Virus record (IMG/VR): IMGVR_UViG_3300027898_000010
Coordinates: 1-54,456 of that record
Length of the DNA: 54,456 nucleotides
Direction: 5' to 3' (one strand)
Source: a virus
Lineage: Duplodnaviria > Caudoviricetes
A program made the translations under genes and the position numbers. The notes beneath the pieces are model-generated. The model saw only the letters and a program-made list of their open reading frames with translations, was not told the origin of the DNA and made no database searches. This document shows, piece after piece, positions 1 through 54,456 of the stretch; positions within the stretch are counted from its first letter, which is position 1; each line of letters opens with the position of its first letter.

Positions 1-61
1 CGTTGTCGGATGCGAGCATGCCGCAGATCTGGGCGAGTTTCTGGCGATTGAGCGCCGTCAT
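1..61 (-). CDS. N-terminal part of a small phage protein running off the left edge (MTALNRQKLAQICGMLASDN...)
   Basis: ATG at 61 overlaps the TGA of ORF 58..318 (ATGA coupling); frame is open to position 1. Confidence 0.55.
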   Translation of the reverse strand, partial: MTALNRQKLAQICGMLASDN

Positions 62-318
62 GCGTGCCCTACCCAATCCGACAACACGTCGTAGCGGAAT
101 AGCCGAAGCTCGGCGCCATGCCGGATGGGGCGCCAGCCATAGTGGATGAGGTACATGACTGCGTCCCAGCCGTACAAAATGCCGTCACCCGTGTCGGCCT
201 CCAGCTGGTCCCAATAGATCTCCTTGGGATGCGGACAGCAGAATACGACGACGTAGGGCTTGCGTGGGCGCCGACGGTGATTGACGCGGCGGATTGGCGG
301 GAGTGTACTGTCGAGCAT
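58..318 (-). CDS. Hypothetical protein, 86 aa
   Basis: ORF in the leftward early operon, coupled to the next gene. Confidence 0.6.
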   Translation of the reverse strand: MLDSTLPPIRRVNHRRRPRKPYVVVFCCPHPKEIYWDQLEADTGDGILYGWDAVMYLIHYGWRPIRHGAELRLFRYDVLSDWVGHA

Positions 319-355
319 TGAGGTCTTTCAGGGTCCATCTGTTGAGACTTCATAA

Positions 356-386
356 GAGCCGGCGGTGCTACCAACACCGCCGGCTC
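356..386. terminator. Perfect 12-bp-stem hairpin GAGCCGGCGGTG-ctaccaa-CACCGCCGGCTC; terminator or processing site
   Basis: Intergenic inverted repeat read directly; GTTTTT follows a few nt later on the + strand. Confidence 0.55.
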
Positions 387-394
387 CCGTGTTT

Positions 395-1489
395 TTAACC
401 TACCGCGCGCCGAAGGCGGGTGCGCTCAAGACGATCAAGAGCGAGCCCGAACGGGTCCAGCGTCTGCGCCTGCTCCACCGCGACGTGAACGTGCTGCGGC
501 TGCTGCGGGCGGGCGTGAACCACGCGGGTATGGGTTTCCGCGATCGGGCGCGGCATAGACCCCCGGGCCTCCTCGTCGATACGCTCCGGAGCGCCAGCTG
601 AGATCAGCCCGAGCAACATCAGGAACATCTGCATGATCACGGACGGCAACCCGGCCTCGATGAGATCGGCCTCCTCGTTCTCCAACCCCGTGTAGCGGTG
701 GATAGACCGCACGAAGGGAGACACCTTGCTGGTAACCGGAGGAGCCAGGGCAACCGCGGCGGCAGCAACGTTCAAATCACCCTCGGCCGCGGCCAGCCCC
801 GCCTCGGCCTCCTTGAGCGAGGCCTCGTCCTTGGCACGAGCGGTCAGCGCCGGGATCGCAGCCGAAGCCTCACCAAGCTCCTTGCAGAACTTCGACGTCT
901 TCGGACCCGTGGTGTTGGTGCAGCTATCGGTCATCGCGTAATAGCGATCGGCCTTTGCCGTTTTAACCAACTGCTCGGCAGCCGCCACGGTGGTCACGGG
1001 CCGGTCGCCAACCATGGGCACGGACGCCGCCAGCCCAGCGCGAAGAGCAGCCACGTTCTTCTGCCCGTCGGTCACTTTGGTTTGAGCCTTGTCATGCGTA
1101 GCGCGAGCGTCGGCATACGAGTTGGACTTGGCCGTCGTGGCAGCCGTCACCTGATCGAGATTGCTGGTTGCCGAATTGAAGGTGGCAAAGCTCGACAGCA
1201 CGAGCCCGAGAACACCAACGGTTCCAGCCAACGCGGACAGGCCGAAGTTGCCGTGCCGCCATTCGTGAACGGCCTTCTTGACAGCGCCGAACTCGACGCA
1301 GACCACGGCGATGGCGAAGAATGCCCAGGAGAGCCGGTATGGCAGCGTGGCTCCGCGAGCCCAACCGTTTGTAACGCCAAGCAAAAGCGCGACGGCGAAC
1401 GTGATGGCGAGGGCCACGATAAGCGACTTGTCAGCCAAACGCTGAATCGTCTCCGCCACCGATGGGCGGGTATTGGCATGGGGGTGCAT
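395..1489 (-). CDS. Membrane protein: three N-terminal TM segments, Ala-rich coiled-coil region with a Cys pair, C-terminal TM segment
   Basis: Hydrophobic runs (LIVALAITFAVALLLG; WAFFAIAVVCV; LAGTVGVLGLVLS; VIMQMFLMLLGLIS); GGAG upstream of ATG. Confidence 0.75.
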   Translation of the reverse strand: MHPHANTRPSVAETIQRLADKSLIVALAITFAVALLLGVTNGWARGATLPYRLSWAFFAIAVVCVEFGAVKKAVHEWRHGNFGLSALAGTVGVLGLVLSSFATFNSATSNLDQVTAATTAKSNSYADARATHDKAQTKVTDGQKNVAALRAGLAASVPMVGDRPVTTVAAAEQLVKTAKADRYYAMTDSCTNTTGPKTSKFCKELGEASAAIPALTARAKDEASLKEAEAGLAAAEGDLNVAAAAVALAPPVTSKVSPFVRSIHRYTGLENEEADLIEAGLPSVIMQMFLMLLGLISAGAPERIDEEARGSMPRPIAETHTRVVHARPQQPQHVHVAVEQAQTLDPFGLALDRLERTRLRRAVG

Positions 1490-1569
1490 AAGGGTGCTCC
1501 GAGACAGAAAACGACCGCCTTGTACGCAACCCAGACCCCCACACGGGGCAACGCGGGAACGAAACTGTG

Positions 1570-1854
1570 TTAGGCGCTCGCGACGGCAGATCCTCTGCCG
1601 GTGCGGCGCTGATGCATTTCCCGACGACGAGCGCGGCCTTCAGGATCGCGGAGCGCGGCGTCGTTCGCAGCTAGGATGTCTGCCGGCCGGATCTTCGCCA
1701 GCCGCTGGACCAGCGTGATGTGCTCAGTCGGGATGCCGTACTGCCGCCATTTACGGACAGCACCAGCAGAGACAGGATCGCCCGTTGCCTGCGTGGCGTT
1801 GGAGATCACGTCCAGCCCAATACCGTCAATGATTTCACGCAAGGTTCGTTTCAA
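1570..1854 (-). CDS. Cro-like HTH regulator
   Basis: VSAGAVRKWRQYGIPTEH is a Cro-type recognition helix; TTG at 1854 with GGAGG upstream; divergent from the repressor. Confidence 0.75.
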   Translation of the reverse strand: MKRTLREIIDGIGLDVISNATQATGDPVSAGAVRKWRQYGIPTEHITLVQRLAKIRPADILAANDAALRDPEGRARRREMHQRRTGRGSAVASA

Positions 1855-1895
1855 GTTGGGCCTCCATAAGAATGGAATATCGTCGTTGAAAATCA

Positions 1896-1924
1896 GTTCT
1901 ATGGAAGTTAGTTCCACTTTTCAA
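1896..1924 (-). promoter_or_regulatory. Leftward (cro) promoter TTGAAA-17-TAGAAC with operator TGGAA-GTTAG-TTCCA (1902-1916) in the spacer
   Basis: Read directly; the operator lies between -35 and -10. Confidence 0.65.
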
Positions 1925-2012
1925 GCCCTAATCTTCCACTGGTGCTCAAAGGCATCGCGAGTGCAAATAGCGCACAAAGTCCACACCCGTTAGTCCTTGG
2001 GACAATCATCCG

Positions 2013-2670
2013 ATGACGACGCAAAAAACGCAAACCTGCATCCAAAAAGCACTGGTCGCAGCGGCTCGATGAGAAGCGGCGCGAAAATGGCTGGGGATGG
2101 CGCGAATTAGCCCGTCGCGCGGGCGTTCCACACGAGGCGCTATACAAGTGGTCGCGCGGGGATATTGAGAATCCCGAGGCAGATCGACTGGAAAAAGTTG
2201 CCGCCATACTAGGCGTTTCCAGACTTTGGCTCCTTCACGGTATTGATGTTGTTCCAAATGAAGCGTACGACTTCCGCCTTCGTCGTATTCCACTTTTGCA
2301 AATTTCGGACGTGGGGAACATGCTGGACCAGGCGGGATGGAGCGGGCCGACAGTTGTAGCGCCTGACGAGGTTGGTCCCGCTGCATTTGCGCTGGTAGTA
2401 CCGGATCACGCCCTCCAACCGGACGGTATTTTACCCGGCGATATCATAGTGATAGATCCCGATATTGCGCCAATGCCCGGCAAGCCGGTGGCGGCCCTCG
2501 TAGGCAATCCCCAGCGAGCCGTGCTGCGGAAGCTCCGGCAGCTTGTCGCCGACAGCATGGACGGCGCGGAACTAACGGCCAGTCATCCTGACTACGCGAC
2601 GGAAACCATCAAGAAGAAGCGCGGCGACATGATCGTCGGGGCCGCTACCCATCACATTCGACGCCTGTAA
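2013..2670 (+). pseudogene. CI-like repressor (XRE HTH + S24/LexA-type C-terminal domain), frameshifted near the start
   Basis: Frame from 2029 reads RKPASKKHWSQRLDEKRRENGWGWRELARRAGVPHEALYKWSRGDIENP...ILGVSRLWLLHG then FALVVPDHALQPDGILPGDIIVIDP. It has an in-frame TGA at 2014-2016 and no start before the HTH. ATG 2013 is one base out of frame across AAAAAA (2023-2028). Confidence 0.75.
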
Positions 2671-2700
2671 CCGCTCCGGAACGCCGCCGGACGCAAAAAG

Positions 2701-2767
2701 TTATCCACAGAATGGAAATATCTTCCACCCTCTCATTGACTGGAATCGAATGTGGAAATATGTTCCA
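2701..2767 (+). promoter_or_regulatory. Rightward early promoter TTGACT(2736)-17-TATGTT with operators at 2713-2727 and 2753-2767 and a TTATCCACA 9-mer at 2701-2709
   Basis: Read directly; upstream of the recombination operon. Confidence 0.7.
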
Positions 2768-2852
2768 CACTCAGGCGGCGGGGTGCTGCTGCGAGGCTGG
2801 CGACGGGTAGAGGGCACGCGCCAGCCTCGCTTTCCACCAAAGGAGCGAGCAC

Positions 2853-3848
2853 ATGGGTCAGCCAGCCACAACGGTTGCAAACGACGACCAGCGGTCTTCT
2901 AGCGACGACTACAAGTACTGGAAAGAGACGCTCGCGGGCCGCAGGCACCCGATGACGGAGACGCCCTCCCCGGGGTTCTACCGGGTTGGGTTTGGCGAGC
3001 ACGAGGGGCAGCCGGTCGCCATCTGGCGGGAGTTGAACAGGACGGTGATGCTCTGCGGAGAGCGCATCATCGACGCCGCCGCGGCCCAAAGCGAGATTTG
3101 GATCAACTGCGCAAAGGGTGCCATCCGAGAGGAGGCCTACGACTTCCGCATGGCCACCGGCAAGTGGGGGGATGAGGTCAGGACGGCCAGCGAAGCTGCT
3201 CCGGCATCGAACATGCCCACCGACCCATTGGAGCGCGCCAAGGTCGACATCGCCGGGCTTGTTGAGAGAGCCGACGAACTGCTCCGCAAGGGCGAACTGA
3301 AGGACCAGACCACTGCGGATACTGCCGCCAACATACGCGACCGCCTGCTCGCGCTCGCCAAGGAGGCCGACGAGTTGCGGAAGGCGGAGAAGCGCCCGCA
3401 CGACGAGGCCGCCCGGCAGGTTCAAGCCAAGTACGTCCCGACCGTTGAGGAGGCAGAGAAGGGCGCGTTTCGGCTTCGCTCAGCCCTTGAGGTCTTCCTG
3501 CGCCAACAGAAGGAAGCTGAACGCCTCCGCGTAGCGGAAGTGGCCCGCATCCGGCGGCAAGAGGAGGAAGCGGCCCGCAAGTTGGCTCCTGACAACGTCG
3601 CCGCGGCAGAGCACGTCATCACGCAACCGCCGCCCGAGGAAAACAAAATCCGCGTCGGAGGCGCCTACGGTAAGCGCACATCACTGAAAGAGAAAACGGT
3701 TGTGCGGATTGACGATCGAGCCGCGGCGCTCTCAGCTTTGAAGGATCACCCACTCATCATCGAGGCGCTGCAGAAAGCGGCCGAACTGATGATCAAGGCC
3801 AAGCTCACGGTCCCGGGCGTCTCCACCTACACCGAAGACAAACTCTAA
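2853..3848 (+). CDS. Conserved coiled-coil phage protein, recombination module
   Basis: AAGGAG RBS; helical AKEADELRKAEKRPHDEAARQVQAKY; immediately upstream of the RecT-like gene. Confidence 0.75.
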   Translation: MGQPATTVANDDQRSSSDDYKYWKETLAGRRHPMTETPSPGFYRVGFGEHEGQPVAIWRELNRTVMLCGERIIDAAAAQSEIWINCAKGAIREEAYDFRMATGKWGDEVRTASEAAPASNMPTDPLERAKVDIAGLVERADELLRKGELKDQTTADTAANIRDRLLALAKEADELRKAEKRPHDEAARQVQAKYVPTVEEAEKGAFRLRSALEVFLRQQKEAERLRVAEVARIRRQEEEAARKLAPDNVAAAEHVITQPPPEENKIRVGGAYGKRTSLKEKTVVRIDDRAAALSALKDHPLIIEALQKAAELMIKAKLTVPGVSTYTEDKL

Positions 3849-3882
3849 GGCACGGCAACCCCAAACCAGCACGGAGCACACC

Positions 3883-4893
3883 ATGCACGAACAGGCCAAC
3901 CTTACCCCAGCGCTGCGGGAGCCACCGCAGGCGGTCATCGCGCACCCGCGCATGTCCAGCAACACGGTGATCCCGATCTATGACCCGACGCGCTTTGCGC
4001 ACATGAAGGAGATCGCCATGATGATGGCGGGTGCTCCCCTGGTGCCGGACCACCTGCGATCAGGCAGCCAGACGCAAGCGATGAGCAACTGCTTCATGGT
4101 CGTCAACCAAGCCTACAATTGGGGCATGGACCCATTTGCGGTCGCGCAATCCACCTTCGTGACCAAGGGCAAGATTGGGTTTGACGGGAAGTTGATCAGC
4201 GCGGTCATCACCGCCAAGACGGGCATCGAGCTTCAATATAACTTCTTCGGAAAAGAGGGTACGCCGGGGCGCGGGGTGGTCGCCACCGACGGGCGCCGTG
4301 AGGTTAAGGGCACGGTCGATGAATGGCGCACGCCGAACTCGATGTGGGACAAGCAGCCTGACGACCAGTTGATCTACCGGGCATCGCGCCAATGGGCTCG
4401 CCGGTACGCTCCAGGCGTTATGCTCGGGGTCTACTCGAATGACGAGGTCGAGGCATTCCGAGGCGAGGCGGCGCGCGATATCACGCCGGCAGCCAGAGCA
4501 CTCCCCGAGCCTGAAGCGCGGACGGCACCAGCACAAGAACTGCTTCCGCCAGAGCCTAAGAAGGCGGCCGCAAAAACGGCAACCAAGGCCGCAGCAAAGG
4601 CCCCCGAGAAGGCCCCCGAGCCGGAAGCAATGGCCGATAGCGAAAATCCTGAACCCGGGGCCACAGAGCCGGAAGATCATCCTGCCGGAGACACGATGCT
4701 GACGGCGGATGCTGCGGAAGAATTTCTGATGCGCTTCGAGGATCAGCTTCAAGCTTGCGCCGATAAGCCCTCGGTCCTGGCGCTTCTGAATGCCAATAGC
4801 GGGTTCATTTCCAGCCGCCTGAACGACGAGCATACGAAGCGCGCCCAAGGGGCCGCATCGCGCCACCTGAAGCGAACGCGGGCAGGTACCTGA
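3883..4893 (+). CDS. recT: RecT-family ssDNA annealing protein
   Basis: NCFMVVNQAYNWGMDPFAVAQ...WDKQPDDQLIYRASRQWARRYAPGVMLGVYSNDE motifs followed by an acidic/Pro-rich tail. Confidence 0.75.
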   Translation: MHEQANLTPALREPPQAVIAHPRMSSNTVIPIYDPTRFAHMKEIAMMMAGAPLVPDHLRSGSQTQAMSNCFMVVNQAYNWGMDPFAVAQSTFVTKGKIGFDGKLISAVITAKTGIELQYNFFGKEGTPGRGVVATDGRREVKGTVDEWRTPNSMWDKQPDDQLIYRASRQWARRYAPGVMLGVYSNDEVEAFRGEAARDITPAARALPEPEARTAPAQELLPPEPKKAAAKTATKAAAKAPEKAPEPEAMADSENPEPGATEPEDHPAGDTMLTADAAEEFLMRFEDQLQACADKPSVLALLNANSGFISSRLNDEHTKRAQGAASRHLKRTRAGT

Positions 4894-4895
4894 CG

Positions 4896-5390
4896 ATGAG
4901 AGTTGCGAGCGAGCATCATTGCCGGTGCTGCGGGGCTGATGAGGCCTTCGCGACATCAGACAAGCCTCGCTCGCACCCTCACACCGCGAGATTTTTCGTG
5001 AAGCTAAAGCTCTTGTTTTCCAATTGGCCAGCTTTCAACTCCGAGACTGGAGAGCTCATCCAATTCCAGCCAGATGATCCGGTCCAGATGAGAAAAAAGC
5101 TACAGATACTAGCGGGTTACGACCAAGTGGCGCGGATCACGATCGCGGAGACAGCGGCCGTTGCCGCGTCGGTGATTGCCACCCGGGAAGCGCTGCGGGT
5201 GCTTGGCGAGTACGGAGAGATCGAGGTCGATGGCAACGTCATCACCATCCGCAGATCGAAGTCGATCCGATACGAGGCGATGGGCGCAAAAGCGTTCACG
5301 AAACTAGACCAGACCATCAATGAGGTTGCGTACGCGATGACGGGAATCGACCCGGAAGAACTGATCATGACAGGAGCACCAACACGATGA
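4896..5390 (+). CDS. DUF1367/NinB-like protein
   Basis: C-terminal KSIRYEAMGAKAFTKL resembles this family; recombination context. Confidence 0.55.
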   Translation: MRVASEHHCRCCGADEAFATSDKPRSHPHTARFFVKLKLLFSNWPAFNSETGELIQFQPDDPVQMRKKLQILAGYDQVARITIAETAAVAASVIATREALRVLGEYGEIEVDGNVITIRRSKSIRYEAMGAKAFTKLDQTINEVAYAMTGIDPEELIMTGAPTR

Positions 5391-5719
5391 GCAAGCCTTT
5401 TTCAGACGTACTCAGGGAAATCCAGGACGGCGGATTCGTCGATGAGCTAACACAGAAACTTTACGAAATGGTCCAGGCGGTTCGCGAGGTCCGCAAGCCG
5501 GGCGTCATGACCATCAAGCTCGGCTTCGAGCCGACGGGCAAGGGCACCATCACGCTCCACACGAAAGTGGAGGTCAAGGTACCCCAGCATGAAAATATCC
5601 CGACAACCTTCTTTCTGACGCCGGAGAACACGCTGCTGCGCGACGACCCGCTGCAGGAAAAGCTGCCGCTGCGCGCGGTGGAGGATCGGTCCGAACCACT
5701 TCGAACGGTCGGCCAGTAG
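5387..5719 (+). CDS. Conserved phage protein (usual upstream partner of DUF2303)
   Basis: FSDVLREIQDGGFVDEL...KPGVMTIKL...FFLTPENTLLRDDP; ATGA coupling. Confidence 0.75.
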   Translation: MSKPFSDVLREIQDGGFVDELTQKLYEMVQAVREVRKPGVMTIKLGFEPTGKGTITLHTKVEVKVPQHENIPTTFFLTPENTLLRDDPLQEKLPLRAVEDRSEPLRTVGQ

Positions 5720-5755
5720 GGCGTCCACGACAACCATGGGAGCCAGGAGCACACG

Positions 5756-6604
5756 ATGATTGACGAAACGAAATTGACGCTGACTTCAGCTTACGATGCC
5801 GGTAGAGAGCAGGGGGTGCTCCGGCCAGAAGTGACGGACATTCCCAACGGGCGTGTGGGCATGCTCGTCCCCAATACGCACGAACTCCAGATCATCCGGG
5901 ATGACGTATACGAACTGCCACTGAAACGCATCGACCAGCGCGTATCCTTGCACGATCGCGACAGCTTCATCGCCTATGTCAACCGCTACAAATCGACCAA
6001 GACACGGATCTTCGCCGAAGCCGGTTTCCTGCGCTCCGACGGAAAAGCGCGGGTGATCGCGGTCTTCGACTATCACCTGAATAGCGATGAACCCCAGCGC
6101 TGGAAGCACGTCGCCACCTACTCACCGCGCTACTCCGATACGTGGGAGCGTTGGGAGACGCTCTGCGAGAACCCGATCAAGCAGGCAGAGCTTGCTGAGA
6201 TTATCGAGGAAAACCGGGTCGACATCGTGGACCCGAGCGCTGCGAGCCTTCTCGACATCATCAAGACTTTCAAGGCCAGCCGGAAGGTGGAGTTCAACTC
6301 GCTCACCTACCAGCCCGACGGCGGCGTGATCCTGAACTACTCGGAACAGGCCAACGCCAGCGGGCAATCGACGGTGATGCCGGAGAAGATCCAGGTCGGA
6401 ATGCCGGTCTACTTCCGCGGCACGAAATACGCGGTCGACGTCTGGGTCCGCTACCGCGTCGGCGGAGGCGGCGTCACATTTCAGCTGAAGCGCGACCGAC
6501 CCGACGTCATCGAAGACGAGGCCTTCGACGAACTGACGGTCGCCATAACGACGGGAACTGAGATCGAGGTCTACAGCGGCCTGATCGAGGGATCGAGCAC
6601 TTAA
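5756..6604 (+). CDS. DUF2303 (YfdQ-like) protein
   Basis: DRDSFIAYVNRYK, AVFDYH, ELAEIIEENRVDI, SAASLLDI motifs; AGGAG RBS. Confidence 0.85.
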   Translation: MIDETKLTLTSAYDAGREQGVLRPEVTDIPNGRVGMLVPNTHELQIIRDDVYELPLKRIDQRVSLHDRDSFIAYVNRYKSTKTRIFAEAGFLRSDGKARVIAVFDYHLNSDEPQRWKHVATYSPRYSDTWERWETLCENPIKQAELAEIIEENRVDIVDPSAASLLDIIKTFKASRKVEFNSLTYQPDGGVILNYSEQANASGQSTVMPEKIQVGMPVYFRGTKYAVDVWVRYRVGGGGVTFQLKRDRPDVIEDEAFDELTVAITTGTEIEVYSGLIEGSST

Positions 6605-6669
6605 CCACGAGCACGACCCGGCCGCCTGTGTGGGGCGGTCGGGACCAAACTAGAAACAGGGGAACGACG

Positions 6670-7125
6670 ATGAAAACGCCGTTAGTCGGAAAAATTATCG
6701 GGGTGGTCGCCGCGGTCACGGGGATCTCCAAGCTCGAACTTCTAGGGCCATGCCGGAGCGCCAGAATTGTGCCAGCGCGGCAGTTGCTGATGTGGCTCGC
6801 GGTGCGAGAGTACGGGCACGGAATTGCGCCGACCGCTCGCCTCCTCAACCGCGACCACACGACGGTTATCCACGCACTGAATGTTTACCCGGATCGCAAG
6901 GCGCGGTCCCCCGCGCTCCAGCTTTGGGAAGCGCGCTGCCTGGAAATTTTGATCAGCGCAGCTTGTTGCGAGGGCGCCATGACTGGCGTAGATGGCCACG
7001 GACATCGAGCAGAGTTCAGGGCGTGGTGCAAGGCGGGCGACGACGCATTCTGCAAGGACATGCTCGAGGCCGGATACAAGATGACGGTCCAGGCATTGGC
7101 AGGGCGCCAGCGGGTGGCAGCATGA
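6670..7125 (+). CDS. Protein with a DnaA C-terminal (domain IV)-like HTH
   Basis: ELLGPCRSARIVPARQLLMWL...TARLLNRDHTTVIHA carries the RDHTTV signature. Confidence 0.8.
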   Translation: MKTPLVGKIIGVVAAVTGISKLELLGPCRSARIVPARQLLMWLAVREYGHGIAPTARLLNRDHTTVIHALNVYPDRKARSPALQLWEARCLEILISAACCEGAMTGVDGHGHRAEFRAWCKAGDDAFCKDMLEAGYKMTVQALAGRQRVAA

Positions 7126-7394
7126 CGGGCAAAACCGCCGGACCACAAATGCATGCCGGAGTGTGCGCCCATGTCGTCCGGCACTCGATCGAGGCCGCGC
7201 TGATGGCTTTATCAGCCGGTCCCGACATCAGGCCGCTCATGTCGGCCAGCCTTCTCCTCTCTCAGGCGCTGGCGGAGATCAACACCTTCATCCGGGACGA
7301 TGATCCGGCTGAGCCAGAGGGCCGCGATGAACCGACCGACTACACAAAACCAATCGACGATTATTCACTGTTTCCGAAGCCGCCCCATGGATAA
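7122..7394 (+). CDS. Hypothetical protein
   Basis: ATGA coupling to the previous gene. Confidence 0.6.
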   Translation: MTGKTAGPQMHAGVCAHVVRHSIEAALMALSAGPDIRPLMSASLLLSQALAEINTFIRDDDPAEPEGRDEPTDYTKPIDDYSLFPKPPHG

Positions 7395-7509
7395 GCTGCT
7401 CACGGTCGCAGAGGTGCGCGAAAAACTGCCGCTCAAGATCAGTGAGCGGGCCTTGCGCCAAAGGTTGCGCGCAAGCGGGGTTGCCATCGAGCATAGTGCC
7501 CTGGCGTGA
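7387..7509 (+). pseudogene. Excisionase-like HTH, apparently truncated (40 aa)
   Basis: MDKLLTVAEVREKLPLKISERALRQRLRASG begins like an Xis/HTH_17 protein and stops early. Confidence 0.45.
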
Positions 7510-7671
7510 TTTGAGTTTGACCGCAGAACAAGCCTTGGCCACTCCGGCAATGGACGGCTGGGCGAGGCGATCAGCGTACCAGCCGCGAAGCGAAGGCGGC
7601 CTCGGACCTAGAAACACTGCACGCGGCGCCAAGGTTGGCAGACCGCGTGGGAAATGAGGAGCCAGCGATAG

Positions 7672-7899
7672 GTGTCTCGCAGATTAGAAGCGCGCAGAAC
7701 TCACGGCTCATTCGCTGATCTCGTGGGAGGCCGAGCTGTCGTCATTGACGCGACGTGTGAGCGATGCGGTATCAAGATCGGAAGCAAAAAACGTTACTGC
7801 GCTCCATGTGCTGCTGATCGTTACGAAGAGACGGTGGCCGCGAATAAGGCCAAGTACAAAGCGCAGCGCGAAGCTGCAAAACGAACTGCAAAAGGATGA
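7672..7899 (+). CDS. Small Zn-finger protein
   Basis: CERC...YCAPC; GAGGAG upstream; coupled to the next gene. Confidence 0.6.
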   Translation: MSRRLEARRTHGSFADLVGGRAVVIDATCERCGIKIGSKKRYCAPCAADRYEETVAANKAKYKAQREAAKRTAKG

Positions 7900-8141
7900 G
7901 GCCGCAAATGCAGTTGATGTGCTGCGAGCAAGTGATTGAGAACGAGATCAAGCATGGCGTGCGGCGCAAGGATGTGGCCATAACGTACGCGATGACGGTG
8001 CGATCCGAGGCCATGGGGCGCAAGACGAATTGGAAGCGGATCAACGCGGCCATACTCGCGAAGTGGGGCAGGCGCGGGCTGATGGCTGTCAAGAACCGTG
8101 CGCATGGAATTTTGGAAGGCCGGATAGACCCGTCGTCATAG
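7896..8141 (+). CDS. Hypothetical basic protein
   Basis: ATGA coupling, AAAGG upstream. Confidence 0.65.
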   Translation: MRPQMQLMCCEQVIENEIKHGVRRKDVAITYAMTVRSEAMGRKTNWKRINAAILAKWGRRGLMAVKNRAHGILEGRIDPSS

Positions 8142-8153
8142 GAGGAGCCAACC

Positions 8154-8426
8154 GTGGCCGATCTTCGAGACATGACGCATGATGAGGCGGAGCGGCAAAG
8201 GCATCGCAGCCATGAACGCCGCGATGCGGAATGTCATCAGTGCCCGTACTGCGATGCGTTGTCCGGCGTATCGTCGGGCACTCCTGACCCGGCCGTGCTG
8301 CGCTGTCACGATTGCGGGAGGAGCGTTGCCTTGGCCGACAGCGAGACGGTGTTGCGCTCGAGACGGACGAGGATTGGTCGGATCTCGCGCGTGACGTCAT
8401 CGCCGGTCTCAATAGCGATGTTCTGA
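8154..8426 (+). CDS. Small Zn-ribbon protein
   Basis: AGGAGG RBS, GTG start, CPYC...CHDC. Confidence 0.6.
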   Translation: MADLRDMTHDEAERQRHRSHERRDAECHQCPYCDALSGVSSGTPDPAVLRCHDCGRSVALADSETVLRSRRTRIGRISRVTSSPVSIAMF

Positions 8427-8603
8427 CCGACGCCAGGTTCGTGACGAACGCCAAGGCACAATGAGGCTTCTACAGCGGCTTAGGCGCCGGCTTCCACAGC
8501 AAGCTCGTCAGCGTGGCGTCAGGTGCCGTCCGGCCGTGGAGACTGGCGACGATTGATCCGCCCAAATAGGCTGCCGCGCACATCACGATGACGCGCCCGC
8601 CGA

Positions 8604-8867
8604 TCACCACCCAAGGAGTTTTAGAACGGCCTCGACCTTGGCCGCGAGCAGGCACAGCACCACACCCGCACCGATCGTGTACTTCGCTTCCCCCGTGTCC
8701 GTATCCCCCTCTTCGAGTTGGGGAAGGATCGATGACGACGCGGGGCTCGGATGATGCCCTAGGTGAATGTGCAGGTCCCGACCGACATGCAGCCGAATAT
8801 TCACGCGCTCTCGCCAAGATGGCCGGGGCGTCGGCAATGAGGCTGGAAAGTCGGGAAGCTCTGTCAT
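8604..8867 (-). CDS. Small protein with C-terminal TM segment (holin candidate, uncertain)
   Basis: YTIGAGVVLCLLAAKVEAVLKLLGW; at the end of the late operon; a competing frame 8470..8880 exists. Confidence 0.4.
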   Translation of the reverse strand: MTELPDFPASLPTPRPSWRERVNIRLHVGRDLHIHLGHHPSPASSSILPQLEEGDTDTGEAKYTIGAGVVLCLLAAKVEAVLKLLGW

Positions 8868-8896
8868 TGATCATGGTCATCCGACATCTAGCCTCC

Positions 8897-9400
8897 TTAC
8901 GGGGCGATCGTTTTTAGGAACGTGTCGATCGGGTCAACGGGAGCCGGTGCGGGTGCCTTCTTGTGAGCGCGCCGCAGCACGGGGGGAGCCACCACCGGAG
9001 CCGGATCTGGGGCCGGAGCGACGATCGACGCCGGAGGCTGCTGGGGATCAAGCTTTCCGATCGCTGTCTGCACAAGGCCCTGCGTCTGCGAGCCCTGGTC
9101 CAGTAGGACCTGTAGCTTCGCAATGATCGCGTCAAAGTGAGCGTCCGAAATCGGAGGCGGGATCGCCTTGACTTCCTCGTGCGGCGCGGAAACGCTGGCC
9201 TTTACATGCCTCGAAAAGGCGTAATCGAAATACGCATCGACAGCCCAGGCGATCGATGCGAAGCCGAGAAACACAGCGAGGGCCTGGGCAACCCATTTGG
9301 GCATGGCGGCTGCAATCTTGACGCCCATGCCCGAGAGCCAGCCTGTGACAACGCCAGCGACGGTCGCCGTGGACGGCGGAACCTGGGTGGGATCGCTCAC
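8897..9400 (-). CDS. Membrane protein with Pro-rich C-terminus
   Basis: GTG at 9400 overlaps the upstream stop; AAGGAG RBS; TM segment WVAQALAVFLGFASIAWAV. Confidence 0.65.
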   Translation of the reverse strand: MSDPTQVPPSTATVAGVVTGWLSGMGVKIAAAMPKWVAQALAVFLGFASIAWAVDAYFDYAFSRHVKASVSAPHEEVKAIPPPISDAHFDAIIAKLQVLLDQGSQTQGLVQTAIGKLDPQQPPASIVAPAPDPAPVVAPPVLRRAHKKAPAPAPVDPIDTFLKTIAP

Positions 9401-9978
9401 GGCAGTGCTCCTTCGATGGACTTCACAACCTTGCGGACCCGCGCGCGAATCGGACTGGCGGCCCTGTCGATCGATGATGTCTCGATGCCGCCGGCCACAG
9501 TGCAATCGGCGTCGAAAAGGATATCGGACGAGTGGATGCCGAGCCGGAGGAGCGCCGGGGCTTCCATGGGGATCAAGAATGCGGCGTCGCGGACCTCGAT
9601 CACCTTGGCTGCGCGCGCCGACGACCCGCTCTTGATCTCGTAGGTTTCGATCTGGCCGCCGGCAAGGACACCCGTCGCGACCTTACCGGACGTCACGCTG
9701 TTCTCGTTGCGCTCGATGAGGTCCATGCTCGCCACCGATCGGATGCCGCCGGTGTTGCCGTTGATGACGTGAGTGCGGCCCTTGAATGCCCCGTCAGCCC
9801 GGAAGGCAAGGATGCGGTCGGATAGCTCCGACTGCATCGTCTTGAGCCAGATATCCTGGCTTTCGGCATTCCAGCCGGCGAACGACCGGACATTGCTGAT
9901 CGAGCATTCAACGCGCCCGTCGGCCAAAGCCGGGCTCGCAAGTAGTAGGGCCGCCAGAAGGACGCGCATCATGTTCAA
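9397..9978 (-). CDS. Exported protein with Sec signal peptide
   Basis: MRVLLAALLLASPALA|D (AxA cleavage site). Confidence 0.7.
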   Translation of the reverse strand: MNMMRVLLAALLLASPALADGRVECSISNVRSFAGWNAESQDIWLKTMQSELSDRILAFRADGAFKGRTHVINGNTGGIRSVASMDLIERNENSVTSGKVATGVLAGGQIETYEIKSGSSARAAKVIEVRDAAFLIPMEAPALLRLGIHSSDILFDADCTVAGGIETSSIDRAASPIRARVRKVVKSIEGALP

Positions 9979-10071
9979 TTCCCTTTATGCTTCCGCTTCT
10001 GGGCCTCGGGGGCCTCCTTTTCGACGATGACAAACCAAGGCGCCGGGGCGCCCTGGCTACTCTCGCGGCGC

Positions 10072-10605
10072 TTAAACGACCCCAGCCAGGGCCTTAGCTG
10101 CGCCAGCGTCCTTAAGGACGGTGACGTAGGCTGCGGTGTTGCCGTTGTGGAGGAGGGCGTGGAGCTTGGCCAGATTGACCAGCAGGAGAGCGCCAGCACC
10201 AACGCTAGCGGCAGTAGCACCACTGGAGCGAAGCGGATCCAGAAAGGCCTTCAGCGTATCCGGGGCCGTACCGCCTCCCGCCTGCAGCTTCACATTCAAC
10301 TCGTTGAGCATCTGATCCACAGTGGCATCGCCAGTCGGGGTCAGCACGAAGGCGTTCGGGCTGACGACGGTGACGTTGGTCCCGTCAAATTTGATAGTGC
10401 CAGCCGACACGAGCGCATTGATGGCGTTCGTCAGCGCCGGATCGGGAGAGCCGGGCGTGGCGGGGATGCTGGCAGAGTTGCCGGGGGTACCAAGACCGGT
10501 GAAGGCGATCAGCTGATCCTGCGTCGCCGTGGAATTCGGCTGGGCATTCGAGAAGATCAGGATGGCATCGTTTAGGATGGTTGCGTCGAAGTTGGCGGTA
10601 GCCAT
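10072..10605 (-). CDS. Hypothetical (probably virion) protein
   Basis: AAGGAG RBS; Ala/Thr/Gly-rich; late operon. Confidence 0.7.
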   Translation of the reverse strand: MATANFDATILNDAILIFSNAQPNSTATQDQLIAFTGLGTPGNSASIPATPGSPDPALTNAINALVSAGTIKFDGTNVTVVSPNAFVLTPTGDATVDQMLNELNVKLQAGGGTAPDTLKAFLDPLRSSGATAASVGAGALLLVNLAKLHALLHNGNTAAYVTVLKDAGAAKALAGVV

Positions 10606-10645
10606 TGTCGTGTGCTCCTTGCGTGGGTTTTAAGTTAGGGGTGCG

Positions 10646-10870
10646 TCAGGCGCTCTCGGCCGCAGGCTCGACCAGCGTCGGCTTCGGGCGCTCGGCCTTC
10701 GCTTGTTCTGCATCGGCTGTTTCGACGGCCTTGGCCGCGTCGAATAGGCCGCGGATTGCGGAATAGGCGTTCATGCCAGAATCGAACTGATCGCCCGACA
10801 TCGTTTTGAGCCCAGCCTGCATCAGCAGGATGCAGTTACTCGCAAGTGGGTCGGTGAATTGCACCTTCAT
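10646..10870 (-). CDS. Small protein downstream of the tail spike
   Basis: GAAAGG RBS, ATG at 10870. Confidence 0.6.
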   Translation of the reverse strand: MKVQFTDPLASNCILLMQAGLKTMSGDQFDSGMNAYSAIRGLFDAAKAVETADAEQAKAERPKPTLVEPAAESA

Positions 10871-10881
10871 AGCGTGACCTT

Positions 10882-12528
10882 TCAATTGATCGGTTTGCCT
10901 TCGGCAAGGGCTGCCTCAAGCGTGATCGGTTCGGCAACGAGTGTGATGGTCTTTCCTTCAAGGCGCTCGATGCGCTGCACGAGGTCCTGATTGGCGGCCC
11001 AAAGAACAGCCAACATCGTGTCCTTGTCCAGGAAGTGGAAGTCGGACCACACACGCCCGTCCGGCGTGGTCTGGGGAATAGCGACGACAGCCTCGCCCAA
11101 TCCCGCATTACCCACATCCTGCGAGTAGAAGCCGATTTTTGGGCTGGTGTCGGCGCGACCGTCGTTCCACTGGTACATGACAGTGGGAACTTTCATAACC
11201 ATCGCGGAGGCATCGGCCGGATTCATCACACCGTTGTGGGTCTTTGCGCGACGATCCGAGTTAACGTCGATCTCGCCATGGCACGCGATGCGGTTGTCTA
11301 CCTCCATTCCCCAATAGCCATTCGGGGCGGTCGTGATGCCGAGCGCAGCGGTCCCGTTGTGATATGAATAGTTGCCGGACAGCGTGGCACCGTCGGCACG
11401 CGAGAAACGGCATTTGATCGTGCCGGGAGCGGTCGGGCCAACACCAAAGGCACCGGTCACATTCGTTGTAGAACCCGTGCCACCCAAGTTGATCGTGCCG
11501 CCCGTCGCGCCCTGATCGATGTTGATCGTCTTGGCAAACGCGGTGCTGCCGATATTGATGCCGCCGGTGCCGCAATTGACCGCGACCGATGTGGCGCCGG
11601 TCGTGTTGCCGATGGTGATCGGCTGTGCAGATGCGGCCGTGCCAATATTCAAAAAGCCCGTGGGGCCACAGTTTACACTGACGTTTGTGTTGATCGTCGT
11701 ATTGCCGATGTTGATGGTCTGAGCGTTTGCGCTCGTACCGATGGCAATGTTCGTTTGCGCGCTGTCGCCGATGATGACATTGCCGCCGGTCGGGGCGCGG
11801 AGATAGACGTTTCCGGTGCCCGCCTGAATGACAACGCTTGATGCGCCAGTCTGATTGCCGATGGTGATCGTTTTGGCGACAGCGTTGGAGCCGAAGCCGA
11901 GCGAGTTCGTGCCCAAGCTATCGAAGACGGTCGGACCTTGCCCGGTGAACGTGGCCGTCGCGCTATCCACTTGGAAGCGGGCGACGTTGTTCGTGACGAT
12001 GTTCAGCAGATTGGCGTCGGCCGTACCCAGCACGCCGGTCGCGGCGAAGGCGTTGCCACCCTGGTTAAATGTGGTCGAGCCACCAAGGCCGATGGCGGCC
12101 TGATAGAGACCGACGATAGCGACCGCGGGGGCTGCCACGTTGGTGACAATGGCAAAATATTCACGGGCAAACCCGGGCGAGACTTGAGTGGTGCCAGACA
12201 GCGTGACACCAGCGCCCGCACCGATGGTCAGAACGCCAGAATTGCTGTTCTGAATGGTAAGGTCGATAACGGTGCCGACGACGGCACCCGGAATGGCCGC
12301 TATGATGTTGGCGGCCGTGTCGGTGGTATCGGTGACGGATGCCGCGGCGGAGCGACTGATGACGCCACCGTAAATTTGTGCGGCAGTCAGCGTCACTCCG
12401 GCAGCGTTCGCGATGGCCGCCAGCGAGCCAATCAAGCCCGAAGCCGCAGGACCGATGATCGTATCGGTCCCCGCCTTCAGGTTCGTTGGCACGCCGGCAT
12501 TATTGTAGATCGGGGTGCGTATGGCCAT
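10882..12528 (-). CDS. Tail fibre/spike with C-terminal intramolecular chaperone (peptidase S74)
   Basis: Repeats of the type AxTIxIGNxTG; NSDRRAK...YQW...IGFYSQDV...AVLWAANQDLVQRIERLE. Confidence 0.85.
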   Translation of the reverse strand: MAIRTPIYNNAGVPTNLKAGTDTIIGPAASGLIGSLAAIANAAGVTLTAAQIYGGVISRSAAASVTDTTDTAANIIAAIPGAVVGTVIDLTIQNSNSGVLTIGAGAGVTLSGTTQVSPGFAREYFAIVTNVAAPAVAIVGLYQAAIGLGGSTTFNQGGNAFAATGVLGTADANLLNIVTNNVARFQVDSATATFTGQGPTVFDSLGTNSLGFGSNAVAKTITIGNQTGASSVVIQAGTGNVYLRAPTGGNVIIGDSAQTNIAIGTSANAQTINIGNTTINTNVSVNCGPTGFLNIGTAASAQPITIGNTTGATSVAVNCGTGGINIGSTAFAKTINIDQGATGGTINLGGTGSTTNVTGAFGVGPTAPGTIKCRFSRADGATLSGNYSYHNGTAALGITTAPNGYWGMEVDNRIACHGEIDVNSDRRAKTHNGVMNPADASAMVMKVPTVMYQWNDGRADTSPKIGFYSQDVGNAGLGEAVVAIPQTTPDGRVWSDFHFLDKDTMLAVLWAANQDLVQRIERLEGKTITLVAEPITLEAALAEGKPIN

Positions 12529-12561
12529 CGCTCTCGCTCCAGTGTTCGCGCTACGGCGCTA

Positions 12562-13041
12562 TTAGTTTGCGAAGAACGGACCGACACTGGTGTCGACCTT
12601 CAACGTGGTGGTGTCGATGGCGATACCAATCGGCGCCTGATACGAGCCCGACGCGGTCGGAGCTACGGTGGTCAGCTTGCCGGCCGTGGTCGGGTCGACG
12701 TAGTAGAGCGAGCCCGGAGTGAGCGCGGCTGACCCGGTGATGGTGAGCCACGTACCAAGGTTGATGTTACCGTAGGTTATAATGCGACCGACCGCGGCAG
12801 CCGCGATCGAGGCGTCGAACACCAGACCGATGGTCCGTGCGGTGCCAAGAGCCGACGCAACAGCAAGGTTCACGGAGTCGGCGCCGGAGATATACACGGC
12901 CTGCCCCTGCGTGATCGCGGCAGCATTCGCGTTGGACATGTTCTCGATGTCCTGCGCCACCATCGGGACGGCCAGGGTGTCGGTCGACTTCATGTTGCCC
13001 ATGATGCCGTTGTAATTGATGACGGGATTTACCTGTGCCAT
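12562..13041 (-). CDS. Virion decoration/cement-like protein (DUF2190-like)
   Basis: ITQGQAVYI...IGLV...LTPGSLYYV...GKLTTVAP...IGIA pattern. Confidence 0.6.
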   Translation of the reverse strand: MAQVNPVINYNGIMGNMKSTDTLAVPMVAQDIENMSNANAAAITQGQAVYISGADSVNLAVASALGTARTIGLVFDASIAAAAVGRIITYGNINLGTWLTITGSAALTPGSLYYVDPTTAGKLTTVAPTASGSYQAPIGIAIDTTTLKVDTSVGPFFAN

Positions 13042-13051
13042 TGACGTGCTC

Positions 13052-13618
13052 CTAGTTCATGAACGGGGGCTGGATATCCAGCGCGAGGGTTGAGGTCGAA
13101 GCGGCCACGCCGATACGCAACTGCACGGTGCCGGCCGCCGTCGGAACCGTCGTCGTAAGTTGACCCGGAGCGGATGCCGATAGCCAGTAGACGGCGCCAG
13201 GCACAAGACTGGCGGCGCCGGTGATGGCGGTCCAATCCGTCAGGGTCAGAGACTGAGGCGTTGCCTGGCCAGGGAACCCCGGAGACGCCGCCGATTCCGC
13301 CAAGCCGATGAGCCCAACGGCATTTGCGTAGCTGTCGGCCTGAGCAACCTGCATCTTGCCGGAATTGTCGATCCGCACGGGCTGCCCTGCCCCGATCGCG
13401 CTGGCGCCGACAGCAGCCGTCAAAATGGATGCGCTGGCACCCATGGGCTCCCAGGAGAAAGTTACCGGGTTCCAATCGTAATCCACCCCACCAGCGAAGG
13501 CGGTCCAGCCGGGCTGACCCGAGGGAATAGCCGTCTGCAGCGCGGCCAAAGAGGCGAACTGGCCAATATAGCCAGATGATCCGCCGGAACCCGATCCACC
13601 GTAAATTCCTACTGGCAT
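13052..13618 (-). CDS. Paralogue of the adjacent decoration-like protein with an N-terminal extension
   Basis: IGAGQPVRI...IGLA...WTAITGAASLVPGAVYWL...GQLTTTVP...IGVA. Confidence 0.6.
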   Translation of the reverse strand: MPVGIYGGSGSGGSSGYIGQFASLAALQTAIPSGQPGWTAFAGGVDYDWNPVTFSWEPMGASASILTAAVGASAIGAGQPVRIDNSGKMQVAQADSYANAVGLIGLAESAASPGFPGQATPQSLTLTDWTAITGAASLVPGAVYWLSASAPGQLTTTVPTAAGTVQLRIGVAASTSTLALDIQPPFMN

Positions 13619-13619
13619 A

Positions 13620-13892
13620 TCACGGCCCATACCAAGCGTTGACGTTCCCGGGCATGTCGAAGGTGCTCTTCACGAAGATGAGATCGCCCGCCGACGTGGT
13701 GAGCTGCGTTTCAAGATCCGGAAGCAGCTTCTGCGTGTTGTTGTTCTGTGCGACGGGCGGCATTGCCGCGCCGACGAAAATGAGCACCGGGAAACGCCCG
13801 GTGTTCGAAAGCACGGTGGGGTTAAGCGCGCCGTTGTTGATCTGCACCCAAACGTTGGGCGGCAACGGGTAATCGATCATCGTCGAACCCAT
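13620..13892 (-). CDS. Small virion protein
   Basis: Tightly packed in the operon; beta-rich sequence. Confidence 0.65.
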   Translation of the reverse strand: MGSTMIDYPLPPNVWVQINNGALNPTVLSNTGRFPVLIFVGAAMPPVAQNNNTQKLLPDLETQLTTSAGDLIFVKSTFDMPGNVNAWYGP

Positions 13893-14242
13893 CAGCGAGT
13901 CTCCCCGTTGGCGGTTTTGACGATGGTTTTAAAGGTCGCCTCGCGCGCAACGACGTCCGACTGCAAGTTGGTCAGAGTGGCGATGGCATCGCCCTCGGAC
14001 CTCTCCTTGCAACCGTAGCCGTCCTCAAGCTCGTGCACAGAGTAGAACTGCCCGCGCTTGCGCTCGGGCAGGCACTTTGCCGGCACTTTTTTAACCAGCA
14101 GATTCGGAGCGATCGGCGCCGGCTCAATGACTTTTGAGAGGTGCACTTCCTGGGCGGGGTGTGAGCACGCGCTCAACAGGAATGCGGCAGCTGCTGCAAT
14201 CAGCGGGAAGGGGCTTCTCTTCTCGTGCGGCTTGTACGGCAT
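13892..14242 (-). CDS. o-spanin (Rz1-like lipoprotein)
   Basis: Lipobox LLSAC after a hydrophobic stretch; overlaps the 3' end of the i-spanin. Confidence 0.75.
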   Translation of the reverse strand: MPYKPHEKRSPFPLIAAAAAFLLSACSHPAQEVHLSKVIEPAPIAPNLLVKKVPAKCLPERKRGQFYSVHELEDGYGCKERSEGDAIATLTNLQSDVVAREATFKTIVKTANGETR

Positions 14243-14546
14243 TCAGCTGCTCCTGGAATTCACGCTTGGTCTGCTCGAGCGTTTCGGCATGCTGCTTATC
14301 GGCAGCCGCTACGCGGGAACGCGCGGTCTGTTCTGATTTTTCGAGCGCCGCATTGATCGCCGCTAGCTTCTTCTGCCATTCGGTGTCGCGAGCCCCTTCG
14401 GCTGCGATGACGGCGGAATGCACGAGCGAGACATGGACGGTTACGAGCGAGGCGGCAGCTACGCCGATCGCAATCAGGGCGATGCCGATTTTTCCACCGG
14501 GAACGACCCCGGTAATCGCGTCCCCAATCGTGCTCCCGATCGACAT
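14124..14546 (-). CDS. i-spanin (Rz-like)
   Basis: N-terminal TM segment, coiled coil, C-terminal Cys; directly after the endolysin. Confidence 0.75.
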   Translation of the reverse strand: MSIGSTIGDAITGVVPGGKIGIALIAIGVAAASLVTVHVSLVHSAVIAAEGARDTEWQKKLAAINAALEKSEQTARSRVAAADKQHAETLEQTKREFQEQLNAVQAAREEKPLPADCSSCRIPVERVLTPRPGSAPLKSH

Positions 14547-14556
14547 GGCATGCTCG

Positions 14557-15642
14557 CTATCTGCTCAAATCTAACCCGAGTTGATGCTTCAAAACCCGTC
14601 GCGCTTCCCGGCTATGCGCCAGGTGCCAAAGCCATGAGGCGAAGGCGAACCCGGCAATATAGAGGAACACGCGCTGCGACTGGCTGCTGCTGCTCGGAAG
14701 GCCCACGCGAGACATGAGGGATGTCGCTTTGTCAGCGGTAGCTAAAAGGCCGTCAATCGCACCGCCGTTGAAAAAGTGATCGATGGTGGCCAAAATGCTG
14801 CCGCCAGCCATAACCTGAGCCGCCGTCTTTTGTGCGCGGGCATCCCTGACGTCGGTGGAACCCAAATCGGCCAAGTCGTCTGACGTTGCATTGGCGCGCG
14901 ATTCCGGGAGGGGGAAGCGCTTTGCGTCGGGGGAGTGGAGGGTATCCCGGGTCGCCGGATCGATGACGCCGGTGACCGGAAGGTTATGCTGATCCTGGAA
15001 CGTCAGAACGGCAGATCGCGTGATTGCCCCATGATCGCCGTCCTCGGCCCCAGCGCGATAACCAAGCTCGTTCAGCCGTACCTGCGAGAGGCGGCAAGCG
15101 TGCTCCTTGGCTTCGATGCAGACCTGGGCCGTGCGGTTCTGCCAGCCGTGCAGGAATTCACGGTCCTTCGGGCGTCGCTCGGCAAGGGTGACACAGAAGC
15201 TAGAGCGCTGCTCGGCGATGTTGTCGACGACGGAGGGAATGTCGGCGCCATTCGCTGCGGCCACGTCGTCGTCGTTAAGGTGCCCCGTGTCAGGACGCCC
15301 GAGCGATCGCTGCAGGAATAGCGTGGCCTGCTTGATACCGAACAAGGTGGCGCTATCCACGGCGATCAGGTCGATTCCAGGCGGCAAGTCATCGCCGCGA
15401 ATCGGCGTCCACTTTCTCGCCATGTAGTATTTCGATAGCTCGTCGCGCGTGACGCGCCGGAGCTTTGCCACGATAGCTGGATCCCAATTGCGATCCTCGC
15501 ATTGAGGCAGACCGTGGAAGGCGCAATATTCGTTGTAAGTATAACCACTTAGGGTTGGTCCGCCGCTGTCGGCGGGGTTGTTGTCCCAACCGCCCTCCTT
15601 CTCCAGGATGGCGGCAAAGGCGATCGGCCAGGCGTCCCTCAT
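14557..15642 (-). CDS. Endolysin: GH108 domain, peptidoglycan-binding domains, hydrophobic C-terminus
   Basis: EGGWDNNPADSGGPT (GH108); FLHGWQNR; LNELGY...DGDHGAITRSAVLTFQDQHNLPVTGVID. Confidence 0.9.
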   Translation of the reverse strand: MRDAWPIAFAAILEKEGGWDNNPADSGGPTLSGYTYNEYCAFHGLPQCEDRNWDPAIVAKLRRVTRDELSKYYMARKWTPIRGDDLPPGIDLIAVDSATLFGIKQATLFLQRSLGRPDTGHLNDDDVAAANGADIPSVVDNIAEQRSSFCVTLAERRPKDREFLHGWQNRTAQVCIEAKEHACRLSQVRLNELGYRAGAEDGDHGAITRSAVLTFQDQHNLPVTGVIDPATRDTLHSPDAKRFPLPESRANATSDDLADLGSTDVRDARAQKTAAQVMAGGSILATIDHFFNGGAIDGLLATADKATSLMSRVGLPSSSSQSQRVFLYIAGFAFASWLWHLAHSREARRVLKHQLGLDLSR

Positions 15643-16649
15643 GATGCCCCCCCGCGCACATCGGCGGCGAACTCCGCCAAGACGGCATCCACGTTGGCCC
15701 CTGAGCCCAAGGCATCGAGGGCGCGGCTCTTGGCCCCGTCGATGGCGAGGATTTCGTGATGAGCCGCGGCGCGGCGCACCAGAATGTCGGCTCGATAGTC
15801 ATCGAGCGATAGTCCGGCAGCCGCGGCGCCGTCACGAAGCATGTTCAAAGACGCATCGCTGCCCCGGATTGAGCGCGTGGCGGCCTCGGCGCGAACCTCG
15901 TCGGCCTCCGACCAGAGAGCCTTCGTTGCCGCCGTGGCTGCCTCCAGGACCGCCTGCGCCGCATCGCGAGCGTCAAAGACCGGCCGCACGGGAGAAGTAC
16001 CCCCGGCACCCTGCGGAGCGGTCACTGCCGCAGGGGCCGGGAGCGGTTGGCCCAGCACGCCGGGGATAGCCGACGAGGTGTGGTCCAGGCCAATTCTGTT
16101 GATGGGGACGGGCTGAGCCGTGGAAGGATTTTCCACATTCGGGGCCTGCTGACTGGGGGCGCCGTAGATGGTGACGTGGTGCGAAGCGGTGGCGGGCGCA
16201 GCCGGAGGGCTCTGCACGACGACAACGGTTGGCTGCGCCGCAGTGGGCGCGGCGGCGGAGGGCTGGCTGGCAACGCGGGGGCGGGCCTTCCACCAGCGAT
16301 CATCACGGAAGTCCGCTGGAATCGGCGCCATGACGGACAGCGCCCGAGAGCACGCGCGCAAGGCATCGATCTCGTATCCCATCTGATCGGCCGCAGATCC
16401 TCCCTCGCGGAGTAGCGTCATCTGCCGGTGGGCCGGATAAAGCGCAAGTATGCGTCGGCGGCATTCGTCTTTGACCGCAGCCTCGGTTGGCGCGGCCGAA
16501 GTCTGCAAGAGCGATCCGTCGGCGCCAACGGCCATGCCAGCGACGACGGTGCCTGCTGGCGCTTGGCGCGTATCTGCGTCGGCAGGAACTCCGTGCCCCC
16601 CGCGCCAAACGTGGGAGACGGCGCCATTCAAGACAAGGAATTGGTCCAT
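15639..16649 (-). CDS. Tail-fibre-associated/assembly protein with Pro/Ala linker
   Basis: Follows the fibre gene; VKDECRRRIL...IPADFRDDRWW resembles fibre-assembly proteins. Confidence 0.6.
   Translation of the reverse strand: MDQFLVLNGAVSHVWRGGHGVPADADTRQAPAGTVVAGMAVGADGSLLQTSAAPTEAAVKDECRRRILALYPAHRQMTLLREGGSAADQMGYEIDALRACSRALSVMAPIPADFRDDRWWKARPRVASQPSAAAPTAAQPTVVVVQSPPAAPATASHHVTIYGAPSQQAPNVENPSTAQPVPINRIGLDHTSSAIPGVLGQPLPAPAAVTAPQGAGGTSPVRPVFDARDAAQAVLEAATAATKALWSEADEVRAEAATRSIRGSDASLNMLRDGAAAAGLSLDDYRADILVRRAAAHHEILAIDGAKSRALDALGSGANVDAVLAEFAADVRGGAS
16121..16135. promoter_or_regulatory. Intragenic operator copy TGGAA-GGATT-TTCCA
   Basis: Perfect match to the dispersed palindrome, extended by CATT like other copies. 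Confidence 0.6.
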
Positions 16650-16651
16650 GA

Positions 16652-18082
16652 TTACCCCAGTGAGATCGTAGTTATTTCAACCATGCCGTAGACCTCGTTG
16701 ACGCCCGGAAGCGACGCGGCCAAGCCCAAGATGGTCGCGCTTGTGAAGCCTGCAATGATGAAGTGAAGCTCGAACGGCGTGCCGGCGGCAGGCGACGTCA
16801 CAACGCCGCGAACCTCAAGCCATTCATCGTCGCCAACCGTGCCGCCGTCGGTGACGATGGGATTGCCGGTCAGCGCCGCAACGGCAACGTTCGTCGATAC
16901 GAACTTTGCGACTGCGCCAGTAAATGACCCCGTAACTTTGCGCTTGGCCCGGATCAAGAATTTGCCCTTCGGCAGCATGATCTGGTTGCCGGCGAGCGTC
17001 AGTCCGGCGATGTTGGAAAAGTCGATGGTGTTGAGGTTAGCGCGCGTCTCGACACCGGATGAGGGTGTCGATCCATGTGCCGTCAGAGACGCAGTTCCCG
17101 AGACGTACTCGTCGCGAATAACGGCAACGCTAGCGAGCGTGCTTGTCGAGCTTGCCGAGACTGCAGATGCAATCAGATCCTTGATGATGTCGAAGCGGTT
17201 CACCCATTGCGTGCCGGAATAGATCAGAGTGCGGGGCGCCGACGTTGAGACCCCCGCCGCATTCGTCCCCGTCTCAAGCTCATCGAGAACAACGCATTCG
17301 TCTCCGGTGGATGGCCGATGCACGGTAAAAGTCCCGTCTCCCCGGCTCGTATAGATGGCATCGACCAGGAACCCGGTCGCGGCAGTCGACGGCATCAGGT
17401 AGGACAAGCCGACGGCAGCAGCGGGCGGGGGCGTCGTCTGCTGCCGGGTTTGAGCCACATAGTAGCTGGGGGTTGGTGCCGTTTGAGCAATGACCCGATA
17501 GCCAGCGCCAGTGGCCAAGATGAGGGTCGTTGATCCGCTGCCGGTAATGGCGATCGCGCTCCCTTGCCCCGCGATGGGCAGCGCGACGACACCGCCAGGG
17601 CCATCGCTGGTGATGCCGATGATCCGACCAGCCGTAACAGTGCTGATGTCCGGCAGCTGTGCGATGACAGCCGCCGATGACGACGGAATATCGATCACGG
17701 AGCCAAAATCAGCCGGAGCGATCGAGACGGACGTGCCGGTCCTGGACGTCACCGAAAACGACGGGGCCGCGAAGGCGGAAGCCGAAGCCACAGCATCGGG
17801 AGAGGCGAGCACGAGGCCATCAATCGTGCGCGTGGTCCCGTTCGGCCAGGTGATGGTGGCCCGATAGGAGCGTCCGGTGGGGGTAAGCCAGAGCGGCGGG
17901 AGGCGGCCAAAGCTGTCGGCCGCGACCGATGTGCCCCATGCCGCGAGTGGATCAAGGGCGGGGGATTTGAAGGCGGTCAACGGGAGATTTGTCTGGCCGT
18001 CGGTGAACGCAACAGACCAGCCTGAGAGCGGGCCGCTGTGGTCGACGAACTGCGTGATCGGCAGGATGAACGGCGCGGACAT
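16652..18082 (-). CDS. Tail fibre/tailspike protein
   Basis: N-terminus (VDHSGPLSG...ADSFGRLPPLWL) resembles podophage particle-attachment domains; Thr/Ser/Gly-rich. ATG at 18082 preferred. Confidence 0.7.
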   Translation of the reverse strand: MSAPFILPITQFVDHSGPLSGWSVAFTDGQTNLPLTAFKSPALDPLAAWGTSVAADSFGRLPPLWLTPTGRSYRATITWPNGTTRTIDGLVLASPDAVASASAFAAPSFSVTSRTGTSVSIAPADFGSVIDIPSSSAAVIAQLPDISTVTAGRIIGITSDGPGGVVALPIAGQGSAIAITGSGSTTLILATGAGYRVIAQTAPTPSYYVAQTRQQTTPPPAAAVGLSYLMPSTAATGFLVDAIYTSRGDGTFTVHRPSTGDECVVLDELETGTNAAGVSTSAPRTLIYSGTQWVNRFDIIKDLIASAVSASSTSTLASVAVIRDEYVSGTASLTAHGSTPSSGVETRANLNTIDFSNIAGLTLAGNQIMLPKGKFLIRAKRKVTGSFTGAVAKFVSTNVAVAALTGNPIVTDGGTVGDDEWLEVRGVVTSPAAGTPFELHFIIAGFTSATILGLAASLPGVNEVYGMVEITTISLG

Positions 18083-18131
18083 GAGTATCCCGTGGGTGGG
18101 GGGCGGATACGCACGCGACAAAGGGAGAGGA

Positions 18132-18470
18132 TTACGACGGCAGACGAGGTGGGCGCGGATCGCGGAAGGCGTTAGGCTGCATTTCGTTGCGGTCACCGCC
18201 GGAGAGAATGCCAGACTGCTGCTCCATCTTCTTCTTGAGCAGGGCCTGCTGGTAGAACGGCGACGCGAGCGGCGTTAGTTCCGCCGGGATGGCCTGCGGA
18301 GGAGCCGGCATTGGTGGAGGTGGCATCATCGCTCCAGACTGCGGCCCCATCGGAGGGCCGCCGGGAGGAGGGCCAGACGGGTGCATCATGGGCGGACCAG
18401 GGGCCGGGCCACCAGGACCGCCGGGACCAGGCGGGCCACCAGCAAAGGCATTCATGCGGGGGTCCATCAT
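18132..18470 (-). CDS. Pro/Gly-rich low-complexity protein
   Basis: ATGA coupling to the upstream gene. Confidence 0.55.
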   Translation of the reverse strand: MMDPRMNAFAGGPPGPGGPGGPAPGPPMMHPSGPPPGGPPMGPQSGAMMPPPPMPAPPQAIPAELTPLASPFYQQALLKKKMEQQSGILSGGDRNEMQPNAFRDPRPPRLPS

Positions 18471-20602
18471 TGCGGGTAACCTTTCGGGTAGCGCGGGGCA
18501 CCGTTGAACTGGCCGCCGCCGGACCGCGGCTGGAAGGTGGAATGGTGGGCCGGTTGACTGGAATTATTTTCCACGCTATTATCCTCCCTGAAGGCGTTGG
18601 TGGCAGCGCCTGCTCCGACCATCATAGGAACAGCCAGCGTGCCCTTGCCAAACATACTCTGCCATTCGGCCTCGGTCCTAGGTGGGCGTCCGTTGGCAGC
18701 GACAAAGCTGTCTACGTTTTTGTTGGTTTGGGATGTTCGTCCGTTGATATTTTTGATTGAGCCACCAGCAGAGCCGACTGCGCGCTGAATTGTATCGTTG
18801 AAAGCTGTCGTTGGAATTCTTCCGCCAGCTTGTTGAATCTGATCAGCATACTTCATGCGGATCATTTCCCGGAGAGGATCGGATGGACCAGGGTAAGCTG
18901 CACCAAGTGAGGGACCGGGCGTCTGAGTTGACTGTTGATTTGATAAATCTCCTTGAGTCTGTGTCGCCTGACCTGCGCCGGGAGCTACTGGAGGAGTTCC
19001 TGGACCATTTGCTGGAGGTGATCCCGGACCTTGATGCGCCGCCGGAACCACCGAAGAACTACCGCGTTGACCCTGACCCGACGGCACCACGTTGGCCACA
19101 GCAGGTTTAGGATTATCTGAAGGCCCTGACGCCTGACCAATTCGCGTTTGAGATTGCGCGGCTGGAGACCCAGCTTGGCCCGGATGAAGACGAGGATCTG
19201 GAACCTTGCTTCGAGCGACAGCCGCTTCTGAGTGCGCATCCCATGCGGCGGCAGGCTTGACCATCCAATCGCGGAGCTTCGCGCCAGCAACACCCTCCAG
19301 GCCGCCGGTTCCGGCTGCTACTGCCAATCTCTGAAGTCCCGTTACCCCTAGAACGGCCTCCATGGCTCGGCTTTGAACGGAGTCTTTATCGCTGCCGAGG
19401 CTATCCGCGTAGGCTTTGGCTTGCGCCTTCTCGTTCCCGTCAGGAAGCAGGGCGGCGTATTTTTCGTAAGCCTTTTTATCAACGTTGTAGTTTGGCCCGA
19501 CAGCCATATTCACGCCCTCGGGGAACTGCTCTGCGAGGTACATCGCCCCCGTACCGGCAGCCGCTGGCATGACATACTTGTCGACGACCAAATTGGTTGG
19601 ACCCGATGCAGCCCGCGAAGCATACCCGAGCCCAATGGCAGCCGGAACACCAGCGACAAGCGGACCAGCGATCTCCCCGTAGGTTTTGCCAAAGTTCGTC
19701 TTCTTGAAATCGAAGTTGTTTTTAAGCTCGTCGTCGCGTGCAGTTTCCGCGACGCGGACTTGTCGCTCCCTGGCTGCCTTCGCCGCCTCTCGTTCATTGC
19801 CACCTTTCGCCGACTCACGGTCAACAACCGCCTTGGCAATGGCAGCGGCATCATCATGCCAGCCCTTGCGCTGCAACGTCGTGATGCTGCTGTCTGCCGG
19901 CTGATTGAACTGCTGCATGAGATAGCGATATTGCGTGTTCTCGGCAGGCGTTGCGCCAGGAAGATCGGGGATGCCGCTTGGCGCTTGGGGTGGTTGCTTT
20001 TTCGACGTATCCGCAGCGGCGGATGGAGCGATGCCACCGAGGTCTTTGACGCCTGCCGCAGCAAGGCCAGTAGCCCCAATCCCGAGCGCCGCCTTATATG
20101 CACCCAAGGAAGGAACCGTCATGGCGGTGTTGACGCCGGCAGCCGTTAGGTTGGGAATGGATGGATCTTGATAGGCGCGGTGAACCGACCCAACGACGTG
20201 TCCAAGATGGTCGTACTCGGCAGAGAGCACAGCAGACGCTGCGTTTTCTCCACGATTGGTCAGGCGCTGCTCAAGAGTGTCGTAATATCCTGCAGCTTTA
20301 AACGGATCGCGGCTCTCGCCGGGACCAGTACCGCGAAGCTCGGCCTGTCGCGGGCCGGGCGCCGGCAAGCGGTCGGGCGTCGCCTCCGACACGTCCGGAA
20401 AGCGCGGCTGGTTGCCGCCGTAGCGGTCCACCATCTCCTGTCCCGGAGATGCAGCGGGCGGCAAGCCACGCTCCGCACGCATCGCGTTGATGCGGTCGTA
20501 GTTGTCGGGAGGGTTCGACTGATCCTCCGCCATGTGCTGCGCGTGAAGCTGCGTGACGGCGTCGGCGAACCCGGGCCTGATCTGGGGAGACAAGTCAGCC
20601 AT
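18467..20602 (-). CDS. Probable internal virion/ejection protein
   Basis: 711 aa, Ala/Gly-rich, in the ejection-protein cluster. Confidence 0.65.
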   Translation of the reverse strand: MADLSPQIRPGFADAVTQLHAQHMAEDQSNPPDNYDRINAMRAERGLPPAASPGQEMVDRYGGNQPRFPDVSEATPDRLPAPGPRQAELRGTGPGESRDPFKAAGYYDTLEQRLTNRGENAASAVLSAEYDHLGHVVGSVHRAYQDPSIPNLTAAGVNTAMTVPSLGAYKAALGIGATGLAAAGVKDLGGIAPSAAADTSKKQPPQAPSGIPDLPGATPAENTQYRYLMQQFNQPADSSITTLQRKGWHDDAAAIAKAVVDRESAKGGNEREAAKAARERQVRVAETARDDELKNNFDFKKTNFGKTYGEIAGPLVAGVPAAIGLGYASRAASGPTNLVVDKYVMPAAAGTGAMYLAEQFPEGVNMAVGPNYNVDKKAYEKYAALLPDGNEKAQAKAYADSLGSDKDSVQSRAMEAVLGVTGLQRLAVAAGTGGLEGVAGAKLRDWMVKPAAAWDAHSEAAVARSKVPDPRLHPGQAGSPAAQSQTRIGQASGPSDNPKPAVANVVPSGQGQRGSSSVVPAAHQGPGSPPANGPGTPPVAPGAGQATQTQGDLSNQQSTQTPGPSLGAAYPGPSDPLREMIRMKYADQIQQAGGRIPTTAFNDTIQRAVGSAGGSIKNINGRTSQTNKNVDSFVAANGRPPRTEAEWQSMFGKGTLAVPMMVGAGAATNAFREDNSVENNSSQPAHHSTFQPRSGGGQFNGAPRYPKGYPQ
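18554..18582 (+). promoter_or_regulatory. Antisense promoter TTGACT-17-TATTAT with operator TGGAA-TTATT-TTCCA (18559-18573)
   Basis: Near-consensus sigma70 elements at 17-nt spacing; same TTGACTGGAA start as the early promoter at 2736. Confidence 0.65.
18883..19110 (+). CDS. Nested antisense gene, 75-aa acidic amphipathic helical protein
   Basis: GGAGAGGA at 18871-18878 before ATG; MDQGKLHQVRDRASELTVDLINLLESVSPDLRRELLEEFLDHLLEVIPDL...; downstream of the 18554 promoter. Confidence 0.5.
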   Translation: MDQGKLHQVRDRASELTVDLINLLESVSPDLRRELLEEFLDHLLEVIPDLDAPPEPPKNYRVDPDPTAPRWPQQV

Positions 20603-23238
20603 CAGCGTGCTCCCTGCAAATCTTCGGTGGATCGTCGCGACGCGATAGGAACCCCGTAGGTCAGCGCCGGGTTGCGGGTGAACGGGTCGATCCGCTGCGT
20701 CTGCTGCCGGTTCGCCTGGAAACCGTCGAAGATGCGCCGCAGCTCGTCAATCCCCTGGCGGCTCATCAGGTTGTTGGTGGCGTCGTTGCGTTGCCGCTGC
20801 GCCTCTCCGGAAACCATTTCAACCAAGTGCTGACCCGCCTCGCCGAAGCGGCCATGGAGGAGCGCTCCGCCCGCGTTGATGGCGGCGTTGCCCTTGGTCA
20901 TGCGGGCGATATTGTAGGCGGTATCGGAATTGCCATAAAGCGTGTTGCCGAGCTGAGTTTGAAGCTTCACGTTATGGAGCGCGCTGATCACGTTGGACCC
21001 GGCATCCCGCCCGAGCACGGTCATCAGGCGAGCTTTGCCCTCGGCAGAGAGAAGCTGATTGATGACGCCGGACGGGTTGCCGTTGGGCGCGCGGTAGATC
21101 GCCTGCGCGATGGCCTCGCCCCACGAGGAGCGGAACTCGTTGACGATCTCTCGGGAATTGGTGGCTCGCGCCTCGGCTTGGTTTAGGTCAGCACGGCTAG
21201 GTCGATCGGCGATTGAGCCGTTTTGAAACCGGGCCTGAGCCGCATTGAACCGCATGGTCTCGCGGCGCATGTCGAGGTCGGTCTCGCGGAGGCGCTGCTG
21301 GGCCTGCTGATAGAACTGCAGGCTCGGGTGGTTGCGGTCGCCTGCTGTGACGGGGAGGCTTGCTCCCTGTTCGGTCGCGTCCATGATGCCGCGGATGCGC
21401 GCGAAATTGGTCCGCAGCTCATGGTGGGGGGCGAGGAGCTGATCGGCCTGGCCGGAGAACCACTCCTTCAGCTGGCGGGCCTGCAGGGCGATGCTCGGGT
21501 CCTGGCCCATCTGCGGCTTTGAGTTAAGCACCAGGTCGTGGTGGATGTCCACGAGCTGGCGCGGCGTTAGGTACTGCTGTCCCTCGGTCGAGGCGGTGCC
21601 GTCAGACGGGCGCCACGCCGGCCGGCCGGCACCGCCGTTGCGGATCTGCTCGGCATTTGCCGCGTACTCTAGTGCCCGCCTGAAGACGGGGTTCGTTTCC
21701 ATCCCGCCGAAGCTCGGAACGTTGACCATCGGCTCACGGGCTGTCGCGTCGTTGTATGCCTGCTTGGCGGCGTCCAGACGGGACCCGAGCGCCCTCTGGT
21801 CACCCATGCGGTCCTGCGAACCAAGTGCCGTCTCAACGCGGTCGGCGACTTGCTGCCCGAGTTGGTCCTTGCGCTCCATGAAAGCGGCACGGGCCTCGTC
21901 GGCTCCTGCACCATCCTGGCGAGCTGCATCGCGGGCGACGCGCTCCATGTTGGTGGCTGTGCGGACCTCGGGGCGCATCTCCACGGTCTGGCGCGCGAGC
22001 ACGTTGGCGGCAGCAAGGCGATTAGCGCGCGAAGCGACTGCGTCGGTCTGCCCGGCAATGGCGTCGACGTGGGAGCGGTCGATCAGTGGAGCGTTGGGGT
22101 TCGCTGGATCGACCGGAATCGCCCGCATCCGGCTCGCTACCTGGGCCGGGCTCTCCCCTTGGGCTAAGCGGTCAGCGATCAGGTTCGCGACATCCCCGTG
22201 CATCGTGTAGAGCGGGTTGCCCGTGGCCGGGTCTATATGAACGGGCGCCTGAACCGGAACCTCCGCTGGCAGGCGTGTGCTCTGCCGCACGGGACCGGCC
22301 TTGATGGCCTCCAACGGGTTCAGGTTATCGTACTGCGCGCGGATCGCCTGGTCCTGCGCGCCGATGTCGGCGACGTGCTCGGGGCGCACGGACGCCGAGC
22401 GTTGTGCGTAGTCGGCATGGATGGCGGCCGGGTCCTCTCCTGCCTGCAAGCGGTCGGCGATGTCGCGCGCCTCCTCCGGGCGCAGGCCCGAGTTCCGGGG
22501 CGGCTGCACGTTGACGCGCTCTGCCATTTGCGATGGCGTGACGCCGTCGTAGTCCATGGCGCGCATGACGGAATCGGTCGCGGCGCCACCCGGGTTGCGG
22601 AAGTCGGCGAGCGCTTGATCGGCGCCGGGTAAAACCTTGTGGTAAGCCCAGTTGGTGAGCCGCACGCCGTTGTGGATGACGGGCCCGAGGATGGCGCCGG
22701 TTGCGGCCCCCGTGACGCCCTCGCTGAACGCTTGGCCTGGGATGTCGGCGAGCGTCTTGTCGGGGTTCGTGATCGTGTCGCCGATGCCGTGGGCAAGCCC
22801 TTGAGCGCCTCCGACTTTGGCGCTGGTACGGGCGACCTGACCAAGCGTGTTCGCCTCCAGGTTCGGCAGGAGGGCCGTGCGGGCGGCCGCACGGACCGGG
22901 TTGGCGTAGCGCGCGAGCGCCGCGGGTCCAGCGACCTCGGGGACGGACGCAAGTGCGGCGCCCTGCCCAATCACACCCAGCGCATCGCCAGCAAACGCAC
23001 TCCAGGGGTTCTGATCGCGGCCGGCGTTCAGGCGTTCGCGGCCAAGCGCGCCGTTGGCGAGCCCGAAGGAGCCCGTGTCGGCGGCGGCACGTCCAACGGT
23101 CTCCAGCATGCCGACCTTGGGCTGGGCAGGTGCCCCGAGGCCGCTGGCATGCGACATGACCTCGTGGATGGTGTCGGTATCGGTGTTGTCGGGGAAGTTG
23201 ATGGTGAGACCGTTCGGCCCGTTGACGGTGATGGTCAT
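20602..23238 (-). CDS. Large DNA transfer/ejection protein
   Basis: 878 aa, Ala/Gly/Arg-rich; N-terminal ITVNGPNGLTINFPDNT motif typical of such proteins; P22 gp16-like position. Confidence 0.7.
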   Translation of the reverse strand: MTITVNGPNGLTINFPDNTDTDTIHEVMSHASGLGAPAQPKVGMLETVGRAAADTGSFGLANGALGRERLNAGRDQNPWSAFAGDALGVIGQGAALASVPEVAGPAALARYANPVRAAARTALLPNLEANTLGQVARTSAKVGGAQGLAHGIGDTITNPDKTLADIPGQAFSEGVTGAATGAILGPVIHNGVRLTNWAYHKVLPGADQALADFRNPGGAATDSVMRAMDYDGVTPSQMAERVNVQPPRNSGLRPEEARDIADRLQAGEDPAAIHADYAQRSASVRPEHVADIGAQDQAIRAQYDNLNPLEAIKAGPVRQSTRLPAEVPVQAPVHIDPATGNPLYTMHGDVANLIADRLAQGESPAQVASRMRAIPVDPANPNAPLIDRSHVDAIAGQTDAVASRANRLAAANVLARQTVEMRPEVRTATNMERVARDAARQDGAGADEARAAFMERKDQLGQQVADRVETALGSQDRMGDQRALGSRLDAAKQAYNDATAREPMVNVPSFGGMETNPVFRRALEYAANAEQIRNGGAGRPAWRPSDGTASTEGQQYLTPRQLVDIHHDLVLNSKPQMGQDPSIALQARQLKEWFSGQADQLLAPHHELRTNFARIRGIMDATEQGASLPVTAGDRNHPSLQFYQQAQQRLRETDLDMRRETMRFNAAQARFQNGSIADRPSRADLNQAEARATNSREIVNEFRSSWGEAIAQAIYRAPNGNPSGVINQLLSAEGKARLMTVLGRDAGSNVISALHNVKLQTQLGNTLYGNSDTAYNIARMTKGNAAINAGGALLHGRFGEAGQHLVEMVSGEAQRQRNDATNNLMSRQGIDELRRIFDGFQANRQQTQRIDPFTRNPALTYGVPIASRRSTEDLQGAR

Positions 23239-23672
23239 TTGAGCGCCCCCCAGCCCTTTAGCAGGATGCGCACGTCTTCAACTGAGCGAGCGAGAGCATA
23301 GACGCCGCCTGCCTGCACCCAGAGCTCGGCAACATCCCACTGGACATCCGAGACTCGCCCCTTGGTGGTTTTAAGCTCGATGCCATGCGCGCGACCGTTG
23401 ATGATAATGACGAGGTCCGGAATGCCAGCAACAACGCCCATGGCCTTGAAGCGAGCGCCCTGCGCCTTGGATCTGGCCCCTCCATTGGCAGGATGGAACA
23501 CAAGCACGTCCTTGCGCACAGCAGCCGCGACGAAGCGCATAACGGCGATTTGCAAGTCGTCTTCTTCGTGCCGGCGGGGCTTCTTCGGCATGCGCGTGAT
23601 GTCACCCAGCGCAGTCTTGATGCGCTTAGCAAAGCTCGAGTTCGGATGGATATCCTCCAGGTTGACCCTCAT
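23235..23672 (-). CDS. VRR-NUC (PD-(D/E)XK) nuclease
   Basis: EEDDLQ...FHPANGG...GVVAGIPDL...IELKTTKGRVSDVQ. Confidence 0.85.
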   Translation of the reverse strand: MRVNLEDIHPNSSFAKRIKTALGDITRMPKKPRRHEEDDLQIAVMRFVAAAVRKDVLVFHPANGGARSKAQGARFKAMGVVAGIPDLVIIINGRAHGIELKTTKGRVSDVQWDVAELWVQAGGVYALARSVEDVRILLKGWGALK

Positions 23673-25345
23673 CGCTCAAGGGTTCCTTCAGCCCGGACGG
23701 GTTGTTGCCCCTGAGCGCCGTACATGAGTTCATGTATTTTGCGTTGCACGGTCGTCATCTTGCTTCGGTCGGCGCCGCGCGTGAACGCTGCGGTCGGGTC
23801 TGCGGCAGGTGGCGCCGGGCCGGGAGCGGTGGTGGCGCCTGCCGTTGGGGCAGGTGCGGCCTGGCCTGGGCTCCAGTCGACGATGGTATTGCCCTTGTCG
23901 TCCTTGCGGGCGTTGGTAAAGCCGCCGGGGCCGGCATAGGCCTTTGCCTCGCCTGCGGGGGCTGCAGGCGAGGCTGGTGCGCCAGGATGCGCCAGCTGAT
24001 GGACGCCCTGATAATTTTGGGTCGTCAAGTGGTGGGTCAGCGAGAAGCTTTCTATAGCATCATCGAGCACCTGCGCCGCTTTATCCCGGTTCGACGCGGT
24101 CATGAACAGGCCCGCTGCGCGACCGGCGATGGCCTGCGACGTATCGGAGCCGCCAGAACCACGTGACGCCATCTGCAGCACTTCAAGCTGGTGCTGCAGG
24201 CGGAGCCCAAGCTGACGCGCTTCAGCGGCTCGAGTGCCCCCGAGCTTCTCCATGACGGCCTGATAATTCGGATTCGATGCGATATAGCCGACTGCCGCGT
24301 TGGCGACATCGGGGGGAGCCTCGGCGAGAATACGCTTCAAGCTTTGAAGCACGGCAACCTGCTCGCCGCCGTGGACCTGCTCGATCTCAATGTCGCCGTC
24401 CTTTTTGGCCGCGTTGACGTCCTTGGCCTTCTGGTAGGCCGTAACCGTGTTGATCACGTCGGGGTGCATCCCGTAGGCATCTCCGATCATGGCCATGCGG
24501 CCGGCCTCAGTGATGGCGGGCGGGCGTTGGCCGCGACCTGGCGCAATCGCGCCGCCGATGGCCGTCGTCGATCCAGGTGGGGTTGGGTCCGGCGGGAACG
24601 GGCTCGTTGCAGACCCGGTTGGCGCGAGCGTGATGCCGGGAACACCCGAGGCCTGCGCGGTTGCTGGCGGGCGTACAACGGACGCACCAGGCACGCCGGA
24701 AGGGGCGCCCTGCGACCGCAAAAGGTTGTCGAGGTAGGCTTGGTTCTGGTTCGGGGGCACGTTCACGCCCATCGCGGCCAAGCCCTGTGTCTTGAGGGCC
24801 TGCGCGAGGATCGGGTTTTCCTTCAGGGCCTTTGCATTGGTCTCGCCGATATCGGCGCGGCCCTTTTCGAGCGCCTGCTTTTGAATCTCATAGTTCGATA
24901 GCATCTGCGCGCGCTTCTGCCCCGTCTGCCAGTCCTCGCCGGGCTGCTGGAACGTCGACGGGTCGACACCGGCTGCCTGAGCGCGCTGTAGCGCGAACTG
25001 GTACTCGTCCGGGTTCGCGGCGCGCGAGACGACGCCAGCCCACTGGTTCTGCCGCTCGCTGCTCTTGGCGGCAACGCCGAAGCCAGCGTCAAGCTGACCT
25101 CCGGAGAACAGCGCGTTTTGGGCGCCCGAGAAGTCACCCTTGGAAGCGAGGCGCCCGGCCTCCTTCGTGTTGGCGTAGACTTCGGCCTCGCGGTCGGCCT
25201 GCACTTGCGCGCGGCTGTCTGCGTGGTTGGCACGGTCATTCGCCTGCGAGGCGTTGAAGGCGGAGTTGAAGTTTTGAGCGGCGTTGGAAGGTTGGATCGT
25301 GCCGACGGTGGGGCCAGCGTGCCAATCCGTGCTGATGTCACCCAT
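23669..25345 (-). CDS. DNA transfer/ejection protein (gp20-like position)
   Basis: Ala/Gln-rich; GAGG RBS; synteny. Confidence 0.65.
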   Translation of the reverse strand: MGDISTDWHAGPTVGTIQPSNAAQNFNSAFNASQANDRANHADSRAQVQADREAEVYANTKEAGRLASKGDFSGAQNALFSGGQLDAGFGVAAKSSERQNQWAGVVSRAANPDEYQFALQRAQAAGVDPSTFQQPGEDWQTGQKRAQMLSNYEIQKQALEKGRADIGETNAKALKENPILAQALKTQGLAAMGVNVPPNQNQAYLDNLLRSQGAPSGVPGASVVRPPATAQASGVPGITLAPTGSATSPFPPDPTPPGSTTAIGGAIAPGRGQRPPAITEAGRMAMIGDAYGMHPDVINTVTAYQKAKDVNAAKKDGDIEIEQVHGGEQVAVLQSLKRILAEAPPDVANAAVGYIASNPNYQAVMEKLGGTRAAEARQLGLRLQHQLEVLQMASRGSGGSDTSQAIAGRAAGLFMTASNRDKAAQVLDDAIESFSLTHHLTTQNYQGVHQLAHPGAPASPAAPAGEAKAYAGPGGFTNARKDDKGNTIVDWSPGQAAPAPTAGATTAPGPAPPAADPTAAFTRGADRSKMTTVQRKIHELMYGAQGQQPVRAEGTLER

Positions 25346-25357
25346 GGTTCACATCCC

Positions 25358-26104
25358 TCATAGAAACGCCGCAAGGAACGAGGCTGGGTTGCTGCCGCCG
25401 CTCGAACCACCAAGGCCGCTGGCAAAGTCACCGAGGCCGCCCATGAAGGCATTCGCGCTGTTGATCGTTCCCGCAGCCTGCGCGTTCGCGGAGCCGATAT
25501 GGGAGCTAGCCAGGCCGCCGGTCAGGTTGTTCTGGTTGCCGATGAAGGCATTACCCGTCGTCCATTGGTTCGTGGCGTCAGCGCCGCCCTGGCTGGTATA
25601 TGAGCCCGCTATCCCCTTCGTCGCGTCAAGCCCGGCGTTCACGATCGGCGCCATGCCTTGCAGCTGTGCGGTCGTGTATTGCTGGCCGTAGCGGTTGGCG
25701 TTGTCTTGCAGCGCGCGAGCCTCGGCGCCAGACCCGAGCTTGCCGTCGCCGTACTGTGCGGTGGTCGAATCCATGGCGTATTTGTTGCCGGCCTGGAAGA
25801 TCGGCGATTGCATCATCGCTGTCTGCGCGGTCGATTGCGCACCCGAGCCGTTCGCGCCCGAAAGGTTGGCATAGTTGGTGAAGGCCGTCTGACCGGTATC
25901 GGCGACGGGCTGCATCGTTCCGCGGTAGTTCGAAAATCCGTTGTCGAGGTAGTTTAGGGCCTTTGCCGATGTGTCCTTGATCGTGCCCTGGTTGGCATCG
26001 AAGCCCTTCTGATAATCGCCGGCAGCTTGCTGATAGCCAGCCGACTGCTGGGCCGCGGCGTCGCTGGCCGCGTTGCTGCCAAAAAATGCGTCGAACAGGC
26101 CCAT
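25358..26104 (-). CDS. DNA transfer protein (gp7-like)
   Basis: MGLFDAFFGSNAASDAAAQQ...SPIFQ...GSGAEARAL...AQAAGTIN pattern. Confidence 0.75.
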   Translation of the reverse strand: MGLFDAFFGSNAASDAAAQQSAGYQQAAGDYQKGFDANQGTIKDTSAKALNYLDNGFSNYRGTMQPVADTGQTAFTNYANLSGANGSGAQSTAQTAMMQSPIFQAGNKYAMDSTTAQYGDGKLGSGAEARALQDNANRYGQQYTTAQLQGMAPIVNAGLDATKGIAGSYTSQGGADATNQWTTGNAFIGNQNNLTGGLASSHIGSANAQAAGTINSANAFMGGLGDFASGLGGSSGGSNPASFLAAFL

Positions 26105-26107
26105 GGC

Positions 26108-26290
26108 TCACCCTACCTTCTTTTGCAGAGCGGCGACCTGATCGCTGAGCGTGTTGATCGTGGTGGCCATGCGGGTGAAAAGTCCGAGCCACGCCTGATT
26201 GAGATTGCCGTCTGGCCCGGTCACCTTGAGGTCGTTGGGAACCACAAGGCGGGTGCCCCGCGCAAGTGCGGCGGAGGTCGGATTAGCCAT
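26108..26290 (-). CDS. Small virion protein, 60 aa
   Basis: GAGG RBS; DGNLNQAWLGLF followed by a short coiled coil. Confidence 0.6.
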   Translation of the reverse strand: MANPTSAALARGTRLVVPNDLKVTGPDGNLNQAWLGLFTRMATTINTLSDQVAALQKKVG

Positions 26291-27020
26291 AGGGGCCTCG
26301 CTGGGTGAATGCGGAGAAGTTCGGCGCGGCAGCCGTCTGGTTCTGCATCTGATAGATTGGCGACGAGGGCTGCTGCGCCAGCGGCAGCGGCTTCTGCTGC
26401 TTCTTCGGGTCGCTCGATGACGGAGATCGGAACGCATTGTCAGCCTGCGTCTGGCCGCCGTTCTGCCAAGGCAGCGTCTCGGGCGAAGGCGAGTTGCCGT
26501 AGGTCGGCAAGGACAGCGTCGGCAGCGTGCCATCGGAAGCGACGGTGCTTTGTCCCACGTTGCTGATGTCGCCAAGGCTAAGCAGCGCTTCGGGGTCCAT
26601 GCCCGTTCCTCCAGAGGTTGGGTTGCTGAACCAAGAGGCCTCAGCCACGCGGCGATTATGCAAGCCCGGCAGCACATCGCCTCCGGCCTTGTCGTATTGG
26701 AGGAAGCGCTGTCGAGCGGCATCGTAGTCACCCGACTGAACGGCCTGCCCGAGGCCGCCATTCGTCCACTTGGTGCCGGAGTTGTAGGTCAGTGAGGTCA
26801 GCGCCTGCTTAACCCCCTCGGGGGCGTTGGGAGCGAAGCGCTCGACAGAAGATCGGGCATTCGCGATCTCGGCCTGGAAGCGACGCTCGGCCTCGGCGCG
26901 ATCAATGACCTCGCCAGGGTAGCGGGCCTTGGTGCCGTAGCCGTTTGAGTTCTGGGCATAGTCCCACTGCGCGCGGGGCGCAAACCCCTCGAACTGCTTG
27001 ATCTGCCCCAAATAGTTCAT
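26283..27020 (-). CDS. Virion-associated lysozyme (GH24) with low-complexity tail
   Basis: IKQFEGF...SNGYGT...ALTSLTYNSG...KAGGDVLPGLHNRRVAE. Confidence 0.85.
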   Translation of the reverse strand: MNYLGQIKQFEGFAPRAQWDYAQNSNGYGTKARYPGEVIDRAEAERRFQAEIANARSSVERFAPNAPEGVKQALTSLTYNSGTKWTNGGLGQAVQSGDYDAARQRFLQYDKAGGDVLPGLHNRRVAEASWFSNPTSGGTGMDPEALLSLGDISNVGQSTVASDGTLPTLSLPTYGNSPSPETLPWQNGGQTQADNAFRSPSSSDPKKQQKPLPLAQQPSSPIYQMQNQTAAAPNFSAFTQRGPYG

Positions 27021-27032
27021 CTGCCCGCTGCC

Positions 27033-28448
27033 TCACGAAACTCCCGGTTGCCCGTTCACAAGAGCCGCCATCACGCACCGCGCGACGGGGGCTGGAATGG
27101 AAAGCTCGACCGTGCACCCCGCCCGTTGCCAAGTCCCAAGCTGCCTCCAGATGACCCGGCGTGTCTGGCCAGATCGTCCTAGGCTTTGGGGGACCGGGCC
27201 AAACCAAGTCCGGCCGCCGTCTTCGCTCAATCTGAGCATCACCACCGGCTCGTCAATCTCACCCTTGCCGGTATTCTGGCCAACTGCGGTAATGATGTCG
27301 GCGTGCAGCGAGTAGATGGTAAGCGGAGCCGGCCAGGGGTGGTCGATGTTCGTAACGAGGCGCATCACGAGCGGCTCGTCGCCGTCGTAGCCGTAGTCCT
27401 TGTCGAGCGCGTAAAGCTGCCCCGTCGCGATATCGCCGACAACGAGCTTCCCGCCGAACTCGACGGCGCCAACGCCACGCCAGCGGTTGCGCAGGTGCGT
27501 CTTGCGCTCGGTCCATTGCTGGGTTTCGAGGCTGTAGCGCAGGGTGAACGACGACCCGCTGACCTCGTAATAGGCCTGACCCGCGAGCGTGTAGGCCTGC
27601 GCCACGAGAGACGACTTGTCGGGCTCGGCTTCGATCATGCGCGACACGAAGGGCGTCGAAATATCGACCGGCTCGTAACCCTGCGCCATGCGCACGTTAT
27701 TCTCGTTGTCGACCCAGAAGATGCGGTCCTTCACTTCTGCAATCGAGGCCGCGGAATAGGTGCCATAGGGGCGGGAGCCACCGCCCTGACGCGAGAAGGG
27801 GTCGTCGGTGTTGTCGGTCGGCGACCACACCTCAACCGAGGTCGCACCGATAAGCCAGACCTCGGCGCGGCGGGTCCAGATCCCGACGATGCCGTCAGGG
27901 GCACCCTCGTCGTTGTAGAACGATAGGCCGCCAACGTTCATTGAGTTGATGTCGGAGTAGGTAAACCGGCCATCCGAGTGCACGTACACGAAACGGCCGC
28001 GCACAAACGCCACGTCGACCGGGGGCGGCAGGGCGTCGGAAACGTACTGCGTCAGCACGCCATTCTTGAGATACCAGACCAGCCCCTCGCTCACGATGAC
28101 GACGTCCGGCACTGCCAGCCGGTTCAGGGCAAACCGCACATGGTCGAAGCCCGGCAGGATTCCTACCTCTCGGAAGCTCCAGTTCGGATTGATCGCATAG
28201 AGCGCTTGGCCAGACACGACATAGAGCACGTTGCCGATCTTCTTCGAGCCCCGGTAAGGCCCCGTTGGCAGCAACGGCATGCCGGTGGGGTTGAGGCCGG
28301 GAGCCGCATAGAGGGCAACCGGGTTCTTCGCGTTCTTGCCCAGCGGCTCGGCATAGGCATTCTCAACGCTGCAACTATTATCCAACAAAAATCGACCTCT
28401 GTTTGAACTGAGGCCGAAACTTAGCGGGATGGGAGCGATGCCTTCCAT
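27033..28448 (-). CDS. Packaged-DNA stabilisation/tail hub protein (P22 gp10-like)
   Basis: Beta-propeller-like; VMLRLSEDGGRTW...GRSGQTRRVIWRQLG. Confidence 0.85.
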   Translation of the reverse strand: MEGIAPIPLSFGLSSNRGRFLLDNSCSVENAYAEPLGKNAKNPVALYAAPGLNPTGMPLLPTGPYRGSKKIGNVLYVVSGQALYAINPNWSFREVGILPGFDHVRFALNRLAVPDVVIVSEGLVWYLKNGVLTQYVSDALPPPVDVAFVRGRFVYVHSDGRFTYSDINSMNVGGLSFYNDEGAPDGIVGIWTRRAEVWLIGATSVEVWSPTDNTDDPFSRQGGGSRPYGTYSAASIAEVKDRIFWVDNENNVRMAQGYEPVDISTPFVSRMIEAEPDKSSLVAQAYTLAGQAYYEVSGSSFTLRYSLETQQWTERKTHLRNRWRGVGAVEFGGKLVVGDIATGQLYALDKDYGYDGDEPLVMRLVTNIDHPWPAPLTIYSLHADIITAVGQNTGKGEIDEPVVMLRLSEDGGRTWFGPVPQSLGRSGQTRRVIWRQLGTWQRAGCTVELSIPAPVARCVMAALVNGQPGVS

Positions 28449-28556
28449 TACCGTATCCTCACTGGTTCAGTCAGGGCTCGATCCGTAGACCACCCGGCAC
28501 TAACGCGATGCCAAAGAGTACCCATGCGGATGCCACGCTCGCGGGCCCATTCGGCA

Positions 28557-28931
28557 TTACAAAAACTCTCCCCTCAACGTCTCGTACGTGGCATCCTTGC
28601 TCACGTGATCCCTGAGCCAGCGCCGGATCGTATCGCGCCCAACGTCGGCATCCGGGGTCGCGAGCGCCAAAAGCAGGACGGGCAACGCGCCGAATGCGGG
28701 CGCGACCTGAATGGCGACTAGCCATGCGACGCGCTGGAACACGGCCAGCGGGATCTCCTCTTGAGGCCAGTACGCAAGCCGGTCCTCCAGCAACTCTGCG
28801 TACTGCTCCTCATATGCCTGCTCGATCTGCGATTGCATCGAAACAGGCAAATCCTCCCCCGGGCGGAGGAGGTTCATGCTGGTCGCCACCCGCAGAGCAA
28901 GCTCGGCTGGCGTACGGATGGGACCGGCCAT
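28557..28931 (-). CDS. Head-tail adaptor (P22 gp4-like position)
   Basis: Helical 124 aa protein upstream of the gp10-like gene. Confidence 0.6.
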   Translation of the reverse strand: MAGPIRTPAELALRVATSMNLLRPGEDLPVSMQSQIEQAYEEQYAELLEDRLAYWPQEEIPLAVFQRVAWLVAIQVAPAFGALPVLLLALATPDADVGRDTIRRWLRDHVSKDATYETLRGEFL

Positions 28932-28939
28932 GGGCTACC

Positions 28940-29506
28940 TCACTTCTTCTTCTGGTTGGGGACTGCGGGCGCCTTAACCGGCGCGGGGTCCGGCTCCGGT
29001 ATCGATGCCGCCGCTACCTGTGGAGCAACCGGACGCACATCAGGGACGGGCGTCGGCGCCTTGGGCTGCTGGATGGCCTGAGACGAGGCCAGCTGCGCCT
29101 GCGTAAGCTCGGCTCGCTTCTTCGCGCGCTCCTGCTCCTCGGAAAGGCGCCTGGCCTCTGCCGCATTATGGGTCGCGAGCGCATCGCCGACCAGCGCGGA
29201 CGTTTTCGCCTGAGCGGCCTGACGCGCCTCGCTGATGCGGCGGTTGAAGTCGGCATCCGCCGTGCTGACACGGGTGCGGGCGGATGCAAGAATTTGCTGG
29301 TTCTCTTGGGCGATGTCGATGGGCGGCAGGCCGTCGACCTTGAACGACGGATTGCGGCGAAGCTTCTCGATGATGGGATCGCCAGCGCCACCCGGAACGG
29401 GTAGCGGCACGTTCAGTTTGAAGTGATGCCCGAGCGTTTGAACCTCGGGGGGCGTGCTTCGATCGCCAGCAATGCCGACGTAGGTAACAGTGGTTTGGTT
29501 CGTCAT
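28940..29506 (-). CDS. Hypothetical virion protein
   Basis: AAGGAG RBS; ATGA coupling. Confidence 0.65.
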   Translation of the reverse strand: MTNQTTVTYVGIAGDRSTPPEVQTLGHHFKLNVPLPVPGGAGDPIIEKLRRNPSFKVDGLPPIDIAQENQQILASARTRVSTADADFNRRISEARQAAQAKTSALVGDALATHNAAEARRLSEEQERAKKRAELTQAQLASSQAIQQPKAPTPVPDVRPVAPQVAAASIPEPDPAPVKAPAVPNQKKK

Positions 29507-30177
29507 GGGAGTGACCGCTCCTTTTTAGGCTTGGGTCCAGTTGGACCCGCCGGTTCCGTAAGGGCTCGCGCTACTTGCCAGCCCGCCTTCAAACGCAACG
29601 ATATAACGGCTTGAGAAACGCCAATTTCACGAGCCCAAGCCGCGATCGTCTGCGACTTGCCTTGATACTGAAGGACGCGAGACGACCGGCGGTTGATGGC
29701 CTGCCCATTAGGCGTTGACCACGATACGTTACCTGGCTCGTACCCGCGCGAGTTATCGCTGCGGTCCACCGAGTAACCAGGTCCTGGCTTAGGACCAATG
29801 TGGTCGATGAATCGCTGGAAGCCTTCCGGCCCATGCCACTCTGGACACACCTTGATTCCGCGACCGCCATATCTCCCGTAATCCTTACTATTAAGGTTGT
29901 GACACCGGGCAATCATGCCAAGCCACGTGTTGTACTCAGAAGTGCGCTTACCCTTGCGACCATGGCCATGAACCGTGTGAGCCGCACTGTTGCGATCGAA
30001 CAGATCACATCCACAGCTTACCGACCTAGGCAGGTTTGAGTGACGAACCTCCTTTGCCCCGCCGCACTCACACCGCACCAGCCAACGCGCCTTTCCGTCT
30101 GGAGCCTTGGGAGCCGCCGCTTCGACCGTTAAGCGCCCGAAGCGGCGACCAATCATGTCTGGTATCGATCTTGCCAT
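29503..30177 (-). CDS. HNH-type homing endonuclease
   Basis: GRRFGRLTV...WLVRCECG...SCGC...YGGRGIKVCPEW...SVDRSDNSRGYEPGNVSW; inserted after the capsid gene. Confidence 0.85.
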   Translation of the reverse strand: MARSIPDMIGRRFGRLTVEAAAPKAPDGKARWLVRCECGGAKEVRHSNLPRSVSCGCDLFDRNSAAHTVHGHGRKGKRTSEYNTWLGMIARCHNLNSKDYGRYGGRGIKVCPEWHGPEGFQRFIDHIGPKPGPGYSVDRSDNSRGYEPGNVSWSTPNGQAINRRSSRVLQYQGKSQTIAAWAREIGVSQAVISLRLKAGWQVARALTEPAGPTGPKPKKERSLP

Positions 30178-30228
30178 TGTGGCCTCCTTCTTAAATCAGG
30201 AGAACACAATGTATATTCCTATTGGGGG

Positions 30229-31407
30229 TTAGCCAAGCTTAACAAAGGCAGTTACACAGCTATTGTCGATATAGTTTCCGCCCTGCATGTTGCGCTGGAA
30301 TTTATTGCACCCGCGGCATTCCGTGATTCCGATGCCTTTCAGGTGCCCGTAGTCGTCGTCCTTGCGTTCGCGGAAGTCGGCATCCATGCCAAGACCGACC
30401 GCGATGGCCTGCGCGCCGACCAGGATGGCGCGGCCGTAGGCACCGGCAACGCCGGGGATGGTGCCGGCACCGATCGGGGTCATTTCCTGGATCTTACGGA
30501 TGATGCACCCGTTCCATTCCAGGTCGCCGCCGGTGCGCATCGGGTTCTTGTTCCAACCCGAGCCCTCACGAGCCCGCGCGTTCTGATTGAACGCCAGAAT
30601 GTCGGGATCGTACTGCGCCTGAGCGAAGGTAAAGGGATCGCAGAAGATCACCCAATATTCCTCGCCGTCGTCACCGATCTCGATGGGCGTCATGTGCGGG
30701 TTGGCCAGTTCGGCCGCCATCTTCATGCGGTCGACAATGTGGGCGCCGAACATATCGGTCGCCGCGTTCACGTTGCCGATCGAGGTCGCGAAATTGCCGG
30801 CGGCAAGGTTGGTCGAAGCGCCACCGAACACGATGCGGTCGGCGTTGTTCGTGGTCCAGGTGTTGAGCTGGGCGGGAGAGGCCTGGCTCGAGATAATGAC
30901 CGGGGCCGGATCGCCCGGGAGCACCTGCGTCGCATCCGGGTTGACCAGCGACGGCAGGATGGTGACGCCGGGAGAGACGGAGAACATCGCGTCGATAATC
31001 GCGTCGCGAAGCTGCTCCTTCGACCAGGTCATCAAGTGCGGCCGAACCTGCGGCAGCGCCTTGGCGAAGGTCATATGCTCGTCGCGTTCGGTGAGCAGCA
31101 CGCCGTTACGGAAGTACTCAACCGTGACGTTGTGCGAGAACCGCGCCAGGTCTTCTTCACGGCCCGCGAGCGGCATGTTGCCAGCAACGCCGCGCTTCTG
31201 CAGACGGCCCATGATCGGGAAGGTGATATTTTGACCACCCTTCTTCAGCTGCACGTCGATCTGAATGGGCATGGTGGCGTCCATGCCCATATACTTGTTA
31301 AAGCGATTTGTACGAACGTATTCAGTCATATACGTCGTTTTGAACAGCGGCAGATTGAAGCCTGACGGGTTCAAGGATTCAGTGCCGTAGCCTACTGCGT
31401 AAGACAT
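30229..31407 (-). CDS. Major capsid protein (DUF4043/N4-gp56-like)
   Basis: LKKGGQNITFP...PLAGREE...AILVGAQA...DDDYG; follows the scaffold gene. Confidence 0.85.
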   Translation of the reverse strand: MSYAVGYGTESLNPSGFNLPLFKTTYMTEYVRTNRFNKYMGMDATMPIQIDVQLKKGGQNITFPIMGRLQKRGVAGNMPLAGREEDLARFSHNVTVEYFRNGVLLTERDEHMTFAKALPQVRPHLMTWSKEQLRDAIIDAMFSVSPGVTILPSLVNPDATQVLPGDPAPVIISSQASPAQLNTWTTNNADRIVFGGASTNLAAGNFATSIGNVNAATDMFGAHIVDRMKMAAELANPHMTPIEIGDDGEEYWVIFCDPFTFAQAQYDPDILAFNQNARAREGSGWNKNPMRTGGDLEWNGCIIRKIQEMTPIGAGTIPGVAGAYGRAILVGAQAIAVGLGMDADFRERKDDDYGHLKGIGITECRGCNKFQRNMQGGNYIDNSCVTAFVKLG

Positions 31408-31436
31408 AGAATGGGTGCTCCCCTAAGCGGTTCAGA

Positions 31437-32429
31437 TTAGGCCGTCTGACGCTGCCCCTGGTCCACGCCGAGCCGCGCGTTCTTGCGCTGATCGAACATG
31501 GTGGCCAGGGAAGCCTTGGTGTCAGGCGGCGGTGCTGCCGGCAGCGTTCCGGTGCGGGGTACGCCCCCGAACGATGGCGGCAAGCGCGGCGGATTGGTGG
31601 GGGGCTGCTGACCGGCCGGAGCGCGCTGCTGCGGTGGTTTGCCTTGGGCCGAAGCGACCAGCTGAGCGAGAGCGTTCGGGTCCTGCAGCAATTCCTGGAA
31701 CACCGCCTGACGCACCGCGTCGGGGGAGCCGCCATATTTCTGCGTTGTGACCTGCGTCTGGTACCACTGACACGCCGCGACGACGGGATTAGGCCGCGCC
31801 ATGAACGAGTCTTTGAGACCAGCCGCCACCGCGGCATGCGTTGCTGCCTTGATGAGATCGCGCCCATAGACCGCCTCCGCGATGGAGTCGGACATATCGA
31901 GCTTGAGGTTTACGATCTCACCGCGGGCCTGCCCAAGCATGCCAACGATCGTGCTTTCAGCTACTTGCCGAACGACAGCCTGGATGGTTCGGGCGTACCC
32001 GAGCGGGTCCTGGATGACGTCCGGGATCTGGAAGTCCGGTGCAGCGGCTGGTGCCGGTTGCTGCCCCTGTGCGGCCCCCTGAACGAAGCCCCGCAGTTCG
32101 GCAATTTGAGCCGCCTGCTGGTTGAGCGCGGCAAGTAGCTGCTGAGACTGCGTCTCTGCAGTACGTGCGCGCTCGGTTGCTTCACGGAGACGAAACGACG
32201 GGACTAGGCCTTGGTCACCACCCTGCTCTTGCGACGGCGCCCCCTGTTGTCCCTGCGGTTGGCCTTCGTACTCCTGCTGGCCAGCGGGAGCGCCAAATGC
32301 GCCGTAGTTGTCATCGGGGGTCGGTGAAGGGCCACTCTGGTGGCCAGCTGGGAGGTTGTCGCCGCCAAAAGCAGCCACAAGGGCCGCCTGTGAAGCTTCA
32401 ACCGAGGGGACGGTGGCAGTTCCGGTCAT
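31437..32429 (-). CDS. Scaffolding protein
   Basis: Gln/Pro-rich, VPSFRLREAT coiled coil, directly upstream of the capsid gene. Confidence 0.75.
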   Translation of the reverse strand: MTGTATVPSVEASQAALVAAFGGDNLPAGHQSGPSPTPDDNYGAFGAPAGQQEYEGQPQGQQGAPSQEQGGDQGLVPSFRLREATERARTAETQSQQLLAALNQQAAQIAELRGFVQGAAQGQQPAPAAAPDFQIPDVIQDPLGYARTIQAVVRQVAESTIVGMLGQARGEIVNLKLDMSDSIAEAVYGRDLIKAATHAAVAAGLKDSFMARPNPVVAACQWYQTQVTTQKYGGSPDAVRQAVFQELLQDPNALAQLVASAQGKPPQQRAPAGQQPPTNPPRLPPSFGGVPRTGTLPAAPPPDTKASLATMFDQRKNARLGVDQGQRQTA

Positions 32430-32619
32430 TTCTCGCGCCTTTCGTTGCGTCGATCACGTCAAGTTTTGCCCCTTCTCGGCGGGGTGCCGTCTTGCTTGGG
32501 GGAGCCCGCTCAAGCGGCGCGGAGCCTCGTGTCGTGAGGCCAGCCCGGATCGGCGACGCATTACATCCAGACACCCGGAGCCGACCGGGTGGAACGCGGA
32601 ACCCAACAAAACGGAAAAT

Positions 32620-32635
32620 TGTTTCATGTGAAACA
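32620..32635. promoter_or_regulatory. parS-like palindrome TGTTTCATGTGAAACA
   Basis: 15/16 match to the bacterial parS consensus TGTTTCACGTGAAACA; intergenic. Confidence 0.7.
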
Positions 32636-32731
32636 TCTGCCAGAAACGCGGCATAGCTGAGCAAAATCAGCGCGAGAGAGCAGCGTCAATCCGACGAGAG
32701 TGGAAAAAGCGACAGAGTGGCGGAATAGATA

Positions 32732-32746
32732 TGGAAAATATTTCCA
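32732..32746. promoter_or_regulatory. Operator copy TGGAA-AATAT-TTCCA upstream of the helicase module
   Basis: Perfect match. Confidence 0.7.
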
Positions 32747-32798
32747 CATTCGAGTAATGGTCGGGTCGCCACCAGGCACCTAACCAAGGGGATCGACC

Positions 32799-35180
32799 AT
32801 GACGCCAACGAAAGAGCAGAGCGAAGCGCTCGAAAAATTCGCCACCGGCAAGAGCCTGCGCATCGGAGCCTTTGCGGGTTCGGGCAAGACCAGCACGATG
32901 AAGCTGCTATCCCGATCGACCTCGCGTGCCGGGGTGATGATGTGCTTCAACAAGAGCATCGCGGAGGACGCGGCCAAGAGCTTCCCTCGCAACGTTTCGT
33001 GCCAGACGACGCACGGGATGGCTTTCCGCTCCATGCGGGACGCCTACTCCACCGAGAAGCTGACGGGATCGCTGAACGGCGGATTCGTCGCCGCCAAGCT
33101 CCGCATCAACTCGCAGGACTACGGGGCTGGCATGGTGGTTCGTGGCCGCCAGCACGCCTTTCTGATCGTAGAAACCCTAAAGCGCTGGATGCGCTCCGAC
33201 CGCCCCCAGGTGATGTGGTTCGACGTTCCGCTCGACGGCAAGCTTTCCACGTTGACCGATGATCTGGCCAAGCAGGTGGCCTTCCGCATCGCCAAGGACG
33301 CCCGCGACGTTTGGGAGAAGATGATCGACCCCAGGCACGAATTGCCGCTTGGGCACGACGGATACCTGAAGGCATGGGCGATGAAGCGGCCGGAGATCCC
33401 GTGCGACTTCCTGGTGCTCGACGAGGCTCAGGATACGAATCCAGTCGTGCTCGGGATTTTAAAAAATCAGCAGGCCCAGACTGCGTGTGTCGGCGATGCG
33501 CACCAATGCCAACCGGCGGGCACGATGGTGGCCGTTGTCACGAAGAAATCGACCAGTGGAGCCAAGGCCAAGGGCGCGACTTCTGCACGTGCGGAATGGG
33601 AGAGCGTGCCGATCGAGCGGATCAAGAGAGGCGATCGCGTCGTCTCGTACAACATCAGCGGGCGGCATCTGCGGGCCGACGGCGACCTCGTCACCAGGGT
33701 GGCTAGCCGTCAATTTTCAGGCAACCTCGTCCGCGTTTTTGTTGGAGGAAAGGTCATCGACTTCACGCCAAACCACCGATGCGTCGTCAAGATCAATGGC
33801 GGCCTAAAAGGCAAGCACGTCGTCTATTTGATGCGAAAAGGAGGTTCGTTCCGGATCGGTAAATCACAGGCTGGCTACACATCCCAGCATGGGCAACTCG
33901 GATTCATGGCCCGAGCATCTAACGAGGGCGCTGAGAAAGTGTGGGTTCTCAGTATTCACGACAGTGATCGGGAGGCGCGCATCGCAGAGGCGGTCACGGC
34001 TGCAAAATTCGGACTTCCAGTTATCATGTTCAAAGACAGCATGGCAAAGTCCAGATCCGCCAATCGCAACGGCGATCAGGCATACATAGACGCCGTATTT
34101 TCCGCGTTGGGCGATCTCACGCACAATGCCATCGCTGCTCTAAATGCCCATGGCCGGCATCTCGAATACCCAATCTGGAGGAAGGGCGCGGCAAACCTGA
34201 AAAATCGCCGAGTCACCGAAATCCACGCCTGCAATCTTATGGATGGAATGAACTTCATCAGTGGCTCAGAGCGTGGGCACGGGCGCCCGGATATGGCTCC
34301 CATCAAAGTCGAGCGCATCCCGTTTAGCGGCATCGTCTACTCGATCGAGGTTGCCAACGTCAAAACCTACATCGCAAACGGCTTCGTGACGCACAACTCC
34401 ATCTATCAATGGCGCGGGGCGATGAACGCGATGAAGGAACTCCCATGCGAGCAAGAAGCGCGGCTCTCGATGTCGTTCCGCTTCGGGCAAGCCATCGCCG
34501 ACGAAGCGACCGACGTGCTGCGGCTGCTGGGCGAAACGCTGCCCTTGCGCGGCAACCCGAACATGGCAAGCATGGTCGGGCCGGTGGAGCTTCCCGACGC
34601 GGAGTTGTTCCGCACGAATGGCCGCTTGATCGAGGCCCTGATCGACTACATCCAAACCGGCTTGCGGCCGATGGTAGTGGGCGGAGTGAATGATATCCTC
34701 GCCATGGTCGACGGCAGCGAGAAGCTGATGCGCGGCCAGCCGGTAGAGTACCCGCTCGAACTGTTCGGGTTCTCCCACTGGGGTGAGGTTCAGGAGGCCA
34801 GCGAGCGCGAAGACGGCCAGGAACTGCGCCGCTGGGTCCGGCTGATCGACCAGCATGGCGTCGATGGGCTGCGTAAGGCCCTGACGGGGCTCCCGACAAG
34901 CGAAGCCAACGCCAACGTGATCATGAGCACCGGGCACAAATCCAAGGGCCGCGAGTGGGGCAAGGTCCGGCTCGAAGACGATTTCCTGCGCAACGTGACC
35001 ATCGACGGAGAGGCATCGCGAGCAAACTTCGCCGCCGGAAAATTCGATGAAGAACTACGGCTGTTCTATGTCGCGATGACGCGAGCCGAAATGCAAGTCG
35101 AGATCCCGGAAAGCTTAACCGAGAAGGTCGCCGGGCTGAGCGGGATCATGAGGGAGCCAGGATTTAGGAGGGCAGCATAA
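32799..35180 (+). CDS. UvrD/Rep-like SF1 helicase containing an intein
   Basis: AFAGSGKT, DEAQD, VGDAHQ|SIYQWRGA split by the intein, STGHKSKGREW, LFYVAMTRA. Confidence 0.9.
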   Translation: MTPTKEQSEALEKFATGKSLRIGAFAGSGKTSTMKLLSRSTSRAGVMMCFNKSIAEDAAKSFPRNVSCQTTHGMAFRSMRDAYSTEKLTGSLNGGFVAAKLRINSQDYGAGMVVRGRQHAFLIVETLKRWMRSDRPQVMWFDVPLDGKLSTLTDDLAKQVAFRIAKDARDVWEKMIDPRHELPLGHDGYLKAWAMKRPEIPCDFLVLDEAQDTNPVVLGILKNQQAQTACVGDAHQCQPAGTMVAVVTKKSTSGAKAKGATSARAEWESVPIERIKRGDRVVSYNISGRHLRADGDLVTRVASRQFSGNLVRVFVGGKVIDFTPNHRCVVKINGGLKGKHVVYLMRKGGSFRIGKSQAGYTSQHGQLGFMARASNEGAEKVWVLSIHDSDREARIAEAVTAAKFGLPVIMFKDSMAKSRSANRNGDQAYIDAVFSALGDLTHNAIAALNAHGRHLEYPIWRKGAANLKNRRVTEIHACNLMDGMNFISGSERGHGRPDMAPIKVERIPFSGIVYSIEVANVKTYIANGFVTHNSIYQWRGAMNAMKELPCEQEARLSMSFRFGQAIADEATDVLRLLGETLPLRGNPNMASMVGPVELPDAELFRTNGRLIEALIDYIQTGLRPMVVGGVNDILAMVDGSEKLMRGQPVEYPLELFGFSHWGEVQEASEREDGQELRRWVRLIDQHGVDGLRKALTGLPTSEANANVIMSTGHKSKGREWGKVRLEDDFLRNVTIDGEASRANFAAGKFDEELRLFYVAMTRAEMQVEIPESLTEKVAGLSGIMREPGFRRAA
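33507..34397 (+). mobile_element. Intein (297 aa) in helicase motif III
   Basis: Starts CQPAGT, block B FTPNH, ends VYSIEV...YIANGFVTHN|S; removal restores GDAHQSIY. Confidence 0.9.
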
Positions 35181-35530
35181 TGTGCACGGTTGAGCAGAAG
35201 AAGATCAAGAGGATCAGAGAGTTTTGGTATCGGCAGCAGGGGGCGTGCTGCTTCTGGTGTCAGCAGCCGGTTCCGCCCGATGAGGCGACGGCCGACCACA
35301 TCATCGAACGGTCGAAGGGCGGGCGCACCACGATCGAGAACATCCGCATGGCCTGCGCCCATTGCAACTGGCACCGCTCGAACGGGCCGCGCTACGATGC
35401 CCACGTCAAGGCCCGACAGAGGCACCTGGAGGGACTGCGTCCGAATTCCCTGCCCAAGACCATGATCAAAGAAGGCCTTCGCGAGATTGAGCGGCGCAAC
35501 CGAGAGCAGCCGATCGGTGCCAGCCCATGA
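35180..35530 (+). CDS. HNH endonuclease
   Basis: CFWC...TADHIIERSKGG...NIRMACAHCN. Confidence 0.85.
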   Translation: MCTVEQKKIKRIREFWYRQQGACCFWCQQPVPPDEATADHIIERSKGGRTTIENIRMACAHCNWHRSNGPRYDAHVKARQRHLEGLRPNSLPKTMIKEGLREIERRNREQPIGASP

Positions 35531-35787
35531 GGATGCCGAACCTTGTGACCAGGCGTCTCGCGCCGGACCCAGCGCCGCCGGAGGCAGCCAACGGGATCGA
35601 GTTTGAGTCGATGGACGATCTAGCCGACCGCATCGACACGCAGAAGGCTGCCATCGCAAAGACGGTGGCCAAGCTGCAGCAAGAGAACGAGAACCTAGAC
35701 GATCTGATCCGGCAAATGACCACGATCATCGAGGCGCGGCAGGTGTTGAACCGCACAAATCAACCGTACGTTTTCGAGGAAGACTGA
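35527..35787 (+). CDS. Coiled-coil hypothetical protein
   Basis: ATGA coupling; heptad pattern. Confidence 0.65.
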   Translation: MRMPNLVTRRLAPDPAPPEAANGIEFESMDDLADRIDTQKAAIAKTVAKLQQENENLDDLIRQMTTIIEARQVLNRTNQPYVFEED

Positions 35788-35788
35788 C

Positions 35789-35980
35789 ATGCCGACAGAT
35801 GGCTTCACTTGGCTGCGGTTTGTGCCGCACACGCGGGTAGCCGATTACGAGAGCGTCGGCTGGGAGTTGAGCGACGACCTTTCGACGTGCCACCACGGCC
35901 AGCACGCGGTGATCATGAGGTGGGCTGGAGAGGGCTACCCGCGAGCGCCGGTCAACGCGTGGTCCGATCCGCAAGGGTAG
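35789..35980 (+). CDS. Small hypothetical protein
   Basis: GAGG RBS; tight spacing. Confidence 0.6.
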   Translation: MPTDGFTWLRFVPHTRVADYESVGWELSDDLSTCHHGQHAVIMRWAGEGYPRAPVNAWSDPQG

Positions 35981-36032
35981 CCTGCGCCCGGCCGCCGTAC
36001 TACAATGACGACCCCAGCAACGGAGCACCGAC

Positions 36033-36347
36033 ATGAGTATGTCCGACATCCGAACCTATACGCGCCTTGTCGTGCACAAAGCGCGGCTGGACGCCGACGA
36101 CGTGATGCTGGCGGCGATCGATAGAGCCGTCGTGGAAATCATGTTCATGGTCCGCCAGGATGCGGCAACATACCTGAGCGGTGCCGGAGAGTGCTCCGCT
36201 GCCGCTACGCTCCTGGCCATGACGGATCGCCAGCACGAAGGCTTTCAGGCGTTGACGCGAGACGACCTTATGGACGCTCTTCGTCGCCGGGGGGAGGAGA
36301 GCCGTCCGGCAAAGTCCTTGACGCCATCAGATCCCGCTCACCCTTAA
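36033..36347 (+). CDS. Hypothetical protein
   Basis: GGAG RBS. Confidence 0.65.
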   Translation: MSMSDIRTYTRLVVHKARLDADDVMLAAIDRAVVEIMFMVRQDAATYLSGAGECSAAATLLAMTDRQHEGFQALTRDDLMDALRRRGEESRPAKSLTPSDPAHP

Positions 36348-36441
36348 AACAAGAGGCTGAGCGGAAAGGGCAGCGTCGCGGAGCTTTCGTACTGCTCGTC
36401 ATCGCTCCGCGGGCCAAAGAAGGCATTCGCGTCTGCCACGG

Positions 36442-36687
36442 CTACTTGCCAGGAATCGTCGGTGGCGCCGCGCTTGGACCCGCCCCCGGCGACGGCTTGC
36501 GGAAGGCGTTGTCGACGGGCGAGACGGACGGCGCCGGCAGGCGGAGGCCCTTCATCTTGGCCTTGCCGCCACGCATGCGCTGGTCGTCGTTGTCGGGCGG
36601 CCCGCCGGGATTGCCGACGCCTTCGCCAGCGGGGGGTCCAACCATGGGCTTGGGCTTCGTCGGCTGGCCTTTGAGGGGGGGCTGCAT
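36442..36687 (-). CDS. Small Pro/Lys-rich protein after the portal gene
   Basis: AGGAG RBS. Confidence 0.55.
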   Translation of the reverse strand: MQPPLKGQPTKPKPMVGPPAGEGVGNPGGPPDNDDQRMRGGKAKMKGLRLPAPSVSPVDNAFRKPSPGAGPSAAPPTIPGK

Positions 36688-36696
36688 GGAATGCTC

Positions 36697-39024
36697 CTAT
36701 CGGGTTGCGAGTGCGGGTCCAGGCGCGCCAGGGCCATCCTGGGGCGGAACAGGCATGCCGCCGGGTTGGCCAAGGCGCGGCGCCTGGCCGGGAAGAACGG
36801 GTGGGGGCGGGGGCATAGCCGCCCGCGGCAATGGAGGGCCGCCAGATGGCGGTGCAGGACCACCTGGCGGCATTCCCGGGGCGCCAGGAAGGGCCACGCC
36901 CACGGGGTTCATAAAGGCATTCATGGTTGAGTTCGGGTTTCCGGGGCCGCCCATCTGCGAGACGATGGTGGGCGATCCCCAGACGATCGGGAACTCCTGG
37001 AACATCTGCGGCGTGGCCATCGAGGCGACCAGCTGCGCCATGGCGTCGGCGCGCGTCTTCTCGCCCTTGGCAATCTCGCTGTCGACCTTGGCGGCAGCAA
37101 GCAGCGCTTCGAGTTCGGCCATTTTCGCCTGCATGGCGACGGCTTGCGGATTGGGCGCGGTTGCCTCATCGATGAGAGCAAACAGCCGGTCTTTGTTCGG
37201 CACGCCGGAGAGCGTGATCAGGATCTTACCCATCGGGGTCAGCGCGGTCGGCCCCATTTGAGCGAGCTTGTCCATAAGCTCCTCGTTCATGGTGACGGTG
37301 TCGGGGCCTTCCTCGATGATGATATTGACGTCCATTTGAGCAACGTCGTTCCGGATCGTCATCTGGCCGGTCTGGGGGTCCTGCACCGGCTGGTTGATGC
37401 CGATGAACTTGAAGCCCTTGTCGTCGTCGGTGACGGAGAACCATAGCTCTTGGGTCCAGAACTGGCGCACGAGAAGCCAGTTGCGGCGGTAGCTGGTGAT
37501 CTTGAACTCGCGGTGGCGCTCGAAGATCGGCGACATTTCCGTCATGCCGGCATTCTGCTTTGCCAGGATCGCACGGCCAGACTGCGACTCGGTACCCTGA
37601 CCCTCGCCCATCATGGCGGGGTTCGGCCCGTAGTTCGCCATCTGCGAGACAGCGACCTCCAAGAGCTTCGCCTGCCCGGCGATCTCCGAATCGAGCGTGA
37701 CGATTTGGAACTTCTTGTCGATGCCGTCCTTGCCCCTGGGGTTCAGCATGATCACGCCGTCTGGGCGCTTGGCTTGCTCGCGGGCGTGGTTCACGTCGTC
37801 AACGGCGCCCTTATCCGCGATGATCTGCCGGACGGACATCATCCACAGCAGACGCGAGTGGCGGGCGTTGATGGCGTCCTGAATGGGGATCAGGTCCTTG
37901 ACGACGCCGTAGCGCTCGCCGCCCTCGTCGACGTTGCACGAGGAAGCGATGATAGGGCAGTAGGTCTCGCCGTCTTCATCGACGTAGAGCGAAGGCTCGT
38001 CGTAAAGCTTGATCGCGCCGCAGAAGTAGCAGCACCGCCACTGGCCCTTGTACCGATAGTACAGGTGCACGATGCGGACGCGGCCAAGGACCGACGACCA
38101 CCACTCTGACTTGACGCGGGACCACTCGCCTGGAACGCCGCCCGAGCGGGTCGGATCGCCAAGGCCGGAGAGCGAGCGCATCATGTCGGCGCTGTCGGGC
38201 CGCCCGAGCTTGTCGAAAAGCTCCTCGGCGTCCTCGATATCCATCCACGTCCACTCGCCAAGGAACTTGGCGTCGGCGAAGTCCCAATCCATCGAGCGCG
38301 GGTCGTAGATGAACTGGATTGCCGGAATGCGCCGGTTCTTCAATTCGACCTTGTTGGTGAAGCCCTTTTGCTCGGCGCCTTGCCACATAGCGCCAATGCC
38401 ACGAACGAAGAAGTCGCGGCCTGCCTCGCTAAACAGGATCGGCGCGCGATTCTGGTCGTGGACCTCGCGCAAGGCGGCCGTCGCCGCATCGCAGTCGCCT
38501 TCGTGCTTGGGCGTGCGGGGCTGAGCCTTCGGATCGCGCCGAAGGCGTTGCTCGATACCGATGTACGAATCGACCTTCTTGCGCAGCTCGTTGAAATAGG
38601 TTGGCGGTTGGGACCGGCGGGCAAAGATGGCCAGCTGCTCGGGCGTGAACTGCTTGCCGTGATAGTACCGCTCGTACCCCAACTGATTGACCAGCTCAGG
38701 CAGCTTCGTGGCAATCCAGGCCTGATACATTTCGACCAGGCGGGAGCCGGGCAAGCCGTCCTCGCCGCCGGTGTACTGGTTGCCCTTGGCGACCCGGTCC
38801 ATGGCCGCGCCGCTTGAGCCGACAGACGGGCCGCCCTGCGCCTCGATGCCGAACATGCCCGCCACTTCGCTCTGCGGATCAGCATCGGCCATCGGGTCCA
38901 TATCGATGGGGTCGTGGTTGATTCCGGCGGAGGCAAGAGCCTGCTGCAGCTGCGCAAGCGCATCCCCGCCAGACGGTGGTCCCGGCATGGAAGGGGGTTG
39001 CGGCTGTGGCTGCTGATTGAACAA
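36697..39024 (-). CDS. Portal protein (P22-like) with Pro-rich termini
   Basis: RYYHGKQF...YDPRS..WDFADA...YGVVKDLIPIQDAIN...SGRAILAKQNAG; start codon uncertain. Confidence 0.9.
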   Translation of the reverse strand: MFNQQPQPQPPSMPGPPSGGDALAQLQQALASAGINHDPIDMDPMADADPQSEVAGMFGIEAQGGPSVGSSGAAMDRVAKGNQYTGGEDGLPGSRLVEMYQAWIATKLPELVNQLGYERYYHGKQFTPEQLAIFARRSQPPTYFNELRKKVDSYIGIEQRLRRDPKAQPRTPKHEGDCDAATAALREVHDQNRAPILFSEAGRDFFVRGIGAMWQGAEQKGFTNKVELKNRRIPAIQFIYDPRSMDWDFADAKFLGEWTWMDIEDAEELFDKLGRPDSADMMRSLSGLGDPTRSGGVPGEWSRVKSEWWSSVLGRVRIVHLYYRYKGQWRCCYFCGAIKLYDEPSLYVDEDGETYCPIIASSCNVDEGGERYGVVKDLIPIQDAINARHSRLLWMMSVRQIIADKGAVDDVNHAREQAKRPDGVIMLNPRGKDGIDKKFQIVTLDSEIAGQAKLLEVAVSQMANYGPNPAMMGEGQGTESQSGRAILAKQNAGMTEMSPIFERHREFKITSYRRNWLLVRQFWTQELWFSVTDDDKGFKFIGINQPVQDPQTGQMTIRNDVAQMDVNIIIEEGPDTVTMNEELMDKLAQMGPTALTPMGKILITLSGVPNKDRLFALIDEATAPNPQAVAMQAKMAELEALLAAAKVDSEIAKGEKTRADAMAQLVASMATPQMFQEFPIVWGSPTIVSQMGGPGNPNSTMNAFMNPVGVALPGAPGMPPGGPAPPSGGPPLPRAAMPPPPPVLPGQAPRLGQPGGMPVPPQDGPGAPGPALATR

Positions 39025-39122
39025 GCGGTGCGGCTCCGATCAGGGATGCCCATGCGTGGGCAGCTTTCGAGCCGTCGTCAATCCGACAGCGCCAATTGCA
39101 CGGAAGGGTGTGGCAACGAATA

Positions 39123-39194
39123 TGGAATATTTATCCACATTTGCTGGTGGCGGGCGTTTCTCCAGTTGCAATGTGGAAGGATTTTCCCCATCAT
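39123..39194 (+). promoter_or_regulatory. Two near-match operators (39123-39137, 39174-39188) and a candidate promoter TTGCAA-17-CATCAT
   Basis: TGGAA-TATTT-ATCCA and TGGAA-GGATT-TTCCC upstream of the second inserted module. Confidence 0.6.
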
Positions 39195-39235
39195 GGGTGG
39201 GCATCAGGCTACCAAGCCAGACAACGGAGACGAGC

Positions 39236-39472
39236 ATGGCCACGCTAGCGCGCATAGACGACACCCTGATCGCCCGCATCCTGGACATGATCCTCCACGA
39301 TCAGCGCGACGAGATCAACGAGGCTCTGGCCGATCAAGCTGGCGACGAGACAGCACCGCAGATCCAGGGCATCCGCACATTCGAGGAAGTCGGGGTTCTG
39401 ACCACCGACGAAGGCCTCGTGATCCGGCTGAACAACGGCCAGTGCGTCTACCTCACCATTCAGGTCCAATAG
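39236..39472 (+). CDS. Small acidic protein
   Basis: GGAG RBS; IRTFEEVGVLTTDEGLVIRLNNG. Confidence 0.7.
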   Translation: MATLARIDDTLIARILDMILHDQRDEINEALADQAGDETAPQIQGIRTFEEVGVLTTDEGLVIRLNNGQCVYLTIQVQ

Positions 39473-39481
39473 GAGCACCCC

Positions 39482-39658
39482 ATGACGCCCCTCCAGCAGC
39501 GCCGCCTGCACGGCATCATCGAGAGCATCTATGCTGACGCCGCATCGAGCCTGCAGAAGCCCCGCGACTTCTCCGCGACGATACTCGATGCGCTGCACAG
39601 CGCGGGGTTCGGTGTTCAGGTCATCGACATCACGGTGCCAAGCGGAGAGCGGCGATGA
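39482..39658 (+). CDS. Hypothetical protein, 58 aa (not in the ORF track)
   Basis: AGGAG RBS; MTPLQQRRLHGIIESIYADAASSL... Confidence 0.6.
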   Translation: MTPLQQRRLHGIIESIYADAASSLQKPRDFSATILDALHSAGFGVQVIDITVPSGERR

Positions 39659-39772
39659 TGAGGCGAATTTTGGCGTGGTTGCGTGAGAGACGGCGGCCGA
39701 CAGGGCACAACACATGTGAGTGCACGTCATGCCGGGAGGATTATGACTATGACAGATGGAGCAGGGACTAAC

Positions 39773-40003
39773 ATGAGAGTTCGGATAGCGAGCAAGCTCA
39801 AGTGGCTCAACGGCCAGCGCGGCGAATACCTTCACGATGACCCAGATGGCGGAGTGAGTTGGGCCGTCGTCCGGCTCACGAGCGGCGATGTGATCACTGT
39901 ACACAAGCGGCAGATCAGCGAAGTCGATGGCCTGCCGTCGCCAGCGTCAGTGCGCCCGGTGGTGGTTCAGTACAGGCCCAGCCGCGGGAGGGTGAGGGCA
40001 TGA
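39773..40003 (+). CDS. Small beta-rich (SH3/KOW-like) protein
   Basis: MRVRIASKLKWLNGQRG...AVVRLTSGDVITV. Confidence 0.5.
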   Translation: MRVRIASKLKWLNGQRGEYLHDDPDGGVSWAVVRLTSGDVITVHKRQISEVDGLPSPASVRPVVVQYRPSRGRVRA

Positions 40004-40015
40004 AGGCTCCGCGGC

Positions 40016-40420
40016 ATGCAAACATTGCGAGACGAAGCGATGAGTAGGGGAGCAGAAATCGCGGCCCGCTGGATCGTCATGAGCAACAAAGCTGTCGAGG
40101 GCGCTGCCCGTGCCGCGTTGGCCGCGGAAATCGACGTTGCGATAGCTCTGGCCACAGCCCCATTTCGCATCGAATTCCCGCCGGGGCCGGAGCGGAGGCC
40201 AGATCCACACCGCATGGGGCGACGGGAGGCTTCTCAATACTTGCGCGAACGGCATTGCATAAATCTCGGCGTGCAGACGCTGGCAAAGTTAGAGTGCTTG
40301 GGGAAGGGGCCTGCAATGACGAAATCCGGCAAAGCTTGCATCTATACGCCAGCCGACCTCGACACCTGGGTGAGAGCACGCACCGTGAGGGGGAAAGCCC
40401 ATGGCCCAACGCAACTCTGA
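40016..40420 (+). CDS. Excisionase/AlpA-like HTH protein
   Basis: RREASQYL...VQTLAKL...GKGP...IYTPADLDTW. Confidence 0.7.
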   Translation: MQTLRDEAMSRGAEIAARWIVMSNKAVEGAARAALAAEIDVAIALATAPFRIEFPPGPERRPDPHRMGRREASQYLRERHCINLGVQTLAKLECLGKGPAMTKSGKACIYTPADLDTWVRARTVRGKAHGPTQL

Positions 40421-40991
40421 CTACGCCCGGAAACCTCTAGATTTGTATTCCACGCCGACCTGGGTGACGCTCGCCCTCATTCCGCACATGCCGGACATCG
40501 AATCGGTGTGGGAGCCAGCCTGCGGTAACGGCGCCATCATCAGAGCGCTCAAGGATCACGGCATCACCTCGGTCGTCGGCACCGATATCGCGATGGGGCC
40601 GGAGTTCGACTTCATGCGGCAGGGACCGCTCAATTCTCCGCTCACCTCGCCGAGCCGAGTCGACATCATAACCAACCCGCCGTACTGCATGGCGCAAGCC
40701 TTCGTCGAGCGTGCCCTCACACTCCAATTCGGGGGCGGTGGCCGGGTTGCCATGCTGCTGAGCAACGACTTCGACCACGCCAAGACGCGCCGGCACCTGT
40801 TCGCAGACTGCCCGATCTTTGCTAAGAAGGTCACGCTCACCCGTCGAATCGTGTGGTTCGATCCAGCGGAGGAAAACGCCAGGCGCAAGGTTGCCGGGCT
40901 CAAGCCGTTGGGCGGACCCAGTGCCATCCATGCCTGGTATCTATGGGACCACCTGCACGACGGAGAGCCGACAATCGGCTGGGGAGAATGA
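40401..40991 (+). CDS. Small DNA N6-adenine methyltransferase
   Basis: DLYSTPTW, WEPACGNGAI, IITNPPY. Confidence 0.85.
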   Translation: MAQRNSDYARKPLDLYSTPTWVTLALIPHMPDIESVWEPACGNGAIIRALKDHGITSVVGTDIAMGPEFDFMRQGPLNSPLTSPSRVDIITNPPYCMAQAFVERALTLQFGGGGRVAMLLSNDFDHAKTRRHLFADCPIFAKKVTLTRRIVWFDPAEENARRKVAGLKPLGGPSAIHAWYLWDHLHDGEPTIGWGE

Positions 40992-40994
40992 CCG

Positions 40995-41156
40995 ATGCGT
41001 GAGTTCTGGCTGAACCTGATCTTCCCGGGGCTGTCGAAGGCACGGTCCGAACGCGAAAGCGCCGCGGCAGGGTTTGATGCCTACCAGCGGCGAAAGGAAG
41101 GACGGCTCCAGCGCCTCCTCAAGTCCCTACGCGATGGGACCATCAGCGAGGGCTAG
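40995..41156 (+). CDS. Hypothetical protein, 53 aa (not in the ORF track)
   Basis: GGGGAG upstream; MREFWLNLIFPGLSKAR... Confidence 0.45.
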   Translation: MREFWLNLIFPGLSKARSERESAAAGFDAYQRRKEGRLQRLLKSLRDGTISEG

Positions 41157-41189
41157 AACGGCAAGTCCGATGGTGTTCCTTTCGGGTTG

Positions 41190-41435
41190 CTAGTTAGTGT
41201 CGGGGTCGACAAGCTCGCGCCGCTGGTTGCCGACGACGACAACGGCACCGCGCCGGGTGAGACGCGCCAGGCAGCCGTAAGCGCTAGCCTCGTTCTTCCA
41301 GCCCATGTGCAGCGCAATGGCCTTGTTAGACGGGAACCCGCGACCGGCGTCGATCTCGGCGCGAACGAAGTCGAGTACGCGCTGCTGCTGGGGCGGGAGC
41401 AGACCCGATGGACGGCGCAGAAGGGGCAAGCTCAC
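41190..41435 (-). CDS. LexA N-terminal-like winged-helix protein
   Basis: QQRVLDFV...GFPSNKAIALHMGW...LARLTRRG. Confidence 0.75.
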   Translation of the reverse strand: MSLPLLRRPSGLLPPQQQRVLDFVRAEIDAGRGFPSNKAIALHMGWKNEASAYGCLARLTRRGAVVVVGNQRRELVDPDTN

Positions 41436-43264
41436 GGTGCGCTCTCCATCATTTCGATCCGGCGCCCGATCCAGCGCATGACGTTGACAGCCATCGAGTT
41501 ACCGAGCGCTTTGTAGCGTGGGCCATCGGCGGCGGGCTTGCCGCGGTAGGGAACCGCAGAATATCCTCGCGGGAAGCCCTGCAAAAACTCGCACTCTTCG
41601 ACCGTCAATCTTCTGACCTGCCAACTGGTGAGTGTTGATTTACCTTCACTGCTTGCGGGTCGCCGTACTTTTTGAACCGCTGATAGTGCTTGTCGCAGTA
41701 GCCTAACCCCTTCTGCGGCTTCCCACAGATCGTGCATGAGCCTTTCGGCTTGTGCTCCTCGTTGTGACAACTCCGACAAATACGCTCCAAGTTCTCGGGC
41801 GAGTTGTTGAGATGGTTGCCATTCTTGTGGTGGACATCTCTCGCCAAAGGATTCCCGCAGCGATTGCACGGCCCCTGCGGAACGATCTTCCTCGCGTGAT
41901 AATGCGCAGTAGACCACCCAACGTCTGGAGAATGCCGCTGGTCGAAGTTCGCTGCCATGCAGCGCTGATCGCAGAATTTCCGGCGATTGAAGTGTATCAA
42001 GTATTCCAAGTCCCCATTGGGCAAACGCTTCCTCTCCAAGCGCGCTGCGCACTCCACGCAATAGCGCTCCGGAGTCGGTTTGCGATGGGCAGGCATGGCA
42101 TTCTCCCGAAAACTCTAACAACGTAATAGCAGCCGGATCGCTGCCCGTATTCAGGCAATCCGTGACGTCGCCGGTCTCGTAGCAGCCGTCATTCCCCGTA
42201 GTGCGGTAGGCCAGCGTCGGCGCGCGGCCGTGGGCTGGGATCGGATGACACGGATCTCCCTGCGCCGGGTTGCTGCGATTGGCGGCGCTGGTGATCTGGG
42301 TCTCGTCGAAGACAACCGGCAACAGTCGGCCCGCAAACGCATCTTGTGTCGTGCCGCCCTTGTTTCCTGCCGTGTCGAGTGTGCCAGCCACGGCCACGAA
42401 CGTCTCGCTCTCGAAGTCAAAACGCCCCGAGCCGCCGTGCGCGGTCTGCGCGTTCGCTACGTCGATCGGACCGGCTTGGTTGTTACCGCCGAATGCGAGC
42501 AAGCTGTCGCACGTATCAGCGTCGGTGCCATATGGTCTATCACCGCCTGTAGAGTTTCCGCCCGCCCGCAGGCACGGCGCAACATCGCTCGCGATCAATC
42601 CTCCGTCGCAGTCGAAGTCGGTTCCAAGTCCGCCACCGCCCTTAGTGCGCGCGCTAAGAGTGGGGGCAGGGTTTTGCCCCGCTTGGCGGCGCGGCGGAGA
42701 ATTCCCGAGCAGGCTCTCGCGCTCAAATAGTACCGCTGCGGCACGTCGCCAGTCTCCAGCACATCCGACAACGAACACACGCCGTCGTCGTTGAGGGACA
42801 GCCCGGCCAAACCCGTCCACTCGGACAAACTGAGCGTCCAGCACTCGGTAGGCGAGACCATACCCGCATTCTGCCAGCCCTCCGAGGATGGAGGCGAAAG
42901 CCCCTCCCCGGTCCATGCTGAGCACACCGGGGACGTTCTCCCAGATGACCCAGCGGGGGCGCAGGCGGCGAGCCAGGAGGCAAAATTCGAGCGCCAGGTT
43001 ACCACGCTCGTCATCCAATCCGCCTCTGAGACCGGCGATGCTGAACGACTGGCACGGGGTGCCTCCGACGAGAACATCGATAGCTGCATAGTCGTTGGCC
43101 CCAATCGTTGTAAAATCGCCGTGCAGCGGTACGTGCGGATAGTGGTGCTTCAGGACCGCGCGCGGAAACGCCTCGATCTCGCTGAAAAACGCCGGACGCC
43201 AACCGAGCGGATGCCAGGCGACGGACGCAGCCTCGATGCCGGAGCAGACGGAGCCGTAGATCAA
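41432..43264 (-). CDS. DNA cytosine-5 methyltransferase
   Basis: SVCSGI, GGTPCQ, WENVPG, QRRRRVF, RRLTVEECEFLQGFP, YKALGNS. Confidence 0.9.
   Translation of the reverse strand: MIYGSVCSGIEAASVAWHPLGWRPAFFSEIEAFPRAVLKHHYPHVPLHGDFTTIGANDYAAIDVLVGGTPCQSFSIAGLRGGLDDERGNLALEFCLLARRLRPRWVIWENVPGVLSMDRGGAFASILGGLAECGYGLAYRVLDAQFVRVDGFGRAVPQRRRRVFVVGCAGDWRRAAAVLFERESLLGNSPPRRQAGQNPAPTLSARTKGGGGLGTDFDCDGGLIASDVAPCLRAGGNSTGGDRPYGTDADTCDSLLAFGGNNQAGPIDVANAQTAHGGSGRFDFESETFVAVAGTLDTAGNKGGTTQDAFAGRLLPVVFDETQITSAANRSNPAQGDPCHPIPAHGRAPTLAYRTTGNDGCYETGDVTDCLNTGSDPAAITLLEFSGECHACPSQTDSGALLRGVRSALGEEAFAQWGLGILDTLQSPEILRSALHGSELRPAAFSRRWVVYCALSREEDRSAGAVQSLRESFGERCPPQEWQPSQQLARELGAYLSELSQRGAQAERLMHDLWEAAEGVRLLRQALSAVQKVRRPASSEGKSTLTSWQVRRLTVEECEFLQGFPRGYSAVPYRGKPAADGPRYKALGNSMAVNVMRWIGRRIEMMESAP
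41605..42096 (-). CDS. HNH endonuclease nested out of frame within the C5 MTase
   Basis: GGGAG RBS; CVEC, FCDQRC, CNRC...DVHHKNGNHLNNSPENLERICRSCHNEEH, CTIC...YCDKHY. Confidence 0.85.
   Translation of the reverse strand: MPAHRKPTPERYCVECAARLERKRLPNGDLEYLIHFNRRKFCDQRCMAANFDQRHSPDVGWSTAHYHARKIVPQGPCNRCGNPLARDVHHKNGNHLNNSPENLERICRSCHNEEHKPKGSCTICGKPQKGLGYCDKHYQRFKKYGDPQAVKVNQHSPVGRSED
42595..43089 (-). CDS. Alternate-frame ORF resembling the M.EcoHK31I beta polypeptide
   Basis: WQNAGM...CWT...CSLSDVLET...YYLSARACSGILRRAAKRGKTLP, nested in the MTase 5' half; resemblance judged from memory. Confidence 0.6.
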   Translation of the reverse strand: MQLSMFSSEAPRASRSASPVSEADWMTSVVTWRSNFASWLAACAPAGSSGRTSPVCSAWTGEGLSPPSSEGWQNAGMVSPTECWTLSLSEWTGLAGLSLNDDGVCSLSDVLETGDVPQRYYLSARACSGILRRAAKRGKTLPPLLARALRAVADLEPTSTATED

Positions 43265-43677
43265 GGTCCGCCCCCTTCATCACCAGCCATGTGCAGGATG
43301 TCGCGCACCTGCCGGGGGCGCTTCAGCGGCACGACGTTGGCGCCGTAGTCCTGCGCGGTAGGCACCGGATCGAACAGGCCATCGAGCCGCAGGAAGCCGT
43401 CACAGCGCCATAGGCTCTCCGGCAGCTGACCATCGGCCATCAGGAACCAAAGTTGCACATGAGCGCCCTCGGAGGCCTCGTGACGAACGGACACCCATCG
43501 GAACCGGACAAGCTGATGGTTTACAGTCGCTGCGGGATCAGCCACCGCAAGAGCGGGTGCCTCCGACAGCATGGGAATGACCACCGGACGAAGCTCCGAC
43601 GGCACGCCGTACCTTGCTGCGACTTGCCCCGCCACCTTCCCAAGAAGCCGGCCAGTTTGGTCGATGATATCGAACAT
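43261..43677 (-). CDS. Hypothetical protein
   Basis: GGAGG RBS before ATG 43677; coupled to the MTase. Confidence 0.65.
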   Translation of the reverse strand: MFDIIDQTGRLLGKVAGQVAARYGVPSELRPVVIPMLSEAPALAVADPAATVNHQLVRFRWVSVRHEASEGAHVQLWFLMADGQLPESLWRCDGFLRLDGLFDPVPTAQDYGANVVPLKRPRQVRDILHMAGDEGGGP

Positions 43678-43693
43678 GATGCGCCCTCCATTT

Positions 43694-43712
43694 TGTGGAA
43701 ATTTATTCCACA
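43694..43712. promoter_or_regulatory. Operator copy TGTGGAA-ATTTA-TTCCACA
   Basis: Perfect 7-bp inverted repeat upstream of the MTase operon. Confidence 0.7.
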
Positions 43713-43757
43713 TTCTCGAGCGCAAGTCGAGGTTCGATCGCCACCCATCCCCAGGCA

Positions 43758-45437
43758 TCACACGGTCTGCCAGTCGTTATCGGGTGCATCGCTACGGCCG
43801 GGCTCGACGTAGTCGTCCAGGTGGTTGACGACGGCGGGCGGGGGAATATGGCCTTCGACCATGGAGTCGAGCAAGCGCCCGACGAGGCCCGAGGCGTCCA
43901 CCTGGTCGTCATGCGCGGCGGTCGGGAATTGGGTTAGCTCGCGCACGTACTCCTCGACCCAGGGGTGGCTCGCATCGACGGAGATTGTCGGCAGGAACAC
44001 GCGCTTGGGGCCGGTGGCGCCGAGGGCAAGCTGGCCCTGGAAGGACCGGGCGCGCATGGCCTTGTCCTGGCGCCCCATCGAGAACTGCTCCATGGCGCCG
44101 TAGATCTTGCGCTCCTCCATCCGGCGGCGGATGAACGGGCCGATCGAGTTGACGATCTGGTCGCGGTCGGTTGCCCAATTCAGGGTGTCGTAGTCGCGCA
44201 TCAGATCGAGCATGGCGTCGACACCGACGTCGGTTGTGCACTGCTGGCGCCAGACTTTGACGATGTAGATGTTTCCCACCGGACACACGGCGAAGACCAG
44301 GTGCACGGTCCAGTCGCCGCCGTTGGACGTGATGGCGAAGTCCGACGCGCCATAGAAGCGGCAGTATTCCGGCACGACGGGATACCAGCCGAACCATTCC
44401 TTCTTGAAGAACAGGCCCTCGTCGAGCGACGGACGCTGTTGGTAGAGCGAGGCCCAATCGCGAGCGCGCGCGGGGTTATCGCGGATCTTGAACATATCCT
44501 CGGCCTTGAACCACTCCGGCCAGAGGAGATCGCCGGGAGCGCGCCCTAAGGGATCGTCGCGGCGCTCGCAAATCATCGGCAGGTTCACGACGTACCAGTA
44601 ATGGCCGTCCTTACAGCGCGCGATGCCGGTGCGTCCGTCGTAGTTGTCCGGAAGAAGCCGCCCAGCGAGATCGAGATGACTCCAGCGCGTCTGAATGAGC
44701 ATCTGCCACGCGTCCGGCTTCAGCCGGGTGAGGAACGACGAGTTGTACTCCTCCCACGTCGCGGTGGAGATCGCCTCGCTGTCTGCGTCAGCACGGTTGC
44801 GCACGGGGTCGTCGATGATGCCGACATCGCAACGGCGGCCCGTGATGCCGGCGCGGATGCCCCGCCCGAGATAGCCGCTATCGTTCTGCAGATCCCACTC
44901 GTCCGCGGCGCTGGTTTCCGCAGAGAGGCCGATGCCGAAGATATCGCGAAAATCCTCGCTCTTCGCCACCGAACGGCAACGGCGGCCGAACGAGCGCGCC
45001 AGAGACTGCTCGAACGAACAGGCCAGGATCTGCTGGCGCGGTTTGCGGCCCATGAAGTACGGCGGGAAGCCAACCGAGGCATACGTGCTTTTGGCCGCAC
45101 CAGGCGGCAGGAAGAACATGACCCGCTTGACGATGCCGCTGGGGGTTTGCACGCCGCCCTCAACCATGGCCTCCATCACGTCGATCAGAAGATCGTGGTG
45201 GGCTGCCGGGCGAATGCGGACGGGGTAGAACGTCTCGCACTCAGGGTCGTCGGGATCGAGCGGAGCGCCCGGGAGGTCAATTGACTTCAGAAATTCCCGG
45301 TAGCTTGCGCGCGCCCGCGTTCTGCGTTCCTCCTCCCACGTCCTCCGCAGGAGAGCCCAATCCGAGGCGTTCAGCGAGCTCAAGCGCTCGGGCGCGATCA
45401 CTCGCGAGAGCCTCGGTGCGGTTTGGTCCGTCCTCAT
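43758..45437 (-). CDS. terL: Terminase large subunit
   Basis: PPGAAKST, GITGRR, IIDDP, QTRW, LYQQRP, FPTAAHDDQVDA. Confidence 0.92.
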   Translation of the reverse strand: MRTDQTAPRLSRVIAPERLSSLNASDWALLRRTWEEERRTRARASYREFLKSIDLPGAPLDPDDPECETFYPVRIRPAAHHDLLIDVMEAMVEGGVQTPSGIVKRVMFFLPPGAAKSTYASVGFPPYFMGRKPRQQILACSFEQSLARSFGRRCRSVAKSEDFRDIFGIGLSAETSAADEWDLQNDSGYLGRGIRAGITGRRCDVGIIDDPVRNRADADSEAISTATWEEYNSSFLTRLKPDAWQMLIQTRWSHLDLAGRLLPDNYDGRTGIARCKDGHYWYVVNLPMICERRDDPLGRAPGDLLWPEWFKAEDMFKIRDNPARARDWASLYQQRPSLDEGLFFKKEWFGWYPVVPEYCRFYGASDFAITSNGGDWTVHLVFAVCPVGNIYIVKVWRQQCTTDVGVDAMLDLMRDYDTLNWATDRDQIVNSIGPFIRRRMEERKIYGAMEQFSMGRQDKAMRARSFQGQLALGATGPKRVFLPTISVDASHPWVEEYVRELTQFPTAAHDDQVDASGLVGRLLDSMVEGHIPPPAVVNHLDDYVEPGRSDAPDNDWQTV

Positions 45438-45891
45438 TGGTGACCTCTACGACGTCCTTCTGCCCGAGGTATTGCTTCCCGAGCCAAATCAAGATGCTGG
45501 CGTTCTTGTCAGCCATCGAGAACTGCTTGCGCCTAATGGAGATACGGAACTTCATCCCGCCGCGTTCGCGGGCCTCCAGAACGCTTTTGTTGGCCTTTAG
45601 AAACGCGTAGAGCGTTGCGGTGCTCACGTTGAGCATCGACGCGATTTCCTCGTCGGTGCTGCCGATGCCCGACAACCCCTCAACCATGGCAATCGTGCTT
45701 TCGTCGGCCTGCAGCTTGGGCGGCCTGCCGGTTTTCTTCGCCTCCAGAACCGCATCTGGCATGCGAGGCGGAGGCGGCTTCTTGTCCAGCTTAGCGCCCT
45801 TCTTAAGGCCGCGCCGCTTACCATCGGCTGGGGGCGTCTTGCCGCCCTGACGGCCATATTCGGCCTGCGTTTTGCGTTGAGGCTTGCTCAT
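45277..45891 (-). CDS. terS: Terminase small subunit
   Basis: GRPPK, HTH TDEEIASMLNVSTATL, ILIWLGKQYLGQKD; directly upstream of terL. Confidence 0.8.
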   Translation of the reverse strand: MSKPQRKTQAEYGRQGGKTPPADGKRRGLKKGAKLDKKPPPPRMPDAVLEAKKTGRPPKLQADESTIAMVEGLSGIGSTDEEIASMLNVSTATLYAFLKANKSVLEARERGGMKFRISIRRKQFSMADKNASILIWLGKQYLGQKDVVEVTNEDGPNRTEALASDRARALELAERLGLGSPAEDVGGGTQNAGARKLPGISEVN

Positions 45892-46002
45892 GGTTTCCTC
45901 GCATATTCTCCAAAGTAGCGCGCATCGGCTACTGCGCGAGCGGAGGCGGCGGATTCAAGCGACTTGTAGCGCCCGAGTTCAATCAGTTGGCCATCGACGG
46001 CG

Positions 46003-46197
46003 TCAGCCACGACCACCTCCCCAGGCGGCGATGCCGATGCCCCCTGCGATGATGGCGTAGCCCTGGGCCGTGCCGCTGATGTGGATGAACGATAGCGCCG
46101 GCACGAGGTCTTGCAGCCCCTTGATGGCAGCTAGGAGGGCGAACAGCAGCGATACCGTCTGAATGAACGGGCGCATGGCGGTGAGGAACTGCGTCAC
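46003..46197 (-). CDS. Small two-TM membrane protein
   Basis: Two hydrophobic segments; GTGA coupling. Confidence 0.6.
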   Translation of the reverse strand: MTQFLTAMRPFIQTVSLLFALLAAIKGLQDLVPALSFIHISGTAQGYAIIAGGIGIAAWGGGRG

Positions 46198-46538
46198 GAT
46201 ACGATCTCCGGGGCTGGGCCTGCGAGGCGCTTGATGCGAGCAAGGTTGCGCTTGGCCTGCTTTACGAGGTCGAGCGCGACGTTGAAGCGGTGCTCGGCCT
46301 GCTGCAGGGCCTTTCTGCTGGTCGCAACCCGCTTGTTGATCCGAACTCTGCCGTCGGGCAGATCTTCCATGAGCGGGATACTCCGCACATCGGCGTAGGC
46401 AGCCTTGGCGCTTTCGAGAAGCACCTGGGACTGAGCGCGGTACGCTTCGGCCGTCTTCACGTCGGCAGCAGCGTCGGCCAGCGGGTTAGGCTCAGACGGC
46501 GTGTGTGAGGCTGTGGTGGGCGTGTGGAGCGTGTTCAT
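46194..46538 (-). CDS. Helical hypothetical protein
   Basis: ATGA coupling with the MTase stop. Confidence 0.6.
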   Translation of the reverse strand: MNTLHTPTTASHTPSEPNPLADAAADVKTAEAYRAQSQVLLESAKAAYADVRSIPLMEDLPDGRVRINKRVATSRKALQQAEHRFNVALDLVKQAKRNLARIKRLAGPAPEIVS

Positions 46539-48778
46539 GCGGCCTTCTCTTTGCGTTTGGGCTTCGCCTTCGGCTTCGGCTCGGGCTTTGCGTCTGGTGC
46601 CCAGCCGCGCTCGGCCACAACGTCGGCATAGGGAACCCGGGTGCCGTCGGGCTTTTCGAGGAACACCTTGTCGTAACCACCAACGAAGGTAGCCCACCGG
46701 TTGAGGGCAACGTCGACGTATGGGGGGTGGAGTTCGACGGCGTAGGCGATGCGGCCGGAAAGTTCGCAGGCCATGATGGTGGTGCCCGAGCCGCTGAACG
46801 GCTCATAGATCGCTTGGCCGGCGGTGGAGTTGTTCTCGATCGGGCGCTGCATGCAGGCGATGGGCTTCTGCGTCGAGTGGCCCGTCTCGGACTTGCGATG
46901 CTCGATGTGCCAGGTGGTCGATTGCTTACGGCCACCATGGTACTGACCCGGGTTACCGTCTTTCACGGCATAGGCGAGATCGTCGTGCTCGACATCGAAG
47001 CGGTCGGTCCATTGGTCCTTGGGGGACTTCGAGGCGAACGCGCAATTGTGAGTGACGATGCCGTCAGCAACGTAGTGCTCGTCTTTATCGACGTCGATTG
47101 AGTAGACCTCACCAACAAAAGGCTCGAACTCAACGCACTCAATGGTGCGCCATTCGAAGTTGTCTCCATCGGTCGGAACTGGAACCTGCATGATGCCAGG
47201 GACCAAATTACAAGCGGCTACACGCTTTGATTGTGAGCGGCTTGACCTCTCTCCATCTGCGCAGATAAGAGGGCGATGTTGGCTGAGGCCGAAATCGCTG
47301 AATAGGCGAGAGACGCCATCAGCAAGGCGATGGTGCCCGATCTTCAAATAGATTGCGGCGACATGATCCTTGTTGCGATGCACGTCGACCTTGTCTGGCT
47401 GACGCGCGGACGCTTCCCAGCAAGTTGTCGGGATGCCGTACACACAGCTGGCGACCTGTTCGGCAACCTGAGCCGACTGCGCGTCATCATGGGCCGACAA
47501 CACCCAGGCCGCGTCCGCTCCTTCTTGGCGACGGCGAACAGCAAGCCCAAATCCCAGAGAGTTGAACAACCGGCAGCGCCCCACTCGCCAACGCTCTCCA
47601 GAGCGCATCAGGTACACAACGTGCATGTCTGCCGCGTCGGGGGAGAAGCGAACCGTGAATGAATGCTCTGCGGTTGCGCGCGTGAGTAGATCGCCGACGC
47701 GGATAGAATGCATGTTCCCGTCATAGTCGCGCCTCACCGCCTTAGTCACGGCCCGGCCGCGCTTGCGAACAACGCTCTCGTAAGCGTTATAGCTAACGAC
47801 ATGATCGCCATCTTTGAGGGTTTCAATTGGGACCAATTCTATGTCTGCGAACGTCCCCTGACGCCCAACCTCAGTCGCGTGAGCTTCTACAACTTTTTGC
47901 ACCAAAGTTCCCGCCGGCTGGCACGGCTCATGCTGCCAATGGTAGTCGCCGCGGCTGATCGCCAGGCGGGGATTCACCCAAATGATCTGGCTCCGGATCT
48001 TGAATTTGCAGGCCTTCAGCGACTGGTAGACGACGTCGGCCATCACGCCAGCGTGCCACACGTAGGCGACGGAGCCGGGGAACAGCGCCCACGCCTCGCG
48101 CCAATCGGCCTGGTCGTCGTTCAACACCTTGCCCTTGGCCGTGTCGGCGCCGTTGGCGAGCCCAGCGCCATCGCGCCACGAAGCGTCGTACTCCACGCCA
48201 TAGGGTGGATCCGTGACCATAAGGTGCGGCTTAACCTTACCCAGCAACCGACCGACGACGTGGGCCTCGATCGAGGAACCGCAGATGATGCGGTGATCAC
48301 CAAGGTGCCATAGGTCGCCGGGCTCGGAGAGCGGGTGCTCGGGCGGTTCCGGAGTGGCCTCGGCGCGCTCCAGGTCGTCTTCCGTTAGGAGGAGCTTATT
48401 CAGTTCGTCCAGATCGAAGCCGGTCATGGCCAGATCGAAGTCGAGCGCCTGTAGCGCCTCCAGTTCGGACGCGAGCACGTCATCGAGCCACTCCGATTCC
48501 TGAGCGACCCGATTATCCGCGAGCCGATACGCTTTCACCTGCGCGGGTGTCAGGTCGTCGCCAACGGTGACCGGCACTCGCTTCAGCCCAAGCTGCTGCG
48601 CGGCCTTGAGACGCGTGTGCCCCGCGATGATCACGCCATCCGCGTCAACCACAATTGCGACGCGGAACCCTAACTCTCTGATGGAAGCCGCAACCTTGTC
48701 GACGGCCTTTGCGCTGATGGCGCGCGGGTTACGATCGTATGGCTTAACCCGCTCGATGTCCCAAAGAGCAACCTTCAT
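46535..48778 (-). CDS. ParB-N domain + N4/N6 DNA methyltransferase containing an intein
   Basis: PYDRNPR...IIAGHTRLKAA...YRLADNR; TDPPYG; HSTQKP; YEPFSGSGTT. Confidence 0.9.
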   Translation of the reverse strand: MKVALWDIERVKPYDRNPRAISAKAVDKVAASIRELGFRVAIVVDADGVIIAGHTRLKAAQQLGLKRVPVTVGDDLTPAQVKAYRLADNRVAQESEWLDDVLASELEALQALDFDLAMTGFDLDELNKLLLTEDDLERAEATPEPPEHPLSEPGDLWHLGDHRIICGSSIEAHVVGRLLGKVKPHLMVTDPPYGVEYDASWRDGAGLANGADTAKGKVLNDDQADWREAWALFPGSVAYVWHAGVMADVVYQSLKACKFKIRSQIIWVNPRLAISRGDYHWQHEPCQPAGTLVQKVVEAHATEVGRQGTFADIELVPIETLKDGDHVVSYNAYESVVRKRGRAVTKAVRRDYDGNMHSIRVGDLLTRATAEHSFTVRFSPDAADMHVVYLMRSGERWRVGRCRLFNSLGFGLAVRRRQEGADAAWVLSAHDDAQSAQVAEQVASCVYGIPTTCWEASARQPDKVDVHRNKDHVAAIYLKIGHHRLADGVSRLFSDFGLSQHRPLICADGERSSRSQSKRVAACNLVPGIMQVPVPTDGDNFEWRTIECVEFEPFVGEVYSIDVDKDEHYVADGIVTHNCAFASKSPKDQWTDRFDVEHDDLAYAVKDGNPGQYHGGRKQSTTWHIEHRKSETGHSTQKPIACMQRPIENNSTAGQAIYEPFSGSGTTIMACELSGRIAYAVELHPPYVDVALNRWATFVGGYDKVFLEKPDGTRVPYADVVAERGWAPDAKPEPKPKAKPKRKEKAA
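47045..47923 (-). mobile_element. Intein (293 aa) in the MTase
   Basis: WQHEP|CQPAGT...ATAEH...VYSIDV...YVADGIVTHN|C. Confidence 0.9.
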
Positions 48779-49260
48779 TTATGCCTCGCGAATTCGCCGT
48801 GGTATCTCTCCGCGGCCACCGCGCGAGCAGCGGCTGCCTCATCTATGGTGTCGAATCGACCCAGCGCGATTTTCTTGTTGTTCACGCTGATCATGGCGCA
48901 CCATTTCTGCCTCTCCTCTGACCAGCACACACCTTTGACGCCGGACTTGTTGCGACGCGGAGCTGGGGTGTTCCACCCGTTCTCCGCCTTCGTCGCGAGC
49001 CGTAGGTTGCATATCCGATTGTCATCCTTCACGCAGTTGACATGGTCAACATTGGTGCTCGGCCACTCCCCATAGTGGATCGCCCATGCCAAGCGATGGG
49101 CAGCCACCGTTTTGTAGCGGCCGGAAATTATGAACCCTATGATCTGGTATCCGCGATGCCGGGCGCCAATGATCGGCGTGCTAGATCGCCATACGCCGGT
49201 CTGAGGGTCGTAGCCGATGCAATCGCGCAAAGCAGAGATAGACCACACATCTATCTTCAT
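48775..49260 (-). CDS. HNH-AP2 homing endonuclease
   Basis: YDPQTG, AHRLAW, VDHVNCVKDDNRICNLRLAT, SGVKGVCW...LGRFDTIDEA. Confidence 0.9.
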   Translation of the reverse strand: MKIDVWSISALRDCIGYDPQTGVWRSSTPIIGARHRGYQIIGFIISGRYKTVAAHRLAWAIHYGEWPSTNVDHVNCVKDDNRICNLRLATKAENGWNTPAPRRNKSGVKGVCWSEERQKWCAMISVNNKKIALGRFDTIDEAAAARAVAAERYHGEFARHK

Positions 49261-49267
49261 CGGTTCC

Positions 49268-49693
49268 TCACATGAGAGCAGGTGGCCACCCAGCGCTATC
49301 GATCTGCGCCGTGGTGGTGATGGTTGGGGGGACGGCATTGATGCCGGAGAGAACGATTTGCAGCACCGGGCGCGCAAGTGCCGTGTCGGCGCCGGCCGCG
49401 ATCAGGGCACCGTACTTGTTCTTGAGGTAGGTTGTGAGTTGCTCCTTGAGCGGCACGGGGGGCGGCTGCGTCAGGGCCATGGCCTCGGCTGCCGTGATCT
49501 TGGGCAGCGACGCATGGGGCAGGTCGAGACCGCGGTTTATGGCGTTGGCCTGGTCCTGCGCCGAGAGGAAATACACGGTGCCCTTGGCGTCCTTCGTATA
49601 CATATCGGCAAAGGACGAGGCGAGCGCCAGCGGCGCGGGTGGCGGGGTTACAGGTGCAGGGGTAGGGGGAGTAGCGGGCGTTGATATCGTCAT
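49268..49693 (-). CDS. Tail-fibre assembly chaperone-like protein
   Basis: Follows a fibre gene; KDAKGTVYF...ITAAEAMALTQPPP...WP. Confidence 0.55.
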   Translation of the reverse strand: MTISTPATPPTPAPVTPPPAPLALASSFADMYTKDAKGTVYFLSAQDQANAINRGLDLPHASLPKITAAEAMALTQPPPVPLKEQLTTYLKNKYGALIAAGADTALARPVLQIVLSGINAVPPTITTTAQIDSAGWPPALM

Positions 49694-49717
49694 TGAGTAT
49701 CACTCCTTTCAATTTTA

Positions 49718-50458
49718 TCAGATCATTTCAGTCCACTGGTAGAGCACTTGGGTGCCTCCGCCTGACGTAATGATCGCGGAGTATGTTGCGCCGGATGGGA
49801 CCAGAAATGTCAGGTTGTTCTCATTGTATCCCTGAGCGGAAGCAGTGGAGCCGATAACGAGGCCATTCACCACCGCCTGGAACCCAACGGTTGACTGCCC
49901 AAACGAAACTGAGGTCATGATCATTTTCCCGCTGGTGTTGGTGTACGTAACCCCCATTGCGCGGCTGGCTGCAACGTTCGTCCACGTTGTGCCGAGACCT
50001 CCACCCCCACCCAGGGGCACCGAGGTGCCATCGACGTGTGCGACCAGGGCTGTTCCCGACCAACTGATATCAACGTTGTTCGCCGCGCTGGAATGCACAA
50101 ACGCGTTGCCCATGGCTGAGCGCAGAGACGCATCCGCGGTCGCATCAGCGGCCATGGACGCCGCCAGAGCCTCGATCTGCGCCGCGGACAAATCGTTCAT
50201 CGGCCCGAGCTTCGGGCCTGTCACGGCACCGTTGGCAATACCCGCAGTCCCGATGGGCAGAGTGGGTACAGATGCGACGTCGGCAGGCGTGTAGCCCAGC
50301 GCGCTATCGATCATAGCCGCCGTCAGCACGCCTGTGGCGAGGCCTGCAGCCGTCACTGCGTAGATCTTCCACGCATTGTTCGCCAGCACGTACTGGTATT
50401 CAATTCCGTCCGGGCTCGTATAAACTTGCCCATCGGTAGGGGCTGTCGGGAATGACAT
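49718..50458 (-). CDS. Short fibre protein with a receptor-binding-type C-terminal domain
   Basis: TWTNVAASRAMGVTYTNTSGK...TFLVPSGATYS...WTE. Confidence 0.7.
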   Translation of the reverse strand: MSFPTAPTDGQVYTSPDGIEYQYVLANNAWKIYAVTAAGLATGVLTAAMIDSALGYTPADVASVPTLPIGTAGIANGAVTGPKLGPMNDLSAAQIEALAASMAADATADASLRSAMGNAFVHSSAANNVDISWSGTALVAHVDGTSVPLGGGGGLGTTWTNVAASRAMGVTYTNTSGKMIMTSVSFGQSTVGFQAVVNGLVIGSTASAQGYNENNLTFLVPSGATYSAIITSGGGTQVLYQWTEMI

Positions 50459-50470
50459 CGGTTGGTGTCC

Positions 50471-50875
50471 TTATGCGAATTGAATCCAGGAGACGGTGTT
50501 CAACTTGTAGACAGAGCCATCGGCCGTATCGCGCCACTCCTGACCGGCGAACGGAGTGGCCGGAGGGGATGCGGCGCTGACTTGAAACGTCGCCTGCACA
50601 ATGGCGGCGTTGGCCGTCGATTGAGCATTGGACGCGGATGTAGCGGCAGCGGCCTCCGCGGCCTTAGCTCTTGTTACCTCCGCAGCTAGGTCGCTGGCCG
50701 CCTGGCTCGCCGTCGATTGAGCAGCAGCGGCGTTGGTGATAGCTTTGTTAGCCGTCGCCTGAGCGGCCTGCGCATAGAGCACCCAGGAATTGGATGCTGC
50801 CGAGAACTGGTACTGCGTCCCGTCCGTATCGGTGACGATCAGGCCATTCGTTGGGGAGGCTGGAAAGATGCTCAT
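50471..50875 (-). CDS. Fibre/connector protein
   Basis: Central Ala-rich coil flanked by motifs shared with neighbouring genes. Confidence 0.65.
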   Translation of the reverse strand: MSIFPASPTNGLIVTDTDGTQYQFSAASNSWVLYAQAAQATANKAITNAAAAQSTASQAASDLAAEVTRAKAAEAAAATSASNAQSTANAAIVQATFQVSAASPPATPFAGQEWRDTADGSVYKLNTVSWIQFA

Positions 50876-50883
50876 TTATCCCC

Positions 50884-51702
50884 CTAGAACAGCTGCACCC
50901 ACGACGTGCCGTTCCACTTGGAAACCTGCCCGTTCGTGGTGTTGTTCCATTCCTGCCCACGAAACGGCGCGGCCGGAGGAGTAGGCGACGCCACCTGAAG
51001 ATCTGAAATGCTCACCAGCGTCGATAGGTCGAGCACGACGCTTGGGCCGCCACCGCTCTCGGTGAATGTCACCTGGTTATTCGCCGCGTTGATGGTTGCG
51101 CCGCTCACATGAATGTCGGGCGCGAGCATCGCTTGGCTGAGGAACAGCTTCTGATCCGAGCCGCGCGTGATGAGGTTGCCGGTCTGCAGCGACGGACCGG
51201 CCGCAGCGATGATCGCATTCACGTCGATCTGGCCGCCTGAAACGTCAATCCAGTAGGCGACGCCAGGCGCAACCGAGGTCGCGATGTACCAGCGATCACC
51301 AACCGGGTCCCACCAGAAGTCGCCGATCTTCGCCTGACCCGGACCGGTACCAATCGTCGGCGCCGTGGTGCCGGTTGTTGAATCGAAGATGCTCTGGCGA
51401 AGTTGGGCCGCAAACCACTGCTTGAACAGCGTCGGCGTCAGCGGAACCCAGACTTGATTGATGGCATCGTAGGTGAAGAACGACCCAGGCACACCGGTGG
51501 GCGGGTTGCCCTGGTTCCACCAAAGCTGGGTGGTGTCGGTCGGCGGCGTCGGCGTAAAGCTGATGTTGTAGATCCCGAGGCGCCCGAGCACGCTCGCAAC
51601 CACGTCCTGGCTCCACGTCGTCACCGCAGTATTCGGCGACGCGCCCGGTAGCGGCGTCATCTGCAGCATTTGCTGCGTGATATCGACGGTCGCGTACAGC
51701 AT
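50884..51702 (-). CDS. Fibre protein with repeated P-x-GxxW modules
   Basis: ATG at 51702 overlaps the upstream stop; PPTDTTQLWW, IGDFWWD, FRGQEWNN. Confidence 0.65.
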   Translation of the reverse strand: MLYATVDITQQMLQMTPLPGASPNTAVTTWSQDVVASVLGRLGIYNISFTPTPPTDTTQLWWNQGNPPTGVPGSFFTYDAINQVWVPLTPTLFKQWFAAQLRQSIFDSTTGTTAPTIGTGPGQAKIGDFWWDPVGDRWYIATSVAPGVAYWIDVSGGQIDVNAIIAAAGPSLQTGNLITRGSDQKLFLSQAMLAPDIHVSGATINAANNQVTFTESGGGPSVVLDLSTLVSISDLQVASPTPPAAPFRGQEWNNTTNGQVSKWNGTSWVQLF

Positions 51703-52175
51703 CAGTTCGGTATCCCCCGGCTGAATTGACCCGGCGCCAGATCGTGCTCGGAACCGACGCGGTTGAATTGACGGACCTCGAAGCGCTGCGTCAGCGTGTC
51801 TCCGGACGAAAAGCGGACGAACACCACGGCATTGTGGTGATGCCGCCGGCCAACGCCCATGCCGTCCCCTGCGCAGAGGCCAGTTACATTCGACAGGATC
51901 AGGCGCACGCTGGTCGCATCGTACTGGCACTCGGCCATGCACCCAGCGCCCTTGGCGGTGACCTCAAGGATGCCCTCGCCCGGCTCGAGCCGGTGGGTGA
52001 GGTCCAGGCGCACGGTGAAGATGTCGCCGGGAGCCATGATGATCAGCGGCTCACCCCAAGCGTTGCGCGGAATGGTGCGGAACAGCGGCTCGCCCGACGC
52101 GCCATACACCAGCGTGCGGACCGGACGTTTGGAGCCAGTCTGAGCCAAAATATATGGAATTGGGGCGGTGGCCAT
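51702..52175 (-). CDS. Probable virion fibre adaptor protein
   Basis: First gene of the module; RLDLTHRLEPGEGI-type beta-rich sequence. Confidence 0.55.
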   Translation of the reverse strand: MATAPIPYILAQTGSKRPVRTLVYGASGEPLFRTIPRNAWGEPLIIMAPGDIFTVRLDLTHRLEPGEGILEVTAKGAGCMAECQYDATSVRLILSNVTGLCAGDGMGVGRRHHHNAVVFVRFSSGDTLTQRFEVRQFNRVGSEHDLAPGQFSRGIPN

Positions 52176-52331
52176 TGTTCGGACGTGATCCTGATATTAT
52201 ATTCCTGCAACCGGCTCTCATGTGTGTGAGTTTTGAGCCGCATACGCCCAGGTCGTGAGAGTGCTCCCTCACACCTGGGCGTCATCATTTGAGCCGTCAA
52301 TCACACCGACGGCGAAAATCCACGGACGTGG

Positions 52332-52622
52332 CTATTCGGATATCGGCTCTTCGACGAGAAGACAGCGGCGACGCCGGATCAGTTCCTCGTCGCTCGGACA
52401 GAACCCCACATCGGCGAACGGACTAAGCGAGGGCTTGCGAGGGGAGGCCTTGCCGCACGCTTCCTGCCGGCGGGCCTTGCGGCGGCCCCTCTCAACGCGC
52501 TTGTTCTCCGCGTACGTGCACTCGGGGCAACGCCGCTTCTGCGAGCCGGGAGGGCGGTGGAAGCCCTCGCCGCATTCGCAATAGGCATCGTGTCCCCGAC
52601 GGGATGTGTTGATTTTTAACAT
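52332..52622 (-). CDS. Zn-finger basic protein (candidate late regulator)
   Basis: AAGGAG RBS; CEC...RCPEC; between replication and late genes. Confidence 0.6.
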   Translation of the reverse strand: MLKINTSRRGHDAYCECGEGFHRPPGSQKRRCPECTYAENKRVERGRRKARRQEACGKASPRKPSLSPFADVGFCPSDEELIRRRRCLLVEEPISE

Positions 52623-52700
52623 CGTGTGCTCCTTCGACGTTATCTCGACCAGCGCCCGCGGCATGGCAGGCGAACACACGCAACCAAACGCAACAAATAA

Positions 52701-53279
52701 CTACGGCAGAACCTCTCCATCGGTGACGCGACCGCACCGGTCACGGCGCGCGAGAAGAGAGGCGCCAAGCTTCATCAGCGCCGACTTCGCCGGATGGTTG
52801 GCGCAAGCTAGTGCGGCATAGGTCTCGTCCAGAGACTGAGCCGACAGGCGAAGCGCACCGATCTCATGGTCATTGGGCAAGCGGCGGTGCTTGCGGCAGA
52901 AGCTGTGCAGCCCGAGCACCCAGCCCTCGTTGGCAGCTTGCGATCCGAGAGGACACCGGATCAGCGTGTCGGCCAGCGCGATGGCCTCCTTGGACCACTC
53001 GACGGCCGGGTCGGGCTTTCTGGCGGTCGCCGCCGCACCCTTCAGGCGGGCGGCCTCGGAACGCTGAGCCAGCACGTTCAGGCACGCAGTGCGGCACTCC
53101 GACGGGAGCGGGAACCGGTGATACTTGCCGGTGCGCACAAGGAGCGACATCGCGTCCTCCCAGATCGAGGCGTCGTGCTCGAACTCCTCGATCGCACCCG
53201 CGCACTCGGCGTAGTACGCAACCTCGTCTTCCGACTTGGGCTTGCCGAACGCGATGGTTAAACGGTTAAACTTCAGCAT
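52701..53279 (-). CDS. Replication accessory protein (helicase-loader position)
   Basis: HRFPLPSEC motif; follows the initiator-like gene. Confidence 0.55.
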   Translation of the reverse strand: MLKFNRLTIAFGKPKSEDEVAYYAECAGAIEEFEHDASIWEDAMSLLVRTGKYHRFPLPSECRTACLNVLAQRSEAARLKGAAATARKPDPAVEWSKEAIALADTLIRCPLGSQAANEGWVLGLHSFCRKHRRLPNDHEIGALRLSAQSLDETYAALACANHPAKSALMKLGASLLARRDRCGRVTDGEVLP

Positions 53280-54127
53280 GAGGCCCCCGCTGATCCGTTC
53301 TGGCGAGCGACCGACTCAGCACGCAGGCGGGCGGAGTGGGCCTTCATTTCGGCTAGCTTCCGAGCGACGGCGTCCTCGTCGTACAAGGGAGCCCCGGCGG
53401 CCTTCGGCGCCCCCTCGGCCTTGAGGCGGCGGGCAATCGACGTCCAGGCGTTGATCGGACGGCTCACGATCATGCCGGTTGACATGTCGGTTTCGAGCTT
53501 GTGGAACGCTTCCGCGGTTGCCGCTTGCCCAAAAAGCTCGACCGTCGATCGAAGCCACTGCCGGGCGTTCAGGGTTGTCATTCCACCCCACCGCTCAACA
53601 GCAGCGATCATTCGATCCGACAGCGAGCCAGCCAGCCCTTCGCTCGGGGCTACGGATTCACTGCTGGCTGGCTGGTGATTCTTCTCTTCACTTTTCTTTC
53701 TGTCCTGTAGTGTAGTGTAGTGTGTGTCGTCGGGCTTTGATTTTTCAGGGTTTTTTGCCGCGATCTCAGAGTGCTCACTGAGTGCTCCCGGAGTGCTCTC
53801 TGACTGATCGGCGACTGGCGCCGCAGTGATCTTGCGCCGCTTTGCGAGTTCGACATCGCATCGGCGGTTGCGGAGCGTGCCGTCGGCGCCGACGTAGAGC
53901 TTCCGCATTTCGATGAGGATTCGCTTGTTGGCTCGCACCTGCCGGATGTCGGTACAGAGCGCGGAGGCGATGAGGCGGTCATCGTTGGGGAGGTTACCGT
54001 CGTACCGATAGATGAGGTTCAGCACCTCCATGTAGAGCAGGCGGACCATGGGCTTAAGGCCGCGCGTTGCGGAGAGGAGATCCTCGGCATAGCAGGCGTA
54101 CCAAGACGGGGCGGGGCGACGGCTCAT
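53273..54127 (-). CDS. DUF1376/YdaU-like replication initiator
   Basis: WYACYAEDLL...LYMEVL...LPNDDRLIA...LRNRRCDVE; contains iterons. Confidence 0.8.
   Translation of the reverse strand: MSRRPAPSWYACYAEDLLSATRGLKPMVRLLYMEVLNLIYRYDGNLPNDDRLIASALCTDIRQVRANKRILIEMRKLYVGADGTLRNRRCDVELAKRRKITAAPVADQSESTPGALSEHSEIAAKNPEKSKPDDTHYTTLQDRKKSEEKNHQPASSESVAPSEGLAGSLSDRMIAAVERWGGMTTLNARQWLRSTVELFGQAATAEAFHKLETDMSTGMIVSRPINAWTSIARRLKAEGAPKAAGAPLYDEDAVARKLAEMKAHSARLRAESVARQNGSAGASC
53678..53809. repeat. Probable origin: GAGTGCTC at 53769, 53780, 53791 plus GACTGATC at 53802 (11-bp period), beside a T-rich tract and TGTAG x3
   Basis: Read directly; lambdoid origins lie inside the initiator gene. Confidence 0.6.
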
Positions 54128-54229
54128 TGGCAGTCCTCCGCATTGAGCTTTCTGTAGGTGGCAGCCAAGCTTCTCATAGCGCGCTCCTTGCCCGGGAGAA
54201 TCCCGGAGTGGAGCGACGTGAGCACGGAA

Positions 54230-54266
54230 TGGAACGGATTTCCACTCGAAGTGGAGCAGTTTTCCA
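54230..54266. promoter_or_regulatory. Tandem operators TGGAA-CGGAT-TTCCA and TGGAG-CAGTT-TTCCA upstream of the replication genes
   Basis: Read directly; 22-bp spacing. Confidence 0.65.
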
Positions 54267-54280
54267 CATTGCGCACATGG

Positions 54281-54456
54281 CTAATCTAACCCCTTTCGGT
54301 GCTTCCTGCGAAGACGCGCGGCATAGTCCATGGCGGTTTGTACCTCATCTCGGCGCTTCTGAGCCGCGTTCGCAGCGGCCTCATGCTGCCTGCGCATAAA
54401 TTCGGCCATGTTGAACGCGCCAGCATAGCGGCGCGGGTCGACGGGGCCACGCGGGT
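54281..54456 (-). CDS. C-terminal part of a gene entering from the right edge
   Basis: Open frame ...RRYAGAFNMAEFMRRQHEAAANAAQKRRDEV...KGLD*. Confidence 0.5.
   Translation of the reverse strand, partial: PRGPVDPRRYAGAFNMAEFMRRQHEAAANAAQKRRDEVQTAMDYAARLRRKHRKGLD

Follow-up and report, generated by a model that had tools for sequence, protein, structure and literature searches.

A Probable Antisense Gene Nested in the Linker of a Putative Ejection Protein Gene of a P22-like Phage

The Locus and Its Genome

The window analysed here is an entire virus record of 54,456 bp, 73% complete by the source's own estimate, and its contig occurs in freshwater metagenomes. It is the contig of a P22-like podophage. 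The minus strand carries the P22-like portal, major capsid, head-closure, terminase, and lysis genes, while the early recombination genes form an operon on the plus strand. No tyrosine integrase is found in this 73%-complete contig. Because one relative of the gene described below falls in a Hyphomicrobiales genome bin, an alphaproteobacterial host for the phage may reasonably be inferred.

The subject of this account is a long minus-strand gene, called here the host gene, and a much smaller ORF lying inside it on the opposite strand (Table 1). The host gene follows the portal, coat, and head-closure genes and precedes the tail and lysis genes, a slot that we take to be the one where P22-like phages keep their ejection proteins. 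The earlier note had called it an ejection protein gene, and this is probably what it is, gene order being the sole basis of the name: the protein belongs to no named family, no known ejection protein matches it significantly in sequence or fold, and fold searches with it return generic helical matches only.

Direct searches for close relatives of the host protein found none, and a search of 1.84 billion representative proteins yielded 97 relatives. Domain A is common to them, and domain B is often present too; 40 proteins, the window's included, have both in a single ORF. In these 40 proteins the linker between the two domains has a median length of 59.5 residues versus about twice as many in the window, and an AlphaFold model built with 42 sequences predicts disorder over residues 465-575 or so. 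The tree of host proteins (30 rows, with 2 short rows and 9 near-duplicates excluded) is largely unresolved and places the window on a long branch. Judged from sequence, the host frame is a real gene across the overlap. Two promoter-like sites matching at 9/12 positions occur on its sense strand, one at 19112-19139, at the TAG that ends the nested ORF, and the other at 18578-18606, back to back with the antisense promoter.

Table 1. Coordinates of the features discussed, with the evidence or remarks that apply to each
Feature	Position	Strand	Evidence or remark
cI-type repressor gene (HTH_3 + S24)	2014..2670	+	operators at 1902, 2713, 2753 flank the gene
Host gene, 711 aa, putative ejection (internal virion) protein	18467..20602	-	97 relatives, domain conservation, AlphaFold model
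Domain A, linker, domain B of host protein	residues 136-445, 446-574, 575-668	-	domain conservation
Pro/Gly linker of host protein, 129 residues, predicted disordered	18881..19267	-	domain conservation, AlphaFold model
Sigma-70-type promoter TTGACT-17-TATTAT	18554..18582	+	in variable C-terminal host tail, host codons about 674-683
Operator dyad TGGAA-N5-TTCCA, in promoter spacer	18559..18573	.	one of 11 genome-wide sites
Inferred leader, about 295 nt, antisense to conserved host domain B	18589..18882	+	start site placed from the -10 box
Ribosome-binding site GGAGAGGA	18871..18878	+	precedes ATG 18883
Nested antisense ORF, 75 aa, ending at TAG 19108-19110	18883..19110	+	GC3 dip, hydrophobic moment, L053 comparison
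In-frame continuation past TAG, 49 codons to TGA 19258-19260, no start codon	19111..19260	+	GC pattern, host GC3

The Nested ORF and Its Product

The ribosome-binding site and the 75-aa ORF that the earlier note had described are both present. The ORF lies entirely within the opposite-strand gene and has start signals; its ATG is one codon from the start of domain B, and with the host protein kept the probability of an ATG with an SD sequence at this position is 0.033. An open frame of 75 codons is in itself no more than chance would give (P 0.37 under synonymous recoding).

The product is acidic, with a net charge of -8, and is predicted to form a helical hairpin (residues 3-24 and 29-46) followed by a Pro-rich tail; a single-sequence model reaches a pLDDT of 85-91 over residues 11-50. 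The same ORF has also been called as a gene on a 692-bp public contig, and another public contig, X1, possibly the window's source, matches the entire region of the finding, TAG included. Among the contigs that match the window no variation is seen in the overlap. Direct searches for close relatives of the ORF found none, the lone match (L001) looking spurious, and the ESM Atlas gave no usable match. Pfam and PHROGs hold nothing credible for 12 antisense proteins (from the window and its relatives, see below) or for the read-through form, and fold searches with the antisense proteins return generic helical matches only.

The Wobble-Base Anomaly

A dip in the GC3 of the host gene had been predicted, and the one that is found is the deepest in the genome. 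Over host codons 498-574 GC3 is 0.35 versus 0.75 expected from the amino acids (z -8.0), and the lowest value among 1040 overlapping 77-codon stretches (z -9.0) falls in this gene. Pro/Gly content was considered as the source of the dip and rejected, other Pro/Gly-rich stretches of the genome having GC3 z no lower than -2.8. Host codon position 3 corresponds to antisense codon position 2, and a host wobble base supplies even the A of the TAG. As a coding frame the antisense ORF shows the native pattern of GC1/2/3, namely 0.74/0.34/0.68.

When the host protein is kept and its wobble bases are permuted, the hydrophobic moment of the antisense product stands at z +3.5 and its codon likelihood at z +1.6 only; in the control for this permutation one segment reached z +2.4 for the moment and +2.8 for the codons. 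The dip does not stop at the linker: it continues through codons 575-625 of domain B (z -5.8), a stretch in which the antisense frame has stops, and several relatives have lower GC3 in domain B too.

GC3 dips do flag double coding in this genome, because the next-deepest one, in a C5 methyltransferase ORF, coincides with a nested HNH gene. That ORF (41432-43264, minus strand, 610 codons) contains two same-strand out-of-frame ORFs, 41605-42096 and 42595-43104; one of the nested pair encodes an HNH endonuclease (E 2.7e-12), the other is a methyltransferase-associated ORF (E 4.3e-6), and the main frame is open across both. Another dip, at the start of the minus-strand ORF 50884-51942, probably reflects a mis-called start, and ORF 51702-52175 overlaps this ORF in a different frame.

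A Promoter, an Operator Family, and a Repressor

The promoter facing the late operon, with a perfect dyad in its spacer, lies just where the earlier note had placed it. It matches the consensus at 10/12 positions, the sole site to do so among 12 promoter-like sites in the genome, and the probability of such a match at 18554 is 0.0013 under recoding and 0.014 under codon shuffling. Its first 11 bases are the same as those of the early promoter at 2736.

The genome-wide repetition of the dyad was absent from the earlier note. There are 8 exact copies versus 0.04 expected (200 shuffles, maximum 2), and the genome has none at the other spacings from 0 to 15. A weight matrix built from the 8 exact dyads finds 11 sites of at least 20.5 bits, the next best reaching 13.8. 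Because of this excess, and because three sites flank the cI-type repressor gene, the dyad is very probably a phage operator, and the repressor is its probable binder. The arrangement around this HTH + S24 gene is lambdoid: the operator at 1902 lies ahead of a cro-like ORF, which has no family match, and those at 2713 and 2753 lie at an early promoter, which they overlap. Elsewhere, the operator at 32732 heads a plus-strand helicase cassette, the pair at 39123/39174 another plus-strand cassette, the one at 43696 a methyltransferase cassette, and the pair at 54230/54252 a replication gene. The dyad sites would together form a putative CI regulon. The one complete relative has no dispersed dyad, and the 12 loci found by scanning viral contigs for the operator pattern each had a single dyad and were not linked to the window by tblastx.

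The window copy of the repressor gene has a frameshift close to its beginning: the frame opened by the ATG at 2014 does not carry through an A run, and there is no in-frame start. As an intact 218-aa cluster-mate, P0110, exists on another contig, this frameshift is, on that comparison, an assembly slip or a variant. The ATG lies just 3' of a -10-like box, which suggests a leaderless message.

The operator-headed plus-strand cassettes 32732-36347 (helicase and HNH) and 39123-41156 (small ORFs and a methyltransferase) are both inserted among minus-strand head genes. The helicase gene (32799-35180) has what appears by eye to be an intein-like insertion, and the 93-nt tRNA-Ala that ARAGORN calls within it (34697-34789, plus strand) is probably spurious. 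A ParB-methyltransferase gene (46535-48778) has a weak intein match, PF14890, below the cut-off. Lastly, a perfect operator at 16121-16135, a possible roadblock site, lies within the coding sequence of a late gene (15639-16649) and is accompanied by no promoter, GC3 dip, or antisense ORF.

Antisense ORFs and Selection in Relatives

Does the same slot hold a gene in other phages? Five scans gave 51 relative loci with DNA, of which 33 are distinct after removal of duplicates; L035/L036 and L047/L065 are near-copies and are counted separately among the 33. A census of nested ORFs with an ATG, an SD, and a minimum length of 35 aa, made without reference to any motif, covered 34 loci, the 33 relatives and the window. 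ORFs in the window's frame after domain A occur at 16 of the 34 loci, window included (15/33 relatives; 5620 codons), and before the end of domain A there is 1 (12851 codons); the other two antisense frames after domain A hold 1 and 0. In those 15 relatives an ORF thus occupies the antisense frame whose conservation in homologues the earlier note had named among its tests. Four further loci, with another start or a weaker SD, were added to the census by hand, and in 14 of the 33 relatives no such ORF is found. The lowest 40-codon GC3 after domain A drops by 0.07-0.43 in the 20 loci with an ORF and changes by +0.09 to -0.19 in the 14 without one.

The main antisense family has an N-terminal motif, D-W/F-x-x-hydrophobic-R-x-x-A-x-D. 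It occurs in the products of 10/24 loci, a count that is circular, those loci being where the motif came from; among held-out loci it occurs in 2/10, both times in the window's antisense frame. Relatives represented by protein only could encode the motif antisense in 32 of 89 cases versus 12.2 expected from shuffles, and the closest host relative, P0003, shows no signal (86/200 shuffles as high).

The argument depends on the held-out loci and on comparisons made without the motif, two of which concern codon positions. L019, L027, and L039 were compared through a frame-blind DNA alignment in which 3/66 pairs exceeded the threshold; in the overlap they are identical at host positions 1/2/3 to the extent of 0.59/0.56/0.72, and the values for domain A are 0.74/0.74/0.36. 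In L047, L048, and L049, with the DNA aligned by host protein, identity is 0.73/0.58/0.59 in the overlap, 0.81/0.87/0.43 in domain A, and 0.69/0.82/0.38 in domain B. Conserved host wobble bases together with a relaxed host position 2 are what selection on the antisense frame should produce; by this measure such selection is present in two groups of three relatives, and the argument for selection on the window's own ORF is indirect.

How close is the window's product to these proteins? An 11-member profile of the main antisense family does not detect it (E 66), and it fits only a loosened version of the motif. Its comparison with the 59-aa antisense protein of L053, a locus picked by eye among the 33, gives z 5.5 (0/1000 shuffles) and a phmmer E of 0.34; the two antisense proteins have 11/47 identities versus 5 for the host, which over the same DNA stands at z -0.8. 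Comparisons with L015, L020, and L054 are not significant. Promoter-like sites are clear for L022, L032, L039, and L049 and weak or absent for others. An exact-sequence look-up of the relatives' antisense products found 8/8 absent from a collection of 15 billion proteins, and near-identical versions of two family members have been called as genes on short contigs.

The relatives offer other observations as well. L028 has the same antisense gene as L029/L031, with one in-frame indel, and the host C-terminal tails differ directly after it, which suggests tail exchange beside the antisense start. Small opposite-strand ORFs, free-standing or partly overlapping, lie just downstream of the host stop in L035, L036, L040, and L042; some are hydrophobic, and they are a possible source of nested genes.

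The Linker and the Longer Frame

Another question is whether the overlap is what made the linker rich in Pro, Gly, and Gln, as had been suggested. This did not hold up: relatives have Pro/Gly linkers too (median about 60 aa), so that the low complexity is, on this comparison, ancestral, and the overlap fills exactly the unconstrained part.

Beyond the TAG the antisense frame does remain open, as had been noticed, for the 49 codons listed in Table 1. This extension has a coding-like GC1/2/3 of 0.76/0.40/0.64 and a host GC3 of z -5.5, and its amphipathicity is z -0.3. The frame ends three codons from domain A, and in 7/11 relatives the antisense ORF ends near that domain (0-12 codons). The extension is probably a coding remnant of a longer ancestral ORF that was shortened, which is more likely than readthrough. 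A 125-aa protein made by readthrough, in contrast, is not supported: in this genome TAG serves as an ordinary stop, no tRNA call is a suppressor, and the searches turned up no homologue of 125 aa. Recoding of TAG was rejected, this codon terminating 6/42 genes examined, and the sole tRNA call in the 73%-complete contig is the tRNA-Ala.

What the Nested Gene May Do

The best explanation, to which we give a probability of about 0.68, is a real protein-coding gene nested antisense in the disordered linker, controlled by the repressor and expressed early. That the 75-aa gene is real is very probable on the sequence evidence, and its CI-controlled early expression is likely. The earlier idea of an overprinted, operator-controlled early gene is in this way retained, with the operator family, the GC3 dip, and the selected same-frame ORFs of relatives behind it, and is shorn of its readthrough form.

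The CI repressor of the phage would bind between the -35 and -10 boxes of the 18554 promoter, so that the antisense gene would be silent in lysogens and switched on early once infection or induction occurs. It would fire against a late operon that is still silent and would behave like the other operator-headed cassettes inside the late region. The product would be a small, soluble, acidic two-helix hairpin, probably acting through protein binding.

Binding to host or defence proteins is common among small, acidic early proteins of phages. This, and the helicase and methyltransferase genes in the other operator-headed cassettes, are the reasons for placing an anti-host or counter-defence role first; if the gene is real, an early lytic effector of this kind is a tentative proposal and the most likely of the roles considered, followed by exclusion and then by interference at the RNA level.

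In P22 the SieA gene adjoins gene 16. SieA, an inner-membrane, prophage-expressed blocker of the P22 conduit, proposed to act on gp16/gp20 (PMC10883804), inspires the second reading, unlikely in our estimate, in which the nested gene is real and encodes a SieA-like exclusion factor against the ejection apparatus of related phages, locked to its target gene. Here too the phage is P22-like and a small gene is tied to the ejection module; the slot recurs within a single gene family, the opposite-strand overlapping genes of phage Fc02 are described as exclusion genes (PMC9936078), and the antisense product of L026 has a membrane-like segment (hydropathy 2.55). However, SieA as described is a separate, lysogen-expressed protein of the inner membrane, whereas the window's product is nested and predicted to be soluble and acidic; with a maximum 17-residue hydropathy of 0.66 and its net charge of -8 it has no membrane segment, unlike an inner-membrane protein of the SieA type, and the operator in the promoter spacer predicts silence in the lysogen. 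A bolder proposal, which deserves still less credence, is that the linker is a dual-coding slot in which unrelated same-frame antisense genes, wired to their own repressor, are kept or exchanged as inhibitors of the cognate ejection machinery. If this were true, target and inhibitor would lie on the two strands of one DNA stretch.

It is less probable again that the output is the antisense transcript itself, or transcriptional interference, the convergent early promoter dampening premature late transcription with the peptide secondary or vestigial. A strong promoter toward the late operon, a 295-nt leader that the GC3 dip covers as well, a premature-looking TAG, and a weak terminator-like hairpin at 18695-18712 are what one would expect of such an arrangement, but selection in relatives tracks antisense codon positions, the amphipathic pattern argues for a protein, and terminators occur in the genome at chance level, 4 versus 3.5. 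The leader, moreover, has no unusual structure (fold z -0.26) and no credible Rfam match.

Finally, the dyad could be a stoperator-like roadblock on the late strand and the window ORF a shadow or decayed relic even with live genes in relatives, as the bare dyad at 16121, the known stoperators (PMC9283540), and the position of the window protein outside the main antisense family might suggest, but this is very improbable when the genome's best promoter coincides with the dyad, RBS and ATG sit at a domain boundary, the GC3 dip is the deepest of all, and L053 gives a match.

Relation to Known Systems

Whether prokaryotes have long antisense genes that are fully nested is disputed, and comparative evidence for such genes is rare. 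Embedded antisense overlapping genes have been described in P. aeruginosa (PMC8850804) and E. coli O157 (PMC9927249), and the likeness is plain: the ORF lies wholly within an opposite-strand gene, with its own promoter and signs of selection. In contrast to those bacterial genes as described, the slot discussed here, known from sequence alone, is found repeatedly in one family of phage virion genes, within a disordered linker; the proteins encoded in it are of at least two unnamed types, and it bears a phage operator.

Phage Fc02, with olg1 and gene 10, is also temperate and has small opposite-strand overlapping genes, for which exclusion activity was shown (PMC9936078). Those genes sit in the immunity region, and olg1 is expressed in the lysogen, whereas the window gene is embedded in a late structural gene, and its repression in lysogens is predicted.

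With respect to control, the parallels are the lambdoid CI/operator switch and the stoperators of cluster A mycobacteriophages, where repressor sites are dispersed and some lie inside genes, as here (PMC9283540). The stoperator, however, is described as an asymmetric site for a monomeric repressor, while in the window the dyad is symmetric, the repressor of HTH + S24 type, and most sites head cassettes.

In viral overprinting (PMC3494269, PMC8903798) a new frame likewise arises over an older gene. Antisense overlaps account for 6.6% of annotated viral overlaps, and overlaps in dsDNA viruses are mostly short in the account of PMC8903798; the overlap in the window, in contrast, is 228 nt and fully nested. 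The literature searched, chiefly of open-access papers, contains no report of an antisense slot in an ejection gene.

Outlook

About half of the relatives examined have this hidden slot, codon positions bear signatures of selection, and the operator in the window genome leads to a sharp prediction, namely a gene that is silent in lysogens and active once induction has occurred. Since a backward gene in this slot and frame is retained by many related uncultured phages, annotation probably overlooks a number of real phage genes; their products would be unnamed small phage proteins that gene callers pass over. The locus also provides a test case for how disordered linkers may turn into sites of gene birth.

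Follow-up and report, generated by a model that had tools for sequence, protein, structure and literature searches.

The viral DNA analysed in this study, a stretch of 54,456 bases that we refer to as the window, contains between two divergently transcribed sets of genes a 16-base palindrome, TGTTTCATGTGAAACA at positions 32620-32635, which deviates at a single position from the consensus of the chromosomal parS site. Judged from its sequence and from the company it keeps in bacteria, we regard this 16-mer as a true parS variant of the chromosomal type, one that forms part of bacterial parS clusters. We consider it plausible, with a probability of about 40%, that the site would be bound by a ParB protein of the host, which is not encoded in the window, and that this interaction would matter to the phage. 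The proposal, which originates from a previous sequence-only reading of the same DNA, is now better supported and can overall be regarded as partly supported.

The starting point of that reading, a site one base off the chromosomal parS consensus, is borne out by direct inspection of the sequence. In a comparison with the consensus TGTTNCACGTGAAACA, 15 of 16 positions are identical and the single mismatch is a C to T exchange at position 8. Both 7-bp inverted arms of parS (TGTTTCA and TGAAACA) are perfect and the centre reads TG where parS has CG, leaving CATGTG in place of an intact CACGTG core. The site is the sole match to parS in the window, irrespective of whether up to two or up to three mismatches are allowed, and the heptamers TGTTTCA and GTTTCAC each occur only once, in both cases at this location. 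At up to one mismatch, the base composition predicts 0.0016 strand-hits per window, equivalent to about 0.0008 sites. As a singleton in 54 kb (at up to three mismatches) with neither a ParA-type ATPase nor an HTH_ParB domain in the window, the site belongs to no parS cluster and neighbours no parAB locus. The 16-mer was in either orientation not found in print in the literature searched. Reads of the same phage were detected in all four of four freshwater runs, and among the read variants listed none falls at 32620-32635, with cover being thin outside the likely source run. An explanation of the TG centre as avoidance of a CACGTG restriction site was dropped, since other palindromes are similarly depleted: the window contains 4 copies of the hexamer compared to 12 expected (z = -2.3), a deficit that does not exceed that of several other palindromes and that offers a hint only.

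The assignment of the 16-mer as a parS variant rests on its distribution in bacteria. Exact copies are found at 132 or more loci of species genomes. Within a subset of 80 such loci that were fetched, corresponding to 73 contigs, a second parS-like site with up to one mismatch is located within 5 kb at 46 loci (39 contigs), and in 19 contigs the additional nearby site is a perfect canonical parS. The same arrangement is evident in scans of four whole alphaproteobacterial genomes, which carry between two and seven clustered sites each with the variant among them, compared to no copy of a mirrored control sequence in any of the four. All three sites of the Rhodobacter genome reside within 5.7 kb and all six of Marinicaulis within 3.4 kb, whereas six of the seven sites in Rhodospirillaceae are confined to 2.5 kb and the two sites in Roseovarius are 1.9 kb apart. 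As to recognition by ParB, both arms correspond to known targets: the heptamers GTTTCAT and GTTTCAC are, in the portion of the study accessible to us, among the six that are at least 4-fold enriched at ChIP-seq summits of ParB from Pseudomonas aeruginosa (PMC5961200). An intact CACGTG core is important for the binding of this protein and parS5, which contains the same central change and one other, is its weakest site in vitro (PMC4368675); according to the same accessible portion of the ChIP-seq study, parS5 is also the sole predicted site of P. aeruginosa that is not bound in vivo (PMC5961200). A separate observation concerns a metagenome-assembled genome of Aestuariivirga sp., where thirteen dispersed copies of a repeat of about 200 bp end in a parS-like 16-mer, which is the TG-centre variant in seven copies, TGTTTCACGTGGAACA in five and a mixed form in one, with the palindrome AAATTGACTCTGTCAATTT forming the opposite end. 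This repeat may be a miniature element that carries parS, and since its copies are dispersed, the 16-mer also exists outside of centromere clusters.

The variant is also enriched in viral contigs. Among the viral contigs of IMG/VR it was detected in at least 125 stretches, compared to 13 for the mirrored control and 31 for an arm-swapped control that was built from the same 7-mers, so that its frequency exceeds that of these two matched 16-mers by a factor of at least 4-10. A G+C content of 0.55 or higher was found in 13 of the 125 listed stretches with the variant and in none of the 13 with the mirrored control. When 29 variant-bearing viral records of at least 15 kb were searched for ParB_N, two gave a match, one of them over the cut-off, as opposed to none of 13 control records; among nine carriers that are near-complete (98% or above), a ParB_N gene is present in one and absent in eight. 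A ParB_N protein is encoded in one viral contig of small size that carries the variant twice. Since one complete record with terminal repeats combines the site with two tyrosine recombinases, in this case again without ParB_N, such orphan sites are not confined to phages that lack an integrase. At viral loci of low G+C content, 20 of the 62 sites fall within a long open frame, compared to a background of 72% and to 12 of 13 for the control, but because the stop codon contained in the motif blocks one of three frames, the expectation is lowered to about 48% and the preference for intergenic positions is thus only moderate. Host flanks, plasmids or misclassified DNA may account for some of the enrichment among viral contigs. 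The viral carriers of high G+C content were considered as potential relatives of the phage and rejected, with only one of them (L014) sharing a distant terminase-like stretch.

Searches for relatives provide a view on the history of the site. A blastn search of positions 30000-36000 against cultured phages gave no match, and tblastn searches with the portal, capsid and helicase sequences recovered only distant relatives of 24-35% identity, which are too remote for judging whether the site is conserved. Relatives of the capsid protein were found neither in the viral-contig nor in the species-genome collection and relatives of the helicase were not found in the viral-contig collection; where capsid homologues were identified, they are at most 59% identical. 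Conservation in related phages, which the sequence-only reading had regarded as informative, was not encountered in the sole two relatives found, metagenome sequences (L127 and L128) whose capsid proteins are only 53-54% identical to that of the phage. In both, the genes for the portal, a 1404-residue protein, the scaffold and the capsid run in one direction, and the stretches covered, of 17 kb and 8.7 kb, contain neither a helicase island nor a parS-like site (at up to three mismatches) nor a copy of the dispersed palindrome that is described below. The 335-residue open reading frame preceding the capsid gene of L127 is the equivalent of a 330-residue frame of the phage. Between portal and scaffold, the phage contains an island of plus-strand genes (32799-36347), whereas in L127 a single gene on the structural strand (2650-6864), encoding the 1404-residue protein, occupies the same interval. 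By this comparison the island appears to be a replacement that is particular to the lineage of the phage and, since both island and site are absent from the two relatives, both would be lineage-specific or recent.

The absence from both relatives would be in line with a palindrome without function, which either arose by chance or is the decayed relic of, for example, a host-derived parS that was mutated in its core. This neutral origin, which we regard as somewhat unlikely, would account for the presence of a single copy with a mismatch in its core and for its absence in relatives, although only two of the latter were found. Among point changes, CG to TG is the most frequent type, and the chance level is in truth above 0.001, as any known motif could have been recognised. 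Still, the window would be expected to contain about 0.0008 such sites and the one that is observed is placed in an A+T-richer regulatory gap and not in coding DNA. A neutral origin is also at odds with the persistence of the same variant inside bacterial parS clusters and with its excess over matched controls in viral contigs.

A second explanation relates to those parts of the genome that are not contained in the window. The DNA, which was recovered from freshwater metagenomes and has a G+C content of about 0.62, constitutes the whole of a linear IMG/VR entry with a CheckV completeness of 73%, and both ends of the contig are cut through genes, so that the genome did not turn out to be complete. 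On the left, a minus-strand gene that starts at position 61, with an ATG overlapping the stop codon of the gene before it, runs off the end of the window (1-61), and on the right a minus-strand frame (54281-54454) enters from the end. The two terminal frames would be in frame with each other if the contig closed into a circle without overlap, but at that end an open frame is found in two of three phases anyway; a search for homologues of the end frame found none. In six-frame searches of the 54-kb window, no match to Phage_integrase, Resolvase, AAA_31 (the ParA-type family) or HTH_ParB was detected, while control genomes were matched, and the general scans against Pfam and PHROGs brought up no protelomerase. 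The previously noted lack of an integrase, recombinase or ParA thus stands for these 54 kb but does not extend to the phage, as the contig is rated 73% complete. A 364-residue open reading frame beside the repressor gene (395-1489) was considered as an integrase and rejected, since it has no family match and no relative in the PDB, and its look-alikes in the atlas belong to no family.

The remainder of the map describes a phage with a temperate-type switch, a feature of the sequence-only reading that is upheld by a CI-type reading frame on the plus strand (2038-2670), where a family scan located HTH_3 and Peptidase_S24 domains at 2038-2667. This frame is open from position 2038, yet it contains no ATG, GTG or TTG before 2296 and the ATG upstream sits in another frame, possibly as a result of a frameshift, an error in assembly or an unusual start. 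It is followed on the same strand by an early operon (2853-8400) that by family scans encodes an exonuclease, RecT, a DUF2303 protein and a protein of 165 residues with a helix-turn-helix of the DnaA domain-IV type (6628-7125; Pfam Bac_DnaA_C, E 3e-13), which resembles the C-terminal part of DnaA chains of known structure. A long minus-strand block (8470-32429), which holds the genes for tail, lysis, head closure and capsid, ends in the 330-residue frame, and is succeeded by the plus-strand island at 32799-36347. Besides the helicase gene with its intein-like insert, this island comprises an HNH gene and small open reading frames, several of which were left without assignment in the family scans. 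Further to the right, a gene for a P22-type portal on the minus strand (36697-39024) is followed by another island of plus-strand genes, among them one for a methyltransferase, and by a minus-strand block reaching to the right end, which codes for the two subunits of the terminase in addition to a C5 methyltransferase, a ParB_N fusion and a replication-type protein with DUF1376. In the fusion protein of 747 residues (46535-48778, minus strand), a ParB_N domain at the start is combined with an intein and an N6_N4 methyltransferase. That it lacks a helix-turn-helix of the kind that reads parS, as had been noted before, agrees with the Pfam and PHROGs assignments and with the absence of HTH_ParB in six frames. 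The family scans also identified an 81-residue LexA_DNA_bind protein. Intein-like insertions are found in two genes, those for the helicase (32799-35180) and the ParB_N-methyltransferase (46535-48778), the C5 methyltransferase (41432-43264) matches its family in two separated stretches and there are three free-standing genes of HNH endonucleases (29503-30177, 35180-35530 and 48775-49377). Selfish inserts are thus numerous in this genome. Look-alikes of the lysis genes are most frequent in Pseudomonadota, and the host is probably a non-sporulating bacterium of high G+C content.

With a quarter of its genome missing, the phage could be a plasmid-prophage with a parAB locus of its own, for which the site would serve as one of several dispersed centromeres in the manner of N15. 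The incomplete record with its cut ends and the lack of an integrase in 54 kb would be in line with such a lifestyle, and so would the ParB_N protein encoded in the small contig mentioned above and the distribution of operators over at least seven regions, which is reminiscent of P1 with its dispersed C1 operators. We nevertheless find this scenario distinctly improbable, as neither ParA nor HTH_ParB is encoded in the 54 kb, as eight of the nine near-complete viral carriers of the variant are devoid of a ParB_N gene, and as the site follows the chromosomal consensus, whereas the ParB proteins of plasmids and phages normally use site sequences of their own.

The location of the site is relevant to a possible regulatory role. 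As had been proposed, the 16-mer is intergenic and resides in the divergent capsid/helicase region, which is confirmed by the map of open reading frames and the family scans. The intergenic region of 369 bp (32430-32798) separates a leftward operon, containing the scaffold-like and capsid genes, from the rightward helicase island. On its left, the 330-residue open reading frame (31437-32429, minus strand) has no family match and is regarded as scaffold-like from its placement, as it immediately precedes the gene for the major capsid protein (30229-31407, minus strand; Pfam Phage_capsid_3, E 8e-35; phrog_334). On its right, a UvrD/RecD-like DNA helicase with an intein-like insertion (32799-35180, plus strand) is the first gene of the island, whose start is 164 bp downstream of the parS-like site. 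A frame of 66 residues (32454-32654, minus strand) overlaps the site but has no family match and was not taken for a gene, leaving the 16-mer in a region that is richer in A+T and outside of coding DNA. An Rfam search of positions 32300-32900 gave no match and a simple scan of the gap (32430-32798) for the sigma-70 consensus did not locate a promoter.

The main regulatory signal of this gap is not parS but a palindrome of 17 bp that is dispersed over the genome. The motif GTGGAA-N5-TTCCAC has 10 matches in the window at up to one mismatch compared to 0.08 expected, a number that was reached in none of 100 shuffled sequences, and an eleventh copy with two mismatches. Often extended to TTCCACATT, it is spread over at least seven regulatory places: copies are located beside the repressor (1901, 2712 and 2752), in the gap between scaffold and helicase genes (ATGGAAAATATTTCCAC, 32731-32747), in the divergent gap on the portal side (39122 and 39173), after the gene of the large terminase (43695), upstream of the replication gene (54229 and 54251) and inside the structural block (16120 and 18558). 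The copy at 32731-32747 is likely the real operator of the region. The half-sites resemble the consensus of the DnaA box, of which a relaxed 9-mer is found four times in the window compared to 1.12 expected, and the DnaA domain-IV type protein at 6628-7125 is a candidate for binding the palindrome, which may be the target of a phage regulator or of host DnaA acting genome-wide. The gap shares further features with its counterpart on the portal side. A 12-mer, CGTCAATCCGAC, occurs exactly twice in the window, at 32684-32695 and at 39076, and marks a module of about 110 bp that can be aligned between the two divergent gaps (32684-32800 and 39076-39240), which form the left borders of the plus-strand islands. 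The complement of this 12-mer contains the hexamer TTGACG (32685-32690), which might act as a -35-like element for leftward transcription, although this can only be weakly inferred since the consensus scan found no promoter; if it were a true -35 element, the parS-like site would fall into the early leader of the scaffold/capsid transcript.

In such an environment, the 16-mer could also be the operator of a phage regulator that is unrelated to ParB, or a signal for replication or packaging that adjoins the helicase gene, with its likeness to parS being coincidental, an option to which we give little credence: it draws on the position of the site in a regulatory gap at a distance of 95 bp from the phage's own operator, on a left flank (GGAAAATTGTTTCA) that is 79% like that of the operator (GGAAAATATTTCCA), and on the presence of potential binders in form of the CI-type repressor, the DnaA_C-type and LexA_DNA_bind proteins and the unassigned small frames of the island, but a match to parS in 15 of 16 positions is very unlikely to arise by chance, the region 32600-32650 contains no match to the dispersed palindrome at up to two mismatches and with spacers of 3-8 bp, and there is no second copy or half-site in the window, whereas the operators of dedicated regulators usually recur.

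Binding by ParB of the host would offer a coherent explanation for these properties. In the mechanism we envisage, a dimer of host ParB would recognise both arms of the 16-mer, close as a CTP-bound clamp and slide onto the flanking phage DNA. The loaded protein could then tie a phage genome that is not integrated, be it newly injected, in a carrier state or a plasmid-like prophage, to the ParA/SMC segregation system of the host, as phi29 does with Spo0J. As a second effect, loaded ParB could dampen one or both of the divergent transcription units, which is conceivable because the site is located between the operator module and the scaffold/capsid genes, upstream of the helicase. Recognition by ParB, the host that would supply it, a persistence as episome or in a carrier state and any influence on transcription are inferred. 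Binding by host ParB is supported by the occurrence of the variant in chromosomal parS clusters, by an enrichment in viruses that mostly lack ParB_N and by the precedent of phi29, and it is weakened by the single copy of the site, the mismatch in its core and its absence in two relatives. If host ParB were indeed loaded, a temperate-looking freshwater phage would use the centromere signal of the chromosome, and the strategy of phi29 and Spo0J would reach beyond the entrapment in spores, thus giving phages an uncomplicated way to persist stably in a carrier or plasmid-like state that does not require partition genes. Since the variant is enriched in viruses and most of its carriers have no ParB_N, such a device may be common. 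In a further generalisation, which we deem unlikely, orphan host-type parS sites would be a widespread means of phages to load ParB-CTP clamps of the host rather than a peculiarity of phi29, with one or a few mostly intergenic copies present in many phages that lack ParB; in the present case, the site beside DnaA-box-like operators would turn the control region into a copy of the cis-acting signals of the host origin, by which expression and inheritance would be coupled to replication and segregation of the host.

A comparison with known systems places these findings into context. The P1 parABS and N15 sopAB systems likewise contain a centromere-like site on a phage genome, but both rely on their own ParA and ParB and on site sequences of their own, none of which are seen in the window. 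In N15, the partition sites are located among phage genes, far from sopAB, and affect late expression. The chromosomal parS clusters near the origin of Bacillus, Pseudomonas and Alphaproteobacteria belong to the same family of 16-bp palindromes. Whereas chromosomes usually carry parS in clusters, the site described here is a singleton that resides on a phage and not next to parAB. The sole ParB-like domain of the phage shows the architecture of ParB_N-N6_N4 methyltransferase fusions, and nothing links such fusions to parS. In the sections of the pertinent article that were available, these proteins, in which ParB_N adopts the CTPase fold, are described as enriched in phages and prophages and as devoid of the parS-reading helix-turn-helix (PMC12704722).

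That a single site can be sufficient is known from B. subtilis, where one chromosomal parS stabilises a plasmid through the ParAB proteins of the host. The same is stated for P. aeruginosa (PMC4368675). A mobile element that contains only the cis-acting site, and depends on ParA and ParB of another replicon, is exemplified by SGI1, which, as far as described in the available part of the report, has stolen parS sites and employs ParAB of the IncC plasmid for its own stability; the same part indicates that SGI1 differs in carrying two copies, in mimicking a plasmid-type parS, in the experimental demonstration of binding and in not being a phage (PMC10954446).

The closest parallel is found in phi29, besides which a search of the literature on phage parS sites used with host ParB returned nothing directly on point. 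This phage of Bacillus subtilis contains five parS sites of the host type and uses Spo0J of its host for entrapment in the spore (PMC2731898, with reference to Meijer et al. 2005), a case that is mentioned as well in PMC9437464. What the two phages would have in common is a chromosomal-type parS on a genome that encodes no ParB to bind it, a combination that is seen here in the 54 kb of a record that is 73% complete. They differ in that phi29 combines five sites with a linear genome that is replicated by protein priming, and with a sporulating host in whose spores it becomes entrapped, whereas the phage described here contains one site with a mismatch in its core, a CI-type repressor and a P22-type portal, and probably infects a non-sporulating host of high G+C content. 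In light of phi29, the use of a host-type parS by a phage is not new in kind; what differs here is a single core-mismatched site in the divergent control region of a repressor-bearing phage.
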